Assembly: GCA_964551595.1 (NCBI GenBank)
Contig: CAZKCU010000001.1
Coordinates: 197,321 to 261,320 of the forward strand
Direction of reading: 5' to 3'
Length of the DNA stretch: 64,000 nucleotides
Source: an uncultured Candidatus Saccharibacteria bacterium
GTDB lineage: Bacteria; Patescibacteriota; Minisyncoccia; Minisyncoccales; CAZKCU01
In this document: positions 1 through 64,000 of the stretch, in pieces
How positions within the stretch are numbered: the stretch's first letter is position 1
Layout: the number at the start of each line of letters is the position of its first letter
Translations under genes and position numbers: made by a program
The notes under the pieces: generated by a model
Databases searched by the model: none
What the model was told of the DNA's origin: nothing
Seen by the model: the letters and a program-made list of their open reading frames with translations, nothing else

Positions 1-129
1 GTAAGGCATGATAAGCCCGGTGAATAACAGAGTTGGAATCAATAATTATCAAACGTTTTTTCTTGCCATTCATTGGTTTATTTTAACACAAATTAAAAAA
101 ATCTTCGAAGGAAGGTTAATATCGAAATC

Positions 130-582
130 TCAAAGTGCCAAAATAATTATCTTTCTTTTATTCTGGCCAATAAACTCAAATTTTAGTATTATACTATTTT
201 TTGGTAGTATTTTGCCGATGCGGTCAGCCCATTCAATGGCAACGATATTTTTGGGATTAGAAATAATTTCTTTAAAACCCAAATCTAAAATTTCTTTTGG
301 TTTTTGGATGCGATAACAATCAATATGATAGAAATCCTTAAACCTTCCATCTTGAACCTTAAGTCTTTTTAAAATAACAAAGGTGGGGCTTAAAATTTTC
401 TCTTTCACTCCTAACCCTTTGGCAAAGCCCTGCAAAAAAGTAGTTTTCCCACCACCCAAATCACCCTCGAGCCCGATAACAAAGGCGGTTTTTTTAATTT
501 TAGTTCTTAAAATTTCCTTTGCTAATATTTCTCCCAGCTTTTTGGTCTGAAAACGATTAGCAGTTAGATATTGAAATTTCAT
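130..582 (-). CDS. tsaE: tRNA threonylcarbamoyladenosine biosynthesis ATPase TsaE (YjeE family)
   Basis: 150 aa; P-loop GDLGGGKTTF typical of TsaE/YjeE. Confidence 0.7.
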   Translation of the reverse strand: MKFQYLTANRFQTKKLGEILAKEILRTKIKKTAFVIGLEGDLGGGKTTFLQGFAKGLGVKEKILSPTFVILKRLKVQDGRFKDFYHIDCYRIQKPKEILDLGFKEIISNPKNIVAIEWADRIGKILPKNSIILKFEFIGQNKRKIIILAL

Positions 583-648
583 ATGACAAGTTGACTAATT
601 CTTGAATATAAGATAAATTAAAATAACAAAATTCTTTTTTATTTTACC

Positions 649-1935
649 ATGAATGAATTTCCAAAAAAAATTACAGGTCTAATAGAAATTTCTCCCAAAA
701 TACTTGCTGAAACTCAAAAGAAAATAAAAAATATTTCTGATTTTAAGGAAAAGATTGAAGAGTTTTTGAAAAAGAGTGTTTCGGAAATTTTAGAAATTCT
801 TTTGGGAGGGGGAATAAGTCTCAAGGCCTCTGACATTCACATTGAGCCAGAAGAAAATCAAGCCAAAATCCGAGCCAGAATTGATGGAATCTTACAAGAT
901 GTAATAATTCTTGATTTAAAAACATACCAAACTCTTCTCTCTCGGATTAAGCTTCTTTCTGGAGTTAAATTAAATATTACTGACCGACCCCAGGATGGCC
1001 GGTTTTCTATTCTAATGGAAAAAACAGAAGTTGAAATCAGGGTATCAACCTTGCCGGCTGAGTATGGAGAATCAATTGTCCTGAGAATTTTAAACCCAAA
1101 AGGTTTAATTGAGATTGAGGAATTAGGGGTGAGAAAAGATTTATTAGAAATTTTTAAAAAGGAAATAAAAAGACCGAATGGAATGATTATTGTTACCGGG
1201 CCTACCGGCTGCGGGAAAACTACAACTCTATATGCCTTTTTAAAAAAAATCCAAAAACCAGAGATTAAAATTATAACTATTGAAGACCCTATTGAGTATC
1301 ATTTAAAAGAGATTTCCCAGACTCAGGTGAATGCCGCAAAAGGCTATAATTTTGCCTCAGGCCTCAAATCCATTATGCGCCAAGACCCTGATGTAGTTTT
1401 GGTGGGAGAAATAAGAGACCTGGAAACAGCCAAGATTAGCCTTCAATCAGCCTTAACCGGCCATTTAGTTTTAACTACCTTACACACCAACGATGCTGCT
1501 GGAACCGTGGTCAGGTTGGAAGCCCTGGGAGAAAAACCAGTAAACATTGCTCCAGCAATAAACATGGCTGTTGCCCAAAGATTGGTCAGAAAAGTTTGCC
1601 AGAAATGCGTGAAGTTTGAAAAAATCTCTTCGCCTGATTTTAAAAAAATTAAAAAAATTCTCAAGAAAGTCCCAATTTCGCCTGCCTTAAAAATCCCTCA
1701 AGCTAAAGGATGTAAAGATTGTAATTTTACAGGGTTCAGGGGCCGAATCGGGATTTTTGAGGCTTTTTTAGTTGATAATGAGATGGAAAAATTTATTCTA
1801 ACTTCGCCTTCAATTTCAGCCTTAAGAGAAAAAGCTATAAAAAAAGGAATGCTCACTATGCACCAGGATGGAATAATGAAGGTCCTGGAAGGAATTACTA
1901 CAATTGGAGAAGTAGAAAGAGTAACCGGAGAATAA
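649..1935 (+). CDS. pilB: type IV pilus / type II secretion assembly ATPase (GspE/PilB family)
   Basis: Walker A VTGPTGCGKTTT; GEIRD motif; C-terminal tetracysteine CQKC...CKDC typical of GspE/PilB. Confidence 0.8.
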   Translation: MNEFPKKITGLIEISPKILAETQKKIKNISDFKEKIEEFLKKSVSEILEILLGGGISLKASDIHIEPEENQAKIRARIDGILQDVIILDLKTYQTLLSRIKLLSGVKLNITDRPQDGRFSILMEKTEVEIRVSTLPAEYGESIVLRILNPKGLIEIEELGVRKDLLEIFKKEIKRPNGMIIVTGPTGCGKTTTLYAFLKKIQKPEIKIITIEDPIEYHLKEISQTQVNAAKGYNFASGLKSIMRQDPDVVLVGEIRDLETAKISLQSALTGHLVLTTLHTNDAAGTVVRLEALGEKPVNIAPAINMAVAQRLVRKVCQKCVKFEKISSPDFKKIKKILKKVPISPALKIPQAKGCKDCNFTGFRGRIGIFEAFLVDNEMEKFILTSPSISALREKAIKKGMLTMHQDGIMKVLEGITTIGEVERVTGE

Positions 1936-1937
1936 GA

Positions 1938-1960
1938 ACCTCGCCTTCGGCGAGAACCTT
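1938..1960 (+). terminator. short hairpin after pilB stop (cctcgcc-ttcg-ggcgagg)
   Basis: inverted repeat with tetraloop immediately after the TAA stop; weak T tract. Confidence 0.35.
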
Positions 1961-2152
1961 GACTCGCTAATGTATAAACACTTAGTCTTGAATTAAATTA
2001 ACCCCGAAGATGGGGGCCAATCTTGAGTTTTAGGAACACGAAGTTAGAATTTTTCCGAGGGGTAATTTCGCCGTAGCCAAATTATCCATCTCTGAAAAAT
2101 TCCAGGGGCCCCCATCTTCGGGGTTAATTATAATACTAATTATAAGCGAAGC

Positions 2153-2920
2153 TTGAAATTAGTCGTTTTACTCCTAATTATAACAAGCTATGAGAAATTT
2201 GTCAAGAGTAACGGTTCTCTTTCTTATTTTTTTTGGTTAGGGACGACTGGAATATTTTCAACTAACTTTATTTTTGCTGCAGAAAAAATAGATATTAATA
2301 TCGCTCCCATTGAAGATTTGGTTAAAATTATTCATATAGGAGAAAATAGTGAAAGAGAATTGATTTCTCTAAGGCCTTTCTCTTCTTTAGATGAACTCAC
2401 CAAAATAAAAGGTATAGGCGAAGCGAGGCTTAGGGATATCAGGGAACAGGGTTTGGCGTGGGTCGCCCTTGAGTCTCAGCCAGAATCTCAGCAAGAGCCG
2501 GAACCAAAGCTCCAACAAGAACCGCAAATAGAGACCGGTGTTCTGCAGAGCTATCCAGGAGGAATCATCTTCAATGAAATTCTACCTTCCCCTGAGGGAC
2601 CTGACGCTGAAAACGAATGGATTGAAATTTTTAATCAGAATAATTTTGAAGTTTTGTTTTCTGACTGGAAAATAACTGACACAGTAGGAAAAATTAATAC
2701 TTATTCTCTCCCAAAAAGAACAAAAATTCCTCCTCAGGGGTTTTTAGTTCTTTCTCGGCCAACTACTAAAATTACTTTAAATAATGATGGCGATGGCCTA
2801 AAGCTTATTCAACCTGATGGAAAAAGAGTGGATGAGATAACTTATGAAAAAGCTCCTCGAGGACAATCTTATAACCTTATTAACTCTGATTGGGCCTGGA
2901 ACACGAATTTAACCCCTTGA
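2153..2920 (+). CDS. comEA: ComEA-like helix-hairpin-helix DNA-binding protein fused to a lamin tail domain (LTD)
   Basis: N-terminal hydrophobic segment; HhH region IGEARLRDIREQG; LTD signature IFNEILPSP...NEWIEIFN...FLVL; TTG start inferred. Confidence 0.7.
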   Translation: MKLVVLLLIITSYEKFVKSNGSLSYFFWLGTTGIFSTNFIFAAEKIDINIAPIEDLVKIIHIGENSERELISLRPFSSLDELTKIKGIGEARLRDIREQGLAWVALESQPESQQEPEPKLQQEPQIETGVLQSYPGGIIFNEILPSPEGPDAENEWIEIFNQNNFEVLFSDWKITDTVGKINTYSLPKRTKIPPQGFLVLSRPTTKITLNNDGDGLKLIQPDGKRVDEITYEKAPRGQSYNLINSDWAWNTNLTP

Positions 2921-3214
2921 GCAGCAAATTTCATTCCTTTTGCTCAACCAGAAGAAAAAACAGAGGACGGGCCTCTGAAAGATAAATCTGCTACCGAACC
3001 CGAAACAAAAAGAGAATTAGCAGCCGCAGGTCTACAAATCTCAAAACCCTCAAAGTCTTTATTTATTTTATTAATTGCTTTGGCTATTGCCATTTCCTCG
3101 GGAATAATAATCTTACTTTTAAAAAAGAAACTATCAAGTAGGGTTGATTTATAGAGAAAATTAGAATAAAATAAGATAAGTAAGATAATTATATATAGAA
3201 GAAGGGATAAAAAT

Positions 3215-3946
3215 ATGAGCGGTCATTCTCACGCTAAAAAAATCTTACGAAAAAAACAAATTACCGACGCTCAAAGAGGTAAGGTATTTTCAAAGCTGGC
3301 TCGGATGATTTCAGTTGCTGCCAGAGAAGGTGGTGACCCGGAAACCAATCTTCAGTTACGACGGGCATTAGAAGAGGCTAAGACTTTTGCCTTGCCAAAG
3401 GAGAATATAGAAAGGGCGATAAAACGAGGAACCGGCGAGATTGGTGAAAAAAAATTAGAACAGTTTATTTTCGAGGCTTATGGTCCCGGTGGAATTGCAA
3501 TTATTATTGAAGGAATTACCGATAATAAAAATCGAACTCTGAGCGAAATTAAACAAATTTTAAATCAAAACAATGGAAAACTGGCTGATGCTGGCTCAGT
3601 GAGATGGCTATTTGAAAGAAAGGGTTGTATTATTGTAGATTTAAAATTGCAGATTGAAGATTTTAAAAATAAAGAAGATTTAGAGCTGTTAGCAATTGAA
3701 ACCGGGGCAGAAGATATATATTGGCATAATAATCTTTTAGATGTTTATACAAAAATCGAAGAATTAGAAAAAGTAAAGAAAAATTTGGAAGAAAAAGGAA
3801 TTAAAATTGAATCTGCTTCTTTGGATTGGGTAGCAAAAGAAGAAATTTCTGTTGACATAAAAACAAAAGAGGCCTGTCAAAAACTTTTTGAGACCTTAGA
3901 CGAATCAGAAGCTGTCCAAGATGTTTATTCAAATCTAAAAATATGA
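3215..3946 (+). CDS. yebC: YebC/PmpR family DNA-binding transcriptional regulator
   Basis: 243 aa, MSGHSHAKKI...RGK start is highly characteristic of YebC; stop overlaps ruvC start (ATGA). Confidence 0.85.
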   Translation: MSGHSHAKKILRKKQITDAQRGKVFSKLARMISVAAREGGDPETNLQLRRALEEAKTFALPKENIERAIKRGTGEIGEKKLEQFIFEAYGPGGIAIIIEGITDNKNRTLSEIKQILNQNNGKLADAGSVRWLFERKGCIIVDLKLQIEDFKNKEDLELLAIETGAEDIYWHNNLLDVYTKIEELEKVKKNLEEKGIKIESASLDWVAKEEISVDIKTKEACQKLFETLDESEAVQDVYSNLKI

Positions 3947-4437
3947 TTATTATAGGTATTGACCCGGGCACGGCCCATCTAGGGTATGGCATCATCAAAA
4001 AAACCAAAGGTAAGAAAAATAAACTCAAAGCCATTGATTATGGCTGCATTAAAACTAGCCCAGACTTTTCAGATGGGGACCGTTTAAAGAAAATTAACAA
4101 CGAACTTAATAAGTTAATTAAAAAATATAAACCAAAGATTTTGGCGATTGAGAGTCTTTATTTTTTTAAAAATTTAAAAACAGCACTTCCTGTCAGCCAG
4201 GCCACAGGAGTAATTTTACTTACTGCTGCTAAGAAAAAAATTCCGGTCGTTGAATTTACTCCTCTACAGGTTAAACTTGCAATTACCGGTTATGGAAGAG
4301 CGGAAAAGCAACAAGTCCAAAAAATGGTTAAAATTTTGCTTAATTTAAAAGAAATACCTCAATCCCCCGATGCTGCCGATGCCCTTGGCGTGGCTATTTG
4401 CTGTACAAATTTTCGCAAAAAAGTTCTTAAAGCTTGA
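3943..4437 (+). CDS. ruvC: crossover junction endodeoxyribonuclease RuvC
   Basis: MIIIGIDPGTAHLGYGII catalytic N-terminus; 164 aa. Confidence 0.85.
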   Translation: MIIIGIDPGTAHLGYGIIKKTKGKKNKLKAIDYGCIKTSPDFSDGDRLKKINNELNKLIKKYKPKILAIESLYFFKNLKTALPVSQATGVILLTAAKKKIPVVEFTPLQVKLAITGYGRAEKQQVQKMVKILLNLKEIPQSPDAADALGVAICCTNFRKKVLKA

Positions 4438-4462
4438 CAAGCCTTGTTCAGAAAACTATAAT
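4434..4462 (+). promoter_or_regulatory. sigma70-consensus promoter (TTGACA-17 nt-TATAAT)
   Basis: ttgaca at 4434-4439, 17-nt spacer, tataat at 4457-4462; lies in the ruvC 3' end/intergenic region upstream of the small repeat ORF. Confidence 0.5.
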
Positions 4463-4559
4463 CTTTGTATCCCTTAGAAAATGGCTAATAGAGAGATTGA
4501 AAAGGTCGAAAATAATTGAATAAAAATTAATAAAATTTAATAAAGAGAATTAATCAAAT

Positions 4560-4736
4560 ATGATTTACAAAGAAAAAATTTTAACTCCGGTTGTTAGCCA
4601 AGAACCAGGAACAGTTCCTGAAGGAACTCCTGCAGAAGGAACTCCTGCAGAGGAAACTCCTGCAGAGGAAACTCCTGCTGAAGAAACTCCTGCTGAAGAA
4701 ACTCCTGCAGAAGAAGAAAAGAAAGAGGAAGTTTAG
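4560..4736 (+). CDS. small acidic repeat protein (59 aa) containing six 15-nt tandem repeats encoding (E/G)(G/E)TPA
   Basis: ATG at 4560, TAG at 4734; peptide MIYKEKILTPVVSQEPGTVPEGTPAEGTPAEETPAEETPAEETPAEETPAEEEKKEEV. The track ORF 4591..4791 is the wrong frame of the same repeat. Confidence 0.4.
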   Translation: MIYKEKILTPVVSQEPGTVPEGTPAEGTPAEETPAEETPAEETPAEETPAEEEKKEEV

Positions 4737-4745
4737 GAGTTTTTT

Positions 4746-4773
4746 AAAACCCCGCTTTAAAAAGCGGGGTTTT
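4746..4773. terminator. bidirectional rho-independent terminator (aaaaccccgc-tttaaaaa-gcggggtttt)
   Basis: perfect GC-rich stem flanked by A/T runs, between convergent small ORF (+) and tyrS (-). Confidence 0.7.
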
Positions 4774-4787
4774 AAAAAAACGGGGTC

Positions 4788-5990
4788 TTAATAAATAATC
4801 TTGACGAATTTTCTTTTCCCTATTTGGACAATCTGTCCCTTTTTTATTTCTATAACTTTTTGCCAGTCTTCCTGAGTCTGGCCATCTATTTTCACTCCCT
4901 TTTGAAAAACTAATCTCTTAGCCTCAGCCTTTGATGAGGCTAATTTTATTCTGACTAATAAATCAAGGATATTAAGAAATTTTTCTTTAATTGAAATTTT
5001 TGAAATTTTTGCCGGTATTTTTTTTTCTTTGAAGACGCGATTAAATTCCTCTTCAGATTTTCCCGCTATTTTTTTTCCATAATAAATATTCACAATCTCT
5101 CTGGCCAATCTTGCTTTTAAATCCCGGGGATTTATCTTTTTCCTCTTTAATCCTTCTCTCATCTTTTTAATTTCTTTTATCGTTATCCGGGTTGTTAATT
5201 CAAAATAATCTAAAATTAATTTATCAGGGATTGACATTATCTTCCCATACTGCTCTTCTGGTTTCTCGGTAATACCAATATAATTTCCTAAAGTTTTACT
5301 CATTTTTCTTTGACCATCTAGTCCCACAAGTAAAGGGATAATAACTAAATCTTGCTGAGTCTGGCCCCTTTTCTTTTGTAAGTCTCTACCAGTCAACATA
5401 TTAAATTTTTGGTCTGAGCCCCCAAGCTCTATGTCTGCTCTAATCATAATCGAATCATAGGCCTGCATTAAGGGATAAATTATTTCGTGCACCCCGATAT
5501 TTATTCCCTTTTTTAAGCGTTGGGTAAAGTCATCTCGTTCTAAAATTCTCGCTACCATGAATTTACTGGCCACTTTTAATAAATCTGTCAAATCCATTTT
5601 AGAAAACCACTTACTATTTCTTAAAATTTTAATCTTTTTTATATCTAAAATTTTCCCTATTTGTTTAAAATAGGTCTTAGCGTTCCTCTCTACCTCCTTT
5701 TTAGAAAGAGGAGATCTTATTTTTAATCTCTTTGAAGGGTCTCCAATCATCGCTGTAAAGTCACCAATAATAAAAATTATTTGGTGACCTAAATCCTGAA
5801 ATTCTTTTAATTTTAATAAACAAGCACTGTGTCCCAAATGTAAATCAGGAGCTGAAGGATCTGCTCCATATTTTATTCTGAGCCTCTTACCAGAATGTAA
5901 TTTTTTAATCAGGCTTTCTTCCTCAATAACCTCCTCTACTCCCCGGGTTAAAAGTTCTTCAATTTTTTTAGGGTCAGTATTTACTTTCAT
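4788..5990 (-). CDS. tyrS: tyrosyl-tRNA synthetase
   Basis: 400 aa; class I HLGH and KMSKT motifs; C-terminal S4 RNA-binding domain. Confidence 0.85.
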   Translation of the reverse strand: MKVNTDPKKIEELLTRGVEEVIEEESLIKKLHSGKRLRIKYGADPSAPDLHLGHSACLLKLKEFQDLGHQIIFIIGDFTAMIGDPSKRLKIRSPLSKKEVERNAKTYFKQIGKILDIKKIKILRNSKWFSKMDLTDLLKVASKFMVARILERDDFTQRLKKGINIGVHEIIYPLMQAYDSIMIRADIELGGSDQKFNMLTGRDLQKKRGQTQQDLVIIPLLVGLDGQRKMSKTLGNYIGITEKPEEQYGKIMSIPDKLILDYFELTTRITIKEIKKMREGLKRKKINPRDLKARLAREIVNIYYGKKIAGKSEEEFNRVFKEKKIPAKISKISIKEKFLNILDLLVRIKLASSKAEAKRLVFQKGVKIDGQTQEDWQKVIEIKKGQIVQIGKRKFVKIIY

Positions 5991-6053
5991 ATCTTCATAT
6001 TAAAATAAATTGTAAAAATTGTAAATTTGGCTAAAATTTATTAAGATTAAATT

Positions 6054-7979
6054 ATGCCCCGTAGAAAATTTTATCGAAAAATTTATCAGAAGGCCAAAAA
6101 AGGAAAAAGAAGAAGCAGATTTCTTCTAATTTTAAAATTCTTTGGATATTTTCTTTTATTTTTTGTTTTTATTTCTTTGTTTTTATTTATTTACTATGCT
6201 AAGGACCTTCCCCGCCCGGAAAGATTTACCGAAAAGCCATTTATCCAATCAACTAAAGTTTACGACAAGACAGGGGAAATTCTTCTCTATGACGTTTATG
6301 GCGAAGAAAAAAGAGATGTTGTTTCTTTGGACCAAGTTCCAGAATATTTAAAGGAAGCTGTGATTGTAACTGAAGACGTCAATTTTTATCACCATTTTGG
6401 ATTAGATATTAAGGGAATAATTCGAGCCGTTTTAGCTAATTTGAGAGTGGGTAAAGCAATTTATGGAGGCTCAACTATCAGCCAACAACTTATCCGTTCT
6501 TCTTTCTTAACCAGAGAAAAAACTTTAAAAAGAAAAGTAAGAGAGATTATTTTAACTCTTGAATTAGAAAGAAGATATTCTAAAGATGAAATTTTAGAAT
6601 TTTATTTAAACCAGGTCCCCTTTGGCTCTAACACCTATGGAGTAGAAGCTGCTTGCCAGACTTATTTTAACAAGCCTATCTCTGAAATTTCTTTGTCAGA
6701 AGCTACTATTTTAGTTTCTTTAATCAGGTCCCCGAGTTATCTTTCTCCTTACGGAGAACACAAAGATGAGCTCCTATCTAGAAAAGATTATATCTTAAAC
6801 AAAATGTTAAAAGAAGGATACTTAACTCAAGAAGAGAGAGATAAAGCCAAAGAATCTGAAATAACCTTCGCCAAAATTTTACAGCCAATCCAAGCTCCTC
6901 ATTTTGTAATGTATGTTATGGAATACCTTAAACAAAGATATGGAGAAGATTTTTTAAAAGAAAAAGGGCTTAGGGTTTATACTTCTTTAGATTGGGAACT
7001 CCAGGAATGGGCTGAAAAAGTAATTAAAGAAGGAGGAGAGATTAATAAAAATTACCGAGCTCATAACGCCAGCTTAGTGGTTATTGATCCAAAAACCGGT
7101 CAAATTTTAGCTATGGTGGGATCAATAGATTATTTCGGAGACCCCTTTCCTAAAGATTGCCTGTCAGGAGAAAATTGTTTGTTTGATCCTTATCCTAATG
7201 TTACAATTCGAGGACGCCAGCCAGGCTCTGCTTTTAAACCTTTTGTCTATGCTACCGCTTTTAAAAAGGGTTATGATGATAAAACTGTCGTCATTGACGA
7301 AGAAACTAATTTCGGCACCCCGGCCTACCCTTATATCCCCAGAAATTATGATGGGCTTTTCCGGGGGCAGGTCTCTTTGAGACAGGCTTTGGCTCAATCT
7401 TTGAATGTCCCGTCAATAAAAGTCCTGGCCAATTTTGCCGGTTTACAAGATAGCCTTCAGACTGCTAAGGATTTGGGTATTACTACCTTAACTAAGCCTC
7501 CTTCTTTTTACGGTCTTCCTTTGGTTTTGGGCGGCGGAGAGGTGACTTTATTGGAAATGGTTTCAGCTTATGGAACTTTTGCTACCAAAGGATGGCACGT
7601 TCCCCCGGTCTCTATTTTAAAAATCGAGGATTCTGCTGGAAATATTATTGAGGAGAATAAAAAAACTCCAAAAATGGTCTTGGAGCCGGAAGTTGCTTCC
7701 CTTATTAATGACATTTTATCAGACAATGAAGCCAGAGCTCCTATGTTTGGAAGCAGGTCTTTACTTTATTTTGAAAACTACCAGGTAGCGGCAAAAACTG
7801 GAACGACCCAAAGCTATAAAGACGGTTGGGTAATTGGTTATACTCCTTCAATAGTAGCTGGGGTTTGGGTTGGGAATAACAATAACTCTCCGATGTCAAA
7901 ACAACCAGGGATAGTTTTAGCTGGTCCTATCTGGAGAAGATTTATGGAGAAAGTTCTTTTAAGAGGAACTGAGAACTAA
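6054..7979 (+). CDS. penicillin-binding protein 1A family (bifunctional glycosyltransferase/transpeptidase)
   Basis: N-terminal TM; GT51 motifs EDVNFYHHFGLDIKGI...GGSTISQQL; transpeptidase SxxK-like region; 641 aa. Confidence 0.8.
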   Translation: MPRRKFYRKIYQKAKKGKRRSRFLLILKFFGYFLLFFVFISLFLFIYYAKDLPRPERFTEKPFIQSTKVYDKTGEILLYDVYGEEKRDVVSLDQVPEYLKEAVIVTEDVNFYHHFGLDIKGIIRAVLANLRVGKAIYGGSTISQQLIRSSFLTREKTLKRKVREIILTLELERRYSKDEILEFYLNQVPFGSNTYGVEAACQTYFNKPISEISLSEATILVSLIRSPSYLSPYGEHKDELLSRKDYILNKMLKEGYLTQEERDKAKESEITFAKILQPIQAPHFVMYVMEYLKQRYGEDFLKEKGLRVYTSLDWELQEWAEKVIKEGGEINKNYRAHNASLVVIDPKTGQILAMVGSIDYFGDPFPKDCLSGENCLFDPYPNVTIRGRQPGSAFKPFVYATAFKKGYDDKTVVIDEETNFGTPAYPYIPRNYDGLFRGQVSLRQALAQSLNVPSIKVLANFAGLQDSLQTAKDLGITTLTKPPSFYGLPLVLGGGEVTLLEMVSAYGTFATKGWHVPPVSILKIEDSAGNIIEENKKTPKMVLEPEVASLINDILSDNEARAPMFGSRSLLYFENYQVAAKTGTTQSYKDGWVIGYTPSIVAGVWVGNNNNSPMSKQPGIVLAGPIWRRFMEKVLLRGTEN

Positions 7980-7980
7980 A

Positions 7981-8023
7981 GAACCGTTCGCTTCGCTCGC
8001 TGTAATTTGCTTCGCAAATTATC
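7981..8023 (+). repeat. copy A of ~40-bp intergenic repeat family (gaaccgttcgcttcgctcRctgtaatttgcttcgcaaatt)
   Basis: near-identical copies at 11185-11224, 35506-35545; extended variant 12622-12686; reverse-complement diverged copy 17259-17299. Confidence 0.8.
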
Positions 8024-8045
8024 TAAAGTAATACCTAAAAAAATG

Positions 8046-9191
8046 CTATGTCCCTTTAATTGGCATTGCAACATAGATATAACTTTCATCCCCTACCGGT
8101 TTCAAAACTCCAGGGCCTACCTCGCCGTTTAACTCAAAAATCACCTCTGAACTTTTTATATTCAAGAGCCCGCTATTTAAAAATTTATAATTAAAAGAAA
8201 TTTCTTCCTCTTTCCCTTTTGTTTTCCCTGAGAGTAAAGAATGGTATTCTCCAGTTTCGGGGTTCTGGCTGGAAATCTCCACTATTTCTTTTTTAGGGTC
8301 AATTTTAAATTTGACCTCGTTTATTTTCCCGCTAAAAAGACTAGCTGCTTTAATCTGGTTTAAAAATTCCTGCTTATCTAAAATAACCTGAGTTTCATAT
8401 TTTTTAGGAATAATCTCCTGATAGTTTGGGTATTCTCCTTCGATTAATTTTGAAGTGAGACGAATCTCTGGATGGGGGGTTTCAGACATTGTAGATTCAA
8501 ATAAAATTTGGTTAGGGCTAACCAGGATTTTAAGCTCTCCTTGTTTTTCTCCAAAAATATTAATTATTTCTTTTGCTGTTTTTTGCGGCAGAATCAGGGA
8601 AATTTCCTTTTCAATTGTAAGCGGTTTTTTTAAAAACAGAGTTTTTTCACCTAATCTAAAACTATCAGTAGCTGCCATTTTTATTAAGTCTTTTTGGATA
8701 AAGAAATGGATGCCTGAAATTTCAGGCCTTACCGTAGAGGGAAGGACGATATCTACAATTTGATTTACGGCTTGACAAAAAGAATAACTGTCAAGAGAAA
8801 ATGAGATACCTTCTGATATTTCAGGAATAATCGGAAAATCTTCTGAGCTTTGTCCTTTTATTTTGGTTTTATAACCTTCACATTCAACAGATAGAATTTG
8901 ATTATGGGTTGTTAGTTCGACCGGTTTTTCAGGTAAGAGGCTTACAAAAGTTGATAAAATAGAAGTTGGAACAGTAACCTCACCTTCTTTTTCTATTTTA
9001 GAAAGAACCCACCATTTAATTCCTATTTCTAAATCTGTTGTTACCAATAGTAAAAAGTTTTTTTCAGTTTTAAGAAGAAGGTTTCTAAGAATAGGTAAAT
9101 TAAAAGATTTAGAGGAAACTCTTTCGATGATGTTAAGTCCTTGTTTTAATTTATTTTGTAATATTATTAATTTCATTATAGTTATAGGCAC
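8046..9191 (-). CDS. dnaN: DNA polymerase III beta sliding clamp
   Basis: 381 aa, MKLIILQNKLKQGLNIIERV N-terminus; positioned immediately downstream of dnaA. Confidence 0.85.
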   Translation of the reverse strand: MPITIMKLIILQNKLKQGLNIIERVSSKSFNLPILRNLLLKTEKNFLLLVTTDLEIGIKWWVLSKIEKEGEVTVPTSILSTFVSLLPEKPVELTTHNQILSVECEGYKTKIKGQSSEDFPIIPEISEGISFSLDSYSFCQAVNQIVDIVLPSTVRPEISGIHFFIQKDLIKMAATDSFRLGEKTLFLKKPLTIEKEISLILPQKTAKEIINIFGEKQGELKILVSPNQILFESTMSETPHPEIRLTSKLIEGEYPNYQEIIPKKYETQVILDKQEFLNQIKAASLFSGKINEVKFKIDPKKEIVEISSQNPETGEYHSLLSGKTKGKEEEISFNYKFLNSGLLNIKSSEVIFELNGEVGPGVLKPVGDESYIYVAMPIKGT

Positions 9192-9381
9192 TGGGTAAAA
9201 ATATTTTTTTAAAATAGATTAGCTAAAAGAAAACTAATGGAAAATGAGTAAAGAAGTAGTTAATTAATTAGGGATAACAAAGAGAAGAAAAGAAAAAGAA
9301 CTTTTTAAAGAGATTTTCCACTTCTAATACCATGTCTTTTTCACTAATAAACCAGGGAAGTTTCCAATAAAAAGTAAAAAG

Positions 9382-10842
9382 TCAGATGCTGAAAACAAGC
9401 TGTCTAATTAACTCAATTTCTTCCTTTAAATTTTCGTTTGTTTCAAGTTCTTTGAAAATTTTCTCGTAGGAATGAATAGCCGTGGTGTGGTCTTTTCCTC
9501 CCATTTTCCTTCCTATAAAAGGGTAGGAACTTTTTAAGTCTTCTCTTAATAAATACATCGCAATTTGGCGAGGCCTGACAATCTCTCTTTTACGTGAGGA
9601 ATCTAAAAGGTTATTTTCTTTAAGGTCGTAAAATTTAGCTACAGCCCTGATTATTTTTTTCGGCGTGGCTGTTCTAGTTGAGGAAAAGAGTAATTTTTTA
9701 AGCAAAGATTTAGCTTCTTCGGGCTCTAAGGGGCGGTTATTTAACTTTTGGTGAGCGACTAATCTGTTCAAAGCTCCTTCAAGTTCCCTAATATTTCTTT
9801 GGATGTTTGATGCGATATAGGTAAGGGTTTCTTCGGGAAGGCTAATTTTTTTTTCTTGGGCCTTTGTTTTAAGAATAGCCATTCTTGTTTCGAAATCAGG
9901 ATAACCGATGTCAGCTATCATTCCTCCTTCAAATCTGGACCTTAATCTTTCGGTAAGTGCCGGGATAGCCTTTGGGGGCCGGTCAGAGGAAAGAATTATT
10001 TGTTTATTTCTTTCGTAAAGAGTATTAAAAGTATGGAAAAACTCTTCTTGAGTTTTTTCTTTCCCAGCCAGAAATTGAACATCATCAATAATAAGGACAT
10101 CTATCTGTCGGTATTTCGTTTTAAAATTTTCCATCGTATGATTTTTAATTGCCGTTACTACTCCAGAAGTAAATTTTTCAGAAGGAATATATTTTAATTT
10201 TTTTTCTGGAAAATTTTTAATCACCTCATTACCGACTGCCTGTAATAAATGGGTTTTACCGAGACCTACCCCTCCATAAATAAATAAAGGATTGTAGACA
10301 AGGCCAGGATTTTTTGAGGATGCCCAGGCAGCGGCCTGCGGTAGTTCATTAAAAGGACCAACCACAAAATTTTCAAAAGTATAGCGGGGGTTAAGATTAG
10401 TGTCTTTGTCTATTCTTAATTCTTGGAACTCAAGCTGGTCCGATTCTGGATAAGAGAAAGAGGGTTTTTTCAAAACTTTTAATCCTTGTCGGGCGACAGC
10501 ATATTTAATCTCTTTGATTTCTCCGTCCAAGCTGTGCAAGAGTTTAAAAATAATTTTGTTGTATTTATTTTCAAGCCACTCTTTGGCAAAAGAATTAGGA
10601 ACAGAGACTATAACTTTGCCTTCTTTCTGGGAAAGAATCCCGGTATTCCTAAACCAAGTGCTAAAATTAGCCTGAGAAATATTTAATTGGATTTGGGCCA
10701 AAACTGCCTGCCAGAGTTCTTCCTTAGTCACGATTTTATTTTTTAAATTACTTCTCATATTTATGTAGTTGCAATCAACTTTTTCCTTTTCTGGAATTGC
10801 GACTGCTTTCTCTCGAGTTTTAATTATTATATCACATGTCAA
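9382..10842 (-). CDS. dnaA: chromosomal replication initiator protein DnaA
   Basis: AAA+ Walker A GGVGLGKTHLLQAVGNE, sensor motifs, C-terminal DNA-binding domain; 486 aa. Confidence 0.9.
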   Translation of the reverse strand: MTCDIIIKTREKAVAIPEKEKVDCNYINMRSNLKNKIVTKEELWQAVLAQIQLNISQANFSTWFRNTGILSQKEGKVIVSVPNSFAKEWLENKYNKIIFKLLHSLDGEIKEIKYAVARQGLKVLKKPSFSYPESDQLEFQELRIDKDTNLNPRYTFENFVVGPFNELPQAAAWASSKNPGLVYNPLFIYGGVGLGKTHLLQAVGNEVIKNFPEKKLKYIPSEKFTSGVVTAIKNHTMENFKTKYRQIDVLIIDDVQFLAGKEKTQEEFFHTFNTLYERNKQIILSSDRPPKAIPALTERLRSRFEGGMIADIGYPDFETRMAILKTKAQEKKISLPEETLTYIASNIQRNIRELEGALNRLVAHQKLNNRPLEPEEAKSLLKKLLFSSTRTATPKKIIRAVAKFYDLKENNLLDSSRKREIVRPRQIAMYLLREDLKSSYPFIGRKMGGKDHTTAIHSYEKIFKELETNENLKEEIELIRQLVFSI

Positions 10843-11184
10843 AATAAAAATAAAACAAAGGAAAAACTAATTTCTGTTAATAAACTGGGGAGAACTTGTG
10901 GGTTATTAACAGCTTAATAATTCGCCAATATATTATTAATACCCTCCCTAATTTCAAGAAGAGTTGACAGATATTTTTAAGGAATTAATATATAAAGTGA
11001 GGGGGTGCGAGGGATTCTCCTCTAAGGACACGGTTTTAATAAAGGAGGTTAAAAAGCAATTGCCTGGTTATGTCCGACCCAGCGGCTCCAAATGACTTAA
11101 TTTGTTAAGACCATTCCCCCCTCACTAAAGAAGAGGTACTTTACCTCTTCTTTAGTTTTTAAAAATGTGTTAAACTAAAAAAAG
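10843..11184. promoter_or_regulatory. dnaA upstream region; candidate oriC neighbourhood by synteny only
   Basis: dnaA-dnaN order; AT-rich stretch 10900-10990; no canonical TTATCCACA DnaA boxes found by eye. Confidence 0.25.
10964..11160 (+). ncRNA. candidate small RNA transcription unit (promoter, ~160-nt structured body, intrinsic terminator)
   Basis: TTGACA at 10964 with -10-like tatata about 19 nt downstream; 5' gugaggggg pairs with 3' ccccccucac (10997/11115); hairpin aaagaagaggta-ctt-tacctcttcttt plus T run at 11127-11160; no ORF. Confidence 0.35.
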
Positions 11185-11224
11185 GAACCGTTCGCTTCGC
11201 TCACTGTAATTTGCTTCGCAAATT
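11185..11224 (+). repeat. copy B of ~40-bp intergenic repeat family
   Basis: ggaaccgttcgcttcgctcactgtaatttgcttcgcaaatt, ends 4 nt before the ATG of the next gene. Confidence 0.8.
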
Positions 11225-11228
11225 AAAT

Positions 11229-11801
11229 ATGAAATACAAAATTGCTGTTTCTGGGGCAGCCCGGGTTGGCCATTGTTGTAAGGGGATTAAGGAGCTATCT
11301 AAAGAAATTGGGCGAGAAATTTTTCGCCAAAATTCTGTTCTTGTTACTGGAGCTACAACAGGTGTTCCTTATTTTGCTGCTTTAGGATGTAAGGAGGTAG
11401 GGGGATTCAGTGTTGGTTTTTCACCGGCGCCTTCTGAAGCCGCCCACTTAAAAAGATATAAACTTCCAGTGGATGCTTTTGACGTAATGGTCTATACCGG
11501 CGCTGATTATGTGGGAAGAAACGTAATCATGACAAAGGCAGCAGATGGTGTGATTATTATTTGCGGAAGAATGGGGACCTTGCATGAATTCGCCACTGCT
11601 TTTGAAATTCAAAAACCGATTGCGGTTTTAGAAGAAACAGGGGGAACGGCTGATAAAATTAAAAAGATTGCTACCGGTCCTTATCGAGGGGCTAAAAAAA
11701 TTATTTATGAAAAAAAACCTAAAGAATTAGTAAAAAAATTAATTGAATTAATTAAAAAAGAGAAAAAAGAAAACTCTGGACTAAAAGGTCGACTCAAATA
11801 G
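11229..11801 (+). CDS. LOG/TIGR00725-like Rossmann-fold nucleotide-binding protein
   Basis: IAVSGAARVG...VLVTGATTGVPYFAALGC...GADYVGRNVIMTKAADGVIIICGRMGTLHEF pattern typical of LOG/DprA-like SLOG fold; start moved to ATG 11229 because the repeat overlaps the longer ORF. Confidence 0.5.
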   Translation: MKYKIAVSGAARVGHCCKGIKELSKEIGREIFRQNSVLVTGATTGVPYFAALGCKEVGGFSVGFSPAPSEAAHLKRYKLPVDAFDVMVYTGADYVGRNVIMTKAADGVIIICGRMGTLHEFATAFEIQKPIAVLEETGGTADKIKKIATGPYRGAKKIIYEKKPKELVKKLIELIKKEKKENSGLKGRLK

Positions 11802-11821
11802 AAAATAAGTTTTTAAAAATT

Positions 11822-12097
11822 ATGCCAAATGAAGAACCTCAAGTTCCCGAGGAAGGAAAATTAGTGGGGGGAATTACTCACTATTTCGGGAATATAGGGG
11901 TAGCAGTTATTAAGCTTTCTGATGCCTTAAAAGCAGGAGATAATATTAGAATTGTTGGAGGGGACACTGATTTTACTCAGGCTGTAGAGTCTATGGAAAT
12001 CGAGCACAAAAAAATTGAAACAGCTAAAGCTGGAGATTCTGCTGGTTTAAAAGTTGAGCAAAAAGTAAGAGAGGGATATAAGGTATACAAACTGTAA
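11822..12097 (+). CDS. small beta-barrel protein resembling EF-Tu domain 2 (hypothetical)
   Basis: 91 aa; GxxKxGDxIRIVGGD pattern reminiscent of translation-factor domain II barrels. Confidence 0.3.
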   Translation: MPNEEPQVPEEGKLVGGITHYFGNIGVAVIKLSDALKAGDNIRIVGGDTDFTQAVESMEIEHKKIETAKAGDSAGLKVEQKVREGYKVYKL

Positions 12098-12120
12098 AGG
12101 CAGTACCAAGATACTAATAA

Positions 12121-12585
12121 GTGCAGCATCTTATGGAGTTTTTAGTTAACTCTCAAATTAGAATTATTTTACAATTATTACTGGCTGCTTTTTTGGGCGG
12201 GCTAATTGGTCTAGAAAGAGAATATAAGAGGAAAGAAGCCGGACTTCAAACCTATAGTTTGGTAGCTTTGGGGACTTGTCTTTTTACTGTGATTACTTTT
12301 GAATTATTTAATTTTTTTATTAACAAAGAAGGTATTAGTTTTGACCCTTCCAGAATAATTCAGGCTATAGCTATTGGAATTGGTTTTATTGGAGCCGGGG
12401 TGATTTTCCGCCAGCCATCAGGGGTTGTAGGTTTAACTACTGCTGCCGGTTTATGGACGACTGCGGCTATTGGAATTACCATAGGAGTTAACCTTTATTT
12501 TTTAGCTATTTTTGCTACTTTTTTAGCTCTTCTGGTGTTGGCCGGCTTTGGTTTATTAGAAGAGAAAATTTTTGGGAAAGATTGA
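12121..12585 (+). CDS. mgtC: MgtC/SapB family membrane protein
   Basis: LLAAFLGGLIGLEREYKRKEAGLQTY signature of MgtC family; multiple TM helices. Confidence 0.65.
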   Translation: MQHLMEFLVNSQIRIILQLLLAAFLGGLIGLEREYKRKEAGLQTYSLVALGTCLFTVITFELFNFFINKEGISFDPSRIIQAIAIGIGFIGAGVIFRQPSGVVGLTTAAGLWTTAAIGITIGVNLYFLAIFATFLALLVLAGFGLLEEKIFGKD

Positions 12586-12621
12586 CCGTTAAAGGTAAGA
12601 TGATAAAAGAACTAAAGAAAG

Positions 12622-12686
12622 GAACCGTTCGCTTCTCTCACCGTAATACAAACCAGTCGCTTCGCTCCTTGTAATTGCTTCGCAAT
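12622..12686 (+). repeat. copy C (extended/duplicated variant) of the ~40-bp repeat family
   Basis: gaaccgttcgcttctctcaccgtaata...cgcttcgctccttgtaattgcttcgcaattaat, upstream of ORF 12706. Confidence 0.7.
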
Positions 12687-12705
12687 TAATAATTCGTAAA
12701 TTAAA

Positions 12706-13044
12706 ATGAAACCTCAAAAAATTATCGGCTGGTTCTTGTTATTCGCCGGCCTAATAATAATATTTTACAGTATTTTTACTTCTTATAATATTTTTACCGG
12801 AAAAGCTCTGGAGCCAACAGTTTTTAAAACGCCAGAAAAAGAAGTAGTTTTGCCTCAGAAAGGTAAAGTTCAGACCCAAGAGGCTCAGATGCAAGAAATG
12901 CTTGGGGGACAATTGAAGGAAATGTTGCCTGTTGATTTTATACCAAAAGTTTTAAATCTGCTTGCCTGGTCAATAATGGCGGGAATTATGATTTTCGCTG
13001 GTACCCAAATATCAAGCCTGGGCATTAAATTAATAAAAAGATAA
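12706..13044 (+). CDS. small membrane protein, two predicted TM helices (hypothetical)
   Basis: 112 aa; hydrophobic N- and C-terminal segments. Confidence 0.35.
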   Translation: MKPQKIIGWFLLFAGLIIIFYSIFTSYNIFTGKALEPTVFKTPEKEVVLPQKGKVQTQEAQMQEMLGGQLKEMLPVDFIPKVLNLLAWSIMAGIMIFAGTQISSLGIKLIKR

Positions 13045-13123
13045 TTATTCTTTCAATTTTTTCCGGTGCAGTTTTTAGCTGCGCTTTTTTGGTTTTCAAA
13101 ATAAATGTGATATAAAAAAGAGT

Positions 13124-14371
13124 ATGCAATTCTTCGCTGATTTTCATCTACATTCAAAATATTCAAGAGCAACTTCTCCTCAGATGGATTTGGAAAATCT
13201 TGATAAGTGGGCAAAAATTAAAGGAATAAAAGTTGTTGGGAGTGGAGATTTCACTCACCCAGAGTGGTTTAATAACCTGAAAGAAAAACTTGAGCCCGCA
13301 GAACAGGAACTTTTTAAATTGAAAAATAATGATTCTGAGACCCGTTTCATTTTGACTTCGGAGATTAGTTGTATTTATTCAAAAGGAGGAAGGGTGAGAA
13401 AAATCCATATTTTAATCTTTGCTCCTGATTTCCAAACAGTTGAGAAAATTAATACCCAGCTTGGCTGGATTGGAAATTTAAAATCCGACGGTCGCCCCAT
13501 TTTAGGCCTGGATGCCAAAGAATTAGTAAAAATTGTTTTAAATATTAATTCTAAATGCTTGATTGTCGGCGCTCATTTAATGACCCCATGGTTTTCTTTA
13601 TTTGGTTCAAAATCTGGATTTGATTCAGTTGAAGAATGTTTTGAAGAATATTCAAAATATATCTATGCGGGGGAAACTGGGCTTTCAGCTTCTCCAGAAA
13701 TGCTTTGGCGAATGCCTGATGGCCAAAAGCTTAGTTTAATCTCAAACAGTGATTCACACAGTCCGGCCAAACTGGGCAGAGAGGCAAATGTTTTTGACAC
13801 GGAATTGAGTTATCCGGCAATTGTTGCGGCAATAAAAAGCAAAGACCCTCAAAAATTTTTATACACCATTGAATTTTTTCCCGAAGAGGGCAAATATCAT
13901 TTTGACGGCCACAGGAATTGCAATATAAGTTTAAGTCCGGCTGAAACCAAAAAATACAACGGAATTTGTCCCCGCTGCGGCCGGCCCTTGACCGTTGGAG
14001 TTCTAAACCGAGTTGAACAATTAGCCGACCGGCCCGAGGGATTTAAGCCTCAAGGTGCCATTCCCTACAAAAGTTTGATTCCTTTGGCAGAAATAATTGC
14101 TGAAGTTTTAGGTGTTGGGGTTGGAACAAAAGAAGTAGAAAAACAATACAGGGACCTGATTGAAAAATTCGGTTCAGAATTTAATGTTTTGCTTAACGTT
14201 TCTGTTTCTGATTTGAGGGCAGCAACTTTACCCGAAATTGCAGAAGCCATTTCAAGAGTCCGCGAGGGAAAAGTTAGTGTTGAGCCAGGCTACGATGGAG
14301 TTTATGGGAAAATCAGGATTTTTTCGAAAGGTGAGAAAAAAGACTTATCTCGCCAAGGAACCTTGTTTTAA
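13124..14371 (+). CDS. PHP-domain metallophosphoesterase with C-terminal zinc finger, endonuclease Q-like (TIGR00375-type)
   Basis: FADFHLHSKYSRA PHP motif at N-terminus, GSGDFTHPEW, CPRCGRP zinc-ribbon; 415 aa. Confidence 0.45.
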   Translation: MQFFADFHLHSKYSRATSPQMDLENLDKWAKIKGIKVVGSGDFTHPEWFNNLKEKLEPAEQELFKLKNNDSETRFILTSEISCIYSKGGRVRKIHILIFAPDFQTVEKINTQLGWIGNLKSDGRPILGLDAKELVKIVLNINSKCLIVGAHLMTPWFSLFGSKSGFDSVEECFEEYSKYIYAGETGLSASPEMLWRMPDGQKLSLISNSDSHSPAKLGREANVFDTELSYPAIVAAIKSKDPQKFLYTIEFFPEEGKYHFDGHRNCNISLSPAETKKYNGICPRCGRPLTVGVLNRVEQLADRPEGFKPQGAIPYKSLIPLAEIIAEVLGVGVGTKEVEKQYRDLIEKFGSEFNVLLNVSVSDLRAATLPEIAEAISRVREGKVSVEPGYDGVYGKIRIFSKGEKKDLSRQGTLF

Positions 14372-14374
14372 AAT

Positions 14375-14737
14375 ATGATCGAAAATTATAATTTCGGCTC
14401 AATTACCATTAATGGTGAAAATTATACTTATGATGTTGAAGTTCGTTGGACAGATGAAGTTTTAAAATGGTGGAGAAAAGAATCCCATGGGATTGACGTT
14501 AAAGATGTAAAAAGAGCAGTTGAACAAAACCCTGATACAATTATTATAGGAACCGGAGAATCGGGGTTAGCCAGAGTCACCGAAGATACCCAGAGGTTTA
14601 TTACCAAGGAAAATATCAAACTGATTATTGACAAAACCGGAGAGGCAGTAAAAACTTTCAACATAATCAAAAGAGAATCGGAGAGAGAGAAAGGGAGACA
14701 AAGAAAGGTGATAGGTTTGTTTCACTTGACTTGTTAA
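14375..14737 (+). CDS. Mth938-like domain protein (hypothetical)
   Basis: 120 aa, TIIIGTGESG motif resembling Mth938/DUF498 family. Confidence 0.35.
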   Translation: MIENYNFGSITINGENYTYDVEVRWTDEVLKWWRKESHGIDVKDVKRAVEQNPDTIIIGTGESGLARVTEDTQRFITKENIKLIIDKTGEAVKTFNIIKRESEREKGRQRKVIGLFHLTC

Positions 14738-14918
14738 TTGAATCGTGTATGATAGGCTTAGACCGATAAGTCGAGTATCTTAAGTTAAGTCTTGTTAATA
14801 CTCCAAAATTGGTTTCCAATTTTGGAGGCCACAATTAGCGAAGGCCAAAAATTAAGCATAGCGACCGAGGGTCTAAAAGGTCGTTTTTTATTAATCTAAA
14901 TTTAATCTATTAGAATTT

Positions 14919-15125
14919 ATGGCCTTCAAAAAATTCGATGAAAAACCTTCTGAAGGAGGTTTCCAGCGTCAGATGTTCGATGTTTCCAAAATGAATATTA
15001 AATGCCGTGATTGTGGAACACCAATAACTCAGCTACCCTTTAACCCAGACCCTGCAAGATTAGATTCTATTCGTTGCCAAGATTGTATGCGTAAATTTCG
15101 AGAGCAGAGACCAAGGAGATTTTAG
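14919..15125 (+). CDS. small zinc-ribbon protein (hypothetical)
   Basis: 68 aa; CRDCG...CQDC two CxxC pairs. Confidence 0.4.
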   Translation: MAFKKFDEKPSEGGFQRQMFDVSKMNIKCRDCGTPITQLPFNPDPARLDSIRCQDCMRKFREQRPRRF

Positions 15126-15144
15126 TTTTCATTCTTCAGATAAC

Positions 15145-15172
15145 AAAAAACCCGCCTTGGGCGGGTTTTTTG
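15145..15172. terminator. bidirectional rho-independent terminator (aaaaaacccgcc-ttgg-gcgggtttttt)
   Basis: GC stem flanked by A6 and T6 between convergent genes. Confidence 0.75.
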
Positions 15173-15208
15173 TTAGAAGTAATTTATTTTTCAGTTGTCT
15201 CTCTATTG

Positions 15209-16309
15209 TTAAAAATTTTTGCCTAAAAAGGAAATTGAACTTCCTTTAATTTCAAATTTTCCTTCAATGAATTTTTCAATTACCCAGATGTTAGTTTTAC
15301 AATGGTTGGTAATTTCGGAAACTGTTACTCGGGATTTACCTTGGGCTAAGGCCAAATAAGGAAGAACTTGGTCAGCTAAATGTTTATCTAAACAAGCCTG
15401 GGATTTTTGTTCTTTTAATAATTCCAAAGCTGCTTCTTTGCCTACATCTTCTGCCCTTTTTGATAATTTCCCCAAATTATCAGTTCCAATTATTGTATTT
15501 TCAAATAAGGCTGCTAAGCAAATTTGACTGCCCGGGCATTGAGTATCGTAATATTCAATTTTTTCTTCAGTTGGTAATTTCAATTTTCCTAAAACTTCTC
15601 TTACCCCGGCAACTTGACGTTCCGCCACTTTTTTATTTTTTAAAGCATTTGAAGCTCCAGAAATTACTAAAATCTTTTTTAATTCTCCTCTTTCAGTTAA
15701 ATTAATTGGTTTCAATTTTGATGGGAAAACTTTTACCTCCACTCTTGCTCCACCTTCCGGATAATAACCTCGTTTTAAAACACTGATTTCGACTAACAGA
15801 GAACGGTTCTCTGTTAAATTCATTTTTTCTAAGGTTGGTAAAAAGACATAATGAAAATAATCAATAGTAGGCGAGAAAAAAGTATCAGTTGCTCCGCCAG
15901 TAAAAATAATTTTTATAGGTTGGGAAGCAAATAAAGCAGGCAGAATCAAAGTTTGTAAAACTAAGGTTATGCTTCCAGCAGTAGGAATATTTACAGAAAC
16001 CCGGTCGAGGTTCCTTCTAGGAGGGTGGAGGGGGGGTTGTAGTCTGTAAATTTGGCCTGGATAAAATTTAATTTCTTCACTTCCTAACCTATCACCTTCT
16101 AACCGTCCATTGCAGAGTTGTGCCAAAGCTTGAATGCCTAAAAGATGTTGAATGGACAGGCCTGGTTTCGGCCTCGACTTGCGAATATTAAAAATTCGGC
16201 AGGGTTTTTGAGTTACTGCCGAAAGAGCACCGGCAACTCTAAGTATAGCCCCTGCCCCAGAGCCGTAGGAACCGTCAATTTCAATAAAATTTTGATTTAG
16301 CATAATCAA
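15209..16309 (-). CDS. rtcA: RNA 3'-terminal phosphate cyclase
   Basis: 366 aa; IDGSYGSGAGAILRVAGALS N-terminal motif of RtcA. Confidence 0.8.
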   Translation of the reverse strand: MIMLNQNFIEIDGSYGSGAGAILRVAGALSAVTQKPCRIFNIRKSRPKPGLSIQHLLGIQALAQLCNGRLEGDRLGSEEIKFYPGQIYRLQPPLHPPRRNLDRVSVNIPTAGSITLVLQTLILPALFASQPIKIIFTGGATDTFFSPTIDYFHYVFLPTLEKMNLTENRSLLVEISVLKRGYYPEGGARVEVKVFPSKLKPINLTERGELKKILVISGASNALKNKKVAERQVAGVREVLGKLKLPTEEKIEYYDTQCPGSQICLAALFENTIIGTDNLGKLSKRAEDVGKEAALELLKEQKSQACLDKHLADQVLPYLALAQGKSRVTVSEITNHCKTNIWVIEKFIEGKFEIKGSSISFLGKNF

Positions 16310-16505
16310 ATAAAATTTTCTTCTACAATTAATTTTAGCACGATATTTAGATTTTTTAATCTTTGATAGGGAACTTGACAGAGTTTCTTGGTATAATAGA
16401 ATAAATCGTTGGAGAGAAACTTAAGAAACTGAATTGAAAAGGCAATTTTAATTAATTTTCTAACCAAGAATTAGCTCCTAAAGTTTGAAAACAAACTTAG
16501 GGGGC

Positions 16506-16533
16506 TTGACAAGAGTCCTCCAGTAGCTAAAAT
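16506..16533 (+). promoter_or_regulatory. sigma70-like promoter (TTGACA-16 nt-TAAAAT) far upstream of greA
   Basis: ttgaca 16506-16511, taaaat 16528-16533; would give a ~220-nt leader ending in a C6/G5 hairpin that includes the only SD-like GGGGG before greA. Confidence 0.35.
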
Positions 16534-16755
16534 AGAAGCGAGAGGAGTTTTAAAAAAAATTATGTCGAGAAAGCAAAAAAATTTACAGATGAGAAAAACC
16601 TGTTTTTCAACTGGCATTGTTTGGGTTAGGGTGTATTTTACCCCACTTGCCAAAGAAATTTTTCGGGAGGATTCGGAAATTAGATTAATTAGATAAATAA
16701 ATCTCGACAATAAAAAAATTTTCGAACCCCCCCCGAAAAGGGGGTTTGTCCTTAT

Positions 16756-17232
16756 ATGACGAAAGAAAAAAAGTTTTATTTAACTAAAGAAGGATTAGAG
16801 AAAATAAAGAAAGAATACAAAGACCTCAAGGCTCTCAAATTTTTGAAAACCAGAGGAGAGATGCCCAAAATTTGGCATTCTGAGGATTTAAATCCTGAAT
16901 ACCTCTCTTTTCAGGAAGATTTAAGTTTTCTAGAAACAAGAATAGCGGAGCTTGAATACATTTTAAAAAATGCGGAATTGATTAAAGCTCCCAAAAAAGA
17001 AAAACAAAATATCATTAATTTAGGGGCTCAGGTAATAGTTGGGGTCGATGATCAAAACGATGAATTTGAAATCGTTGGAACATTAGAGGCCAATCCTGCT
17101 ATTGGTAAAATTTCTAATGAATCGCCAGTTGGGAAAATTCTTTTGGGTCATAAAGTTGGCGATGAGGTTGTTGTATCTTCTCCAATTATGACAACTTATA
17201 AAATAAAGAAAATAAAATATAATATTTCTTAG
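16756..17232 (+). CDS. greA: transcription elongation factor GreA
   Basis: 158 aa; coiled-coil N-terminal domain and FKBP-like C-terminal domain pattern. Confidence 0.8.
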   Translation: MTKEKKFYLTKEGLEKIKKEYKDLKALKFLKTRGEMPKIWHSEDLNPEYLSFQEDLSFLETRIAELEYILKNAELIKAPKKEKQNIINLGAQVIVGVDDQNDEFEIVGTLEANPAIGKISNESPVGKILLGHKVGDEVVVSSPIMTTYKIKKIKYNIS

Positions 17233-17258
17233 AATAATTTTAATTATCTCACATTTTT

Positions 17259-17299
17259 AATTTGCGGAACAAATTGCAGTAAGCGAAGTGAGCGGTTTC
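17259..17299 (-). repeat. copy E (reverse orientation, diverged) of the ~40-bp repeat family
   Basis: reverse complement gaaaccgctcacttcgcttactgcaatttgttccgcaaatt, ~80% identical to canonical unit. Confidence 0.6.
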
Positions 17300-17363
17300 T
17301 TATCTAGAGAGGATTTTTCCTCTCTTTTTAATTCATTGAGTCTATGGTAAAATTAAATGAAGT

Positions 17364-18002
17364 ATGAAAAATATTCTCAATTTTTTAATTGAAGTTGGAA
17401 AATTAAAACGCCTTCCGAGAAGGGGTTGGGTAATAAATCAAATAAAAAACCCAGAGAGTATTGCCGAACATATTTTTCGATCTGCGATAATGGTCTGGAT
17501 TTTAGGTTATAAAAAGGGCGGTATTAATATAGAAAAACTTATCAAAATAGCCTTAATTCACGATCTCTGTGAAATATATGCAGGAGATACAACTCCTTAT
17601 GACTCGGTTTTACCTAAAAACAAAAAGAAACTTAGAGAACTAATGAAGACCTGGCCAAGATTCTCTAATTATGAGAAAAGAGAGCAGGCTATCAAGAAAT
17701 ATAAAAAAGAAAACAAAGCCCTTAAGAAACTTATTTCAAAATTACCACCCAAATTAAAAAAAGAAATAAATAAACTCTGGTTAGATTATGAAAAAGGGTT
17801 AACTCCAGAAGGGAGATTTTTCCACCAAGCCGATAGAATGGAAAATTTCTTGCAAGCTTATGAATATTGGAAAAAGTATAAAAATCCTCCTTTGGGTCCT
17901 TGGTGGTTGTGGGCAAGGGAATTTTTCGACGACCCCACTTTGCTTGAATTTATGAAAGTTTTAGATAAAAAATTTCGAGAAAAAAAACTAAAGAAAAAAT
18001 AA
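17364..18002 (+). CDS. HD-domain phosphohydrolase (YfbR/5'-deoxynucleotidase-like)
   Basis: H...HDLCEIYAGD metal-binding HD motif; 212 aa. Confidence 0.65.
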   Translation: MKNILNFLIEVGKLKRLPRRGWVINQIKNPESIAEHIFRSAIMVWILGYKKGGINIEKLIKIALIHDLCEIYAGDTTPYDSVLPKNKKKLRELMKTWPRFSNYEKREQAIKKYKKENKALKKLISKLPPKLKKEINKLWLDYEKGLTPEGRFFHQADRMENFLQAYEYWKKYKNPPLGPWWLWAREFFDDPTLLEFMKVLDKKFREKKLKKK

Positions 18003-18014
18003 AGGGCAAAACAT

Positions 18015-18245
18015 ATGGACCCCAACCCACCCATAACCTTCCCGTCTTCTGCGGGCCCCTGTAAAAAGGAACAAAATTTAAGAGATTGCCCCTGCACTTA
18101 TCCTGATTGTCCAAGAAAAGGGATTTGTTGTCAGTGTCTAAAATATCATTTGAAAAATAACGAACTTCCAGCCTGTTGTTTTTCTAAAGAAGCAGAAAGA
18201 ACTTATGATCGCTCCTTTAAGAAATTCATTGCAGAGTTTAAATAA
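18015..18245 (+). CDS. small cysteine-rich protein (hypothetical metal-binding)
   Basis: 76 aa with 10 Cys: CPCTYPDCPRKGICCQCLKYH...ACCF. Confidence 0.35.
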   Translation: MDPNPPITFPSSAGPCKKEQNLRDCPCTYPDCPRKGICCQCLKYHLKNNELPACCFSKEAERTYDRSFKKFIAEFK

Positions 18246-18250
18246 AAGTT

Positions 18251-19270
18251 ATGAGAGAAACAATTTTAAATTTTCCAAAACAATTTAAAGAAGGCATAGA
18301 AAGAGCAAAAGATATTAGGGTTGAGGGAAGGTTTGAAAATATTATAATTTGCGGAATGGGCGGTTCAGCTTTACCTGCCGACCTTTTAGTTATTTTTTTT
18401 AATGATTTGAGATTACCCCTCTATATTCATCGCAGCTACAATCTTCCTCCTCAAGCAACTAAAGAAAGTTTAATAGTTTGTATTTCCTTTTCCGGGAATA
18501 CCAAAGAGCCAATTTCAGCTTTAAAAGAAGCTCAAGAAAGAAAACTTAAAGTGATAGCCATTACTACTGGAGGAGAGCTTGCAAAATTGGCCCAAAAATA
18601 TAATACGCCCCTTGTCTCTCTGCCTCCTGTTAAAATTCAGCCCCGCTGGGCCATTGGCTATCTTTTTGGAGCTTTGGTAAAGGTTTTGTCTAATTCCGGA
18701 ATAATTGAGGATAGTTCTGGAGAGATCTTTAAAATAGCTGAAAATTTGAGACCCCTTGAATTAGAAGACCGGGGCAAAATTTTAGCTAAAAAATTAGCGG
18801 GCAAAATCCCTATTATTTATGCTTCAAACAAATTTAAGTCCTTAGCCCGGATTTGGAAAATAAAATTAAATGAAAATTCAAAAACAATGGCTTTTTGGAA
18901 CTATTTTCCTGAACTTATTCATAACGAGATTGTAGGATATAACTTAATCGCGGAGCGATTGCCCACTGTTCACACACAGCAGGGAGCGAAGCGACCGGTT
19001 TGCTGTCTCAAAAATTTTCAGGTGATTATGCTTCGAGATTCAGATGACCATCCAAAGGTTTTAAAAGCAATGGATTTAACGGATGTTTTGTTAAGGAAAA
19101 AAGGCGCTGGAGTTGATTTCGTTGAGATTAAGGGGAAAAGTATTTTAGAGAAAGTATTCAATAATTTAATTCTTGCTGATTGGGTAAGCTATTATTTGGC
19201 TGAAGAATATAAAATTGACCCGGCTCCGGTAGAAATTGTGGAAGAATTCAAGAAAAAATTAAAAGAGTAA
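18251..19270 (+). CDS. bifunctional phosphoglucose/phosphomannose isomerase (SIS domain, archaeal type)
   Basis: GMGGSALPADLL SIS motif; 339 aa. Confidence 0.7.
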   Translation: MRETILNFPKQFKEGIERAKDIRVEGRFENIIICGMGGSALPADLLVIFFNDLRLPLYIHRSYNLPPQATKESLIVCISFSGNTKEPISALKEAQERKLKVIAITTGGELAKLAQKYNTPLVSLPPVKIQPRWAIGYLFGALVKVLSNSGIIEDSSGEIFKIAENLRPLELEDRGKILAKKLAGKIPIIYASNKFKSLARIWKIKLNENSKTMAFWNYFPELIHNEIVGYNLIAERLPTVHTQQGAKRPVCCLKNFQVIMLRDSDDHPKVLKAMDLTDVLLRKKGAGVDFVEIKGKSILEKVFNNLILADWVSYYLAEEYKIDPAPVEIVEEFKKKLKE

Positions 19271-19272
19271 TT

Positions 19273-19506
19273 ATGGAGAAAAAATCAGCTATTACAAAAG
19301 AAATGACTATTGGTGAGGTAATTAAGAGATATCCAAAGACAGCTTTCGTTTTTATTGATTATGGGCTTCATTGCGTTGGCTGTCCGATGGCAAAACCTGA
19401 AACAATTGAAGAAGCGGTTGGGTTCCATCGAATTGACCTGAAAAAGTTTTTAGAAGATTTAAATAAAACAGCTCTGTCTCAGAGTAAAACAGGAAAAAAG
19501 CCTTGA
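19273..19506 (+). CDS. DUF1858-like redox/disulfide small protein
   Basis: 77 aa; GLHCVGCPMA motif characteristic of hybrid-cluster-associated DUF1858. Confidence 0.55.
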   Translation: MEKKSAITKEMTIGEVIKRYPKTAFVFIDYGLHCVGCPMAKPETIEEAVGFHRIDLKKFLEDLNKTALSQSKTGKKP

Positions 19507-19535
19507 TTTGTCAAAAAACCAAGGCTTTTTAAGAT
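19498..19535. terminator. bidirectional terminator hairpin (aagccttg-atttgtcaaaaaac-caaggctt + T run)
   Basis: 8-bp stem between convergent DUF1858 gene and RT gene. Confidence 0.55.
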
Positions 19536-20662
19536 ATTCTTTTTTCCAATTTCAGATAATCATCCAGAAGACCTCGCGGCAAGGTATCAATTCTGGCAAA
19601 CCCCATTTGTCCGCGAACCTTCTGCCAGGTTTTTTCATAATCCAGGCCATGGTCTAAAAGCCAGCCAAGATGATGAAGAGAAAGACGCAGTCGCCTTTTA
19701 AAGGTGCGCGTATTGTGAGCTTTTCCTTCAATTACATTCAATCCGAGCATTCTTAAACTGCTTCCCCTTATCATCCTTCTCTCTTTAATCTTGTGAGGCT
19801 CAAATCCATATTTCCTAATTGCTCTTAAAAGGGCAATTTTTACTTTTTGAGGAAATTTTTCTTTTTCTATTGAAAAGAAAAGATTGTCAGCATAACGGGT
19901 ATATTTCCCTTCGGAGTTCTCTACCAGAGATAAAAGCTTCTCATCCAATTTCTTACATATTAAATCAAAAAGTTTTGGGCTGGGCGGTGCTCCTTGAGGA
20001 AGATTTCCCTTAAAGGTGGTGAGTTCAGCTACAATTCTCGCTCCATACCAGGAGAAATAACCATACTCATAGCGGTACTTTTTCTTTTGCTCTGCGGTTT
20101 CATCAGGGCCATAAAGGGCAGGATTCATTTCTGCTTTAAACCGTACCCTTCTTCCTTCAATTAGATATTGAAAGACATCATCAAAATTTACGCTTGGAAA
20201 AGCATCTTCAAAATCAACGCAAAGAATGCTTTTTGCTCCCAAATGAGGATTTATCGCTTCATTAATGCTTCCGCCGGAAAAACCAAATACATTTTTAGCC
20301 GGATTTAAGAAGCTGAGAACATATTTATTAATTTTCCTCTGAATTTTCTTTAAGCGTTCATCGGGAACGCAAACTTTTCTTTTGCCGCCACTTTCTTTTG
20401 GCAGGTATACTACTTTATAAAGGCAATTGCGGTTGCTTCTTATCAATCTTAGAATCTGGATTAAATCATCAGGATGGATTTTTATCTCTTTTGCCAGCCA
20501 AAAGCAGGTAGGTATCTCTCTGGGATTTATCAAGCTTGTTTTTTTAGGCAAAATAGCGTTAAATCTCGCTGTTTCTTCTTCCATTATTGCCCTTTCTATT
20601 AATTCTTCTTTCGCCAATTCCTCCGGAGACTTTTCCGGGAGTATTTCTTCATAGTTTCTCAT
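19529..20662 (-). CDS. reverse transcriptase, retron/Abi/DRT-like (RT domains 1-7, QGxxxSP type; motif C is YADN)
   Basis: RT1 YLPKESGGKRKVCVP; RT2a FGFSGGSINEAINPH; motif A CVDFEDAFPSV; motif B' LPQGAPPSPKLF; motif C RYADNLFFS; RT6 KYGFEPHKIK; RT7 LRMLGLNV; AGGAG RBS 6 nt before ATG. Confidence 0.8.
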   Translation of the reverse strand: MRNYEEILPEKSPEELAKEELIERAIMEEETARFNAILPKKTSLINPREIPTCFWLAKEIKIHPDDLIQILRLIRSNRNCLYKVVYLPKESGGKRKVCVPDERLKKIQRKINKYVLSFLNPAKNVFGFSGGSINEAINPHLGAKSILCVDFEDAFPSVNFDDVFQYLIEGRRVRFKAEMNPALYGPDETAEQKKKYRYEYGYFSWYGARIVAELTTFKGNLPQGAPPSPKLFDLICKKLDEKLLSLVENSEGKYTRYADNLFFSIEKEKFPQKVKIALLRAIRKYGFEPHKIKERRMIRGSSLRMLGLNVIEGKAHNTRTFKRRLRLSLHHLGWLLDHGLDYEKTWQKVRGQMGFARIDTLPRGLLDDYLKLEKRIS

Positions 20663-20960
20663 TAACTGCTCCTTTCATTATTATTTTTAAAAAGAACTGG
20701 GGTTGCCTCTAACTTTAAAAGATATATCTTAAAAGACAACCCCTTGATATTATGGTGGTGTTCCCTCCCTCGCCTTTTGCTGTGAAAAAAGATGCGAAGC
20801 GATACAAAGCTAGTATTCAGAGCTGTCAGATTTCTGACGGCCTGTCTTTTTGAAAAATTTTCAAAGACACTGACGAACCCCACCTTTATTTTAAAATAAC
20901 AAAATAAATCGTTAGTGTCAAAAATGAATAACCTCGGTCCTTAATTGAACCGAGGTTCTT
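20663..20960 (-). ncRNA. structured non-coding leader/ncRNA candidate upstream of RT (retron msr-msd-like or DRT ncRNA-like)
   Basis: ~300 nt without ORF support; TTGACA-like -35 (fwd 20916-20921); several hairpins (ggggttg...caacccc; gtcag-attt-ctgac; gtctttttgaaaa/ttttcaaagac). Confidence 0.35.
20927..20957 (-). terminator. hairpin immediately after stop of ORF 20962..21303 (aacctcggt-N10-accgaggtt)
   Basis: perfect 9-bp stem 4 nt downstream of TAG; followed on the minus strand by attcattttt. Confidence 0.45.
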
Positions 20961-20961
20961 A

Positions 20962-21303
20962 CTAATTGACATACCCATATATAGCTGATACTTTTTCTCT
21001 TTCTTTAGTCATGACTATAATGGTAGTAATAAAATCGGATACCAGAACACGACTTGATTTCGGACGGTCGGGGAACTTGATCCCTAACCTGTAGCCAGCC
21101 TCAATGTCTTGGGATAGAGGTGTGTATCCTAATGCTTTTGGCAAAACACTGCCCAGTAAAACTCCTCGGCCCTCCTTTTTACCGTCGAAATATACTGTCC
21201 TTAATCCTTTCCTGTCGGGGGCTTCAATAACCCAGGTGTGCCCTTCTTCCGTAGATATCACCAATCCATCCTCAATATCTTTCGGCGCTTTATTTATTTC
21301 CAT
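20962..21303 (-). CDS. hypothetical protein (113 aa), immediately upstream of RT on the same strand; candidate RT-associated effector
   Basis: ORF with no recognisable motif; MEINKAPKDIEDGLVISTEEGHTWVIEAPDRKGLRTVYFDGKKEGRG... Confidence 0.4.
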   Translation of the reverse strand: MEINKAPKDIEDGLVISTEEGHTWVIEAPDRKGLRTVYFDGKKEGRGVLLGSVLPKALGYTPLSQDIEAGYRLGIKFPDRPKSSRVLVSDFITTIIVMTKEREKVSAIYGYVN

Positions 21304-21489
21304 CTTGGCCTCCTTTACCTTAATAAATATTAACCTTTTAAGAACTACATAACTATATCTTCAATGGTTATTATAATTTTATATTCTATCTAACAAAAAA
21401 GAAAATGTCAACAAAGATAATATTCTATCAATTTTTTTTAATTCTTTAAAAAATTGCCAATCAGGTATTTTTTGGTAGAATAAAATAAT

Positions 21490-21894
21490 ATGAGTTTTGT
21501 GATTAAGACCAAAGGGTTCAACGATATCGTTGACATAACTTTGCAGGTTTCTCAGACGGTTAAAAGCTCTAAGATAAAAGATGGAATTTGCGTAATATCT
21601 TCTCCTGGTTCAACTTGCGGGATAACTACTATTGAGTATGAGCCAGGTTTAATTGAAGATTTAAAAAGAGTTCTGGAAAGAATTGCGCCGATGTCAAAAG
21701 ATTACGAGCATTGCAAAAAATGGGGTGATTGTAACGGCTATGCTCATATTCGTTCGGCTTTGCTAAAGCCATTTTTAGCAGTGCCGATTGAAGAAGGAAG
21801 ATTAGCTTTGGGCAATTGGCAACAAATTGCGTTTTTGGACTTCGACAATAGACCAAGAGAAAGAAAAATAATCGTAAAAATAATAAAAAGTTAA
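21490..21894 (+). CDS. YjbQ/UPF0047 family protein (secondary thiamine-phosphate synthase-like)
   Basis: 134 aa; CVISSPGSTCGITTIEYEPG...GNWQQIAFLDFD pattern of YjbQ family. Confidence 0.7.
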   Translation: MSFVIKTKGFNDIVDITLQVSQTVKSSKIKDGICVISSPGSTCGITTIEYEPGLIEDLKRVLERIAPMSKDYEHCKKWGDCNGYAHIRSALLKPFLAVPIEEGRLALGNWQQIAFLDFDNRPRERKIIVKIIKS

Positions 21895-21900
21895 TCAAGA

Positions 21901-22527
21901 ATGAAAATCAGCATTAATAAAGTTATTAAAACTTTTATCCTTTCTGACTTTTTTCTTCAATCCGGGTGGGGGTTAATCGGTCCTATTTTTGCTGTGTTTA
22001 TAATAAGAAACATTCACGGCGGAAGTTTGGCAATAGTTGGATTTGTTGCGGCGACTTACTGGATTGTCAAATCAATTTTTCAACCTTTCATTGCCTATTT
22101 TTTTGACCTTAAGAAAGGAGAGAAAGATGATTTTAAATTTCTGATTGTCGGTATGTATATAGCTAACCTAATTCCTCTCGGTTACCTTCTTTCTTCTCAA
22201 ATTTGGCAGATTTTTTTATTAGAATTTATCAGGGGTCTGGCCATGGCCTGCGTTATTCCAACTTGGGCAGGAATTTTCACCAGGCATATAAACAAGGGTT
22301 GGGAAGCATTTTCCTGGAGCGTCGAGAGTACCGCTATTGGTTTTGCCTTTGGTCTTGCCGCTGCTTTCGGCGGGGTAATGGCCACAATTTTAGGATTTAA
22401 AACCGTTTTTGTCTTGGTTTCTGTTTTTGGTTTAATTGCTTCCTCAATTTTGTTATTAATCCGTAATCAAATTTTTCCGAAAGACCACTTTATTCCGCGG
22501 GTACCACCGGCCGAGAAACCATTTTAA
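21901..22527 (+). CDS. multi-pass membrane protein (MFS-half-like, hypothetical)
   Basis: 208 aa; ~6 hydrophobic helices. Confidence 0.35.
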   Translation: MKISINKVIKTFILSDFFLQSGWGLIGPIFAVFIIRNIHGGSLAIVGFVAATYWIVKSIFQPFIAYFFDLKKGEKDDFKFLIVGMYIANLIPLGYLLSSQIWQIFLLEFIRGLAMACVIPTWAGIFTRHINKGWEAFSWSVESTAIGFAFGLAAAFGGVMATILGFKTVFVLVSVFGLIASSILLLIRNQIFPKDHFIPRVPPAEKPF

Positions 22528-22552
22528 CCGAAACCGACATTTCGTAAGAGCT

Positions 22553-24265
22553 ATGAAAAATCAGGAAATAGCTAAAATATTATATGAGATAGCTCAATAT
22601 CTTGAGATGGAAGGAGTGTCTTTCAAACCCTATGCCTATGAGAAGGCGGCGCTGACTTTGGAAACCCTGGAGGAAGATATTGAAGAAATTTATAAAAAAG
22701 GGAGAATTAAAGTTCTAAAAGATATTCCTGGAATAGGGAAAAGCATTGCTGAGAAAATTGAAGAATATTTAAAAACCGGAAAGATAAAGTATTACCAAGA
22801 ACTTAAGAGAAAAACTCCCTTGAATATCGGAGAATTAGCAGCTGTGGAGGGAATGGGTCCAAAAAAGGCAAAGGTATTATACCAAAAATTAGGGATTAGA
22901 AATTTAAAAGATTTAGAGAAAGCAGCCAGAGCTCACAAAATTGCTCCTCTCTTCGGTTTTGGGGAAAAAACTGAAAAAAATATCTTGGAGGGGATAGCTT
23001 TTTTAAAGAGAAGCAAAGGAAGGTTTCTTTTAGGAGATATTCTCTCGGTCGTTATGGAAGTTCAGGAAAAATTAAAAAGCCTAAAAGAGGTTGAGGAAAT
23101 AAGTCCGGCAGGTTCAGTTAGAAGAATGAAAGAAACTATTGGCGATGTCGATTTTTTGGTAATTTCCAAAAATCCAGAGAAAGTTATGGATTTTTTTGTT
23201 TCTTTACCCGGAGTGATTAAAATTTGGGGCAAGGGCAAAACTAAATCATCGGTTAAAATGAGAGAAGGTTTCGATATGGATATAAGAGTTGTTCCAAGAA
23301 AAAGTTATGGTTCAGCTCTCCAATACTTTACTGGTTCAAAAGAGCATAATATCGTCACCAGAAAAATTGCCATAGCTAAAGGATTAAAACTGAATGAATA
23401 TGGAGTTTTTCGGGGGAAGAAACAGATTGCTGGGAAAAATGAAGAAGAAGTTTATAAAATCTTAGGGATGGCTTGGATACCTCCTGAATTGAGAGAAAAC
23501 CAGGGCGAAATTGAAGCTGCCCTTGAATGGAAATTACCGAAGTTAATTGATTTTAAAGATATTAAAGGGGATTTACATACTCACTCTAAATGGAATGGAG
23601 GTCATAATTCGATTTTGGAAATGGCCGAAACTGCGATGAGAAGAGGATATAGATATTTGGGAATTACTGACCATACTAAATTTCTAAGAATTGAGCACGG
23701 ATTAGACGAGAAAAAGCTGGCCTTACAAAGAAAAGAAATTGACAAATTAAATCAAAAATTCAAAAATTTCAAAATTCTTCAGGGAGCAGAAACAAACATT
23801 TTGAATGATGGCTTAGTAGATATTAGAGATGAATCCCTAAAAAAGTTAGACTATGCTATTGCTGGAATTCACTCAAATATGAAAATGCCAAAAGAGAAAA
23901 TGACAGAAAGAATTATTCAGGCAATGAAAAATCCCTATATTAAAATAATCTCCCATCCAACCGGCAGAATCTTAAAAAGAAGAAATGAATACCAAATTGA
24001 TTTTGATAAAATTTTGAGAGCGGCTAAAGAAACAGGAACAATTTTAGAAATCAATTCTTTTCCTGAAAGATTAGATTTAAACGACCAGAATATTCGTCGG
24101 GCAAAAGAGGCTGAAGTAAAAATGGTAATCAATACTGACGCCCACCACCTGGACCAAATGAGATTTATTGAATTTGGAATTGCCCAAGCCCGCCGCGGCT
24201 GGGCCGAAAAAAAAGATATAATTAATGTCCAACCATTAGAAAAATTATTAAGGTATTTCAAATAA
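22553..24265 (+). CDS. DNA polymerase X family protein with C-terminal PHP domain (PolX)
   Basis: N-terminal Pol beta-like HhH region; GDVDFLV nucleotidyltransferase motif; C-terminal GDLHTHS...HT PHP motifs; 570 aa. Confidence 0.8.
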   Translation: MKNQEIAKILYEIAQYLEMEGVSFKPYAYEKAALTLETLEEDIEEIYKKGRIKVLKDIPGIGKSIAEKIEEYLKTGKIKYYQELKRKTPLNIGELAAVEGMGPKKAKVLYQKLGIRNLKDLEKAARAHKIAPLFGFGEKTEKNILEGIAFLKRSKGRFLLGDILSVVMEVQEKLKSLKEVEEISPAGSVRRMKETIGDVDFLVISKNPEKVMDFFVSLPGVIKIWGKGKTKSSVKMREGFDMDIRVVPRKSYGSALQYFTGSKEHNIVTRKIAIAKGLKLNEYGVFRGKKQIAGKNEEEVYKILGMAWIPPELRENQGEIEAALEWKLPKLIDFKDIKGDLHTHSKWNGGHNSILEMAETAMRRGYRYLGITDHTKFLRIEHGLDEKKLALQRKEIDKLNQKFKNFKILQGAETNILNDGLVDIRDESLKKLDYAIAGIHSNMKMPKEKMTERIIQAMKNPYIKIISHPTGRILKRRNEYQIDFDKILRAAKETGTILEINSFPERLDLNDQNIRRAKEAEVKMVINTDAHHLDQMRFIEFGIAQARRGWAEKKDIINVQPLEKLLRYFK

Positions 24266-24511
24266 AACATCCCACATCGGAGATGGGTCGGGTCAGGTCG
24301 CGAGAGTTCTCCGCGAAGCGGAAACTCCCGACCGAGAACCTTTCGGTTCTCCCGTGTAGGAAAAGATTAAAAACAGAGGGTGGTCAAAGAGATAAATCTC
24401 TTTTTCACCTCGCTGCGGTTCGGTTTTTAAGGAGCGAGCCCTAAGCGAGGCGAAGCCGAGCGCTAGCACTTTGTGCCAGAGAGGGCGAGCGACTAACTTG
24501 GTATTACCACT

Positions 24512-24958
24512 ATGCCAATTGAAAAATCAGCCGGAGCTATAATTTTTAGGAGAGAGAATGATAAAATTTATTATCTCTCGCTTCATTATCCTTCTTCGCC
24601 TAAGACACCGAAGGAATATTGGGATTTACCCAAGGGCCATATTGAAAAAGGGGAAAAGGAAATTGAAACTGTGAGAAGGGAAGTGGAAGAAGAAACCGGA
24701 TTAAAAGACATTGAATTTGAGGACGGTTTTAAAGAGCGGATAAAGTATTTTTTTAAATTTAGGGGAAAAAATATTCTGAAATTTGTCACTTTTTATTTAG
24801 CAGAAACGAAAGAAAAAGATATTAAAGTTTCTTTTGAACATCTTGGTTTTGAATGGTTATCCTACGAAAAAGCAATAAAAAAATTAACATTTAGAAATAC
24901 CAAAGAAATTCTCAAAAAAGCTAACCAATTTTTAGAAAAATATGCTGCCCAAAGTTAA
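24512..24958 (+). CDS. NUDIX hydrolase
   Basis: Nudix box GHIEKGEKEIETVRREVEEETGL. Confidence 0.7.
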   Translation: MPIEKSAGAIIFRRENDKIYYLSLHYPSSPKTPKEYWDLPKGHIEKGEKEIETVRREVEEETGLKDIEFEDGFKERIKYFFKFRGKNILKFVTFYLAETKEKDIKVSFEHLGFEWLSYEKAIKKLTFRNTKEILKKANQFLEKYAAQS

Positions 24959-26189
24959 GACTCTAACTCAAAAATTAGAAAAATATAAAAAATTAATTTC
25001 AAAAGAGAATTTTGAAGAAATAATAAATCTCGCCGGACCCCTTAAAGGGCTGAATATAAAAATGATTAATTCCACTCCCAGAGGTGGAGGGGTTGCTGAG
25101 GTTTTGAAAAGCCTCGTTCCCCTAATGAAGGGCGTGGGGATTAAAGTCGAATGGTATACTATTCCGCTGAGAGAGGATTTTTTCAAAATCACTAAAGAAA
25201 TTCATAATGCTATTCAAGGTAATGAATATGCTTTTCCTTTTTGGCACAGAGTAAAATATTTACAACACATGGAAAAAAGTGCCTTTTTAATGCGAGATAT
25301 GAAAGCTGATATTTGGGTAATTCACGACCCTCAACCAGCAGGTTTAATCTTATATTTGCCCCATTTCCATCCCTCAATTTGCCGTCTGCATATTGATTTA
25401 ACTTCTCCTAATCCAGAAGTTTGGAATTTTTTTGCTGGATTTTTAAGAATGTATGATAGACTTATTCTTAGTTCAAAAGAATATATTAAAAAAGAAATAA
25501 AAGAAAAAGCAGCGGTTTTCCCTCCAGCTATTGATCCCTTAATGCCAAAAAATCAATCCTTAGATTTGACTGTGGCGAAAGAGATTCTAAAAAATTATGG
25601 ATTAGATACTTCTCAACCTTTAATTTCTCAAGTTTCAAGATTTGATACTTGGAAAGGTTTTTCGGAAGTAATTGAAGGTTATCAGTTAGCCAAAAAGAAA
25701 ATTCCTGCTTTACAATTAACTTTAGTGGGATTTTTCTTAGCCAGAGACGACCCCGATGCAATGAAGGTTTATAAACTGATTAGAAAAAAGAGTGAAAAAG
25801 ATTCCAATATCTTTCTCTTTTCTGATCCTAATACGTTAGGAAGTTTAAAGGTTGATGATTTTGTTAATGCTATCCAAGTTGCTTCTGAAGTTGTTTTGCA
25901 AAATTCATTTCGGGAAGGTTTTGGATTGTCATTGACAGAGGCAATGTGGAAAGGAAAAGCGGTAATTGGCGGGAGAGCGGGCGGAATCAAACTCCAAATT
26001 CAAAATGGCAAAAATGGGTTTTTAGTTTCCAACTCTAAAGAAGTAGCAAAGAGAATTGTTCAGCTTATTAAAAATCCTGAATTAAGAGAAAAATTAGGAA
26101 CAGTTGCTAAAGAAACGGTCAGGGGAAAATTTTTAATACCTCGACTTTTGAGGGATTATTTAAAACTTTTTAAAGAAGTGTTATCATAA
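24942..26189 (+). CDS. GT4 glycosyltransferase, trehalose glycosyltransferring synthase (TreT)-like
   Basis: 415 aa; N-terminal NSTPRGGGVAEVLKSLVPLM motif typical of TreT; C-terminal GT-B EX7E-like region. Confidence 0.5.
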   Translation: MLPKVKTLTQKLEKYKKLISKENFEEIINLAGPLKGLNIKMINSTPRGGGVAEVLKSLVPLMKGVGIKVEWYTIPLREDFFKITKEIHNAIQGNEYAFPFWHRVKYLQHMEKSAFLMRDMKADIWVIHDPQPAGLILYLPHFHPSICRLHIDLTSPNPEVWNFFAGFLRMYDRLILSSKEYIKKEIKEKAAVFPPAIDPLMPKNQSLDLTVAKEILKNYGLDTSQPLISQVSRFDTWKGFSEVIEGYQLAKKKIPALQLTLVGFFLARDDPDAMKVYKLIRKKSEKDSNIFLFSDPNTLGSLKVDDFVNAIQVASEVVLQNSFREGFGLSLTEAMWKGKAVIGGRAGGIKLQIQNGKNGFLVSNSKEVAKRIVQLIKNPELREKLGTVAKETVRGKFLIPRLLRDYLKLFKEVLS

Positions 26190-26194
26190 AAAAA

Positions 26195-27031
26195 ATGGTA
26201 AATATTATCCCAAAATTAATCGCCTGGTTTTTTGCCCACGGCATAAAGATTTTTATTGTTTTATTGGTTGCTTATTTAATTAACAGAATCGGAGGGAAAA
26301 TTATTGAAAGGATGATTAGAAAGGGAGTGAAAGACACCACTAAAGAGGCAACGGAAAAAAGGAAGAATACTTTAACTGGGGTTTTTGCCGGCGCTTTGAA
26401 AATCGTCGTTTGGTTGATGGCGATAATGATGATTTTGCCTGAATTAGGGATAAACATTGGTCCGATATTAGCTGGAGCCGGAATTTTAGGAGTGGCCTTA
26501 GGATTTGGAGCTCAGTATATGATTAGAGATTTTTTAGCCGGGCTTTTTATCCTTATTGAAAATCAATATAGAAAAGGAGATGTGGTTTGCGCGGACGGAA
26601 CTTGTGGCTTAGTTGAAGATATAACTTTAAGAAAAACTATTTTGCGAGATTTAGATGGCGTTGTTCACCATATTCCTAATGGTGAGATAAAAAAGGCCTC
26701 AAATTTATCCAAAGGCTTTGCCAGAGTAAATTTAAATATCGGAATTTCTTATAAATCCGATTTGGAAAAAGTAATAAAGGTGGTCAATCAAGTTGGTGAA
26801 GAATTAGCTGAAGACCCCGACTGGGCAGATAGCATTATTAAAGCCCCTCAATTTTTAAGAGTTGATAATTTTGGAGATTCAGCAATAATCATAAAGATTT
26901 TAGGAGAGACAAAGCCCCTAAAACAATGGAGCATTACAGGTGAGCTTAGAAAAAGAATTAAAATTGCTTTTGACAAAGAAGGGATAGAAATTCCTTTCCC
27001 TCAAAGAGTAATTCATCAAGTCTCAAAGTAA
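26195..27031 (+). CDS. mscS: small-conductance mechanosensitive channel (MscS family)
   Basis: 278 aa; 3 TM helices followed by MscS beta-domain ENQYRKGDVV...HIPNGEI. Confidence 0.75.
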   Translation: MVNIIPKLIAWFFAHGIKIFIVLLVAYLINRIGGKIIERMIRKGVKDTTKEATEKRKNTLTGVFAGALKIVVWLMAIMMILPELGINIGPILAGAGILGVALGFGAQYMIRDFLAGLFILIENQYRKGDVVCADGTCGLVEDITLRKTILRDLDGVVHHIPNGEIKKASNLSKGFARVNLNIGISYKSDLEKVIKVVNQVGEELAEDPDWADSIIKAPQFLRVDNFGDSAIIIKILGETKPLKQWSITGELRKRIKIAFDKEGIEIPFPQRVIHQVSK

Positions 27032-27054
27032 GACAAGCAAAAGATTAATGTAAA

Positions 27055-27336
27055 ATGACTTCTTTTAAAGAAAAAGTTTTTCAGGTAGTTAAAAAAATTC
27101 CCGTCGGGGAAGTTTTAATTTATAAAACAGTGGCAAAATTAGCAGGCTATCCTCGGGCCTGGCGGGCAGTCGGGAATGTTTTAAATAAATCCGCCAGCTG
27201 GCGAATCAAAATCCCCTGTCATCGCGTCATAAAGTCAAAGGGGAGAATTGGAGGATATAAAAATGGAACCGGAAATAAAATTGCCCTTCTTAAAAAAGAA
27301 GGGCTAAAAATTGAAAGGAAAAAAGTTATTGTTTGA
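27055..27336 (+). CDS. methylated-DNA-protein-cysteine methyltransferase DNA-binding domain protein (Ogt/MGMT C-terminal domain)
   Basis: 93 aa; active-site PCHRV motif and HTH. Confidence 0.6.
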   Translation: MTSFKEKVFQVVKKIPVGEVLIYKTVAKLAGYPRAWRAVGNVLNKSASWRIKIPCHRVIKSKGRIGGYKNGTGNKIALLKKEGLKIERKKVIV

Positions 27337-27673
27337 TTTTCTCAACTATTTTTTCAAAAATTTTGGGATGACTTTGAGCTAAAATAGCTAAGATTTTTCT
27401 ATCTAGCTCAATTTTATTTTTCTTCAAACCTGCAATGAATTTACTATAGGAAATTCCCAGTTGGCGGCAGGCAGCATTAATTTGGACCTGCCAGAGTTTT
27501 CGAAAATCTCTTTTTTTAGCTCTCCTGTCTCGATAGGCATATTTCCAGGCATGCATTAGAGCTTCTTTAGCTGCTCGATATTTTGTCTTTCTTCCCCAGC
27601 GAAAACCTTTGGCATGTTCTAATAAATGCTTTCTTCTTTTGTGAGCAATTTTTCCTCGCTTAACTCTTACCAT
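27326..27673 (-). CDS. rplT: 50S ribosomal protein L20
   Basis: MVRVKRGKIAHKRRKHLLEHAKGFRWGRK canonical L20. Confidence 0.9.
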   Translation of the reverse strand: MVRVKRGKIAHKRRKHLLEHAKGFRWGRKTKYRAAKEALMHAWKYAYRDRRAKKRDFRKLWQVQINAACRQLGISYSKFIAGLKKNKIELDRKILAILAQSHPKIFEKIVEKIKQ

Positions 27674-27709
27674 ACTTTAATTAAATTACGCGGCCGGGTC
27701 GCGTAATTT

Positions 27710-27892
27710 TTACTTTAATAGTTTTTTAATTTTTTTAGCTTCAGCTTTTGAAACCAGAACCAATTTTCGGCTTTTTCTAATTCTTTTCCCGGATTTTTTT
27801 GCTCGACAATGGTTAAGCCCGGTTGGTCTTCTTAAAACCTTGCCGGTTTTCGTAATTTTAAAACGCTTTAATATAGACTTTCTTGTTTTCAT
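27710..27892 (-). CDS. rpmI: 50S ribosomal protein L35
   Basis: 60 aa basic protein MKTRKSILKRFKITKTGKV. Confidence 0.85.
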   Translation of the reverse strand: MKTRKSILKRFKITKTGKVLRRPTGLNHCRAKKSGKRIRKSRKLVLVSKAEAKKIKKLLK

Positions 27893-28344
27893 TGTTTTGA
27901 AATTATTACTATAAAACCTCTCGACTCTCTTTTTAATCCCCGCTCAATTTTTATTGGTAAAATCCCTTCTAAAATTCTAAGAAATTGGTTAATTTTCTCT
28001 CTGGCAAAGTCAGGAAGGGCTTTTTGCCGGCCCCTTAAGATTAATTCCACTCTGACTTTGTGCCCTTTTTTTAAAAATTTTTCTGCCAACTTTGCTCTGA
28101 CTTCTAAATCATGTTGGGAAATTCCAAACCCTAATCTTATTCCTTTTAACTCACCCGAACTTTTTGGAGTTAGCTTTTCTTTCTTTTTTTCCTGATAAAG
28201 ATACTTCCCGTAATCCATTATCTTACAGACTGGCGGCATTACCTTCTCGGTGACTTGAATTAAATCTAAATTACGCTCCCTGGCTATCTGGAGCGCTTTT
28301 TCAATTGCCAAAATTCCCAGCTGTTTTCCGGTCTTGTCAATCAC
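27889..28344 (-). CDS. infC: translation initiation factor IF-3
   Basis: 151 aa; IF3 N- and C-domains; operon infC-rpmI-rplT. Confidence 0.85.
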   Translation of the reverse strand: MIDKTGKQLGILAIEKALQIARERNLDLIQVTEKVMPPVCKIMDYGKYLYQEKKKEKLTPKSSGELKGIRLGFGISQHDLEVRAKLAEKFLKKGHKVRVELILRGRQKALPDFAREKINQFLRILEGILPIKIERGLKRESRGFIVIISKQ

Positions 28345-28412
28345 CCTGACCTGAGGAGCCCTTATTCGGTTATTGACTAATGGTCTTTTAAAAATAGAAT
28401 TTTTTAACTTTT

Positions 28413-28773
28413 TTGTGGAGATGGGGAGACGTGAACTCCCGTCTGAAAGTCCTTTTAAAATATTTCTACAGGTTTTTTCTGCTTTAGTTTTGGAATGCTG
28501 GATATAAAGCAGAAAAAAATTCCAGCATCATAGCCCCTATCTTTTGATAGAACCTTTGAGGCAAAAAGAACTATCTATCTCGATGATATAACACCTGATT
28601 TCACCTATCGAGAATCAGTGATCAGATGGCTCACGGGTTTATGCGTAAGCAGGAGCAAGCTTTGGGCTTGCAAATAAGTTGGCACTTATTATCTTACTAG
28701 AAGTTTTATGAGTTTCTAGTAAACTCAACCTGCATAGTTTAAAAGTTTCTTTCATCAATCCTTTTTCATCCCC
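28413..28773 (-). ncRNA. ssrA: tmRNA (ssrA) candidate, ~361 nt, adjacent to smpB
   Basis: 5' GGGGAUG pairs with 3' CAUCUCC including a G3-U70 wobble (tRNA-Ala identity); T-arm GGGAG-UUCACGU-CUCCC; discriminator A then genomic CAA; putative resume codon GCC at nt 91 and tag ANLFASPKLAPAYA ending at UAA nt 133-135; 5' end overlaps smpB stop. Confidence 0.55.
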
Positions 28774-29224
28774 TTATTTTTAATTGTTTTTCTATTTCTC
28801 GTTCTACTTCTCTTTTTTTAATTAATTCTCTTTTATCAGCTTTTTTCTTTCCTTTTGCTATTCCGAACTCTAACTTTATTTTCCTATTTTTAGTATATAA
28901 CCTAAGGGGTATTAAAGTCAAGCCTTTTTGTATTGTTTTACCAATTAGATATTTAATTTCTGATTTTTTAAGAAGAAGTTTTCGTGTTCTTTCTGGATTA
29001 TAGTCTTTTGGCGCATTTTTTGGCTGATAAGGAGGAATATTAAGCCCAATCCAAAAAACTTCCTCTTCCTTTAAAACCACATACGAACCTGCCAAACTTG
29101 CTCCCCTTGTTTTTATTGATTTCACTTCCTGGCCAATCAAAGAAATTCCTGCCTTAAATTTCTTCAGGATTTCATAATTAAAATAAGCCTTTCTGTTTTT
29201 GGCCAATACCTTCACCTCTTTCAT
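28766..29224 (-). CDS. smpB: SsrA-binding protein SmpB
   Basis: 152 aa; KNRKAYFNYEI...GQEVKS canonical SmpB. Confidence 0.85.
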   Translation of the reverse strand: MKEVKVLAKNRKAYFNYEILKKFKAGISLIGQEVKSIKTRGASLAGSYVVLKEEEVFWIGLNIPPYQPKNAPKDYNPERTRKLLLKKSEIKYLIGKTIQKGLTLIPLRLYTKNRKIKLEFGIAKGKKKADKRELIKKREVEREIEKQLKIRG

Positions 29225-29253
29225 TTTAGCAAAAATATGCTAAATTAGAAGTA

Positions 29254-30897
29254 ATGATTCGTCAAGAAATAGCTAAATTGATAGAGAAGTCAATAAAAAA
29301 ACTCCAAAAAGAGAAGGCTTTGCCTCAATTTGAAATTCCCGAGATTAAGATTGAACATCCGGAGGAGAAAATTCACGGTGATTATGCTACAAACATTGCG
29401 ATGGTAATTGCGAAAATTGTAGAAAAAAATCCCTTAGAGATTGCCAATATTTTAGGTTCTAGTTTAAAGGTTTTAGGTTCTAGTTTATTTGAAAAAGTCA
29501 AAATAGCAAAGCCAGGGTTTATTAATTTTTTTCTTTCAAAAGAATATTTACAACAAAGAATTGGAGAAATTTTAAAGAAGGGAGAGAAATTTGGTGAACT
29601 AAATATTGGTAAAGGAAAGAAGGTTCAGGTAGAATTTATTTCGGCAAATCCAACAGGTCCTTTAACTGTCGGCAATGCTCGGGGTGGTCCTTTTGGTGAT
29701 GTTTTGGGAAATGTTCTGAAAAAAGCGGGATTTAAAGTAGAGAAAGCTTATTATATCAACGATTACGGGATGCAAATTTTGGCTCTCGGACATTCGATTT
29801 TGAAAGATAGCGAAGCGAAATACAAGGGTAAATATATTGATGAACTTGCCAAAAGAATCAAAGAAAAAGAGGCCTATAAGGCAGGTAAGCTCGCAGCCAA
29901 AATTGTTATTGATGAGATGATTAAGAAAACAACCGACAGAATGGGAATTAACTATGACGAGTGGTTTCCAGAAAACACTCTTCACGAGAGTGGCCAAGTT
30001 AATAAAGTTTTGAAGATTTTGGAGCAGACTACAACCCTCCCATCACATCCTCCCGCCAAAGGCGGGCTCCTAAATTTAATTTATCAAAAAGAAGGAGCTC
30101 TGTGGTTTAAATCATCAAGATATGGCGATGAGAGGGATAGAGTCGTAGTCAAAGCGGATGGAGATAAGACTTATTTGGCAGGTGACGTCGCCTATCACCA
30201 CTATAAATTTGAGAAGAAGAAATTTGACAAGGTAATAGACGTTTGGGGAGCTGACCATGCTGGTGATGTAGTAGGTCTTCAGGCAGGAGTGGAAGCCTTA
30301 GGTCACAAAGGAAAACTTGATATTTTATTGCTTCAGTTTGTAACTATACTTGAAAAAGGGGAAAAGCTGAAAATTTCAAAAAGGAGAGGAACTTTTGTTA
30401 CTATGGATGAATTACTTGATGAGGTAGGAGTTGATATTGCTAGATTCTTTTTTCTTCAAAAATCAGCCAATACCCATTTAAATTTCGACCTCGCCCTGGC
30501 TAAAAAGCAGTCAGAGAAAAACCCGGTTTACTACGTACAATATGCTCATGCCAGAATATGTAGTATTTTGCGTAAAGCTGTTGATGTTAAACATCAACAA
30601 GGTTCTTCTCGGCAGGCCTTTAAACTATTAAATCATCCAAATGAACTAGAGCTTATTAAACAGCTGGTTAGGTTTCCAGAAATTATTGAAGATATAGTTA
30701 AAGATTATCAAGTCCAGAGAATTCCCCAATATGCTATGGATTTAGCTACAGTTTTCCACCAGTTTTATCGAGACTGCCACGTGATTACCGAAGATAAAGA
30801 ATTAGCCGGAGCAAGACTATCTTTGGTCTTAGCCACTAAAACCGTATTGAAAAACACTTTAGATTTAATGGGAATTTCTGCCCCTGAAAAAATGTAA
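29254..30897 (+). CDS. argS: arginyl-tRNA synthetase
   Basis: 547 aa; class I catalytic core, DALR anticodon-binding domain at C-terminus. Confidence 0.85.
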   Translation: MIRQEIAKLIEKSIKKLQKEKALPQFEIPEIKIEHPEEKIHGDYATNIAMVIAKIVEKNPLEIANILGSSLKVLGSSLFEKVKIAKPGFINFFLSKEYLQQRIGEILKKGEKFGELNIGKGKKVQVEFISANPTGPLTVGNARGGPFGDVLGNVLKKAGFKVEKAYYINDYGMQILALGHSILKDSEAKYKGKYIDELAKRIKEKEAYKAGKLAAKIVIDEMIKKTTDRMGINYDEWFPENTLHESGQVNKVLKILEQTTTLPSHPPAKGGLLNLIYQKEGALWFKSSRYGDERDRVVVKADGDKTYLAGDVAYHHYKFEKKKFDKVIDVWGADHAGDVVGLQAGVEALGHKGKLDILLLQFVTILEKGEKLKISKRRGTFVTMDELLDEVGVDIARFFFLQKSANTHLNFDLALAKKQSEKNPVYYVQYAHARICSILRKAVDVKHQQGSSRQAFKLLNHPNELELIKQLVRFPEIIEDIVKDYQVQRIPQYAMDLATVFHQFYRDCHVITEDKELAGARLSLVLATKTVLKNTLDLMGISAPEKM

Positions 30898-30899
30898 TT

Positions 30900-31466
30900 A
30901 TGCAAAATATTTATTTCATTTTGCGGCATGGTAATCCAGCCTGGAAATATCTGGATATAATTTATCCGGCAGACGAGATGTTTTCTGTGGGATTAAGCCG
31001 GCAGGGAAGAGAACAAATTAGAACCATTACCAAAGACCTGAAAAAACAAAGAATCGATTTGATTCTTTCTTCAGATTATCGGCGCACCAAAGAAACTGCT
31101 CAGATCATTGCCAAATCCCTTGACCTCAAAGTGAGTTACGACAAAAGACTACAAGATCAGAAACGAGGAGCTTATTGTGGTCGTCCCATAGCTGACTTTT
31201 ATCAGGATTTTCCTGATCCGAAAAAAAGATTTAGGATAAAGCCACAAGGTGGAGAGAGCTGGAACGATGTTAGAAGAAGGGTTGTCGATTTTTTGAGAGA
31301 TACAGAAAAGAAATACAAAAACAAAAAAATCTTAATTGTTAGCCATGGCGCCCCTTTATGGTTTTTGGAAGGAGCAGTAAAGGGCTTGGATAATGAGCAA
31401 CTTTTAGAGCAAAAGTTAAACAATACTGGCATAGAGGTTGGCGAACTAAGAAAACTATGTCCATAG
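30900..31466 (+). CDS. histidine phosphatase family protein (phosphoglycerate mutase-like)
   Basis: LRHGNPAW catalytic RHG motif; downstream VSHGAP. Confidence 0.65.
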   Translation: MQNIYFILRHGNPAWKYLDIIYPADEMFSVGLSRQGREQIRTITKDLKKQRIDLILSSDYRRTKETAQIIAKSLDLKVSYDKRLQDQKRGAYCGRPIADFYQDFPDPKKRFRIKPQGGESWNDVRRRVVDFLRDTEKKYKNKKILIVSHGAPLWFLEGAVKGLDNEQLLEQKLNNTGIEVGELRKLCP

Positions 31467-34336
31467 ATTTTTCTAAAATTGAGAAAAAAATCCTAAAATT
31501 TTGGAAAGAGAACAAGATTTTTGAAAAATTACGCCAGAAAAATCAGGGCAAAAAACGCTGGTCATTTTTAGATGGCCCGATTACTGCCAACAATCCTATG
31601 GGAGTTCATCATGCCTGGGGAAGAACCTACAAAGACCTTTTTCAAAGATATAAAGCAATGCAGGGTTTTTGCCAGAGATTTCAAAACGGCTTTGATTGTC
31701 AGGGCTTGTGGGTTGAAGTAGAAGTTGAGAAAGAGCTCGGCTTCCGCAATAAAAAAGATATAGAGAAATACGGCATAGAGAAGTTTGTCAAAAAATGCAA
31801 AGAGAGAGTTGAGAAATATTCGAAAATTCAAACAGAACAGTCAATTAGGCTCGGTCAATGGATGGACTGGCAAAATTCTTATTATACGATGTCTGATGAG
31901 AATAACTATGCTATTTGGCATTTCCTAAAAAAATGCCACAAAGACGGATTTTTATATAAAGGCAGAGATGTAGTTCCATGGTGTCCTCGGTGTGGAACGG
32001 CCATTTCTCAGCATGAAATTTTAACAGAAGAGTATAAAGAATTAACTCACAAATCAATATTTTTCAAGCTACCAGTCCAAAACCTAAAGAAAACTTATTT
32101 TCTTGTCTGGACAACTACTCCCTGGACATTACCTGGTAATGTCGCAATAGCTGTTCATCCTGATTTTGATTATGTAAAAGTAAAAGACAAAAAAGGCAAC
32201 ATTTTTATTTTACTTAAAGAAAAATCTTATTTCATTAAAGATGGAGAAATAATAGAGAAATTTAAGGGCAAGAAATTGAAGGGGTTTAAATACGAAGGGT
32301 TGTTTGACAAATTACCGTTTGTAAAAGAAACCTTAGGTAGCTACAAGCACTCTGTAATTTTGTGGAAGGAGGTAACCCAGGAAGAAGGAACGGGCATTGT
32401 TCATGTGGCGCCCGGCTGTGGTCAAGAGGACTTTCAATTGGCTAAAGAATTTAAACTATCTGTCATTGATTTAACCAATGATGAAAGCAACTATCTAAAG
32501 GGCCTTGGAGAACTGAGTGGCAAGTTTGTTGGCGGAGAAGAAGTAAGAGAATTGATTTTTGAAGATTTAAACCAGAAGGATAGGGTTTTTAAAATTGAGG
32601 ATTACCAACATCGCTATCCAATTTGCTGGCGCTGCCAGTCAGAATTGATTTTCCGTTTGGTTGATGAATGGTATATTTCAATGGCAAAGTTAAGGGAGAA
32701 ACTGATGAAAATTGCCAAAAAAATAAAATGGATTCCTTCCTTTGGTCTGGACAGGGAATTGGATTGGTTAAAAAATATGCAAGATTGGTTAATTTCTAAA
32801 AAACGTTATTGGGGATTAGCTTTACCGATTTATGAATGCCCAGACTGTGGAAACTTTGAGGTAATCGGTTCAAAAAAAGAATTAAAAGAAAAAGCGGTTA
32901 AAGGTTGGCAAGAACTTGAAGGCCATTCTCCTCACCGACCCTGGATAGATAAAGTAAAGATTAAATGTTCCAAATGTGGCAAAATAGTTTCTCGAATTTC
33001 CGATGTTGGTAATCCTTGGCTAGATGCCGGAATTGTGCCTTTTTCTACTATGAAGTATTTTTCTGACCGGGACTTTTGGCAGAAATGGTTTCCGTCTGAA
33101 TTCGTTTGCGAATCTTTCCCGGGTCAATTCAAAAATTGGTTTTATTCCCTTATTGTAATGAGTACTGTATTAGAGGAAGTTGCTCCAGTGAAGACAATCT
33201 TTGGCTACGCAACAGTAGTCGATGAAAAGGGCGAAGAAATGCATAAATCCAAAGGAAATGTTATTTGGTTTGATGAGGCAGTTGAAAAGATAGGGGCTGA
33301 TGTGATGCGTTGGATGTATGTTAAACAAAATCCAGTCTATAATCTAAGGTTTGGCTACAAAATTGCCAAAGAAACCCAAAGAAAACTTTTAACATTATGG
33401 AATAGCTACACCTTTTTTGAGACATATGTCTCAAAAAAGGAAATCCCAAAGCCCAAATCCCAAATCCCAAAACCCAAAAATGTTTTAGATAAATGGATTG
33501 TTTCGCGGCTAAACAGATTAATTGGAGCCGTTATTAAATCTTTAGAAAATTTTGATGCTGCCGGGGCAAGTTCGGCCATTGAGAATTTTTTCATTAATGA
33601 TTTATCTCTTTGGTATATCAGAAGGTCAAGAAAGAGATTTCAGAACCCAAGCAGTCAGAAAGAAAAAGATGAGGCAGTCAGTACTCTTTACTTTGTTCTT
33701 TTAATCCTATCAAAAATGATTGCGCCAATGATGCCGTTCTTTAGTGAAGAAATTTATTTGAATTTAAAAACAAAAAATATGCCTCAATCCGTTCATCTTT
33801 GCGACTGGCCAAAATATTGTGAAAAAGCAATTGACGATAATTTAGAGGAGAAAATGACAAAGGTTCGGGAGATTGTAAATAAGGTTTTAGCTAAAAGAAC
33901 TGAACTTGGAATTAAAGTGAGGCAGCCCTTACGGGGATTAAGAATTGCGAATTATAAATTACGAAGGGAGAAAGAATTACTGGAGTTGATTAAGGACGAG
34001 GTAAATGTAAAAGAAATTACTTTTGGCAAAACATTAAAATTGGATACAAAGATTAGCGAGGAGTTAAAAGAAGAGGGGCAGGTTCGAGAATTTATCCGAC
34101 AGGTTCAGCAACTGCGAAAAAATGCCAAACTTACCCCCAAAGACAAAATTATTATTTATTGTGAGTGCCCAGAGAAATTGAAAAAAGTTTTAGAAAAAAA
34201 TAAAAAAGACATTTTAGCAGAAACCAAAGCCAAAGATTTTCTTTTTGGTAAAAAACCAAAGAAAGTTTTCGACACTGAAAAAGATTTAAAGGTCGACCAA
34301 ACAAAATTATGGTTAGCAATCAACCGAAGCACATAA
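31457..34336 (+). CDS. ileS: isoleucyl-tRNA synthetase
   Basis: 959 aa; HMGH-type and KMSKS motifs, CP1 editing domain, zinc-binding C-terminus; contains in-frame palindrome+short tandem repeat at 33414-33480. Confidence 0.9.
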   Translation: MSIDFSKIEKKILKFWKENKIFEKLRQKNQGKKRWSFLDGPITANNPMGVHHAWGRTYKDLFQRYKAMQGFCQRFQNGFDCQGLWVEVEVEKELGFRNKKDIEKYGIEKFVKKCKERVEKYSKIQTEQSIRLGQWMDWQNSYYTMSDENNYAIWHFLKKCHKDGFLYKGRDVVPWCPRCGTAISQHEILTEEYKELTHKSIFFKLPVQNLKKTYFLVWTTTPWTLPGNVAIAVHPDFDYVKVKDKKGNIFILLKEKSYFIKDGEIIEKFKGKKLKGFKYEGLFDKLPFVKETLGSYKHSVILWKEVTQEEGTGIVHVAPGCGQEDFQLAKEFKLSVIDLTNDESNYLKGLGELSGKFVGGEEVRELIFEDLNQKDRVFKIEDYQHRYPICWRCQSELIFRLVDEWYISMAKLREKLMKIAKKIKWIPSFGLDRELDWLKNMQDWLISKKRYWGLALPIYECPDCGNFEVIGSKKELKEKAVKGWQELEGHSPHRPWIDKVKIKCSKCGKIVSRISDVGNPWLDAGIVPFSTMKYFSDRDFWQKWFPSEFVCESFPGQFKNWFYSLIVMSTVLEEVAPVKTIFGYATVVDEKGEEMHKSKGNVIWFDEAVEKIGADVMRWMYVKQNPVYNLRFGYKIAKETQRKLLTLWNSYTFFETYVSKKEIPKPKSQIPKPKNVLDKWIVSRLNRLIGAVIKSLENFDAAGASSAIENFFINDLSLWYIRRSRKRFQNPSSQKEKDEAVSTLYFVLLILSKMIAPMMPFFSEEIYLNLKTKNMPQSVHLCDWPKYCEKAIDDNLEEKMTKVREIVNKVLAKRTELGIKVRQPLRGLRIANYKLRREKELLELIKDEVNVKEITFGKTLKLDTKISEELKEEGQVREFIRQVQQLRKNAKLTPKDKIIIYCECPEKLKKVLEKNKKDILAETKAKDFLFGKKPKKVFDTEKDLKVDQTKLWLAINRST

Positions 34337-34345
34337 TCTTGTTAT

Positions 34346-34738
34346 GTGCTCGGTAAAAATATGGCAATTTTTGATATTAAAAAAATTTTTGGTGGAGGGA
34401 TAAAAGAAAGACCAGAAAAGAAGATAGAAAAAGCCCCTGTCCCCATTAAAGAGGCGAAGAAAGATACTTCAATATTCGGAGGGAAGTCTTATATGCGTCG
34501 GAGCAGTTTTATGTATCGATTAACAAACCCCGAGCTTTATAGAAACACCAGTTTGGGAGAAAAAGACAGGACCAGATTAGGAGAAAAGCTTTTCGGCCAC
34601 GGCAGTTCTGTAAAGAAAAAAGACGTGGAGAAGGCAGAAAGACAATTAGATTTGGGGGAATGGGGCGAATTTAAAGGTTTATCCCATGAAGATAAAGAGA
34701 AAGCAAAAAGGTTGACAAAGGGAATTCTGGGGAAATAA
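34346..34738 (+). CDS. hypothetical protein (130 aa, charged)
   Basis: ORF only; no recognisable motif. Confidence 0.3.
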   Translation: MLGKNMAIFDIKKIFGGGIKERPEKKIEKAPVPIKEAKKDTSIFGGKSYMRRSSFMYRLTNPELYRNTSLGEKDRTRLGEKLFGHGSSVKKKDVEKAERQLDLGEWGEFKGLSHEDKEKAKRLTKGILGK

Positions 34739-34744
34739 TTTAAG

Positions 34745-35482
34745 ATGTTCATCCATCACAGAACTCAGGGGATAATTATAAAAAAAGAAGATCGGGGGGA
34801 AGCCGACCAGCTTTTTACAATTTATACCAAAGATTTCGGGAAATTAGAGATTTTGGGAAGAGCTATCAGGAAAATCAAATCAAAATTAAGAGCAGGAGCC
34901 GAATTTTTTTATTTATCAGAAGTTGAATTTATTCAGGGGAAAGCCTATAAAACCCTAACCGACGCCATTTTAATTGACAAATTTGAAAATATCAGAAAAG
35001 ATTTAGAGAGATTGAAGATTTGTTATCAGATTTCAGAAGTTTTGGATAATTTAGTCAAAGGCCAAGAACCCGACAAAGACATTTGGAATTTATTAAACGA
35101 AGCTTTTATAAAATTAAATAACTTACAACTTACAACTTACAACTTACAACTAATTTATTACTATTTCTTCTGGAACCTTTTTTCTCTTTTAGGGTTTAAA
35201 CCTGAGCTTTCTACTTGCCCAATTTGCAGAAAGAAACTTTTAGCCGAAACTTTTTATTTTGTACCAAAAGAAGGAGGGGTAGTATGCTGGAGGTGTTTGA
35301 AAGAACTTAGCCCAGAAGAAAAAGAAAGAGTAAAAGAAATAAGCGTAGATACGGTTAAAATTTTAAGAATTTTTCTTTCAAAGAATTGGGAAATATTACC
35401 CAGGCTTAAAATAATAAAAGAAGAGAGAAAAAATCTAAAAGAGATATCAGAACTTTACCTTACTTTTTTAAAAGAAGGCTAA
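34745..35482 (+). CDS. recO: DNA repair protein RecO
   Basis: N-terminal OB fold GIIIKKEDRGEADQLFTIYTKDFGKL; C4 zinc motif CPICRKK...CWRC; contains (acttacaa)x4 in-frame repeat. Confidence 0.7.
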   Translation: MFIHHRTQGIIIKKEDRGEADQLFTIYTKDFGKLEILGRAIRKIKSKLRAGAEFFYLSEVEFIQGKAYKTLTDAILIDKFENIRKDLERLKICYQISEVLDNLVKGQEPDKDIWNLLNEAFIKLNNLQLTTYNLQLIYYYFFWNLFSLLGFKPELSTCPICRKKLLAETFYFVPKEGGVVCWRCLKELSPEEKERVKEISVDTVKILRIFLSKNWEILPRLKIIKEERKNLKEISELYLTFLKEG

Positions 35483-35505
35483 AGTATGTTAAAATAAATT
35501 AAAAG

Positions 35506-35545
35506 TAACCGTTCGCTTCGCTCACTGTAATTTGCTTCGCAAATT
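35506..35545 (+). repeat. copy D of ~40-bp intergenic repeat family
   Basis: aaccgttcgcttcgctcactgtaatttgcttcgcaaatt ending 1 nt before ATG 35547. Confidence 0.8.
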
Positions 35546-35546
35546 A

Positions 35547-37235
35547 ATGAAAGGGAAATTAATAAAAGTCGTTATCATTTTAACAATTATCTTAGGGATA
35601 GCCGGTTTTTGGTATTATCAAAGAAATATTTATTCAAAAGAAACTTTGAGAGTGGAAATTTTGGGGCCGGAAGAAGTAGAAATGGCCCAAGAGATTGAAT
35701 ATATAGTGAAATATAAAAATAACGGCAACATCAGGTTGGAAGAACCAAAACTTATTTTTGAATATCCTAAAAATTCAATAGTTATCGGAGAAGAAATCCG
35801 GTCTGAAAATCAGGAGCTTCCGCTTAAAGAGAAAGAATCTCTAAGACAAGAAAAAGAACTCGAGGATATCTACCCCGGACAAGAGCGAACCTTCCATTTT
35901 AAAGCCAGATTATTGGGTAAAGAAAATACAGCGAAAATTGCCAAGGTCTGGTTAAGTTATAAACCAAAAAATCTAAAAACTCGCTATGAGTCAGCCACCA
36001 CTTTCACCACCTTAATTAAAAGTGTTCCTCTTACTTTTGAATTTGATTTTCCTTCAAAAGTTGAGCCTGGCAGAAAAACTCTCTTTAGGTTAAATTATTT
36101 TTCAAATATAGATTACCCTATTTCTAATTTAAGAATAAAGATTGAATATCCTGCTGGCTTTGAGTTTTTTGAGAGTCAGCCAAAATCCTTGGGAAAAACA
36201 GAATGGGAGATTCCGCTTTTAAATAAGGCTGGGGGAGGAAGAATTGAAGTTTCCGGCATTCTGAGAGGAGAGGTTCAGGAGTCAAAAATCTTTCGGGCAA
36301 ACTTGGGTATCTGGCAGGAAGGAGAATTTGTTTTATTAAAAGAGGCAATTAAGGGAATAGAAATTACCAGACCCTCGATTTTTCTCTCCTATCAAATTAA
36401 TAATTCCCCTCAATATTCGGCTCGCCCCGGGGATTACCTATATTATGAAATCTTCTTTAAAAATACTGGAGAAGAAGCTCTGGAAAATTTATTTTTGGTA
36501 GTTCAATTAGAAGGAGGAGTTTTAGATTTTGACACCCTTCAAGCCGGAGCCGGCCAATTTCAAAAAGATTCAAACTCAATTATTTGGGACCATATCGTGG
36601 TTCCTCAATTACGTCTTCTGTCTAGTATGGAAGAAGGAAAAGTTGGATTTTGGGTAAGAGTAAAAGACGATTTCTCTCTCAAAAATCCTCAAATCAAAAC
36701 TAAAATTAGCCTGAGCGAGGCTAAAGAAGAATTTATTACTAAAATTAACACAAAGCTGGCTATTTCCCAGAGAGGTTATTTTAACAAGGGACCTTTTAAA
36801 AATTATGGCCCCCTTCCTCCTAAGGTTGGAAATGCAACAACCTATACTATCTTTTGGCAGGCTAAAAATTTTTACAACGATGTTAAAAATCTAAAAGTTA
36901 AAGCTAATTTACCTTTTCAGGTGAGATTAACTGGCGAAATTTCTTCAAAAGAAGCTAAGTTTTCTTTTGATCCTCAAAGCCGGGAAATTGTCTGGGAAAT
37001 TGGAGAGTTAGCGGCAGGAAAAGGAATTTCGGGCCCCGGGCCTGAGATTTCCTTTCAAGTTGCTTTAACTCCTGATTCGACACAGAGAGGAGAGATTCCT
37101 GAACTTATTTCTCAGGTTAAAATAATCGGAGAAGATATCTGGACAGGAGAAAGGGTGGAAGCCACAGCTGGAGCAGTTGATACTTCTTTACCAGATGACC
37201 CGAACGTTAGCGAGGAAATGGACAAGGTCCAATGA
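35547..37235 (+). CDS. large secreted/cell-surface protein with N-terminal TM anchor and repeated beta-sandwich (DUF11/CARDB-like) domains
   Basis: MKGKLIKVVIILTIILGIAGFWYY signal anchor; repeated segments of ~110 aa rich in beta-strand patterns; start moved to ATG 35547. Confidence 0.45.
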   Translation: MKGKLIKVVIILTIILGIAGFWYYQRNIYSKETLRVEILGPEEVEMAQEIEYIVKYKNNGNIRLEEPKLIFEYPKNSIVIGEEIRSENQELPLKEKESLRQEKELEDIYPGQERTFHFKARLLGKENTAKIAKVWLSYKPKNLKTRYESATTFTTLIKSVPLTFEFDFPSKVEPGRKTLFRLNYFSNIDYPISNLRIKIEYPAGFEFFESQPKSLGKTEWEIPLLNKAGGGRIEVSGILRGEVQESKIFRANLGIWQEGEFVLLKEAIKGIEITRPSIFLSYQINNSPQYSARPGDYLYYEIFFKNTGEEALENLFLVVQLEGGVLDFDTLQAGAGQFQKDSNSIIWDHIVVPQLRLLSSMEEGKVGFWVRVKDDFSLKNPQIKTKISLSEAKEEFITKINTKLAISQRGYFNKGPFKNYGPLPPKVGNATTYTIFWQAKNFYNDVKNLKVKANLPFQVRLTGEISSKEAKFSFDPQSREIVWEIGELAAGKGISGPGPEISFQVALTPDSTQRGEIPELISQVKIIGEDIWTGERVEATAGAVDTSLPDDPNVSEEMDKVQ

Positions 37236-37272
37236 ATTAAAAATTCATTTCACCTTTTATCGTCTGTCGGTA

Positions 37273-37299
37273 TTTGATACCGACAGACAGATACGACAG
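37273..37299. repeat. palindromic element copy P1 (gtctgtcggtatttgataccgacagac), intergenic
   Basis: perfect 12-bp arms; two further copies at 48781-48807 and 60767-60791 inside CDSs. Confidence 0.8.
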
Positions 37300-37314
37300 G
37301 GTCAATAAAAAATT

Positions 37315-38652
37315 ATGACTGATTTGATGTCAAAAATTATATCTTTGTGTAAAAGGCGGGGATTTGTTTTTCAATCCTCAGAGATTTACGGTGGTTTTGG
37401 TTCTTGTTATGATTTTGGACCTTTAGGAGTGGAACTAAAAAGAAATATTAAAAAGGTTTGGTGGGAAGAGATGACCAGGTTTCAGAAAGATATTGTTGGT
37501 TTGGACGCGGCAATTTTAATGAATCCCCGAGTTTGGCAAGCTTCGGGTCATCTGACAGCTGGTTTTGCTGACGAGTTAGTGGAATGTAAAAGTTGCCATA
37601 AGAGATTTAAAAAGGACGAAATTAAAGGAAATCGGTGTCCGGAGTGCAAAGGAGAGTTAGCTAAACCCCGAAAATTTAACTTAATGATGAAAACTTTTGT
37701 TGGGCCGGTAGAAGAGGAAGCTTCTACTACTTATCTTCGAGCCGAGACCTGCCAAGGAATTTATGCTAATTTTTTGAATATTTTAAAGTCTCAGCGTTTG
37801 AAGCTTCCTTTTGGTGTAGCTCAAATTGGAAAAGCTTTCCGTAATGAAATCACTCCGAAAAACTTTATTTTCAGAACCAGAGAGTTTGAGCAGATGGAAA
37901 TGCAGTGGTTCTGCTCGCCTTCGGCTAAGAAAACCCCAGATGATTGGTTTGAATATTGGAAAAAAGAAAGAATAAAATGGTATCTGAATTTAGGGATAAA
38001 AAAAGAAAATTTAAGAATGGTAGAAATTCCGGAGGGAGAGCGGGCTCATTACGCCAAAAGACAAATAGATGTTGAATATAAATTTCCTTTTGGCTGGCAA
38101 GAAATCGAAGGTATTCATAATCGAGGGGATTGGGACTTATCTAATCACTTAAAACATAGTGGAAAAGATTTAAGTTATTTTGATGAAAGCACCGGAGAAA
38201 AATATATTCCTCATATTATTGAAACTTCGGTTGGGGTAGAGAGATCTCTTTTTGCTTTTTTGTGTGAAGCTTATCAAGAGATAAAAGGCGGTCGAACAAA
38301 AACTACTAAAGCCGCTAAAGAAACTGAAATTTTATTAAAGCTTTCTAAAGCTTTAGCTCCAATAAAAGTAGCAGTTTTACCATTAGTTAGAAATAAACCA
38401 GAATTAGTGAAAAAAGCTAAAGAAGTTTATCAATTGTTGAAGCTTCATTTTGTTTGTCAATATGACGAGCTCGGTTCAATCGGCAGAAGATATCGAAGAC
38501 AAGATGAGGCAGGCACGCTTTATGCCATCACTATTGATTTTGAAACCTTAAAACAAAATGATATAACAGTGCGTGACCGCGACACTATGAAACAAGAAAG
38601 AGTAAAAATTAATGATTTAATAAAAGTTTTAAAAGAAAAATTAAATGTATAG
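37315..38652 (+). CDS. glyQS: glycyl-tRNA synthetase (alpha2 dimeric type)
   Basis: 445 aa; class II motifs, zinc knuckle CHKRF...CPEC, C-terminal anticodon-binding domain. Confidence 0.85.
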   Translation: MTDLMSKIISLCKRRGFVFQSSEIYGGFGSCYDFGPLGVELKRNIKKVWWEEMTRFQKDIVGLDAAILMNPRVWQASGHLTAGFADELVECKSCHKRFKKDEIKGNRCPECKGELAKPRKFNLMMKTFVGPVEEEASTTYLRAETCQGIYANFLNILKSQRLKLPFGVAQIGKAFRNEITPKNFIFRTREFEQMEMQWFCSPSAKKTPDDWFEYWKKERIKWYLNLGIKKENLRMVEIPEGERAHYAKRQIDVEYKFPFGWQEIEGIHNRGDWDLSNHLKHSGKDLSYFDESTGEKYIPHIIETSVGVERSLFAFLCEAYQEIKGGRTKTTKAAKETEILLKLSKALAPIKVAVLPLVRNKPELVKKAKEVYQLLKLHFVCQYDELGSIGRRYRRQDEAGTLYAITIDFETLKQNDITVRDRDTMKQERVKINDLIKVLKEKLNV

Positions 38653-39910
38653 AAAAACGACTCTTAAAAACGGTTTGAGAATTATTACTGTTCCCATAAG
38701 AGGCACTCAGACAATAACTCTTTTGATATTGGTAGCTACTGGTTCGAAATATGAAAAAAAAGAGATAAATGGCATTTCCCATTTGTTAGAACATATGGCT
38801 TTTCGGGGAACAAAAAAACGTCCCCAGACCTTAGACATTGCCAAGGAATTAGACAGAGTAGGCGGTCTTTATAATGCCTTTACCGGTAAAGAATTTATGG
38901 GATTTTGGGTAAAAGTTGATTCAAAGCATTTTGACTTAGCAGCCGATGTTTTATCTGATATGATTTTTAACTCTCTCTTTAAAGAAAAAGAAATTGGGAA
39001 GGAAAAAAAGGCGATTGTAGAAGAAATTAATATGTATTTAGATACTCCCCAGAGTTATGTTTTGGAACTTTGGGAAAAACTTTTATACAGAGAACAACCT
39101 GCAGGCTGGATGATTGCAGGACAAAAGGAAAAGGTAAAAAGAATTTCCAGGAAAAATATTTTGGATTATTTTAGAAAACAATTTAGCGCAGAAAATACGG
39201 TCATTTCTTTGGCCGGAAATTTTAAAAATAGGGAAGCCGTTTCCAAAATAAAAAAATTTTTTGAAAAAGCCAAAAAGACCAAAACTTTAGCAAAAAAACC
39301 GGTAATTGAAAGACAAAAATCTCCTCAGATTTTACTTCAGACAAAAGAAACCGACCAGACCCATTTAACCTTAGGGGTCCGAGCTTATAATATTTTTAAA
39401 CCCGAAAGATACCCCCTCGCTGTCCTATCTAATCTCTTGGGAGGAATTATGAGTTCCCGTCTTTTTATTGAAATCAGGGAAAAGAGAGGAATGGCTTATT
39501 ATATTAAGACTATTCATGAAAATTATAGTGATACAGGATATCTGGTAACTCATGCTGGAATTGACAATAAAAGAACGGAGGAGGCAATAAAAATCATTTT
39601 GAAAGAATATAAAAATCTAAAAGAGAAAAAAGTTCCGAAAGAAGAACTTCAGAAAGCCAAAGACAATATTAAGGGCCATCTTTATTTAGGTTTGGAAACC
39701 TCTGATGCCTGGGCTAGTTATCTTGGTGTTCAGGAAATCTTAAAAAGGAAAATTTCTACTCCCGCTCAAGAATGCAAAATGATTGATAAAGTCAGTCAAG
39801 ATGATATTCTAAAAGTAGCCAGAGATATTTTTCAACCAAAAAAATTAAATTTAGCCCTCATCGGCCCATTTAAGGATAAAAATCAGTTCCAAAAATTATT
39901 AAAACTATGA
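38645..39910 (+). CDS. M16 family zinc peptidase (insulinase-like)
   Basis: inverted zinc motif HLLEHMAFRGTKK (HxxEH). Confidence 0.7.
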   Translation: MYRKTTLKNGLRIITVPIRGTQTITLLILVATGSKYEKKEINGISHLLEHMAFRGTKKRPQTLDIAKELDRVGGLYNAFTGKEFMGFWVKVDSKHFDLAADVLSDMIFNSLFKEKEIGKEKKAIVEEINMYLDTPQSYVLELWEKLLYREQPAGWMIAGQKEKVKRISRKNILDYFRKQFSAENTVISLAGNFKNREAVSKIKKFFEKAKKTKTLAKKPVIERQKSPQILLQTKETDQTHLTLGVRAYNIFKPERYPLAVLSNLLGGIMSSRLFIEIREKRGMAYYIKTIHENYSDTGYLVTHAGIDNKRTEEAIKIILKEYKNLKEKKVPKEELQKAKDNIKGHLYLGLETSDAWASYLGVQEILKRKISTPAQECKMIDKVSQDDILKVARDIFQPKKLNLALIGPFKDKNQFQKLLKL

Positions 39911-40935
39911 ACAACGAGAAGATTCTTGATATTTCTTGGGGGACAATTTTGAAAATTTCTGTTGCTATCCTTTCTTTTTACATTCTCTACCAGATTAGAG
40001 ATATTTTGGTCTGGTTTATTTTCGCCTTAATAATTTGCCTTTTATTTAATCCAGTCATTAATTTTTTAAGGAAATTAAAAATCCCCCGGGTCCTGGCAGT
40101 TATTTTTGTCTACGTTGGAGTTTTTGGATTCTTGACTCTTTTGATTTATTTGATTGTTCCCATATTTGTTTCTGAAATTCAACAATTTTCAAAAATCCTC
40201 CCTCAATATTTTGAAAAAATTTCCCCTCCCTTAAAAGGACTGGGCATTCAGGCATTTGAAAATATTGAAACTTTTGTTAATACTCTGGGAGGGGCATTAA
40301 ATAGAATAGCTTCCAACATTTTTAATGTCTTATTAATAATCTTTGGAGGGATTTTCAAAACAATTTTTATCTTAGCTATTGCTATTTTTCTCTCTTTAGA
40401 TGAAAAGATAATTGAAAAGAGTTTAAATCTTCTTTTCCCTAAAAAATATGAGGATTATGCCTTATCTCTCTGGAGAAAATGTCAAAAAAAAGTTAGCGGT
40501 TGGTTTCTGACAAGAATATTAACCTGTCTATTTGTTGGAATAGCGACTTATGTTGCTTTATTGCTTTTTAATGTAGGTTATCCTGCCTCCTTGGGATTAC
40601 TGGCTGGAACCCTTAATTTTATTCCTTATCTGGGACCAATTATTACAGCAGTTCTCCTTCTTGCAATTATCTCTTTGGAAAATGTATATAAAGCAATTTT
40701 TGTTTTTATTGTTTTTATCTTAATTCAGCAAATTGAAAATAATATTTTGACGCCAGTTTTAACCAAAAAATTTATTGGACTTTCTCCGGTTTTAGTTTTA
40801 ATGTCTTTGGCAATTGGGGGAACTCTCTGGGGATTTTTAGGAGCAATTTTAGCCGTTCCTTTAGCTGGAATTCTATTTGAATTCTTAAAAGACTTTTTGA
40901 AGAAAAAGAAAGAGGAAGAAGCAGTAGTTTTATGA
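39907..40935 (+). CDS. AI-2E family transporter (PerM/YhhT-like permease)
   Basis: 342 aa, ~8 TM helices, typical AI-2E topology. Confidence 0.6.
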   Translation: MNNEKILDISWGTILKISVAILSFYILYQIRDILVWFIFALIICLLFNPVINFLRKLKIPRVLAVIFVYVGVFGFLTLLIYLIVPIFVSEIQQFSKILPQYFEKISPPLKGLGIQAFENIETFVNTLGGALNRIASNIFNVLLIIFGGIFKTIFILAIAIFLSLDEKIIEKSLNLLFPKKYEDYALSLWRKCQKKVSGWFLTRILTCLFVGIATYVALLLFNVGYPASLGLLAGTLNFIPYLGPIITAVLLLAIISLENVYKAIFVFIVFILIQQIENNILTPVLTKKFIGLSPVLVLMSLAIGGTLWGFLGAILAVPLAGILFEFLKDFLKKKKEEEAVVL

Positions 40936-41618
40936 GCGCTCTCTATATTATAGGTACTCCAATTGGGAACCTCGAAGATTTATCTTTTAGAGCCCTCCAA
41001 ATTTTAAAGGGGGCTGATTTAATTTTGTGTGAAGACACAAGAGTCACCAAAAAATTATTGAATCATTATCAAATAAAAACTCCCACCCTAAGTTATCATC
41101 AACATTCAAAATTAAAAAAAGTTGAAGAGATTATTCAACTTTTAAAAGAAGGTAAAAATTTGGCCTTGGTTTCTGATGCCGGCACCCCTGGAATTTCCGA
41201 CCCCGGGAATTTATTAATTAATGAAATGATTAATAGATTAAGAAATGAAGTTAAAGTTATTCCGATTCCCGGGCCTTCGGCAGTAACGGCGGCAGCTTCT
41301 ATTTCTGGCTTTCCAACGGATAAATTTATTTTTATGGGTTTCCCGCCAACAAAAAGAAAAAGGAAGAAATTTTTTGAGGAAATTGTAGGATCCAAGTACC
41401 CGGTAATTTTTTACGAATCTCCTTACCGAATCCTAAAAAGCCTTAAAGAATTGGAACTAAAAGCTGAAAGCTGCAAGCTAAAACCTAAAATAATGGTTTG
41501 CCGAGAACTAACTAAAAAATTCGAAACAATTTATCGGGGGGAAATTGAAGAGGTAATAAAAGAAATTAAAAAAAAAGAGATAAAAGGTGAATTTGTGGTT
41601 ATCGTAGCAGGAAAATAG
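40932..41618 (+). CDS. rsmI: 16S rRNA (cytidine1402-2'-O)-methyltransferase RsmI
   Basis: LYIIGTPIGNLEDLSFRALQILKGADLILCEDTRVT tetrapyrrole-methylase-like N-terminus. Confidence 0.8.
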   Translation: MSALYIIGTPIGNLEDLSFRALQILKGADLILCEDTRVTKKLLNHYQIKTPTLSYHQHSKLKKVEEIIQLLKEGKNLALVSDAGTPGISDPGNLLINEMINRLRNEVKVIPIPGPSAVTAAASISGFPTDKFIFMGFPPTKRKRKKFFEEIVGSKYPVIFYESPYRILKSLKELELKAESCKLKPKIMVCRELTKKFETIYRGEIEEVIKEIKKKEIKGEFVVIVAGK

Positions 41619-42054
41619 CTATTAAAACTATCAAAATCTGGCTAAAAATTCTCCCAAAAATGGAGATTTTTTTATTTTCAAAAAAATGAATTTTTTGATG
41701 AAGCTTATAATGGATTTCTAAAAATCTGTTAGGAAAAACGAAATTTAAAAAATTAAGACCATCGGCTAAAATAGCTAAAAAAGCTCCAACAAAAATTATC
41801 GGCTGATTTTTTGAAAAAATTAAAATAAGAAAAAGAGCTAAAGAAATGTCTAAAATTACTTTTAAAAAATCCGGAAAGACTTTTTTCCACTTTCTTTCGT
41901 AAATGTTTTCGTAAATGTTTTTAGCTGAATAGTCAATATGGGGTATAAAATCCAAAAAATAATGACTTAAAAAAGCGAGGAAAAATGCCAAAGGTAAAAA
42001 TTTAATTTTCGAAACTATGGCAGCACCTATAAGAAGATGAGGAGTTGCAATCAT
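41599..42054 (-). CDS. membrane protein, possible membrane-bound metal-dependent hydrolase (DUF457-like)
   Basis: 151 aa, 4 TM segments, His/Asp-rich loop HYFLDFIPH. Confidence 0.3.
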   Translation of the reverse strand: MIATPHLLIGAAIVSKIKFLPLAFFLAFLSHYFLDFIPHIDYSAKNIYENIYERKWKKVFPDFLKVILDISLALFLILIFSKNQPIIFVGAFLAILADGLNFLNFVFPNRFLEIHYKLHQKIHFFENKKISIFGRIFSQILIVLIAIFLLR

Positions 42055-42125
42055 GCTGGAGTTCTAATAAAAATATGATAAAATGAATTATTAAGCCGAA
42101 TTAAATTATATTTAATTGTATCCTA

Positions 42126-43574
42126 ATGTCAACAAAAAACAAAAAATTCTATATCTCCACTAGTATTCCTTATACTAATGCGCCACCCCATATTGGTTTT
42201 GCCTTAGAGATAATTCAAGCAGATGTTTTGGCTCGTTATCATCATTCATTGGGCGAAGACGCCTTTTTCTTAACGGGTACGGACGAGCATGGATTAAAAA
42301 CTAAAAGGGCAGCAGAGAAGACTAATAAAACGCCGAAAGAGTTTGCTGATGAGATATCAGAAAAGTTTAGAAAATTAAAAACAACTTTAAATCTTTCTAA
42401 TAATGATTTTATTAGAACCACCGACAAAAAAAGACATTGGCCAGCAGTAAAGAAGGTTTGGTTAAAATTAAAAGAAAATGGGGAGATCTATAAAAAGAAC
42501 TATAGAGGTTTTTATTGTGCCGATTGTGAAGCTTTTGTTACTAAAAAAGATTTAGTTGATGAAAAATGTCCTATTCATCAAAAGAAAGTAGAGTTAGTTG
42601 AGGAAGAAAATTATTTTTTCCGCCTTTCAAAATATTCTCAAAAGATAAAAGAAATAATTAAAAAGGATAAAATAAGGATTATTCCGGAATCAAGGAAAAA
42701 TGAAATATTGGCTATTATCAGACAAGGATTGGAAGATATTAGTTTTTCAAGAGTAAAAGAAAAGTATTTAGGAATTCCGGTTCCTAATGATCCTACTCAA
42801 TTTTTATACATATGGCCAGATGCCCTCACTAACTATATTTCAGCTATTGGTTATTCAAAGAATAGTGAGAGGTTCAAAAAATACTGGCCCGCTGATGTCC
42901 ATTGTATCGGTAAAGATATTGTAAGATTTCACGCTTTGATTTGGCCGGCAATACTTTTATCCCTTAATTTAAAATTACCAAAAACCATATTTGTTCACGG
43001 TTTCATTACGGTTGATGGGAAAAAAATGTCAAAATCTTTGGGAAATGTCATTAATCCCTTTGAACTGGTAAAAAAATACGGGACTGATACCGTTCGCTAT
43101 TTTCTTTTACGGGAGATTCCACCAACTGAAGATGGCGATTTTACTTATGAGAAATTTGAAGAGAGATATAATGCTGATTTAGCAAGCGGATTAGGAAATT
43201 TGGTGGCGAGGGTTTTAACAATGGCAGAGAAGATAAATCCAAATAACAAAATCCAAATGTCAAATCAAATCCAAAATTCAAATATCAAAAAAGAAATTGA
43301 CAAAACGTGGGGAAATTATAAAAAGGCATTAGAGGAGTTTAAGTTTAATGAGGCTTTAATTTTTATCTGGGAATTAATTAGTTTTTGCGATAGATATATT
43401 GAAAAAGAAAGACCTTGGGAAGAAAGTAAAAAGCAAAAAGAAGTTATCAATAATCTATTATTGGCTATCGATGAAATAGCAAAATTGTTGCAGCCATTTT
43501 TACCAGAAACTTCCGAAAAAATATTTAAGCAATTAAAAACTAAGAAAAGTAAGTCTTTGTTCCCAAGAATTTAG
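42126..43574 (+). CDS. metG: methionyl-tRNA synthetase
   Basis: 482 aa; PHIGFA (HIGH-type) and KMSKS motifs, zinc knuckles CADC...CPIH; in-frame AT-rich repeat 43234-43290. Confidence 0.85.
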   Translation: MSTKNKKFYISTSIPYTNAPPHIGFALEIIQADVLARYHHSLGEDAFFLTGTDEHGLKTKRAAEKTNKTPKEFADEISEKFRKLKTTLNLSNNDFIRTTDKKRHWPAVKKVWLKLKENGEIYKKNYRGFYCADCEAFVTKKDLVDEKCPIHQKKVELVEEENYFFRLSKYSQKIKEIIKKDKIRIIPESRKNEILAIIRQGLEDISFSRVKEKYLGIPVPNDPTQFLYIWPDALTNYISAIGYSKNSERFKKYWPADVHCIGKDIVRFHALIWPAILLSLNLKLPKTIFVHGFITVDGKKMSKSLGNVINPFELVKKYGTDTVRYFLLREIPPTEDGDFTYEKFEERYNADLASGLGNLVARVLTMAEKINPNNKIQMSNQIQNSNIKKEIDKTWGNYKKALEEFKFNEALIFIWELISFCDRYIEKERPWEESKKQKEVINNLLLAIDEIAKLLQPFLPETSEKIFKQLKTKKSKSLFPRI

Positions 43575-43613
43575 TTATTCGTATATTTGTAATAATTTGT
43601 AATTCGTAGGGAT

Positions 43614-44408
43614 ATGTTGATTGACACTCACGCCCATTTAAATTTTAAAGAGTTTAATAAAGACCGATCTCAGGTAATCAAGCGGGCTTTTGAGGGAGGA
43701 GTAGAGAAGATTATTAATGTGGGAACTAACCTTAAGGATTCAAAGGATTCTATTTTGCTCGCAGAAAAATATAAAAATATCTCAGCAACCATAGGCCTTC
43801 ACCCGATTGATGTTCAAAATGAAAGATTTGACAAGAAGGTGTGGCTAAAATTAGCAAAGCATCAAAAGGTGGTGGCGGTTGGCGAGATTGGTTTAGATTA
43901 CTATTATAAACCGAAAACAAAAAGGAAGCTGGAAGTATTTAAAGAAAAACAGAGGACGGGCCTCTGTCAGCAGCTAAAGTTATCCAAGGAGTTAAATTTG
44001 CCAGTGATTTTCCACTGCCGTCAGGCTCATCAAGACTTAATTGAGCTTCTTTCCGCTCAATCAGAACTTAGACCCCAAAAAGCAGTAGCTCATAGTTTTG
44101 TAGGAAATTTGGACCAGCTTCAAAAATATTTAGATTTTGGATTTTACATCGGCTTTAATGGAATAATTTTTAAATCTATTGAGAGAATTAATTTTGAGGA
44201 GAGCATTAAAAGAACGCCTTTAGACAGAATTCTTATTGAAACTGACTGTCCATTTTTAACGCCTCTACAGGTAAAGCCGGCCCAAGAAAGAAACGAGCCA
44301 TTATATGTAAAATTCGTTGCTCAAAGAATTGCTGAAATAAAAAATTTTACTCTTGAGCAGGTGGCTGGAAAAACTACTGAAAATGCTAAAAAATTATTTA
44401 ATATTTAA
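43614..44408 (+). CDS. tatD: TatD family deoxyribonuclease
   Basis: MLIDTHAHLNF metal-binding start, 264 aa TIM-barrel hydrolase pattern. Confidence 0.8.
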   Translation: MLIDTHAHLNFKEFNKDRSQVIKRAFEGGVEKIINVGTNLKDSKDSILLAEKYKNISATIGLHPIDVQNERFDKKVWLKLAKHQKVVAVGEIGLDYYYKPKTKRKLEVFKEKQRTGLCQQLKLSKELNLPVIFHCRQAHQDLIELLSAQSELRPQKAVAHSFVGNLDQLQKYLDFGFYIGFNGIIFKSIERINFEESIKRTPLDRILIETDCPFLTPLQVKPAQERNEPLYVKFVAQRIAEIKNFTLEQVAGKTTENAKKLFNI

Positions 44409-44420
44409 TTAAAATTAATC

Positions 44421-45356
44421 ATGAATTGCAAAAAGTTTATTGATGAGAAAATTAAAGAGATTAGAAAAATTGTTGGCAGAAGAAAAGTTATTAGTGTTTT
44501 ATCAGGAGGAGTAGATAGTTCAACGGTAACTATTTTGGGCTATCGGGCCATAGGAAGTCAATTAAAAACTATCTCTGTGGATAATGGTTTAATGAGAGAG
44601 AATGAGCCAGAGAATATTGTTAAAACTTTTAAAAAACTGGGGATAAAAGTTAAAGTGGTAAATGCTAAAAAAGAATTCTTTAAATCCCTAAGACATAAAG
44701 TTGACCCGGAAGAAAAAAGAAAAGCAATTACAGCTGTTTTTTATGGAGATGTTTTTAAGAAAATTATAAAAGAAAGTAAAATCAAATTTTTATTACAAGG
44801 GACAATTTTAACCGACATCAAAGAAGCTGTTGCCGGCATTAAAAGACAACATAATGTTTTAGCTCAAGTTGGTATTAATCCTGAAAAAGAATATGGATAC
44901 CAGGTTGTTGAACCCTTAAGCAAACTCCGAAAAGATGAAGTAAGAAAAGTGGCTAAACTCCTTGGGTTGCCAAAAACAATTTTTCAAGGAATTCCCTTTC
45001 CTGGCCCAGCTTTAGCTGCCAGAATAATTGGCGAAGTAACGCCAGAAAAAGTTGAGATTGTCAGAAAAGCAACTAGTATTATTGAGAAAGAATTAAAAAA
45101 TTCAGGTGCCTTTCAATATTTTCCGGTTTTAATGGAAGATAAAGCAACCGGGATGAGAAATAACAAAAGAGAGTTTGGTAATATTATAATAATTAGATGT
45201 GTTGAAAGTGTTGATGCCAGGGTAGCTGTTCCGACCAGAGTTCCTTGGAAGATTTTGGAGAAAATTACAAAAAAAATAATAAATGAAATACCCAAAATAA
45301 CTCGAGTCTGTTACGATATAACCCCAAAACCACCAGCTACAATAGAATATATTTAA
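44421..45356 (+). CDS. guaA: GMP synthase ATP-pyrophosphatase subunit (GuaA subunit B, stand-alone)
   Basis: PP-loop SGGVDSS; C-terminal KPPATIEYI dimerisation tail characteristic of GMP synthase. Confidence 0.7.
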   Translation: MNCKKFIDEKIKEIRKIVGRRKVISVLSGGVDSSTVTILGYRAIGSQLKTISVDNGLMRENEPENIVKTFKKLGIKVKVVNAKKEFFKSLRHKVDPEEKRKAITAVFYGDVFKKIIKESKIKFLLQGTILTDIKEAVAGIKRQHNVLAQVGINPEKEYGYQVVEPLSKLRKDEVRKVAKLLGLPKTIFQGIPFPGPALAARIIGEVTPEKVEIVRKATSIIEKELKNSGAFQYFPVLMEDKATGMRNNKREFGNIIIIRCVESVDARVAVPTRVPWKILEKITKKIINEIPKITRVCYDITPKPPATIEYI

Positions 45357-45394
45357 AATTTATTTTAAAATCACCTAAAAATTTGCCTTAAGAG

Positions 45395-45422
45395 GCGTTT
45401 TAAACAAAACGCTATTTTTTTT
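45395..45422 (+). terminator. rho-independent terminator after guaA (gcgtttt-aaacaa-aaacgc + T9)
   Basis: 7-bp stem followed by ttttttttt. Confidence 0.65.
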
Positions 45423-45427
45423 GGTAA

Positions 45428-45488
45428 ACCCCGTTAGAGATTCTCTCTTCTCGTGCTTCTTCCCCGGCTCCGTAATCTCTAACGGGGT
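45428..45488 (+). promoter_or_regulatory. 15-bp perfect inverted repeat (accccgttagagatt ... aatctctaacggggt) with 31-nt loop in leuS leader
   Basis: seen directly; 47 nt upstream of leuS ATG. Confidence 0.4.
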
Positions 45489-45534
45489 AAAATAGACAAA
45501 ACAGAAAAGATAAGTTAAAATTTAAGAAGCGAAA

Positions 45535-48051
45535 ATGAAATATAATCCCCAAAAAATAGAACGAAAATGGCAAATATTTTGGGAGAAAATAGGAATTTTT
45601 GAAGCGAAAGATTTTTCTAAAAAGGCAAAGAGCTATATTTTAGTTGAGTTTCCTTATCCATCTGGCGAAGGGCTTCATGTTGGGCATTGCCGACCTTATA
45701 TTGCCTTGGATATAGTCAGCCGCAAAAGAAGAATGGAGGGTTTTAATGTTTTGTTTCCTATGGGCTGGGATGCTTTTGGATTGCCGACCGAAAACTATGC
45801 TATTAAAACCGGGATTTATCCCCGAGAAGCTACCAGGAAAAACATCTCTTTTTTTAAGGATCAGCAAAAAAGTATAGGTCTGTCTTTTGATTGGAGCCGC
45901 GAAATTAACACTACTGATCCGGCCTACTATAAATGGACTCAATGGATATTTTTGCAGCTTTTTAAAAAAGGCTTAGCTTATAAAAGCAAAATGCCAATTA
46001 ACTGGTGCCCGGCTTGTAAAATTGGCCTGGCTAATGAGGAAGTGGTTGATGGAAAATGCGAAAGATGCGGGGAAAAAGTTGAGAGAAGAGAAAAAGAACA
46101 GTGGATGCTGAAAATAACTAGGTATGCTGAAAGACTAATTCAGGATTTAGACAAAGTTGATTACCCGGAGAAAGTTAAGATTCTCCAGAAAGATTGGATA
46201 GGGAAATCAGAAGGCTGGGAAATAACTTTTAAGATTAAAGATTCAAGTTCAAAGATTCAAGTATTCACTACTCGGGCAGACACTCTTTTTGGAGCTACTT
46301 ATTTGGTGGTAGCTCCTGAGCATCCAATAATTCAAAATCTGAAATCTAAAATCCTAAATCTTAAATCTGTAGAGAAATATATTGAAGAATCCAAGAAAAA
46401 GATTGAGAGAGAAAGAATTAGTGAAATTAAAGAGAAAACTGGAATAGAAGTTAAAGGAATAAAAGCAGTCAACCCGGTCAAGTTGAGACAAATCCCCATT
46501 TTTTTAGCAGATTATGTTTTGATGCACTATGGCACCGGGGCAATTATGGCTGTGCCAACTCACGACCAAAGAGATTTTGATTTCGCCAGACAATATAATT
46601 TACCGATGATTGAGGTGATTAAACCTTTTAAAGAAAAAAAAGAATTACCAAAAGAAGTCGGAATAGTGGTTTCCAACGGTAGATTTAAAAAAGCTTATGA
46701 AGGTGAAGGATATTTGATTAATTCTGGAAGATTTAATGGAATAGGCTCAGAAATTGCCAAAGAAAGAATTGGTGAGTGGTTAGCAAGAAAAAGTTTAGCA
46801 AAAAAAACCGTCCATTATAAATTAAGAGATTGGATTTTTTCTCGGCAACGTTATTGGGGAGAGCCAATTCCAATGATAAAGTGTGAGAGATGTGGTTGGT
46901 TGGCAGTTTCAGAAAAAGATTTACCGGTTAAACTTCCTCGAGTTAAAAAATATCAACCGACTGAAACTGGCGAATCCCCATTGGCAGCGGTTAAAAATTG
47001 GGTAAATGTCAAATGCCCTAAATGCGGCGGTCCTGCCAGAAGAGAAACCGATGTTATGCCAAACTGGGCTGGTTCTAATTGGTATTTTCTTCGCTATTGT
47101 GATCCCCAAAATGATAAAAAATTAGCCAATCCAAAATTACTTAAATATTGGATGCCAGTAGGCTGGTATAATGGAGGCATGGAGCATACTACTTTGCATC
47201 TTTTGTATTCTCGTTTTATCTATAAATTTTTATGGGACATTGGGGCTGTGCCAAAATCTGTTGGCTCTGAACCATATAAGAAACGAACTTCTCATGGTAT
47301 GGTTCTTGGCGAGGGAGGAATTAAAATGTCAAAATCCAAAGGTAATGTCATTAACCCCGATAATGTTGTTAAAAGTTACGGAGCTGACACAATGAGAGTT
47401 TATGAAATGTTTATGGGACCTTTTGAGCAAATGATTTCCTGGGACAGCAAAGGAGTAAGGGGAGTAAGGAGATTTCTGGGAAAAGTTTGGGAACTTTTTG
47501 AAAAATCCCAAATCCCAAATCCTAAATCCCAATCAAATCCCAAATCTCAATTTCCAAATCCAAAACTTAAAAAACTTTTACATAAGACTATTAAGAAAGT
47601 ATCAGAGGATATTGAACATTTAAAGTTTAACACAGCGGTAAGCTCTTTAATGAAATTTTGTAATGCTTGGCAAGAAAATGTTCAGGGGCTGAAGAGAGAA
47701 GATTTTAAAAATTTCCTAAAGATTTTTTCTCCTTTTGCTCCTCATATGGCAGAAGAACTTTGGCGAAAATTAAAACCTAAAAAAGACCTTAAAGATTATG
47801 AGAAAAGAGATTCAATTTTCTCTCAGCCCTGGCCCAAATATGACTCAAAATTAATTGAAGAGGAAAAAATAACTTTAGTTATTCAGGTCAATGGTAAAGT
47901 TCGTGATAGAATAGAAGTAATGGCAGATATAAAAGAAGAAAAGGCCAGAGAGTTAGCTTTGGCCCAAGAAAAAATCAAAAAATGGATAGGAGGAAAAAAG
48001 ATAAAAAGAGTTATTTTTGTTCCCGGGAAACTTATAAATATAGTAATATAA
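45535..48051 (+). CDS. leuS: leucyl-tRNA synthetase
   Basis: 838 aa; HVGH and KMSKS motifs, CP1 editing domain; two in-frame short tandem repeat insertions (46334-46378, 47503-47570). Confidence 0.9.
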   Translation: MKYNPQKIERKWQIFWEKIGIFEAKDFSKKAKSYILVEFPYPSGEGLHVGHCRPYIALDIVSRKRRMEGFNVLFPMGWDAFGLPTENYAIKTGIYPREATRKNISFFKDQQKSIGLSFDWSREINTTDPAYYKWTQWIFLQLFKKGLAYKSKMPINWCPACKIGLANEEVVDGKCERCGEKVERREKEQWMLKITRYAERLIQDLDKVDYPEKVKILQKDWIGKSEGWEITFKIKDSSSKIQVFTTRADTLFGATYLVVAPEHPIIQNLKSKILNLKSVEKYIEESKKKIERERISEIKEKTGIEVKGIKAVNPVKLRQIPIFLADYVLMHYGTGAIMAVPTHDQRDFDFARQYNLPMIEVIKPFKEKKELPKEVGIVVSNGRFKKAYEGEGYLINSGRFNGIGSEIAKERIGEWLARKSLAKKTVHYKLRDWIFSRQRYWGEPIPMIKCERCGWLAVSEKDLPVKLPRVKKYQPTETGESPLAAVKNWVNVKCPKCGGPARRETDVMPNWAGSNWYFLRYCDPQNDKKLANPKLLKYWMPVGWYNGGMEHTTLHLLYSRFIYKFLWDIGAVPKSVGSEPYKKRTSHGMVLGEGGIKMSKSKGNVINPDNVVKSYGADTMRVYEMFMGPFEQMISWDSKGVRGVRRFLGKVWELFEKSQIPNPKSQSNPKSQFPNPKLKKLLHKTIKKVSEDIEHLKFNTAVSSLMKFCNAWQENVQGLKREDFKNFLKIFSPFAPHMAEELWRKLKPKKDLKDYEKRDSIFSQPWPKYDSKLIEEEKITLVIQVNGKVRDRIEVMADIKEEKARELALAQEKIKKWIGGKKIKRVIFVPGKLINIVI

Positions 48052-48060
48052 TTAAAAAAA

Positions 48061-49700
48061 TGGAGGAGATTTTATTACAAAAAGCTGGCAAAAAAATGAT
48101 ACTTTTGGGTAACGAAGCCATTTGTCGGGGTGCTTTGGAAGCAGGAGTTCAATTTGTTTCTACTTATCCTGGAACCCCGGCTTCAGAAATTGGAAATACC
48201 TTTTTTAAACTTTCTCAATCAGGAAAATATAAAGGTTATTTTGAGTTTTCTACCAATGAAAAAGTAGCTTTGGAAGCAGGAATTGGAGCTTCTTTTTCTG
48301 GTTTGAAAACTTTGGTGGCAATGAAAAACTTTGGCTTAAATGTCTGTTCAGATTCTTTACTTCCATTTTTATATACTGGTGCAAAAGGTCCGACTGTAAT
48401 TGTTGCTGCCGATGACCCTTCCTGCCACAGTTCAGCTCAATCTGAAGAAAATAGCCGAGCTTTTGCTTTTTTAGCCCATATCCCCGTTTTAGAACCTTCA
48501 GATCCTCAGGAATGCAAAGATTTTGTTAAGTTAGGTTTCAAAATTTCAGAAAAATTTCAAATTCCAGTAATGATAAGAACTACAACAAGAGTTGCTCACC
48601 AGCGAGCAATAGTAAAATTGGGAAAGATTACGAAACCCGGCAACGTAGTGGGAAAGTTTATTAAAGAGCCAAAGAGATTTGTTACCATGCCCCCGAGAGT
48701 ATTGGAGATGAAAAAAGAGCTGCTTAAAAAAATCAAACAAATCAGAAAATTTTCCGAAAAAACCCAAATAAATAAGATAAGTCTGTCAGTATCAGATACC
48801 GACAGACAGAAAATAGGAATAATTAGTTCAGGGGTTACCCATTTATATGTAATGGAGGCAGTAAAGGAACTAAAATTAAATTTGCCAGTTTTGAAGCTGG
48901 GATTTTTTTATCCTTTGCCAAAAGAGAAAATAAAGAATTTTATTAAAAATTTTAAAAAAGTTCTGATTGTTGAAGAATTAGAGCCGTATTTAGAAAGAGA
49001 AATAGAAAGATTAGCAAAAGATGTCAATCCGAAACTTCAAATTTTCGGCAAAGGTCTGGTTCCCGAAGTTGGCGAACTAAAACCCGAAATCGTTACCTTG
49101 GCCATCGTCAAGTTTGCTAATTGTAAATTGAAAATTGAAAATTGGAAATTCCAAATTCCAAAACGTTCTCCTCAGCTTTGTCCAGGTTGTCCTTATTGGT
49201 TAGTTTTTGGGGCAGTTAAAAAAGCAGTAGATCCCAAAAAGGTAATTTTTGGGGGAGACATTGGTTGTTATATGTTAGCAGGTCTCCCTCCTCACTTTAT
49301 CCAAGATTATCTCTCTTGTATGGGGTCATCTATAGGAATTGCCCACGGGATTAAAAAAGCGACTGGCCAAAAATTAATTACTTTTATTGGTGACTCAACT
49401 TTTTTTCATGCTGGTATCCCAGCTTTGATTAATACGGTTTTTAATAAATCCAATCCTTTAATTATCGTAATGAACAACCAAACCACTGCTATGACCGGAC
49501 ATCAGCCTCATCCCGGGGCGCCAGCCAAACCAGATGGAATAAAGATTGAAAATATTGTCAAAGCTTGCGGTGTAAAGAATTTAAAAGTAATTGACCCTAT
49601 CAAACAAAAAGAGTTTATTAATACAGTTAAAAAATTTTTAAATAAAAAAGAGGTTTCAGTAATTATAGCTCGTCGTCCATGCATCCAGATAAAAAAATGA
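48061..49700 (+). CDS. iorA: indolepyruvate/2-oxoacid:ferredoxin oxidoreductase alpha subunit (TPP-binding)
   Basis: GNEAICRGALEAG N-terminus, TPP motif GGDIGCYMLAG; start set to ATG 48061 rather than 47982, which overlaps leuS; carries palindromic element P2 in frame. Confidence 0.7.
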
Positions 49701-50281
49701 ACAAGAAAACAAACCAATTTAATATAGTTATAGTTGGTACTGGAGGCCAGGGTTTAATTACTCTTTTGAGAATTTTAGCTGAAGCTGCCTTATCTGAAGG
49801 CTATGATATAAAAACCTCTGAATTGCATGGTCTATCTCAGAGAGGAGGTTCAGTTGAGGTTCATATCAGATTTGGGAAAGAGGTTTTTTCTCCTTTAGTT
49901 TCACAAGGGAAAGCAGATTTGATTTTAGGTCTAGAAATGCAAGAAACTTTAAGGGCTTATTCCTTTGCCAATTCGGGAACCACTTTTTTACTTAACAAAA
50001 AGATTGTTTCTGTTTCTTTAGTAAAATCTTTATCTGAAAAAGAGATTTTAAAGCGCCTAAAAAAGATTAGCAAAAATATTATTTTAGTTCCGGCAGAAGA
50101 AATCTGCCAGGAAAAACTGGGAGTTAAAGTAGTCGCTGGAATTTATCTAATCAGTTTAACCTCCTTTAAAAATTTAATTCCAATTAAAGCAAATTCAATT
50201 TTAAAAGCAATTAATAAAATTATTCCGAAAAAATATCTGGAATTAAATAAAAAAACTTTTAAGCTCGCTAAAACTTATTAA
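49679..50281 (+). CDS. iorB: indolepyruvate oxidoreductase beta subunit / 2-oxoacid:ferredoxin oxidoreductase gamma-like subunit
   Basis: 200 aa; IVIVGTGGQG N-terminal motif; translationally coupled to iorA. Confidence 0.6.
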   Translation: MHPDKKMNKKTNQFNIVIVGTGGQGLITLLRILAEAALSEGYDIKTSELHGLSQRGGSVEVHIRFGKEVFSPLVSQGKADLILGLEMQETLRAYSFANSGTTFLLNKKIVSVSLVKSLSEKEILKRLKKISKNIILVPAEEICQEKLGVKVVAGIYLISLTSFKNLIPIKANSILKAINKIIPKKYLELNKKTFKLAKTY

Positions 50282-50297
50282 CTAACCCTTCTTTACT

Positions 50298-51554
50298 GTG
50301 ATAAAAAGATTACAGGCCCCGTACAACAACAAGTTGTATACGGGGCAGGCAGTAATTTTAGCCGCCGGAAAAGGCAAGAGATTTCAACCCCTTACCGAAA
50401 CCCGACCAAAACCTCTTTTAAAAGTTTTAAATAAAACTATTTTAGAATATAATTTGGACCAATTAAATGGTTTAGTAGGAGAGGTAGTTTTAGTCATTGG
50501 TTATCAAGGCGAGAAAATAAGAAACCTTATTGGAGAGCGTTACAAAAACCTAAAAATAAAATATGTTTTTCAAAAAGAGCAATTAGGAACGGGTAATGCG
50601 GCAAAAAAGGCTCTTTCTTTAATTGGAGATAAATTTTTACTTTTAAATGGCGATGATTTATACGATAGAGAGGATATTAAAAAATGCTTAAAAAAATATC
50701 CCTGTATTTTATTAGCTCGGGCAAAAAATCTTTCTAATTTCGGGATTGTTTCTTGTAAGGAAAGATTTGTTAAAAGTATAGTTGAAAAACCAAAAAAGCC
50801 GATAGATAAATTGGTAAATACCGGACTTTATTTTTTACCAAAACTAATTTTTAATTTCAAAATTAAAAAATCGTTGAGAGGTGAGTATGAATTCACCGAT
50901 TATTTAAGGGAATTTATAAAAAAAGAAAAATTATTTTTTGTTAAGGCAAAAAAATGGCACTTTCTTTCTTATCCCTGGGATTTATTTGAAGTTAATGAGC
51001 TTTTAATAAAGAGAGAAAAAGGAATTAGGGAAGGTAAAATTGAGAAAGAAACCCAACTAAAAGGAAAAGTAATAATTAAAAAAGGAACTTTAATTAAAAG
51101 CGGGAGTTATCTTGAAGGCCCTATCTATATTGGTAAGGGCTGTCAGGTCGGATCAAATTGTTATATAAGAGGACCTGTTAGTATTGGTTCAAATTGCCGA
51201 ATTGGCCAGGCGGTAGAAATAAAAAATTCAATCATAGGAGATAATGTTGAAATTTCTCATTTAAGTTATATTGGCGATTCAATAATTGGAGAAGATTGTA
51301 ACCTTGGGACAGGAACAATTATTGCCAATCTCCGATTCAACAAAAAAACAATTAAAGTAATAACTAATGAGAAATTAGTTGATACCAGGAGAGAAAAGTT
51401 CGGCTGCATTTTAGGAGATAACGTTAAAACTGGAATAAACGTCTCTATAATGCCAGGAGTATTAATTGGTTCTGATTGCTTAATTTATCCTAATTCTTTA
51501 GTAAAAAGAAATATTAAAGGTAAAGAGATTTTCTATGGAGGTATTAAAAGTTAA
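50298..51554 (+). CDS. bifunctional sugar-1-phosphate nucleotidyltransferase / hexapeptide-repeat acyltransferase (GlmU-like)
   Basis: N-terminal AVILAAGKGKRF NTP-transferase motif; C-terminal left-handed beta-helix hexapeptide repeats (IGKGCQVGSNCYIRGPVSIGSNCRIG...). Confidence 0.55.
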   Translation: MIKRLQAPYNNKLYTGQAVILAAGKGKRFQPLTETRPKPLLKVLNKTILEYNLDQLNGLVGEVVLVIGYQGEKIRNLIGERYKNLKIKYVFQKEQLGTGNAAKKALSLIGDKFLLLNGDDLYDREDIKKCLKKYPCILLARAKNLSNFGIVSCKERFVKSIVEKPKKPIDKLVNTGLYFLPKLIFNFKIKKSLRGEYEFTDYLREFIKKEKLFFVKAKKWHFLSYPWDLFEVNELLIKREKGIREGKIEKETQLKGKVIIKKGTLIKSGSYLEGPIYIGKGCQVGSNCYIRGPVSIGSNCRIGQAVEIKNSIIGDNVEISHLSYIGDSIIGEDCNLGTGTIIANLRFNKKTIKVITNEKLVDTRREKFGCILGDNVKTGINVSIMPGVLIGSDCLIYPNSLVKRNIKGKEIFYGGIKS

Positions 51555-52128
51555 TCAAAAAAATTTTAAAAAAACAATAAATAAAACTATAGAATCGATA
51601 AAAAAGGGCGAAGTAATAGCTTGCCCAACTGACACAGTTTATGGTTTAATAGCCGATGCGACAAACGAGAAGGCAGTAAAAAAGCTTTTTAAAATAAAAA
51701 AGAGATCAAGTCTCAAACCTGTCCCTATTTTTGTTAAAGATATGAAAATGGCGAAAAAGTCTGCCCATATCAACAAAAAACAAGAAGAATTTTTAAAAAA
51801 AGTTTGGCCGGGGAAAATAACAGTAGTTTTAAAAAGGAGAAAGAAAAAAATAAAATTATTTGGAGCAGCTCCAGATACAATTGCTCTCCGAATTCCAAAA
51901 TATAAATTAATTAATGAATTGCTTAAAAAACTAAACTGTCCCTTAACCGGCACCTCAGCTAACATTTCAGGGGAACCTGCTTCAACAAAAATAGGAGAAG
52001 TAACTTCTCAATTTGAAAAACAAAAAATCCAGCCTGATTTAATTTTAAATGCCGGAAACTTGCCAAAAAGCAAACCGTCAATAGTTTTAGATTTAACGAC
52101 TTCGCTACCTAAAATTTTAAGACCTTAA
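51535..52128 (+). CDS. tsaC: L-threonylcarbamoyladenylate synthase (TsaC/YrdC/Sua5 family)
   Basis: IACPTDTVYGLIADA and ALRIP motifs of YrdC fold. Confidence 0.7.
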   Translation: MEVLKVNQKNFKKTINKTIESIKKGEVIACPTDTVYGLIADATNEKAVKKLFKIKKRSSLKPVPIFVKDMKMAKKSAHINKKQEEFLKKVWPGKITVVLKRRKKKIKLFGAAPDTIALRIPKYKLINELLKKLNCPLTGTSANISGEPASTKIGEVTSQFEKQKIQPDLILNAGNLPKSKPSIVLDLTTSLPKILRP

Positions 52129-52134
52129 ACCTGC

Positions 52135-52722
52135 ATGAAACAAGCTTTAATCAGTGTTTATAATAAAACCGGCATAGCTGATTTTGCTAAAAAATTGATT
52201 AAATTGGACTGGAAAATAATTTCCACTGGCGGAACGGCCAAAGTTTTAAGAAAAGCAGGAATTAAAGTTATTCCAATTGAAAAAATCACCCAGAATCCCG
52301 AAACTTTTGATGGAAGAATGAAAACAATCTCTTTTCAGATTGGCGGAGCCATTCTTTATGACCGAAAAAATAAAAAACATTTAAAGGAAGCTAAAAAATT
52401 AGGAATTTTTCCAATTGATATGGTAGTTTGTAATCTTTATCCCTTTGAGAAGGTTATTATAAAGAAAAATTGCACCTTAAAAGAGGCGATAGAAAATATT
52501 GATATTGGAGGCCCTATGATGGTTCGAGCTGCAGCCAAAAATTACAAATACGTTACCGTAATAATCGACCCAAAAGATTATAAAAGAATTATTAAGATTC
52601 TGAGAATTAAAGGAAAAATTCCAGAAAAAACTCGATTGAAACTAGCCCAAAGAGTTTTTCAGAGAACAACTGAATATGATAAAAGCATAAATAAGTTTCT
52701 TAAAAATGTCTTTCAAAAATAA
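52135..52722 (+). CDS. purH: IMP cyclohydrolase domain protein (PurH N-terminal MGS-like domain, separate ORF)
   Basis: ALISVYNKTGIADFAKKL...STGGTAKVLRKAGIKV...FDGRMKTISFQIGGAILYDR. Confidence 0.7.
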   Translation: MKQALISVYNKTGIADFAKKLIKLDWKIISTGGTAKVLRKAGIKVIPIEKITQNPETFDGRMKTISFQIGGAILYDRKNKKHLKEAKKLGIFPIDMVVCNLYPFEKVIIKKNCTLKEAIENIDIGGPMMVRAAAKNYKYVTVIIDPKDYKRIIKILRIKGKIPEKTRLKLAQRVFQRTTEYDKSINKFLKNVFQK

Positions 52723-53674
52723 ATTTAAAATTGAGGGAATTAAAGTCTATAACGCTCGCTATGGTGAAAACCCTCATCAAAAAGGCGCTTTTTATCTTGA
52801 CCCCAAAGGCAAAGACCCTTTGTCTCCCCAAAAATTTAAAAAACTTCAGGGTAAAGAAATTTCTTTTAATAATCTTTTAGATATAAATGCTGCAATCAAT
52901 GTTTTGGCCGAGATAGGAAATGAAAGACCTACTTGCGTAATAATTAAACACGGTAACCCTTGTAGTGCAGCTTATGGGAAAAATGTCAAAGACGCTTTTT
53001 CCCGTGCTTGGAAGAAAGGAGATTCTTTAGCTGCTTTCGGTGGGATAATTGGAATTAATCGAGAAGTTGATGAAAGACTGGCGAAATTAATGATAAAAAA
53101 CTTTTTTGAGGTTCTTTTAGCCCCTAAAATTACAGAAAGAGCATTAAAAATTTTTTCTCGAAAACCGAATTTAATAATTTCAGTTAGCCGGGCTTTAAAA
53201 AATCTCCAACCTTCAAAAGAAACTGATTTCAAGAAAATCAGAGGAGGATTTTTAGTCCAAGAGCCGGATTTAAAAGAAATTAAAGAAAAAGATTTAAAAA
53301 TAGCAACAAAAGTTAAACCAACTAAAAAACAAATAAGAGACCTTCTTTTTGCCTGGAAAATTTGTAAACTTTCCAAGTCAAATGCTATAGTCTTAGTAAA
53401 GGATGAAACTTTAATTTCTTCGGGAGTTGGCCAGCAAGATAGAAAAAAATGTTGTGAGTTGGCAATAAGTAAAGCGAGAAAAAGGGCTAAAAATACAGTT
53501 GCGGCTTCCGACGGGTTTTTCCCATTTCCCGACGGCCCAGAAATTTTAATCAAAGCCGAGGTAAAAGCAATTATTCAACCTGGCGGCTCGATTCGAGAAG
53601 ACGAGATTATCAAACTTTGCAATAAATACAAAATTCCAATGGTTTTTACAAAAATTCGATGTTTTAAACACTAA
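52706..53674 (+). CDS. purH: AICAR transformylase domain protein (PurH C-terminal domain, separate ORF)
   Basis: 322 aa; own ATG overlapping the 3' end of the cyclohydrolase ORF in a different frame. Confidence 0.7.
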   Translation: MSFKNKFKIEGIKVYNARYGENPHQKGAFYLDPKGKDPLSPQKFKKLQGKEISFNNLLDINAAINVLAEIGNERPTCVIIKHGNPCSAAYGKNVKDAFSRAWKKGDSLAAFGGIIGINREVDERLAKLMIKNFFEVLLAPKITERALKIFSRKPNLIISVSRALKNLQPSKETDFKKIRGGFLVQEPDLKEIKEKDLKIATKVKPTKKQIRDLLFAWKICKLSKSNAIVLVKDETLISSGVGQQDRKKCCELAISKARKRAKNTVAASDGFFPFPDGPEILIKAEVKAIIQPGGSIREDEIIKLCNKYKIPMVFTKIRCFKH

Positions 53675-53675
53675 T

Positions 53676-54905
53676 ATGTTTATAAAAAAGACCGACCCTC
53701 AAATTACAAAACTTATCGAGAAAGAAAATAGACGTCAGGAAGGGACGCTCAATTTAATTGCTTCAGAAAATTATCCTTCAAAAGCTGTTAAAGAAGCTTT
53801 GAGTTCAATTTTTGTAGTGAAATATGCCGAAGGAAGGCCTTATAAAAGATATTACGGGGGAATGGAAAATATTGATAAACTGGAAACTTTAGTTGATGAA
53901 AGGGTGAGAAAAGTTTTTGGGTTATCAGTTAAAAAATGGGCAGTTAATGTTCAGCCTTATTCTGGAAGTCCGGCAAATTATGCAATTTTAAGAGGGCTTT
54001 TAAAAAAGGGTGAGAAAATAATGAGCTTACCCCTTTCTCACGGGGGCCATTTAACCCATGGAGCCCCAGTTTCTTTGTCCGGTCAAGATTTCAAAGTGGT
54101 CAATTATTTTTTAGGTAAAGATGGATTTTTAGATTACAGGGCAATTAGAAAATTAGCTAAAAGAGAAAAGCCAAAGCTTATTATTTGTGGCTTTACTGCC
54201 TATCCAAGGAAAATTGATTTTAAAAAATTTAGAGAAATTGCCTTAGATGTAGGCAGCTATCTTATGGCAGACATCTCCCATATCGCTGGTTTAATAGTAG
54301 GAGGAGTTCACCCTAGTCCTTTTCCTTTAGCTGATGTGGTAATGAGTACTACCCATAAGAGTTTAAGAGGACCTAGGGGAGCGATTATTATTTGTAAAAG
54401 AGAGTTGGAAAATAAAATTTTTCCAAAAGTTTTCCCGGGATTACAGGGCGGCCCTCATGAACACACAATTTGTGCCATTGGAGTGGCCTTGAAAGAAGCA
54501 ATGACTCCTGGTTTTAAAAAATATGCTCAACAAATTGTCAAAAATACTAAAACTTTAGCTCAGGAATTAAAGAAATATAATTTTAATTTAATTTCTGGGG
54601 GGACCGATAATCATTTAATTTTAATTGATTTAACTAATAAAAATATTACCGGCAAAAAGAGTCAAGAAATACTTGAGAAAGTTGAGATAGTGGTAAACAA
54701 AAACGCTATTCCTTATGATAGTAGGACTCCTTACGATCCCTCAGGAATTAGACTGGGAACTCCAGCTTTAACCACCAGGGGAATGAAAGAAAAAGAAATG
54801 AGAAAGATAGCTTTTTGGATTAATAAAGTTATTATCGACCCAGAATCCATCACCAAAATCAAAAAAGAAGTTAAAAAACTTTGTCAGAGATTTCCCATAC
54901 CATGA
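53676..54905 (+). CDS. glyA: serine hydroxymethyltransferase
   Basis: 409 aa; PLP-lysine region STTHKSLRGPRGA; stop overlaps folD ATG (ATGA). Confidence 0.9.
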   Translation: MFIKKTDPQITKLIEKENRRQEGTLNLIASENYPSKAVKEALSSIFVVKYAEGRPYKRYYGGMENIDKLETLVDERVRKVFGLSVKKWAVNVQPYSGSPANYAILRGLLKKGEKIMSLPLSHGGHLTHGAPVSLSGQDFKVVNYFLGKDGFLDYRAIRKLAKREKPKLIICGFTAYPRKIDFKKFREIALDVGSYLMADISHIAGLIVGGVHPSPFPLADVVMSTTHKSLRGPRGAIIICKRELENKIFPKVFPGLQGGPHEHTICAIGVALKEAMTPGFKKYAQQIVKNTKTLAQELKKYNFNLISGGTDNHLILIDLTNKNITGKKSQEILEKVEIVVNKNAIPYDSRTPYDPSGIRLGTPALTTRGMKEKEMRKIAFWINKVIIDPESITKIKKEVKKLCQRFPIP

Positions 54906-55774
54906 AAATTCTCGATGGTAAAAAATTATCCGAAGAAATTTTAGAGAATCTTAAAAAAGACTACAACTCTCCCAACGAATCCTCCCATTCGCCGAAGGGC
55001 GGGCGGGACCCTATTAAAAAGAGGAAATTAAAGTTAAGATTGGCAGTAATTCAAGTTGGAGAAAACCCGGTTTCTAAAATTTTTATCTCGCAAAAGAAAA
55101 AAGCCTGCGAAAAGGCAGGCATTAATTTTAAGTTGTTTAAATTTCCAGCCAAAATTAGCGCCTCGAAATTAAAAAAAGAAATTGAGAAAATTGTTAAAAA
55201 CCTGGCCAATTCTGGAGTAATTATTCAGCTACCTTTACCTAAAAAATTTTTCCCCGAGGAATTTTTAAATTTAATTCCAGAAGAAAAAGATATCGATGTT
55301 CTGTCTGAAAAGAGCTTGGGGAAATTTTATCAAGGGACACTACTAATTCTTCCGCCAACTGTCAGCGGGATTTCCCGTCTTTTAAAAAGTTATCAAATAA
55401 AGGTAAAAGGGAAAGACGTTGTTATTGTTGGTGCTGGAAGATTAGTTGGAAACCCTTTAGTTCTCCGCCTTTTACAACAAGAAGCAACCGTTTCGGTTCT
55501 TAATGATTTTACAAAAGACATTCCTTCTTTCACAAAAAAAGCAGATATTTTAATTTCTGGAGTAGGCAAACCTGATTTAATTACCGGGAAGATGGTTAAA
55601 AAAGGAATAGTGGTAATTGATGCCGGAACCACTATTAAAAAAGGAAAATTAGTAGGCGATGTTGATTTTAAAAGTGTTTCTAAAAAAGCAAGTTATATTA
55701 CTCCTGTTCCTGGCGGCGTAGGGCCAATGACCGTTGCCTGCCTGATTGAAAATTTGGTGAAACTTAATTTATGA
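54902..55774 (+). CDS. folD: bifunctional 5,10-methylene-THF dehydrogenase/cyclohydrolase
   Basis: MKILDGKKLSEEIL start; NAD(P) Rossmann VVIVGAGRLVGNPL; start set to ATG 54902; contains a GC-rich ~14-aa in-frame insertion near N-terminus. Confidence 0.8.
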   Translation: MKILDGKKLSEEILENLKKDYNSPNESSHSPKGGRDPIKKRKLKLRLAVIQVGENPVSKIFISQKKKACEKAGINFKLFKFPAKISASKLKKEIEKIVKNLANSGVIIQLPLPKKFFPEEFLNLIPEEKDIDVLSEKSLGKFYQGTLLILPPTVSGISRLLKSYQIKVKGKDVVIVGAGRLVGNPLVLRLLQQEATVSVLNDFTKDIPSFTKKADILISGVGKPDLITGKMVKKGIVVIDAGTTIKKGKLVGDVDFKSVSKKASYITPVPGGVGPMTVACLIENLVKLNL

Positions 55775-56304
55775 ATTTGGATTTCTTTTTGTTTCAACAA
55801 ATTAATGGTTTTACCGGGAAGTGGCTATGGTTCGATACTCTGAATATTTATTTTGCTGAACATTTCGAACACGTTCTGTGGTTTATTCTTTTTTTATTTT
55901 TACTGAAAAACTTTAAGAAATACTGGCCGATGATAATCCAGGCTTTTGGGGCAGCAATTTTAGCAAGATTGGTTATTGTTAATTTTATTCGCTGGCTTTG
56001 GCAAAGACCCAGGCCATTTATTGAAAACAATGTTAATTTGCTCCTATCTCATAAGGCAGCTTCTTTTCCTTCTGGTCACGCTGCCTTTTATTTCGCTATA
56101 TCTACAATTGTTTATGTTTATAATAAAAAAGCCGGCATTGGATTTTTTCTTGCCAGTTTTTTAATTTCTATTTCCCGAGTGGTTTGTGGAATTCACTGGC
56201 TATCTGACATTTTGGCCGGAGCTTTGATTGGAATTTTTTCAGGATGTGTAATTATTCTTTTTTTTCAGCGATTTTTCTCAACCTCATCGAAACAAGCACT
56301 ATAA
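55771..56304 (+). CDS. PAP2 family phosphatase (undecaprenyl-diphosphatase-like)
   Basis: KAASFPSGHAAFYFA phosphatase motif 2 and SRVVCGIHWLSD motif 3. Confidence 0.7.
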   Translation: MNLDFFLFQQINGFTGKWLWFDTLNIYFAEHFEHVLWFILFLFLLKNFKKYWPMIIQAFGAAILARLVIVNFIRWLWQRPRPFIENNVNLLLSHKAASFPSGHAAFYFAISTIVYVYNKKAGIGFFLASFLISISRVVCGIHWLSDILAGALIGIFSGCVIILFFQRFFSTSSKQAL

Positions 56305-56527
56305 TAACTGTAACTATTATTGCGTAAATAAATTTCCCAATTAATTCATTGTTTTTCTTAAAAAAAGTCTCAAATAAACTTTTTATTGCCTCGTTCCGGG
56401 CCAAAGCTGCCACTAATCCAAACCCGCCCAAAATTAAAGTAATTGTTTTTTCTTTAAATTCTCTTTTTGTTTCCTCAATCTCCTTCAATGGTTTTATGTT
56501 TTTGATTTTATTTAATGGAGATTTCAT
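56252..56527 (-). CDS. small membrane protein (hypothetical)
   Basis: 91 aa with two hydrophobic helices; weak support. Confidence 0.25.
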   Translation of the reverse strand: MKSPLNKIKNIKPLKEIEETKREFKEKTITLILGGFGLVAALARNEAIKSLFETFFKKNNELIGKFIYAIIVTVIIVLVSMRLRKIAEKKE

Positions 56528-56714
56528 AATTTAAAATAGTAGTTAAAGTTCCACGATTATATTATTATATAAAAAGGTTGAATTTTAAGCAAGTCTGTGC
56601 GGCGCCAAACTTGCCTTAGTAATGGGTTTTTAAAAATTGCCTTAGCTTGTTATATGATATTTAAGTTGGGGTTATTAATTAAGTATTTTAAATAATAATT
56701 TTCAAACCAATAAT

Positions 56715-57260
56715 ATGATAGATGAGTTAATTGATATTTGTGATGAAAACAATAATTTACTTGGAATCCAAAGGGCGTGGAGTGAGGTACATAAAAACGG
56801 GCTATGGCACAGGGCTTCACATATTTGGATATACAATTCCAAAGGAGAAATTCTTCTTCAATTAAGAGCTAAAGGCAAAGAACTTTATCCTGATATGTGG
56901 GATATTTCGGCAGCAGGCCAAGTTAAGGCCGGCGAAGAGCCAATTATTTCTGGATTAAGAGAAGTTGAGGAAGAAATTGGACTATCAGTCAAAGAAAGGG
57001 ATTTAGAATTTTTTAAGGTCAAGAAACACAAATCAATTTTCAGAGATATAAAGGACAATGAATTTTGTTATGTTTACTTTTTAAAATTCGATGGCGATAT
57101 TAAAAAATTAAAATTACAAGATGAGGAAGTTCAATCAGTCCAATTTCTTCCTCTTGAGAAAATTGAAGAAGAATTAAAAACAAATCCCGAAAAATATGTG
57201 CCTCACGGAGATTATTGGTTTGAAGTAATAAATAAAGTTAAACAAAAACTAAATCTTTAA
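56715..57260 (+). CDS. NUDIX hydrolase
   Basis: Nudix box GEEPIISGLREVEEEIGL. Confidence 0.7.
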   Translation: MIDELIDICDENNNLLGIQRAWSEVHKNGLWHRASHIWIYNSKGEILLQLRAKGKELYPDMWDISAAGQVKAGEEPIISGLREVEEEIGLSVKERDLEFFKVKKHKSIFRDIKDNEFCYVYFLKFDGDIKKLKLQDEEVQSVQFLPLEKIEEELKTNPEKYVPHGDYWFEVINKVKQKLNL

Positions 57261-57287
57261 CAAAAGCCCTGGGAAGCCTTCCCGGAG

Positions 57288-57908
57288 GTGCTATTTTTTA
57301 TGATACAAATCAAAGAATGTAAAGAGCCATTAGTTGATATAAAAAAATTATGTCCTGATATAATAATTGATTTAGGCACAAAAAGGATGCAAAGAGAAAA
57401 AACTGCCTACCTGAGAAAGAAGGTGGCCGAAATGATTTGTCGAGCCGAGAAAGAACTGCCGGAGGGAACAACATTTATTATCGGAGACGCTTGGAGGCCA
57501 AAATATATTCAAAAGGAAAGAATCAATTGGTTTATTAATTATTTTTCTAAAAAGTACCCAAATTGGTCTAAGAAGAAAATTCTTAATGAGGTTGAAAAAT
57601 ATGTTGCTTTATCTGAAGGAAAATATGCTTCCGGACATATGACCGGTGGAGCAGTAGATTTGAGATTATGGAAAAATGGTAGAAAAATACCTATGAAATG
57701 TTCTAAATTAACTTACCAAGAAAACGCCAAATCATTTCAGCCTAAGTTACCAAGACATATTCAAAAAAACAGAGAGATAATGTTTAACGCACTAAAAAAA
57801 GCTGGTTTATCCAACTATCCAAAAGAGTATTGGCATTGGTCATATGGTGATATCTGGTGGGCCAAAAGGAACAAAGAAAAAATTGCCATTTATGGAGTGA
57901 TAAATTAA
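57288..57908 (+). CDS. D-alanyl-D-alanine dipeptidase (VanX/DdpX, M15D family)
   Basis: zinc-ligand motifs SGHMTGGAVDL and EYWHWSYGD. Confidence 0.65.
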   Translation: MLFFMIQIKECKEPLVDIKKLCPDIIIDLGTKRMQREKTAYLRKKVAEMICRAEKELPEGTTFIIGDAWRPKYIQKERINWFINYFSKKYPNWSKKKILNEVEKYVALSEGKYASGHMTGGAVDLRLWKNGRKIPMKCSKLTYQENAKSFQPKLPRHIQKNREIMFNALKKAGLSNYPKEYWHWSYGDIWWAKRNKEKIAIYGVIN

Positions 57909-58002
57909 ATTGGGAAGCCATCTCGAAAGTACTGTTGATTTTTTTAAGTAAAACCCGCCCAAGTATTATCCGAGCGGGTTATTGTCTATGGTGACGTTCT
58001 AA

Positions 58003-58374
58003 TTATGAGACTTTAAGGCCCTCAACTTTTGCAGGGTCGAGTTTGCTACCATTTGGTGGAAACAGAATTAATAATTCACCGCTGGTAAAAGAGCAAAGGC
58101 TGAGCCGGTCATTACCGATTTCTGAAACGCCATAAAGTTTCAGATTTCTTACATAGCCATCAGAGGCAAATTTATCTTCCTTTTTCCAGTTAATCCACCA
58201 TGGCCATAACCGATAACGTTTTCCTTTCGCTATCCATGCAAACTTGACCAGAAACATATTATTCTCAATGGTAGCACTCTTAATCGGGCCTCGATATAGA
58301 TAACCTTCGTTTTTATTCTGAATTTCCATATCTCCCTCCACAAATTCTGCAACTTTTTCATTGGTAAGGTTCAT
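58003..58374 (-). CDS. hypothetical protein (123 aa)
   Basis: ORF only; followed on the minus strand by hairpin aacccgc...gcgggtttt at 57945-57975. Confidence 0.35.
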   Translation of the reverse strand: MNLTNEKVAEFVEGDMEIQNKNEGYLYRGPIKSATIENNMFLVKFAWIAKGKRYRLWPWWINWKKEDKFASDGYVRNLKLYGVSEIGNDRLSLCSFTSGELLILFPPNGSKLDPAKVEGLKVS

Positions 58375-58416
58375 AACTACCTCCTTTCTTTGTTATAGTG
58401 TTTCCAAATTCTTATG

Positions 58417-58500
58417 TGCCGGAGGTGGGACTTGAACCCACAAGCCCTTGCGGACAGTAGATTTTGAATCTACCCTGTTTTCCAATTTCAGCACTCCGGC
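58417..58500 (-). tRNA. tRNA-Leu (anticodon CAA), class II with long variable arm; CCA not encoded
   Basis: minus-strand read GCCGGAG...GGTAGA-TTCAAAA-TCTAC...GTCCGCAAGGGCTTGT...GTGGGTTCAAGTCCCAC-CTCCGGC-A; 7-bp acceptor, T-loop GGTTCAAGTCC. Confidence 0.8.
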
Positions 58501-58515
58501 AAGTACTTTATTCTT

Positions 58516-60594
58516 TTATTTCACCATATTTTTCTCGAAATTGCAATCTTTGTCGGAACACTTAATTTTCCTCCCTTTTTCTACCAAAAGTGAGCCGCAT
58601 TTTGGGCATTTTTTTCCTGTTGGTTTGTCCCATAAGGCAAAATCACATTTTGGCCACTGATTGCAGCCATAAAAGATTTTTTTCTTTTTAGTTCTTTTTT
58701 CAACCACCTCGCCTTTTTTACATTTAGGGCATTTAATTCCTAATTTTATTTTTTCAAAAGATTCAGTGTATTTACATTTAGGAAAGCGAGAGCAGCCATA
58801 GAATTTTCCGAATTTCCCCAGCCGAATTAAAAGTGGAGCTTTGCATTTTGGACAGATTTTTTCGGTTTTCTCAGTTAAAACCTTTTTTGAAACCTCCTGA
58901 TATTTTTGTTTCAGGTTTTCTTCAAAAGGATTGTAAAACTCTCTTATAACCGGAACCCATTTTTCTTTCCCTTGGGCAATTTTATCTAAATCTTCTTCCA
59001 TTAGGGCGGTAAATTTAATATCAACAATTTTTGGGAAGTGCTTTACCAGGATATCGTTTACTACTGTCCCAATTTCAGTTGGTTGAAAGCGCTTCTCTGT
59101 ATTTTTCTCAATATAATTTCTTTCTTGAACTGTAGATAAAATGGGGGCATAAGTTGATGGCCTACCAATTCCATTTTCTTCCAGGGTCTTAATTAAAGTA
59201 GCTTCACTGTACCGAGGAGGAGGTTGAGTAAAGTGCTGGGAGGGAATTAATTTTATTAGTTCCAAGATTTCATTTATTTCCAAAGACGGCAACTCGGTTT
59301 CCTCGAATTTCATCGGGTAAACTTTCAAAAATCCATCAAATTTCAGAATCTGCCCCGTTGTTCTTAAAATATAACTTTTAACTTTTAATTTTTGATTTTT
59401 AACTTTTGATTCGATATCGACTTTAGACGAATCGAAGCTCGCCTTTGCCATCTGACAAGCTATAAATCGCCGCCAAATTAAATCGTAAAGACGAAACTGC
59501 CTGTCGTCTAATTTAGCTTGAATTTTTAATTTCTCTGGAGCTTTCTCAGCAAAAGTAGGCCTTATGGCTTCATGAGCTTCCTGGGCCCCCTTGGTTTTTG
59601 TTTTATATCTTCTCAAAAAACCAGCCCAATATTCCTTGCCATAATTCTCAATGATAAATTTTCTGGTAGCAAATAAAGATTGGTCAGAAAGATTTAAGGA
59701 ATCGGTTCTGTGATAGGTCGTAAGTCCTTTCTCATAAAGTTGCTGGGCAACTTGCATTGTCATTTTAGCTGGCCAATGGAATCTCCCCCAGGATTCTTGT
59801 TGGAGAGTGCTGGTGGTAAATGGTGGTAGAGGATTTCTTTTTACTTCTTTCTTTTCGATATTGATTACTTTGTATTCAGTTTTTTCTAAATCTTTAACAA
59901 TTTTATCTGCTTCTTTTTTAGTTTTAATTCCCAGCTTGGGAATTGTTTTTTTATCCCTTTTAATTAAAATAGCTTCAAACAGAGGCTCGTCCTCTGTTTT
60001 TTTTAGTTGGGCGGCGATTGTCCAGTATTCTTGGGGTACAAAATTTTTAATTTCTCTTTCTCTTTCTACAACCAGACGAACTGCTACTGACTGAACTCTT
60101 CCAGCTGACAGGCGTCGAGCCACTTTTTTCCACAAAAAAGGGGATAATTTATAACCAACAATTCTATCCAAAATTCTTCTTGTTTGCTGGGCATAGACCA
60201 GATTTAAATCAATTTTCCTTGGGTTTTTGAGAGCTTCCTCAATTGCTGATTTTGTAATCTCATGAAAGACAATTCTTTGGTAAGGTTTTTTGCCATTTAG
60301 ATTTAAAATCTTGGTCAAATGCCAAGATATTGCTTCTCCTTCTCTATCCTCGTCAGTGGCTAAAATAACTGTTTTTGTTTTTTCCGCTTCTTTTTTTAAA
60401 ATATTTACATTTCTTCTGGCTTTAGGAGGAATAATATATTTTGGTTCGAAATTGTTTTCTACATCAACGCCAAATTCAGCCTTAGGCAAATCTCTGATGT
60501 GACCATAGGAAGAAAGAACCCGATATTTAGGGCCTAAAAATCCTTGAAGCGTTTTTGATTTCGTCGGTGACTCAACTACTACGATTAATTGCAT
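58516..60594 (-). CDS. topA: DNA topoisomerase I
   Basis: 692 aa; Toprim [15 protein letters not shown], active-site Tyr region, three C-terminal C4 zinc ribbons; contains in-frame repeat 59374-59413. Confidence 0.9.
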
Positions 60595-61445
60595 AAATAT
60601 TTCTTCCTAAATTTCCTACTTTACCTTTTATTTCCAAAATAGCAAGAGTGCCGGCAACCTCTGTCGCTGATAATTTTGTTTTCTCAATAATTTTATCAAT
60701 ATATAATGCCTCTTCTCTTAAAACTTCCAAAATCAAATTTTCTTCTTCATTTTCACCCCTTACTGTTCTGTCGGTATTTGATACCGACAGACTTAGATTG
60801 AGCTCCTTTAGAATGTCGTTGGCGTTTTCAACTAATTTAGCTCCCTGTTTGATTAGATAATGGGGTCCTTTTGAATTTAAAGAGTGAACCGGGCCAGGAA
60901 CGGCAAAAATTTTTCTTATTTTTTTTGGCCCAGTTTGCCGTGATTAAAGCTCCTGATTTTTGTTTAGCTTCCACAAGTAAAACTCCAAAAGAAAGACCAG
61001 AGATTATCCGATTTCTCTGGGGAAAAGTGAATTTTGACCCAGGAGTTCCCGAAGGATATTCGGAAATTAAACACCCTCCGGTTTCTAAAATCCTTTGAGA
61101 TAATTTTAAATTCGACTGGGGATAAATACTTTTTTCATCAAGCCCGGTACCTAAAACAGTAATCGTTCTTTTGTTTCTTTCAACTGTTGCCGTATGAGCG
61201 AAAGTATCAATTCCTGGTGCTAATCCTGAAACAATAATTAATCCTGCTTCAGCTAAATCTCCAGCAATTTCCAAAGCTACCTGTTTCCCGTAAGGAGAGC
61301 ACATTCTGGTTCCAACTACGGCAAAACATTGCTCATTAGGATTGAGTCTTCCCCTAACATAAAGAATCTCCGGCGCATCCTTAATTTCTTTCAAAAGTTT
61401 CGGATAACTTTTATCTTTAATAGTTATGGTTTTAATCTCGTCCAT
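60572..61445 (-). pseudogene. dprA: DNA processing protein DprA interrupted by a frameshift in an A8/T8 homopolymer (60919-60926); possibly a sequencing error
   Basis: in-frame ORF 60837..61445 has the Rossmann domain up to ALITAN; shifting one nt at the A8 run restores [30 protein letters not shown] plus the C-terminal winged-helix domain, ending 60572 and overlapping topA start; carries palindromic element P3. Confidence 0.7.
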
Positions 61446-61457
61446 TTTTAGAGTTTA

Positions 61458-63401
61458 TCATTTCCCCTTTAATTTTTCTATACTTTCCGATAATATCTGG
61501 CAATAAAGATTGAGACCGATTGAGTTTATGTTTCCTGATTGCTCTTTGCCCAAAACATTTCCCGCCCCGCGGATTTCTAAATCTTTTAAGGCAATTCGAT
61601 AACCTGAACCTAATTCCTCGGCCTCTTTCAAAGCATCTAATCTCATTTTAACTTTTTTTGAAAGGAGGCTACCGTATAAAAAAAAGGAGAAAGCCTGAAT
61701 ATGGGAACGGCCGATTCTTCCCCGGATTTGATAAGCTTCTGCCAGACCCAACCTTGTTGAATCAGCAACAATTAAAGTATTCACATTGGGCAAATCAAGC
61801 CCATTTTCAATAATAGTAGTCGCCACTAAAACATCAATTTTTTTATTCTGGAAATCTTCCATTACTTTGACTAATTCCTTTTCTTTTAATCTTCCGTGGG
61901 CAATACCGAATTTAACTTGAGGAACCAAATTTTCCAAAAAATTCTTTATCACTCTAATTGTTTGGACTCGGTTATGTAAATAATAAACCTGACCGCCCCT
62001 AAAAATTTCTTTTTTAATTGCTTCCTGAATAACTTTTTTTTTCCAGGGTAAGACAAAAGTTTTAACTGGCAATCTGCCAACCGGTGGAGTTTGAATCAGA
62101 CTAATATCTTTTAAGGAAGAGAGGGCCATATATAAAGTTCGGGGGATAGGGGTTGCAGAAAGGCTCAAGATATCTAAAGAGGCCCTTATTTTTTTCAATT
62201 TTTCTTTTTGCCTAACTCCAAACCTTTGTTCATCATCAATAACTAATAGTCCCAAATTTTTAAATTCGACATCAGAAGACAAAATCCTGTGAGTGCCCAC
62301 CACTACGTCAACTTTCCCATTTTTTAAATCATTAATTATTTCTCTCTGCTTTTTTTTGGATTGCAACCTGGATAAAGTTGCTATTTTAACTGGTAAATTT
62401 TTTAATCGTCCCTTAAAATTTTGATAATGTTGAGAAGCTAAAATAGTAGTCGGACAAATCATGGCTGCCTGATAGCCAGAATTAACTACCTTTATCATTG
62501 TCCTCAAAGCTACTTCCGTTTTTCCAAACCCAACATCGCCGCAGACAATTCTATCCATTGGTTCTGGCTTCTCTAAATCCTTTTTTATATCCTTAATTGC
62601 CTGGGATTGATCCGGAGTTTCTTCAAATTGGAAAGAAGAATTTATTTGGAGATTTATCTCATCTTCTGATAAATAAGGAGGACGAGTGGCAATTTCTCTA
62701 ATAGCTGCAACCTCTAAAAGTTCTCTGGCTAATTTTTCAACTTCTTCCTTGATTTTTCTTTTTGTTCTCTGCCAGAGAGGAGAGCCAAGCCTGGAAATTT
62801 TTGGTTTAATAAAACCAATGTAGCGAGATAATTTTCTTTCTAATCCTACTGGAACATACAATTTATCTCCCTGAGCGTATTCGAGTTGGTAATATTGTTG
62901 ATTGTTAATTGCTAATTGTCGATTGTATATTCCTATGCCGTGGTCTAAATGAACTAAATAATCTTTGGGTTTTATTCTCCTTAAATCGGAAAACAGTTTT
63001 TGGGATTTTAATTTCTTTTTTAAAATCTCTTTTGATTTCTTCTCATCTTCAATCCTTATATCTAAAGGTTTAATATTTTCAATCTGATTTCCAAAAAAAT
63101 CAAAGCGAACTGCTGAATTTAGGTTTACTGGAAAAACATCAATAATTCCTCCTCTCTGAGAAAATTCTCCGGGTCCTGAAACTCTCAAAACTTTTTTATA
63201 TCCCATCTCATCCAATTTTCTTAAAAATTGAGAAAAATTGCAAATTTGATTTTTTTCTAAATATAAAATATTGTCTTCAAAAAAAGACTGAGTTTTCCTG
63301 GCTTCTAAAATTTTATTTAAGTTCTGTTCAAACCAAGAAGCATTCTTTTCTAGAAAATAAGGCGTAATACTCACTATTAATAATTTTTGCAGGGTGTTCA
63401 T
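61458..63401 (-). CDS. mfd: transcription-repair coupling factor Mfd, short form lacking the N-terminal UvrB-homology module
   Basis: RNAP-interacting domain KDYLVHLDHGIGIYNRQ...DKLYVPV; SF2 helicase motifs GDVGFGKTEVA, DDEQRFG; TRG-type C-terminal region; start set to Met at 63401 because upstream residues are encoded by a 30-bp palindrome. Confidence 0.75.
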   Translation of the reverse strand: MNTLQKLLIVSITPYFLEKNASWFEQNLNKILEARKTQSFFEDNILYLEKNQICNFSQFLRKLDEMGYKKVLRVSGPGEFSQRGGIIDVFPVNLNSAVRFDFFGNQIENIKPLDIRIEDEKKSKEILKKKLKSQKLFSDLRRIKPKDYLVHLDHGIGIYNRQLAINNQQYYQLEYAQGDKLYVPVGLERKLSRYIGFIKPKISRLGSPLWQRTKRKIKEEVEKLARELLEVAAIREIATRPPYLSEDEINLQINSSFQFEETPDQSQAIKDIKKDLEKPEPMDRIVCGDVGFGKTEVALRTMIKVVNSGYQAAMICPTTILASQHYQNFKGRLKNLPVKIATLSRLQSKKKQREIINDLKNGKVDVVVGTHRILSSDVEFKNLGLLVIDDEQRFGVRQKEKLKKIRASLDILSLSATPIPRTLYMALSSLKDISLIQTPPVGRLPVKTFVLPWKKKVIQEAIKKEIFRGGQVYYLHNRVQTIRVIKNFLENLVPQVKFGIAHGRLKEKELVKVMEDFQNKKIDVLVATTIIENGLDLPNVNTLIVADSTRLGLAEAYQIRGRIGRSHIQAFSFFLYGSLLSKKVKMRLDALKEAEELGSGYRIALKDLEIRGAGNVLGKEQSGNINSIGLNLYCQILSESIEKLKGK

Positions 63402-63417
63402 ATGTAATTTTTTCAAA

Positions 63418-63480
63418 CCCCGTAGTAGAATTTGACAGGATTTTTCTTTTAGAAAAATCCTGTCAAATTCTACTACGGGG
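63418..63480. repeat. near-perfect ~30-bp-arm inverted repeat (ccccgtagtagaatttgacaggatttttct / agaaaaatcctgtcaaattctactacgggg) upstream of mfd
   Basis: read directly; 3-nt loop; contains ttgaca in each arm. Confidence 0.8.
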
Positions 63481-63590
63481 CAAACCAAAAATTCTCCCTT
63501 TCTAAAAAATAGGGGGTAAGTCCAACAATTAAGACTGAATTTAAATTTAATACATTCTTCACTAATACAGGATAATTAAATTTGTGGGGG

Positions 63591-63619
63591 TTGACAAATT
63601 TATTCTGTTAGATTATAAT
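63591..63619 (+). promoter_or_regulatory. perfect sigma70 consensus promoter TTGACA-17 nt-TATAAT reading into ORF-free sequence to the window end
   Basis: ttgaca 63591-63596, tataat 63614-63619; no ORF of 60 aa or more in 63620-64000 in any frame. Confidence 0.5.
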
Positions 63620-64000
63620 ATAATATTCTTCTTTTGTCTTCCAGCCTGCCTGCGAGTGGCTAAACCGAGCACATAACTTTGTTATATGTTTGGGGATGGA
63701 TTCTAAGCAATCCCTCCTTTAGCTTAGTAGCCTTAGGCTATGGATTAGAATTTTTGTTCTTAATTTATAGCGCTCGGAGGTAGACTGGAGGGTAAAAAAT
63801 TTTACAAATGAATAAGGAGGTGAAGAGTGATAGGAAGAGTGAAAAAAAGAATAAAGGCCGCTTGGTTAGCATTTTTACATCCAGAAATCGGCGAGATAAG
63901 GGATCCCCTTACGGGAGCACTCAAGAGAGAAATTTTCCCCCGGGCCGCCAACCGTGAACTGGCTCGGGCTCAACGTGGAAATCAGTCTCTATGTATAGTT

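Follow-up and report, generated by a model that had tools for sequence, protein, structure and literature searches.

An excess of heptanucleotide repeats in prokaryotes has been described and ascribed to polymerase slippage (Mrazek, Guo & Shah 2007, as relayed in PMC4692102 and PMC4679880). As far as these papers convey it, the prokaryotic LSSR are tandem arrays of 7-nt units with period 7 over-represented among periods of 4–11 nt, they are patchily distributed across phyla, and units that are multiples of three are the most likely to occur in genes. The heptamers GGGAATC of Xanthomonas and GGGGA(T/C)T of Nostoc form G-quadruplexes (G4) with a preference for four units; together with the cyanobacterial STRR they vary in length and sequence between related species at conserved positions, and the G4 heptamers are mostly intergenic near ORF ends and depleted in coding DNA (PMC4692102). 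The TAACTGA repeats of Beggiatoaceae, cyanobacteria, and some Bacteroidetes are direct heptamer repeats of 2–6 copies that differ by 7-nt indel steps between strains. In that system one unit dominates, it lies mostly just upstream of starts, and translational regulation has been proposed, while occasional “reverse” copies in ORFs read LSVISYQ in variable surface loops (PMC4679880). Borg repeats are perfect or near-perfect tandem repeats in ORFs, with units that are multiples of three, that evolve fast and encode low-complexity peptides (PMC9879509).

The window, which is the whole 64,000-nt stretch of DNA from an uncultured Candidatus Saccharibacteria bacterium analyzed here, carries tandem arrays in ileS, leuS, metG, and further genes. 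These tracts are probably heptanucleotide simple-sequence repeats that represent a mutational feature found throughout a tiny-genome lineage of Patescibacteria (Candidatus Nealsonbacteria-like) and not a device of the synthetases. With the prokaryotic LSSR they share head-to-tail 7-nt copies beyond chance, an excess of period 7 over neighboring periods throughout the lineage, a patchy occurrence among phyla, and polymerase slippage as the suggested source. Unlike the LSSR, as far as these are relayed, non-triplet arrays occur here in essential genes, loop sequence is mostly replaced at constant length, orthologous loops carry different units, and copy number varies only between species and not between close strains. 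The opposite strand of the AAATCCC arrays reads (GGGATTT)n, with a G3 in each unit, 4-nt loops, and about four units as in the G4 heptamers, and conserved positions likewise differ in array length and sequence from one related species to the next; however, the arrays are coding, none in the window has the intergenic location within ∼50 bp of ORF ends, and most sister units are not of the G4 type. The LeuRS gene of relative L008 contains exactly (TCAGTTA)x4 and encodes the LSVISYQ peptide of the TAACTGA system, from which the arrays differ in using many units that are mostly genic. Like Borg repeats, the arrays are perfect or near-perfect, evolve fast within ORFs, and give rise to low-complexity peptides. 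In contrast to them, the 7-nt period is not a multiple of three, and the arrays reside in essential housekeeping genes of a bacterial chromosome. The palindromic elements of Rickettsia are dispersed, selfish in-frame insertions of 100–150 bp in genes that add length. Similar to these, repeated DNA is tolerated in frame at surface positions of conserved proteins, but the arrays are short, locally seeded, and mostly length-neutral: net length is unchanged in four of the five synthetase tracts, and the arrays have no flanks in common. Phase-variable contingency loci, in which a non-essential gene is turned on and off by frame-shifting changes of copy number that are polymorphic among strains, do not match either, as the hosts are aaRS, RecO, and TopA, and no frameshifted or length-variant alleles were found. 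The heptanucleotide excess was already known; the variant in frame within essential housekeeping genes is new, and a full-text literature search found no description of in-frame heptamer arrays in housekeeping genes of Patescibacteria.

Heptamer arrays of the window

The following features are listed with their coordinates in the window and their strand.

3632..3662, plus strand: weak heptamer periodicity (ATTGAAG; TRF, 70% matches) in a YebC/TACO1-family gene (Pfam)
31457..34336, plus strand: ileS, encoding IleRS (959 aa; translation; Pfam tRNA-synt_1 aa 11–625, Anticodon_1 aa 678–826)
33411..33440, plus strand: perfect 30-bp palindrome CCTTTTTTGAGACAT|ATGTCTCAAAAAAGG in ileS, two 15-nt arms, 100% complementary, no spacer
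33441..33478, plus strand: ileS array (AAATCCC) x5.4 in the IleRS linker (TRF period 7, 90% matches, score 62)
35120..35151, plus strand: perfect recO array (AACTTAC) x4.6 (TRF, 100% matches; Pfam RecO_N/RecO_C)
41460..41490, plus strand: degenerate array (AAAGCTG/CTAAAAG type) in an RsmI-like TP_methylase gene
42126..43574, plus strand: metG, encoding MetRS (482 aa; translation; Pfam tRNA-synt_1g, Anticodon_1 from aa 387)
43235..43290, plus strand: degenerate array in the MetRS linker (AAATCCA/AATATCA pair; TRF period 14, 4.2 copies, 77% matches, score 63)
45535..48051, plus strand: leuS, encoding LeuRS (838 aa; translation, Pfam), the array hot-spot gene
46231..46261, plus strand: LeuRS site A, β-hairpin after WIGxSEG, weak heptamer periodicity (AAGATTA; TRF, 70% matches)
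46335..46369, plus strand: LeuRS site B, after APEHPII, array (AAATCTG) x5 (TRF, 82% matches)
47452..47469, plus strand: 9-nt direct duplication GGAGTAAGG in leuS, encoding GVRGVR (TRF period 9, 2 copies)
47503..47565, plus strand: interrupted array (AAATCCC) x9.4 in the C-terminal LeuRS linker (TRF, 74% matches, score 70)
49119..49162, plus strand: array (AAATTGA) followed by array (AAATTCC) in a 2-oxoacid:ferredoxin oxidoreductase gene
59372..59411, minus strand: topA array (AAAGTTA/AAAATCA on the coding strand; TRF period 7, 5.1 copies, 86% matches; Pfam Toprim/Topoisom_bac)
62894..62919, minus strand: weak heptamer array (CAATTAG type; TRF, 3.7 copies, 84% matches) in an Mfd/TRCF-like gene

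The three synthetase reading frames named in an earlier note on this DNA were borne out, and the in-frame tandem repeats of ileS, leuS, and metG were confirmed in sequence, peptide, and position by TRF and translation. TRF also recovered the second leuS repeat and the 9-nt duplication; the latter stands outside the heptamer system. The repeat unit itself had to be revised. A 9-nt unit, AAATCCCAA, is ruled out by TRF and lag analysis, which give period 7 and identify the repeats of all three genes as 7-nt microsatellites with an AAATCCC-type unit (in metG as a degenerate pair of period 14). Because the unit has 7 nt, three units (21 nt) are read in all three phases and yield the heptapeptide KSQIPNP; the ileS array translates as KEIPKPKSQIPKPKN and the C-terminal leuS array as KSQIPNPKSQSNPKSQFPNPK. 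Arrays in the window hold 4.6–9.4 copies at period 7 (TRF). Five arrays of at least four copies have this period, while none was found for each other period from 4 to 14 and shuffled window sequences contained no such heptamer array. The sequence CCCAAATCCCAAA occurs 14 times with at most two mismatches, compared to 5.3 expected, and none of 100 shuffles scored as high.

All arrays of the window are internal to ORFs. Beyond the synthetases, in-frame arrays occur in RecO, the oxoacid:ferredoxin oxidoreductase, TopA, and the RsmI-like methylase, with weaker tracts in YebC and the Mfd/TRCF-like protein (Pfam UvrB_inter, CarD_TRCF_RID, DEAD). The ileS and leuS unit AAATCCC has near-variants in metG and the oxidoreductase gene. 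In the oxidoreductase array AAATTGA appears twice and AAATTGG takes the third place, precisely where TGA would enter the frame; the avoidance of a stop is visible here as an in-frame TGA turned into TGG.

The ileS array is adjoined by the palindrome, which codes for the conserved TFFETYVSKK. It is perfect, as had been noted, and measures 30 bp and not 24. As RNA it is predicted to form a 13-bp hairpin (−18.6 kcal/mol, z=−5.4). Relative L090 has the palindrome with one mismatch, and it is absent from L091, L005, L008, and L010.

The arrays could be taken as functional nucleic-acid elements, namely template-strand G-quadruplexes of (GGGATTT)n or single-strand-binding sites, one per heptamer, for example for a cold-shock protein. 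The ileS hairpin might then act with the array on transcription, translation, or replication. The palindrome requires particular synonymous codons, and the minus strand of the IleRS array has five G3 tracts with 4-nt loops, for which G4-aware folding predicts a quadruplex; four G3 tracts with loops of 4–11 nt are found in LeuRS. The preference of GGGAATC and GGGGAYT for four units (PMC4692102) is close to the 4.0–4.9 units of the perfect arrays, CspB binds as one protein per heptamer (PMC4679880), and exact (AAATCCC)x4 is present in more than 120 metagenome contigs with a GC of 0.32–0.70. We nevertheless regard such a function as unlikely. Outside IleRS and LeuRS, most arrays do not offer four or more G3+ tracts, joined by short loops, on a single strand. 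Most units (AACTTAC, AAATTCG, AAAATTG, AATTTTC, and others) are unable to form a G4. Orthologous sites carry different units or none, the arrays lie inside ORFs unlike the published G4 heptamers at ORF ends, and the palindrome is absent from L091 even though its IleRS is 89% identical.

Position and length of the synthetase tracts

In all three enzymes the tracts end where the Pfam Anticodon_1 domain starts, at the junction of catalytic and anticodon domains, just as the earlier note had placed them. They correspond to aa 661–675 in IleRS (Anticodon_1 from aa 678), aa 369–389 in MetRS (aa 387), and aa 657–680 in LeuRS (aa 681). That they were inserted was mostly not borne out: only the C-terminal LeuRS tract exceeds its counterpart in the closest relatives, by 8 aa. 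For the other four of the five synthetase tracts, net insertion is ruled out by alignments with relatives and solved structures. The IleRS tract has no extra length compared to the equivalent segment of its relatives, and the linker length among 120 homologs has its mode at 17 aa. The MetRS linker is as long as the KYFDGxVP-type loop of 80 orthologs, and LeuRS site B aligns to its relatives without gaps. Linkers of equal length in distant orthologs had been named as what would speak against an insertion; for IleRS one is found in Thermus thermophilus, whose solved structure (1ile) aligns almost gap-free and whose linker is also Pro/Lys-rich. Against E. coli LeuRS (3zgz-type chains), the C-terminal LeuRS tract shows only one 1-residue gap. 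These nearly gap-free alignments distinguish the tracts from lineage-specific insertion domains of class Ia aaRS.

Of 51 arrays, 18 fall within leuS, although the gene makes up just 6.8% of the related DNA (p=3e-9), a statistic that is inflated because arrays at orthologous sites are not independent observations. Clear arrays are present at site A in L008, L012, L005, and L014. At site B the lag-7 identity is 28/42 in the window and 27–29 in L005, L008, and L016, compared to 13–21 in others; L089 has the same length and no array. Steps of ±7 aa are seen among 120 LeuRS homologs: site A measures 8, 15, 22, or 29 aa (also 19 and 26), site D has 97 sequences with 17 aa and two with 24 aa, and the C-terminal linker has modes at 21 and 28–29 aa.

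The position of the tracts invites the explanation that they are selected as peptides, either as flexible, hydrophilic, Pro/Lys-rich linkers or as new disordered segments of the kind that Borg tandem repeats are reported to make (PMC9879509). Peptides of the KSQIPNP type are indeed hydrophilic and proline-rich, and this reading is found in 66 of 120 contigs with (AAATCCC)n compared to 29 with the opposite orientation. In the AF2 model, LeuRS aa 661–672 form a loop with a pLDDT below 50 between helices 638–659 and 676–694, and the T. thermophilus IleRS linker shows that a Pro/Lys-rich composition occurs at the equivalent place. The extended linker proposed in the earlier note is contradicted by tracts that mostly replace an ancestral linker of equal length, and the linkers of relatives and solved structures do without an extension. 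Arrays also occupy a confidently modeled β-hairpin and helix-turn segment (pLDDT 87–92), and some encode hydrophobic peptides such as IFNFQFSIF and KFLISNFQFLI. The 7-nt DNA period is left unexplained, as a 3n-nt unit would suit a peptide better, and non-coding arrays exist that are ∼2.6 times denser per base than coding ones. Peptide selection therefore appears improbable as the cause of the arrays.

Distribution and turnover of the arrays

Repeat periods of 4–12 nt were compared across the window, 28 related Patescibacteria loci (468 kb), and 48 loci of other taxa (884 kb). Exact 7-mers of at least two copies number 103 in the related loci (32 expected) and those of at least three copies 14 (0 expected); the control taxa contain 68 (78 expected) and 1, respectively. 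Array density is ∼1 per 10 kb in the related Patescibacteria, with almost none in the 48 control loci. AT-richness alone is ruled out as a cause, since control loci of 25–35% GC have no arrays. Open frames of at least 120 aa hold 45 of 54 arrays (532 kb) and make up 92.9% of the bases; coding DNA is thus mildly depleted of arrays, the direction expected under purifying selection.

Heptamer arrays were found in dozens of gene families beyond the window. AAATCCC was also found in frame on other contigs, in each of the 20 conserved gene families that were tested, including IleRS at the same junction (L170) and LeuRS (L117). Together with the arrays of RecO, the oxidoreductase, TopA, and the RsmI-like methylase, this rules out a synthetase-specific feature, and with it the synthetase-specific acquisition previously proposed. 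The lengths of (AAATCCC)n in metagenomes fall in roughly 7-nt steps from 31–32 nt; quantization by 21 nt was not seen with a query that sets a lower limit of 28 nt. Perfect arrays cluster at 28–34 nt and do not exceed this length. Units of the AAATCCC family are over-represented even though they are C-rich in a genome of 35% GC. Base composition and stop-freeness explain the choice of unit only in part, with A-rich hydrophilic units ranking high and AAATCCC not. Fourteen of the units that were observed contain a stop in at least one phase, and these are found only as interrupted arrays.

The same loops carry arrays with different units across relatives in MetRS, LeuRS sites A–F, IleRS, and RecO. 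At the MetRS site, L005, L012, and L031 have other heptamers. The IleRS linkers of the window, L090, and L091 are equally long, but that of L091 has no array while the other two do. In a recO gene of 90% nt identity, the loop array consists of AACTTAC units in the window and of TNTCAAT units, without a change in length, in L090; L089 is identical to the window, L008 has CAACTAC, and L005 has AAATTGG. The perfect RecO array in both the window and L089 is not significant as evidence of selection, the chance of no change being ∼0.1 at 93% nt identity. Between species, unit turnover is accompanied by in-frame indels, often of ±7 aa. The C-terminal LeuRS site differs by 8 codons between related species, the oxidoreductase site of L089 is 18 nt longer than that of the window (two units plus 4 nt), and the RsmI-like methylase loop of L089 has 3 additional codons and no sequence similarity. 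When one site is compared across genomes, its units differ by 2.0 mismatches compared to 2.7 between different sites, which points to local seeding or shared ancestry.

Pre-formed AAATCCC arrays might also have spread among loci and genomes by ectopic gene conversion or with a small mobile element, a scenario that we consider quite improbable. It would fit the identical unit in ileS and leuS with its near-variants in metG and the oxidoreductase gene, as well as the 20 families with AAATCCC in frame, and arrays of 28–34 nt would be about the minimal length for homologous pairing. However, no element structures and no common flanks surround the arrays, most sites show no net insertion, and units are not significantly more alike within genomes than between them (2.50 and 2.67 mismatches, p=0.15). 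On contigs with AAATCCC arrays, those of many other units are almost equally numerous, and the array of ileS is an extension of an ancestral ATCCCAAAATCTAAAAAT seed, which L091 has as well.

Seven contigs code for one identical LeuRS protein. The six that were compared (five samples from ENA, JGI, and Logan; 99.5–99.99% identity to the window) contain no array indel, and strain variants inside 90% protein clusters are of equal length. The strain-level length polymorphism for which the earlier note had suggested to look was therefore not seen in either set, and the arrays are not hypermutable on the timescale of strains at 99.9% identity. The sole amino-acid difference between two strain variants, K665N (33451 G/T), lies inside the IleRS array. 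Low-complexity repeats can be mis-assembled, but the agreement of the six contigs and an array length of 30–60 nt, which is below the sequencing read length, effectively refute an assembly or sequencing artifact.

Origin of the arrays and consequences for conserved proteins

The arrays are best explained, and with fair probability, by slippage or template switching in a 7-nt register, with selection retaining what preserves the frame, avoids stops, and maintains loop length. Such a process is close to the slippage-prone microsatellite with in-frame selection of the earlier note, without its mobility, for which the likeness of units within genomes gives no support. Arrays of ∼4–5 copies of a 7-nt unit arise and are homogenized at many places, and strand slippage or template switching would be the step that generates them. 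Those surviving in genes keep the frame, contain no in-frame stop, roughly maintain the length of the loop, and encode a tolerable peptide. Under these constraints arrays gather in hypervariable surface segments of conserved proteins. The junction before the class Ia anticodon-binding domain is such a segment, which accounts for the shared position in IleRS, LeuRS, and MetRS. In essential genes the visible changes would be ±21 nt steps, length-neutral re-homogenization, or both. The outcome would be concerted evolution, with a unit that is uniform inside an array and different between species.

Most arrays are as long as the non-repetitive sequence they replaced. Slippage by one unit is a frameshift and expected to be lethal in these essential genes, and since the arrays are nonetheless length-neutral, the process must be more complex than plain slippage. 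The clustering at 28–34 nt, the third of all arrays held by LeuRS, and the over-representation of AAATCCC are not expected from neutral slippage alone. It is conceivable, although rather doubtful, that some bacterial lineages possess an activity of replication or repair whose register of copying is fixed at 7 nt, through template switching or filler synthesis, and which time and again overwrites permissive loops of essential proteins with short neighbor-seeded arrays, usually length-neutrally. The ileS palindrome would then be a product of the same templated process. If true, this activity would be a mutational engine, not described before, that drives the turnover of loops in conserved proteins.

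Essential genes would be expected to be free of non-triplet microsatellites, as the reading frame is broken by most changes in copy number. Here, they are common in synthetases, RecO, TopA, and many core genes, lineage-wide. If this extends genome-wide, it reveals a strong mutational process, specific for one period, by which conserved proteins acquire new peptide sequence, and it makes the long-standing prokaryotic excess of 7-nt repeats accessible to testing. The alignment and phylogeny of marker proteins such as LeuRS are affected by the arrays, and “lineage-specific insertions” and odd low-complexity loops of Patescibacteria can, in that case, be scars of repeats and not adaptations.

Heptamer arrays in the window

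The repeats in the three synthetase genes are head-to-tail copies (arrays) of a 7-nt unit. All DNA and peptides that the earlier note quoted for them are found in the window (GC ~35%), while the unit, given there as 9 nt, has a period of 7 in Tandem Repeats Finder. Since three units make up 21 nt, all three phases of the unit are read along an array, which yields a heptapeptide, as in AAA TCC CAA ATC CCA AAT CCC, which is translated into KSQIPNP. The feature had been described as one of synthetases; in-frame arrays are also present in recO and in oxidoreductase, topA, and RsmI-like methylase genes.

Genes and arrays in the window (synthetase arrays from Tandem Repeats Finder)
31457-34336, ileS (IleRS)
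33441-33478, ileS array, AAATCCC x5.4, 90% matches
35120-35151, recO array, AACTTAC x4.6, perfect, in frame
41460-41490, array of the RsmI-like methylase gene, in frame
42126-43574, metG (MetRS)
43235-43290, metG array, period 14, alternating AAATCCA/AATATCA pair
45535-48051, leuS (LeuRS)
46335-46369, second leuS array, AAATCTG x5
47503-47565, C-terminal leuS array, AAATCCC x9.4, 74% matches
49119-49162, array of the 2-oxoacid:ferredoxin oxidoreductase gene, in frame
59372-59411, topA array, minus strand, in frame

At a threshold of at least four copies and at least 85% lag identity, the window holds five arrays of period 7 and none of periods 4-6 and 8-14, and shuffles give none. Motif matches number 14 against 5.3 expected, and 14 was reached in 0/100 shuffles. 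The YebC and Mfd-like genes of the window carry weaker heptamer tracts, likewise in frame. Two AAATTGA units in the oxidoreductase gene are followed by AAATTGG precisely where an in-frame TGA would come. The palindrome that was reported before the ileS array exists and is longer than claimed, being perfect over 30 bp (33411-33440). It codes for the conserved TFFETYVSKK and needs a particular set of synonymous codons.

The sequence CCCAAAT of 33441-33478 and 47503-47530 fits the pattern X_XXY_YYZ of slippery heptamers for -1 ribosomal frameshifting; this putative slippery heptamer is in the correct phase in every third unit. Taken as its longest ORF, the oxidoreductase gene shares 70 nt (47982-48051) with the 3′ end of leuS, and gene callers place the start at 48060 (coordinates of the fetched locus L001). 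The sole non-heptamer array of the window lies in a small acidic ORF (4560-4736), where a 15-nt repeat, GAAGAAACTCCTGCA x6.4, codes for (EETPA)n; the ORF is followed by a terminator-like hairpin (4740-4779) whose 19-nt arms pair perfectly. The cumulative GC skew peaks at ~58 kb, which may be a replication landmark. Gene orientation flips from + to - at the same place (~57000-59000), and with this coincidence coding-strand and replication-strand bias of the arrays are inseparable in the window.

The equivalent structural position that was proposed for the three synthetase tracts is borne out, as all of them adjoin the start of the Pfam domain Anticodon_1: aa 661-675 in IleRS (domain start aa 678), aa 657-680 in LeuRS (aa 681), and aa 369-389 in MetRS (aa 387). 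In the AlphaFold model of LeuRS (mean pLDDT 73.5), aa 661-672 form a loop of low confidence that joins helices 638-659 and 676-694. The tracts had also been read as insertions, which for the most part does not hold; the C-terminal LeuRS tract alone exceeds that of the closest relatives, by 8 aa, and it still aligns with the E. coli LeuRS linker with one 1-residue gap. The other tracts are not longer than their homologs. Alignment of the IleRS tract with the T. thermophilus IleRS linker, ANLDRPDLKNPPPPEKRPE, is nearly free of gaps, and that linker is Pro/Lys-rich too; the modal linker length is 17 aa in 120 homologs, and homolog comparison gives an ancestral ...IPKSKN end common to IleRS linkers. 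The MetRS tract has the length of the KYFDGxVP-type loop of 80 orthologs, and the mid-LeuRS tract aligns without gaps with xNLKxKIxNxKE of relatives.

Occurrence in genomes and metagenomes

By MetRS, the closest relative in the genome collection is a Candidatus Nealsonbacteria MAG (71%; MAG taxon labels are unreliable), and an IleRS cluster of that name is 90% identical. The genomic sample consists of 80 MetRS-anchored loci, one genome per species; all related DNA is anchored on few genes. Period-7 arrays are abundant in its Patescibacteria loci and almost lacking in 48 loci of other taxa, which include genomes of 25-35% GC; arrays of other periods are absent in every one of the 80 loci. Exact 7-mers in at least two copies number 103 against 32 expected in Patescibacteria (468 kb) and 68 against 78 in the other taxa (884 kb), and those in at least three copies 14 against 0, with one in the other taxa. 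A tolerant detector finds 54 arrays in 532 kb, 45 of them in open frames with a length of 120 aa or more. As such frames hold 92.9% of the bases, noncoding DNA is ~2.6 times denser in arrays. LeuRS, with 6.8% of the DNA, harbors 18/51 arrays (p=3e-9; inheritance of orthologous arrays would inflate this statistic), and they fall on six recurrent sites.

Selection for flexible linkers could keep the arrays, in agreement with KSQIPNP and the low pLDDT. Noncoding arrays, hydrophobic arrays, arrays in well-modeled hairpins, and the 7-nt period of the DNA are left unexplained by it, and it is an unlikely explanation.

In metagenomes, the scan was made for a single unit, and exact (AAATCCC)x4 is present in at least 120 contigs, with a GC content of 0.32-0.70 among those listed. 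In contigs below 50% GC among the matches listed, the array lies in frame in a conserved family in 20/20 tested ORFs. The host families include LeuRS, DnaN, LigA, TsaD, TrmD, MnmA, Map, HolB, and MoaA as well as IleRS, where the array occupies the same junction as in the window. Heptamer arrays of other units are present on these contigs at 15-17 per 100 kb, and arrays of periods 5, 6, 8, and 9 are almost absent from them. Being rich in heptamer arrays is hence a property of the organism, and it occurs outside Patescibacteria too.

Among the listed metagenome contigs (L092-L211), many of 60-70% GC also contain exact (AAATCCC)x4. At eight loci among the matches listed, AAATCCC and GGGATTT arrays form inverted pairs at most 400 nt apart, with an apparent translation of the GIWDLGF type. 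On one contig, L170, the open frame for IleRS is 1189 aa long (1454-5020), and the synthetase has within it a His_Phos_1 domain (aa 508-677), which the window encodes in a gene of its own (30900-31466) overlapping the start of ileS.

Stability in strains and turnover between species

Length polymorphism of the tracts among strains, which the earlier note had suggested looking for, is not seen: no array has an indel in six contigs (99.5-99.99% identity) from five samples. This agreement rules out an assembly artefact. The sole SNP inside any array of the six contigs, G/T at 33451 in ileS, is the only amino-acid difference between two IleRS variants. The strain L087 (JGI 3300028837) is without the stretches 51655-51918 and 55989-56061, the former being 264 nt within a Sua5/YrdC-family gene, whose called product has 109 aa in L087 versus 197 aa in the window.

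Between species, orthologous loops of MetRS, LeuRS, and RecO carry arrays of differing units: AATTTTC, AAAATCC, and AAAACTT in the MetRS linker; AAATCTC, AAAATTG, and AAAATTA at LeuRS site B (mid-LeuRS); AAAATCC plus AAAACCC in the C-terminal LeuRS linker; and AACTTAC, CAACTAC, TNTCAAT, and AAATTGG in the RecO loop. Such variation among orthologs speaks against a function of the arrays as nucleic acid, which is unlikely. In favor of such a function, AAATCCC arrays could form a G4 on the template strand according to a G4-aware folding prediction, and each heptamer can be bound by one cold-shock protein (PMC4679880), but most units are unable to form a G4. Units differ by 2.0 mismatches at the same site across genomes versus 2.7 between different sites, and similarity within a genome shows no significant excess over that between genomes (p=0.15). 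A dispersing repeat, for which the ubiquity of AAATCCC speaks, finds no support in this comparison, in the flanks, or in the length changes, and is improbable.

The related species L089, L090, and L091 (proteins 86-93% identical) vary at the arrays. L089 shares the RecO array unchanged, and L090 has a different heptamer of equal total length in its place. L090 keeps the ileS palindrome and array, the latter as perfect AAATCCC x4.4. L091 has neither, with an identical linker length and ~20 differences within 36 nt. At LeuRS site B and in the loop of RsmI, the arrays of the window have unrelated sequence as their counterpart in L089. At the oxidoreductase site, species differ by 18 nt (two units + 4 nt), and TGA is kept out of frame.

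Steps of 7 aa are visible among 120 LeuRS homologs. The length of site D is 17 aa in 97 of them and 24 aa in two array-like sequences; for site A, lengths of 8, 15, 22, and 29 aa occur besides 19 and 26; and the C-terminal linker has modes of 21 and 28-29 aa. Perfect runs concentrate at 28-34 nt (13 arrays), with few at 3.x units and none above 34 nt.

Precedent and origin of the arrays

Heptanucleotide repeats are already known from published work to be in excess in prokaryotes, and the polymerase-footprint hypothesis is the only published idea found for the 7-nt register (PMC4692102, PMC4679880). Xanthomonas and Nostoc have intergenic G4 heptamers (PMC4692102). Beggiatoaceae, cyanobacteria, and Bacteroidetes have TAACTGA repeats, of which rare “reverse” copies are translated as LSVISYQ in variable loops; the LeuRS of the relative L008 contains the reverse complement of this unit, (TCAGTTA)x4 at 14484-14523, with the same peptide (PMC4679880). 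In the literature searches, neither pervasive in-frame heptamer arrays in essential Patescibacteria genes nor length-neutral loop overwriting nor unit turnover at orthologous sites turned up.

A PolX-family DNA polymerase gene (22553-24265, plus strand; HHH_8, DNA_pol_B_thumb, PHP) is syntenic in the strain L085 and the species L090. For templated or slippage synthesis, it is a possible lead only.

The arrays are most likely generated by slippage of strands or by template switching, either of them in a 7-nt register. In essential genes, the viable outcomes would be ±21-nt steps, length-neutral rehomogenization, or both, which would lead to concerted evolution of the units. Template switching is known to turn quasi-palindromes into perfect ones, and the ileS palindrome is apparently a quasi-palindrome made perfect. 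Slippage or template switching leaves the 7-nt register itself, the end of perfect arrays at ~4.5 units, the LeuRS preference, and the commonness of AAATCCC uncovered. A period-specific process makes and homogenizes short arrays, and the arrays visible in genes are set by selection on frame, stops, and loop length.

Follow-up and report, generated by a model that had tools for sequence, protein, structure and literature searches.

REP-RAYT systems consist of dispersed stem-loops of 20-40 nt and of a gene for a Y1 HUH enzyme that is flanked by its own repeat, an arrangement termed 'REPtron'; each enzyme lineage possesses its own repeat family, and several families may occur in one genome (PMC5581495, PMC6006769, PMC3733652). 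Intergenic REP copies are located close to the 3′ ends of genes (PMC3733652). Intragenic REPs of the GTAG/CGTC type are known from Opitutus terrae, Thauera and, as RPE-4 and RPE-6, from R. conorii. They reside wholly within ORFs and are translated, frequently as part of proteins for replication or repair, UvrA among them (Di Nocera et al. 2013, PMC3733652).

Two further kinds of elements share some of these properties. In the IS200/IS605 family the whole IS is the repeated unit. It is bounded by two different imperfect hairpin ends with guide and cleavage-site tetranucleotides, and its TnpA protein comprises about 130-150 aa. Rickettsia palindromic elements (RPEs) have a size of about 100-150 bp; to our knowledge, they are restricted to Rickettsia and no transposase has been identified for them. 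RPE-1 and its relatives, the elements of Ogata and co-workers, reportedly lie in frame in unrelated protein genes, where they are tolerated as a surface or linker peptide.

Here, we report on a short palindrome in a stretch of 64,000 nt (the window) and its occurrence on other contigs. It probably is a REP-like hairpin repeat of a RAYT-like Y1 (HUH) tyrosine transposase family in Patescibacteria, the hosts being assigned by source labels to Nealsonbacteria, Pacebacteria and Parcubacteria-type genomes.

Results

Copies of the palindrome in the window

A preliminary description of the window had noted a palindromic element in three copies. All three are real (Table 1): two contain the exact 23-mer CTGTCGGTATTTGATACCGACAG (37264-37286 and 60768-60790), while the remaining one contains the variant CTGTCAGTATCAGATACCGACAG (48783-48805), which differs in the loop and by a single arm mismatch, G>A at the CpG. 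The arrangement gtCTGTCGGTAT-TTG-ATACCGACAGac is present in the intergenic copy at 37262-37288 and on the minus strand of dprA at 60767-60791. In 100 dinucleotide-preserving shuffles of the window, no match to the 23-mer with up to three mismatches was obtained. The positions reported previously were correct for the copies in iorA and dprA, but about 10 nt too far to the right for copy 1, as the interval 37273-37299 comprises the right arm of this copy together with an adjoining partial half-site. Partial extra half-sites also adjoin many palindrome copies on other contigs. Copy 1 resides 27 nt downstream of the stop codon of a gene for a 567-aa protein (end at 37235) and 27 nt upstream of the glyQS start codon (ATG at 37315).

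Table 1. Positions of the palindrome copies and their host genes in the window, and palindromes accompanying Y1 transposase genes on other contigs
Feature	Position	Strand	Sequence	Remarks
Copy 1	37262..37288		GTCTGTCGGTAT-TTG-ATACCGACAGAC	27-nt perfect palindrome, 12-nt arms with gt/ac extension
Partial half-site ('stutter')	37291..37299		ATACGACAG	adjoins copy 1
Copy 2	48781..48807	+	GTCTGTCAGTATCAGATACCGACAGAC	one arm mismatch at CpG; in frame in iorA, SLSVSDTDR
Copy 3	60767..60791	-		25-nt perfect palindrome, 11-nt arms; in dprA, (S)LSVSNTDR
iorA	48060..49700	+		indolepyruvate ferredoxin oxidoreductase alpha; POR_N and TPP_enzyme_C
dprA	60572..61445	-		interrupted by a deficit of 2 nt within an A-rich run (near 60925-60940)
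L092 palindrome			TGTCGGAGTC-N-GACTCCGACA	Y1 gene picked by protein similarity
L093 palindrome			TGTTGAAACC-A-GGTTTCAACA	Y1 gene picked by protein similarity
L094a palindrome			CTGTTGACATC-N-GATGTCAACAG	Y1 gene picked by protein similarity
L094b palindrome			TGTCCGAGAAG-C-CATCTCGGACA	downstream copy not detected
L095 palindrome			TGGCGGTATC-N-GATACCGCCA	Y1 gene picked by protein similarity

Folding as single-stranded DNA gave -14.1, -7.2 and -10.8 kcal/mol for copies 1, 2 and 3, respectively (z = -8.8, -6.6 and -8.6). A scan of the window allowing up to seven arm mismatches did not disclose a fourth family member; the only other matches, at 10105 and 30578, are at chance level (mean of 8.6 matches per shuffle). 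At 10105-10114, a lone exact half-site CTGTCGGTAT, whose partner arm is absent, lies within a minus-strand gene and may be a relic or a chance occurrence. The sequence at 30578-30600 is a perfect palindrome, CTGTTGATGTTaAACATCAACA, of a family that related contigs share; on its outside it has TGTTG/CAACA, the signature of the transposase-linked palindromes. Rfam searches of the whole window at gathering thresholds matched only one tmRNA and one tRNA and nothing at the palindromes, and a terminator and promoter scan around copy 1 gave no match at the palindrome. ARAGORN additionally called a 'tRNA-???' with a 4-base anticodon at 13997-14074 on the minus strand, within a plus-strand ORF. This call is probably a false positive, since Rfam did not confirm it.

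The loci L048, L074 and L038, considered as glyQS-upstream orthologues of copy 1, were ruled out by blastn, which showed no synteny with the window. Copy 1 therefore is without an orthologue among the loci examined.

Occurrence of the palindrome on other contigs

Outside the window, five copies of the exact 23-mer were found in CAYSLI01, a MAG of 488 kb with the deposit label 'Saccharibacteria', and a second MAG contained one. Allowing a free 3-nt centre, the palindrome was detected on 82 metagenome-contig stretches, and the viral contigs searched for it contained no copy. Perfect-armed copies numbered 104 in 88 loci, nearly all of them on contigs with 30-42% GC; after removal of identical duplicates, 81 instances remained, which represent about 61 distinct sites. 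Since the centre of the 104 copies was C-N-G in 70 and CAA/TTG in 30 cases, the element can be described as an 11+1+11 dyad. In variants with one mismatch, nearly all mismatches affected the CpG of the arm. The flank profile of the 61 sites disclosed only a G at -2 (79/122) and a T at -1 (77/122), both of which lengthen the stem, and it lacked a GTAG or CGTC tetranucleotide at the foot of the hairpin. No target-site duplication was recognized at these sites and flank conservation stopped at the gt/ac stem extension, which fits single-strand Y1 chemistry.

Forty-eight of the 61 sites are intergenic and 13 are intragenic. About half of the intergenic copies lie no more than 30 nt from the 3′ end of a gene, many of the copies 2-20 nt past a stop codon, and many directly 3′ of genes or tRNAs; a consistent position relative to promoters was not observed. 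In two loci (L041 and L066), the palindrome supplies the stop codon of the flanking gene. The density of the element is low, with three copies in the 64 kb of the window and two to three perfect copies per contig of 70-180 kb; the estimate is roughly one per 20-90 kb. The lone 10-nt half-site was not enriched outside the palindromes. Copies within one genome share sequence identity and not structure-preserving covariation.

Sites bound by homodimers are typically perfect dyads like the present one (11+1+11, central base free). The palindrome might thus be a protein-binding site (operator, parS-like or nucleoid-related) or a DNA-uptake sequence selected for a host function, and its strong conservation at orthologous sites of relatives with 80-90% nucleotide identity, as well as the copy in the transformation gene dprA, about 170 nt upstream of topA, would agree with such a role. 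However, uptake sequences occur about once per kb, the copies are not consistently positioned relative to promoters, many of them follow stop codons at the short distances given above, unrelated palindromes take the place of the sequence at the same site in sister lineages, and the sequence co-varies with the transposase gene that it brackets (see below). We therefore regard a binding or uptake site as very improbable. Among the individual candidates, parS, LexA-type operators and dif were dropped because of the copy number, the missing promoter relation and the co-variation with the transposase, and a DNA uptake sequence (DUS/USS; 9-12-nt core, over-represented irrespective of the strand) because of the density and the lack of half-site enrichment.

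Reading frame of the genic copies

The copy in IorA reads NKISLSVSDTDRQKIG, and the copies in IorA and DprA give SLSVS(D/N)TDR in one and the same frame, as the preliminary description had stated. It had also recognized that the DprA peptide is only obtained after frameshift correction: translation passes a separate 2-nt deficit in an A-rich run. In comparison with seven relatives, dprA is 2 nt short at 60925-60940, by which it is divided into parts of 202 aa and 113 codons, and the downstream frame is open. The frameshift is either that of a recent pseudogene or a homopolymer assembly error and is unrelated to the palindrome.

On all contigs, the copies residing deep within long ORFs read LSVS(D/N)TDR, the free central base being the third base of its codon. 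Such copies were found in IorA, DprA, the CCA-adding enzyme, an MBL-fold protein, UvrA (between the interaction and DNA-binding domains), a DeoR-HTH protein (in the C-terminal tail) and a Y1 transposase of about 250 aa. All three frames of the CAG- and CAA-loop variants are open, and under equal use of frames the occurrence of one common frame in seven independent genes has a probability of p ~1e-3. Copies with the asymmetric CAA/TTG centre always read S-N and never F-D. The same codon register was also shared by the three genic copies of another palindrome family, that of L094 (see below). Across families the rule is not universal, as the IorA protein of L090 and the DprA protein of L098 use different registers for the TCTATCGATTT palindrome.

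Exchange of palindromes at the IorA and DprA sites

Structure-based alignments placed both genic sites of the window in inter-domain linkers, which agrees with the loop position that had been predicted for them. The IorA site immediately precedes the first strand of domain II, while the DprA site follows the Rossmann domain, at which the structure 3UQZ ends, and lies before the C-terminal winged helix, as seen in 3MAJ.

Among 120 IorA homologues, which are 72-100% identical to the window protein, the linker between FSEKS.IN and G(II.SG) differs in its sequence and, to some degree, in its length, and only five of them contain SLSVSDTDR. In the DNA of three other homologues, different palindromes occupy exactly this position, namely TTGACAGAGGTC-g-GACCTCTGTCAA in L089, where a second copy is present in folD, and ATCTATCGATTT-acg-AAATCAATAGAT in L090. 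L091 carries the palindrome of L090 with a nested 48-nt insertion that holds another hairpin. This insertion, located at L091:10700-10790 (complete genome CP179888.1), is in frame, contains the hairpin GAAGAAGAT-tt-ATCTTCTTC and interrupts the left arm of the resident palindrome; GAAGA-type hairpins are a further multi-copy family in these genomes. In a neighbour-joining tree of IorA, from which the linker was left out, carriers of SLSVSDTDR were interleaved with carriers of other palindromes.

The situation in DprA is similar. The 120 homologues studied (75-91% identity) possess a hypervariable linker of 10-13 residues after NDILKELNL, which in approximately 15 of them includes LSVS[DN]TD[RK]. 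The linker SLLKPGFNK of other homologues corresponds to the palindrome family of L093, and NLSISEINR to TCTATCGATTTC-C-GAAATCAATAGA of L098, a family also found in the IorA linker of L090 and L091. The DprA linker of L091 is not palindromic.

Relatives with 80-90% nucleotide identity carry the palindrome at orthologous sites, and for this reason we consider the window copies as vertically inherited. The peptide had been proposed to be an insertion relative to orthologues. This is true only in a loose sense: SLSVSDTDR is confined to a subset of the homologues, while the linker itself is always there, has a similar length and is occupied by other palindromes in sister lineages. The occurrence of the same residues in related taxa had been named as an argument against an insertion. 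Close relatives indeed share these residues, because an old copy was inherited vertically and not because the element is absent. The genic copies are old occupants of permissive linkers, whose occupant changes between lineages, and the conservation of the sites across relatives shows that the window's own copies have not moved recently.

Since hairpins are stable and many intergenic copies directly follow genes or tRNAs, the selected object might instead be an RNA hairpin (terminator, mRNA stabiliser, processing or pausing signal), the identity within a genome being a by-product. The retention of palindromes of some kind at the same linker positions of IorA and DprA in many lineages, and the about 50-fold enrichment of GC-containing perfect palindromes in the window (10 against 0.2 expected), could be explained in this way. 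On the other hand, the stem is not followed by a T-run, the sense strand of the iorA copy contains an A.C mismatch, the non-palindromic DprA linker of L091 would be an exception, and the copies of one genome are alike in sequence instead of showing structure-preserving covariation. An RNA hairpin as the primary function is accordingly quite improbable, while such a function may well be a secondary, exapted role of the intergenic copies.

A Y1 transposase gene bracketed by the palindrome

Seven loci, for whose retrieval the palindrome was the sole criterion, encode a protein of about 250 aa matching the Pfam family Y1_Tnp ('Transposase IS200 like') with 36.4 bits (cut-off 23). The RayT equivalog model NF047646 of NCBIfam gave 22.3 bits and its cut-off of 80 was not reached. 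Y144 (in FQGxYK) and the second His of NHFH, the HUH-type motif, are invariant among 60 aligned homologues, and the first His of this motif is nearly so. PDB sequence searches with the single sequence and with a 60-sequence profile yielded no meaningful match. A fold search with the AlphaFold model (mean pLDDT 71.5) retrieved the TnpA proteins of IS608, ISDra2 and IS200 and the REP-associated tyrosine transposase of E. coli (4ER8) as best PDB matches (top entries 2A6M, 2XQC, 2VJV and 4ER8), at probabilities of 0.99-1.0 and E-values of only ~1e-2 (4ER8: probability 0.99, TM 0.40/0.56). The protein family comprises 1937 matches in 90% clusters and, among 50% representatives, 11,581 at E ≤1e-3 and 70 at ≤1e-30. 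The best 120 of the 1937 matches were labelled 'transposase' and originated from MAGs of Nealsonbacteria, Parcubacteria and Pacebacteria.

All seven genes have one palindrome copy 9-22 nt upstream of the ATG and another one 0-26 nt downstream of the stop codon, and six of them contain a further in-frame copy at residues 54-62. The enzyme of L023 is 85% identical to that of L087; in its gene, all three positions are occupied by another palindrome, TGGTTGATATC-N-GATATCAACCA. About 40 nt past the 3′ palindrome of the transposase gene, L087, L024 and L023 share the conserved sequence ttttccacaggttgtggtttacaaacagag, which contains a small hairpin and may be part of the transposase unit. In the protein alignment, a hypervariable loop between FFNDSHSS.NILR and ESVFE.GWP.NWPEK resembles translated palindromes (LSVSDTDR, LSESDSDR, LKPGFNQ, LTSDVNR, LSHLRCDR and others). 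In more distant Y1 relatives with up to 50% identity, the equivalent loop lacked a peptide of this palindrome-like kind.

For an independent test, the DNA of four proteins picked by protein similarity alone was inspected, with the prediction that each gene has its own palindrome inside and on both sides. The DNA contained five genes, each of which possessed an upstream and an in-frame copy (residues 52-61) of its own, different palindrome; a downstream copy was present for four of them (Table 1). Taking both sets together, the cognate palindrome was present upstream of 12 of 12 Y1_Tnp genes and downstream of 11. At least seven palindromes were seen for different enzyme lineages, and one contig (L094) harbors two enzymes with two palindromes. 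Further copies of the respective palindrome were found nearby on L094 and L095, both genic and intergenic; the extra genic copies of L094 reside in genes for a DeoR-HTH protein, sigma-70 and a glycosyltransferase. Enzyme and hairpin thus co-vary. At L094:9942-10769, a transposase gene with its flanking palindromes is located between the sigma-70 and DUF5667 genes, whereas the same intergenic spot of L095 (17665-17717) holds only a 53-nt doublet of the L095 palindrome, the transposase gene being elsewhere. Loss or movement of the gene might have left this difference as a footprint.

By tblastn, no Y1 transposase gene was detected in the 64-kb window, and none of the closest Y1 homologues listed is located on the 282-kb parent contig of the window or on contigs of the CAYSLI01 MAG. 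The window copies therefore may be orphans; alternatively, the Y1 gene may reside on an unbinned short contig.

With a Y1_Tnp protein at hand whose top fold matches include the TnpA of IS608 and ISDra2, the palindromes might be ends of an autonomous IS200/IS605-type element, the solo copies being left-over ends or PATE-like derivatives and not a REP population with a domesticated, single-copy RAYT. Many homologues sit on contigs of ~1 kb, as is the case with repeated ISs, L094 has two Y1 genes, and between sigma70 and DUF5667 it has the gene where L095 has the doublet alone. Several properties are at variance with this interpretation. Both ends are the same perfect palindrome, where an IS would have distinct imperfect hairpins as LE and RE, the protein of ~250 aa has an extra C-terminal domain compared to the ~130-150 aa of the IS200 TnpA, solo palindromes are far more numerous than genes, and the two genes of L094 have different palindromes. 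Identical duplicates of the whole unit were not seen in the DNA examined. We judge an autonomous IS to be unlikely.

The preliminary description had compared the element to RPEs, which insert into ORFs and are tolerated as surface loops. As an element of this type, it would be a selfish orphan palindrome without a dedicated enzyme. In-frame copies in unrelated genes, a single peptide and the linker positions are indeed reminiscent of these elements. This assignment could not be upheld, since the palindrome measures 23-27 nt instead of 100-150 bp, is devoid of a CGTC tag, occurs in a phylum other than that of Rickettsia and brackets the gene of a partner enzyme, the RAYT-like Y1 transposase (upstream in 12/12, downstream in 11/12). 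An RPE-type insertion is thus very unlikely. The more general notion of a multi-copy palindromic element of the mobile-element type was supported.

Other repeats in the window

The window contains ten perfect palindromes whose arms measure 10 nt or more and whose GC content is 0.3 or higher, compared to 0.2 expected. Several short perfect palindromes have relatives on other contigs: the palindrome TAACAGAGAACgGTTCTCTGTTA at 15794-15816 belongs to a family shared with related contigs (seven copies among the loci), AAACAGAGG..CCTCTGTTT at 59977-59999 in topA has five orthologous copies, and the family of AGCACATAA..TTATGTGCT at 34328-34350 has eight copies in related contigs. By far the longest inverted repeat of the window is a perfect palindrome of 63 nt at 63418-63480 (CCCCGTAGTAGAATTTGACAGGATTTTTCT...; 30-nt arms, 3-nt loop), just upstream of the likely start of mfd. 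A 30-nt perfect palindrome without a loop, CCTTTTTTGAGACAT/ATGTCTCAAAAAAGG, lies at 33411-33440 within an ORF of 980 aa.

Within leuS (47503-47565), a 7-nt tandem repeat, (AAATCCC)n with about nine copies, is translated in frame as QIPNPKSQSNPKSQFPNPK in LeuRS. In other lineages, the IorA linker is filled with similar direct repeats of the 'IQNPK' type (P0068, P0071), and tandem repeats of the leuS type represent another class of short repeats that coding sequences tolerate. The cumulative GC skew peaks at ~57000-58500, where plus-strand and minus-strand genes converge; this pattern is terminus-like or simply an effect of the transcription direction.

Discussion

The palindrome resembles the REP/REPIN-RAYT systems of E. 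coli, Pseudomonas and Stenotrophomonas in being a short stem-loop repeat that flanks the Y1 gene belonging to it. The repeat is specific to the enzyme lineage, several families can be present in one genome, intergenic copies lie close to the 3′ ends of genes and target duplications are lacking. Differences exist as well. The palindrome is perfect, lacks the GTAG/CGTC foot and occurs in low copy number, the units are mostly single and not REPIN doublets, and the enzyme is only distantly related (22 bits against 80 with the RayT model). Moreover, the enzyme genes of these Patescibacteria hosts carry their own repeat in frame within the ORF (6/7 and 5/5). Extragenic location, a feature expected of REPs, does not apply throughout, as one third of the window copies are extragenic and two thirds genic, and 13 of the 61 sites are intragenic. 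The absence of a Y1 gene from the window, the low copy number, the missing GTAG/CGTC hallmark of classical REPs, the RayT score, the lack of PDB matches by sequence, the weak E-value of the fold search with a model of mean pLDDT 71.5, and the site conservation across relatives are points against our interpretation as a REP-like repeat, which we nevertheless consider probable.

With the intragenic GTAG/CGTC REPs, the element shares UvrA as a host, to which DprA, the CCA-adding enzyme and IorA are added here, and some copies provide a stop codon. It differs from them by belonging to another sequence superfamily and another phylum, by its strict single frame, and by genic sites that are conserved across many lineages and in which the palindrome family is exchanged in place. 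RPEs are comparable in that both element types are in frame within functional, unrelated ORFs; unlike RPEs, the element has a length of 23-27 nt and a partner enzyme, and its hosts are Patescibacteria according to source labels and homologues. IS200/IS605 elements such as IS608 and ISDra2 have the same enzyme fold and presumably the same single-strand, hairpin-guided chemistry. In contrast to them, identical perfect palindromes form the ends, solo palindromes dominate and the protein comprises ~250 aa.

Judging from the known chemistry of the family, which is our basis for hairpin formation in vivo, catalysis and actual mobilisation, the 23-27-nt palindrome would fold on single-stranded DNA, e.g., on the lagging-strand template, into a hairpin of 11-13 bp. 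The cognate Y1 enzyme of ~250 aa would read the sequence of the hairpin, cut at its foot by means of the catalytic tyrosine and rejoin the DNA, so that over evolutionary time hairpins might be copied or exchanged between sites. Copies would persist where they are harmless, that is in short spacers at gene ends and, only in the LSVS(D/N)TDR frame, in flexible inter-domain linkers. The three copies of the window would be non-autonomous members of this hairpin population. Copies may persist within essential genes as translated linkers because intergenic space is so scarce in streamlined genomes.

A more far-reaching reading, which we put forward tentatively and consider rather doubtful, is that Patescibacteria possess a distinct and hitherto undescribed REP-RAYT branch, in which the transposase ORF permanently carries its own in-frame hairpin and the enzyme swaps hairpins at fixed permissive sites, namely the linkers of IorA, DprA, sigma-70 and UvrA in essential genes. 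The internal copy of the transposase ORF, co-evolving with the two flanking copies, could be an autoregulatory element or a 'master copy'. If this reading is true, orthologous linkers would record the RAYT lineage active in each genome and would offer natural evidence for the replacement of one REP by another, a poorly understood step of REP dissemination.

REP-RAYT systems and intragenic REPs, even in uvrA, have already been described (PMC3733652). What appears to be new is the host phylum, the perfect palindrome without a tag, the in-frame copy within the transposase gene, the single-frame rule and the way in which palindrome families replace one another at constant codon positions in conserved genes. 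The preliminary description had regarded the behaviour of the element as undocumented for this type of genome, and within the limited literature searched we found neither a published description nor any report on RAYT or REP in Patescibacteria, CPR or Parcubacteria; full-text searches with either 10-mer arm gave unrelated primer matches only.

REP/RAYT systems are the best candidates for 'domesticated' transposases, and the spread and role of REPs are unclear. Studies of these systems have dealt nearly exclusively with Proteobacteria. The palindrome would be a compact, perfectly palindromic version of REP in streamlined genomes of the candidate phyla radiation. The elements explain the hypervariable linkers of nine to thirteen residues in CPR proteins that are otherwise 75-90% identical, and it is likely that they break metagenome assemblies around the transposase gene, because many transposase genes sit on contigs of ~1 kb. 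The single frame, the copy within the transposase gene and the replacement of families at the same codons of IorA and DprA could show how Y1 enzymes choose and replace their hairpins.
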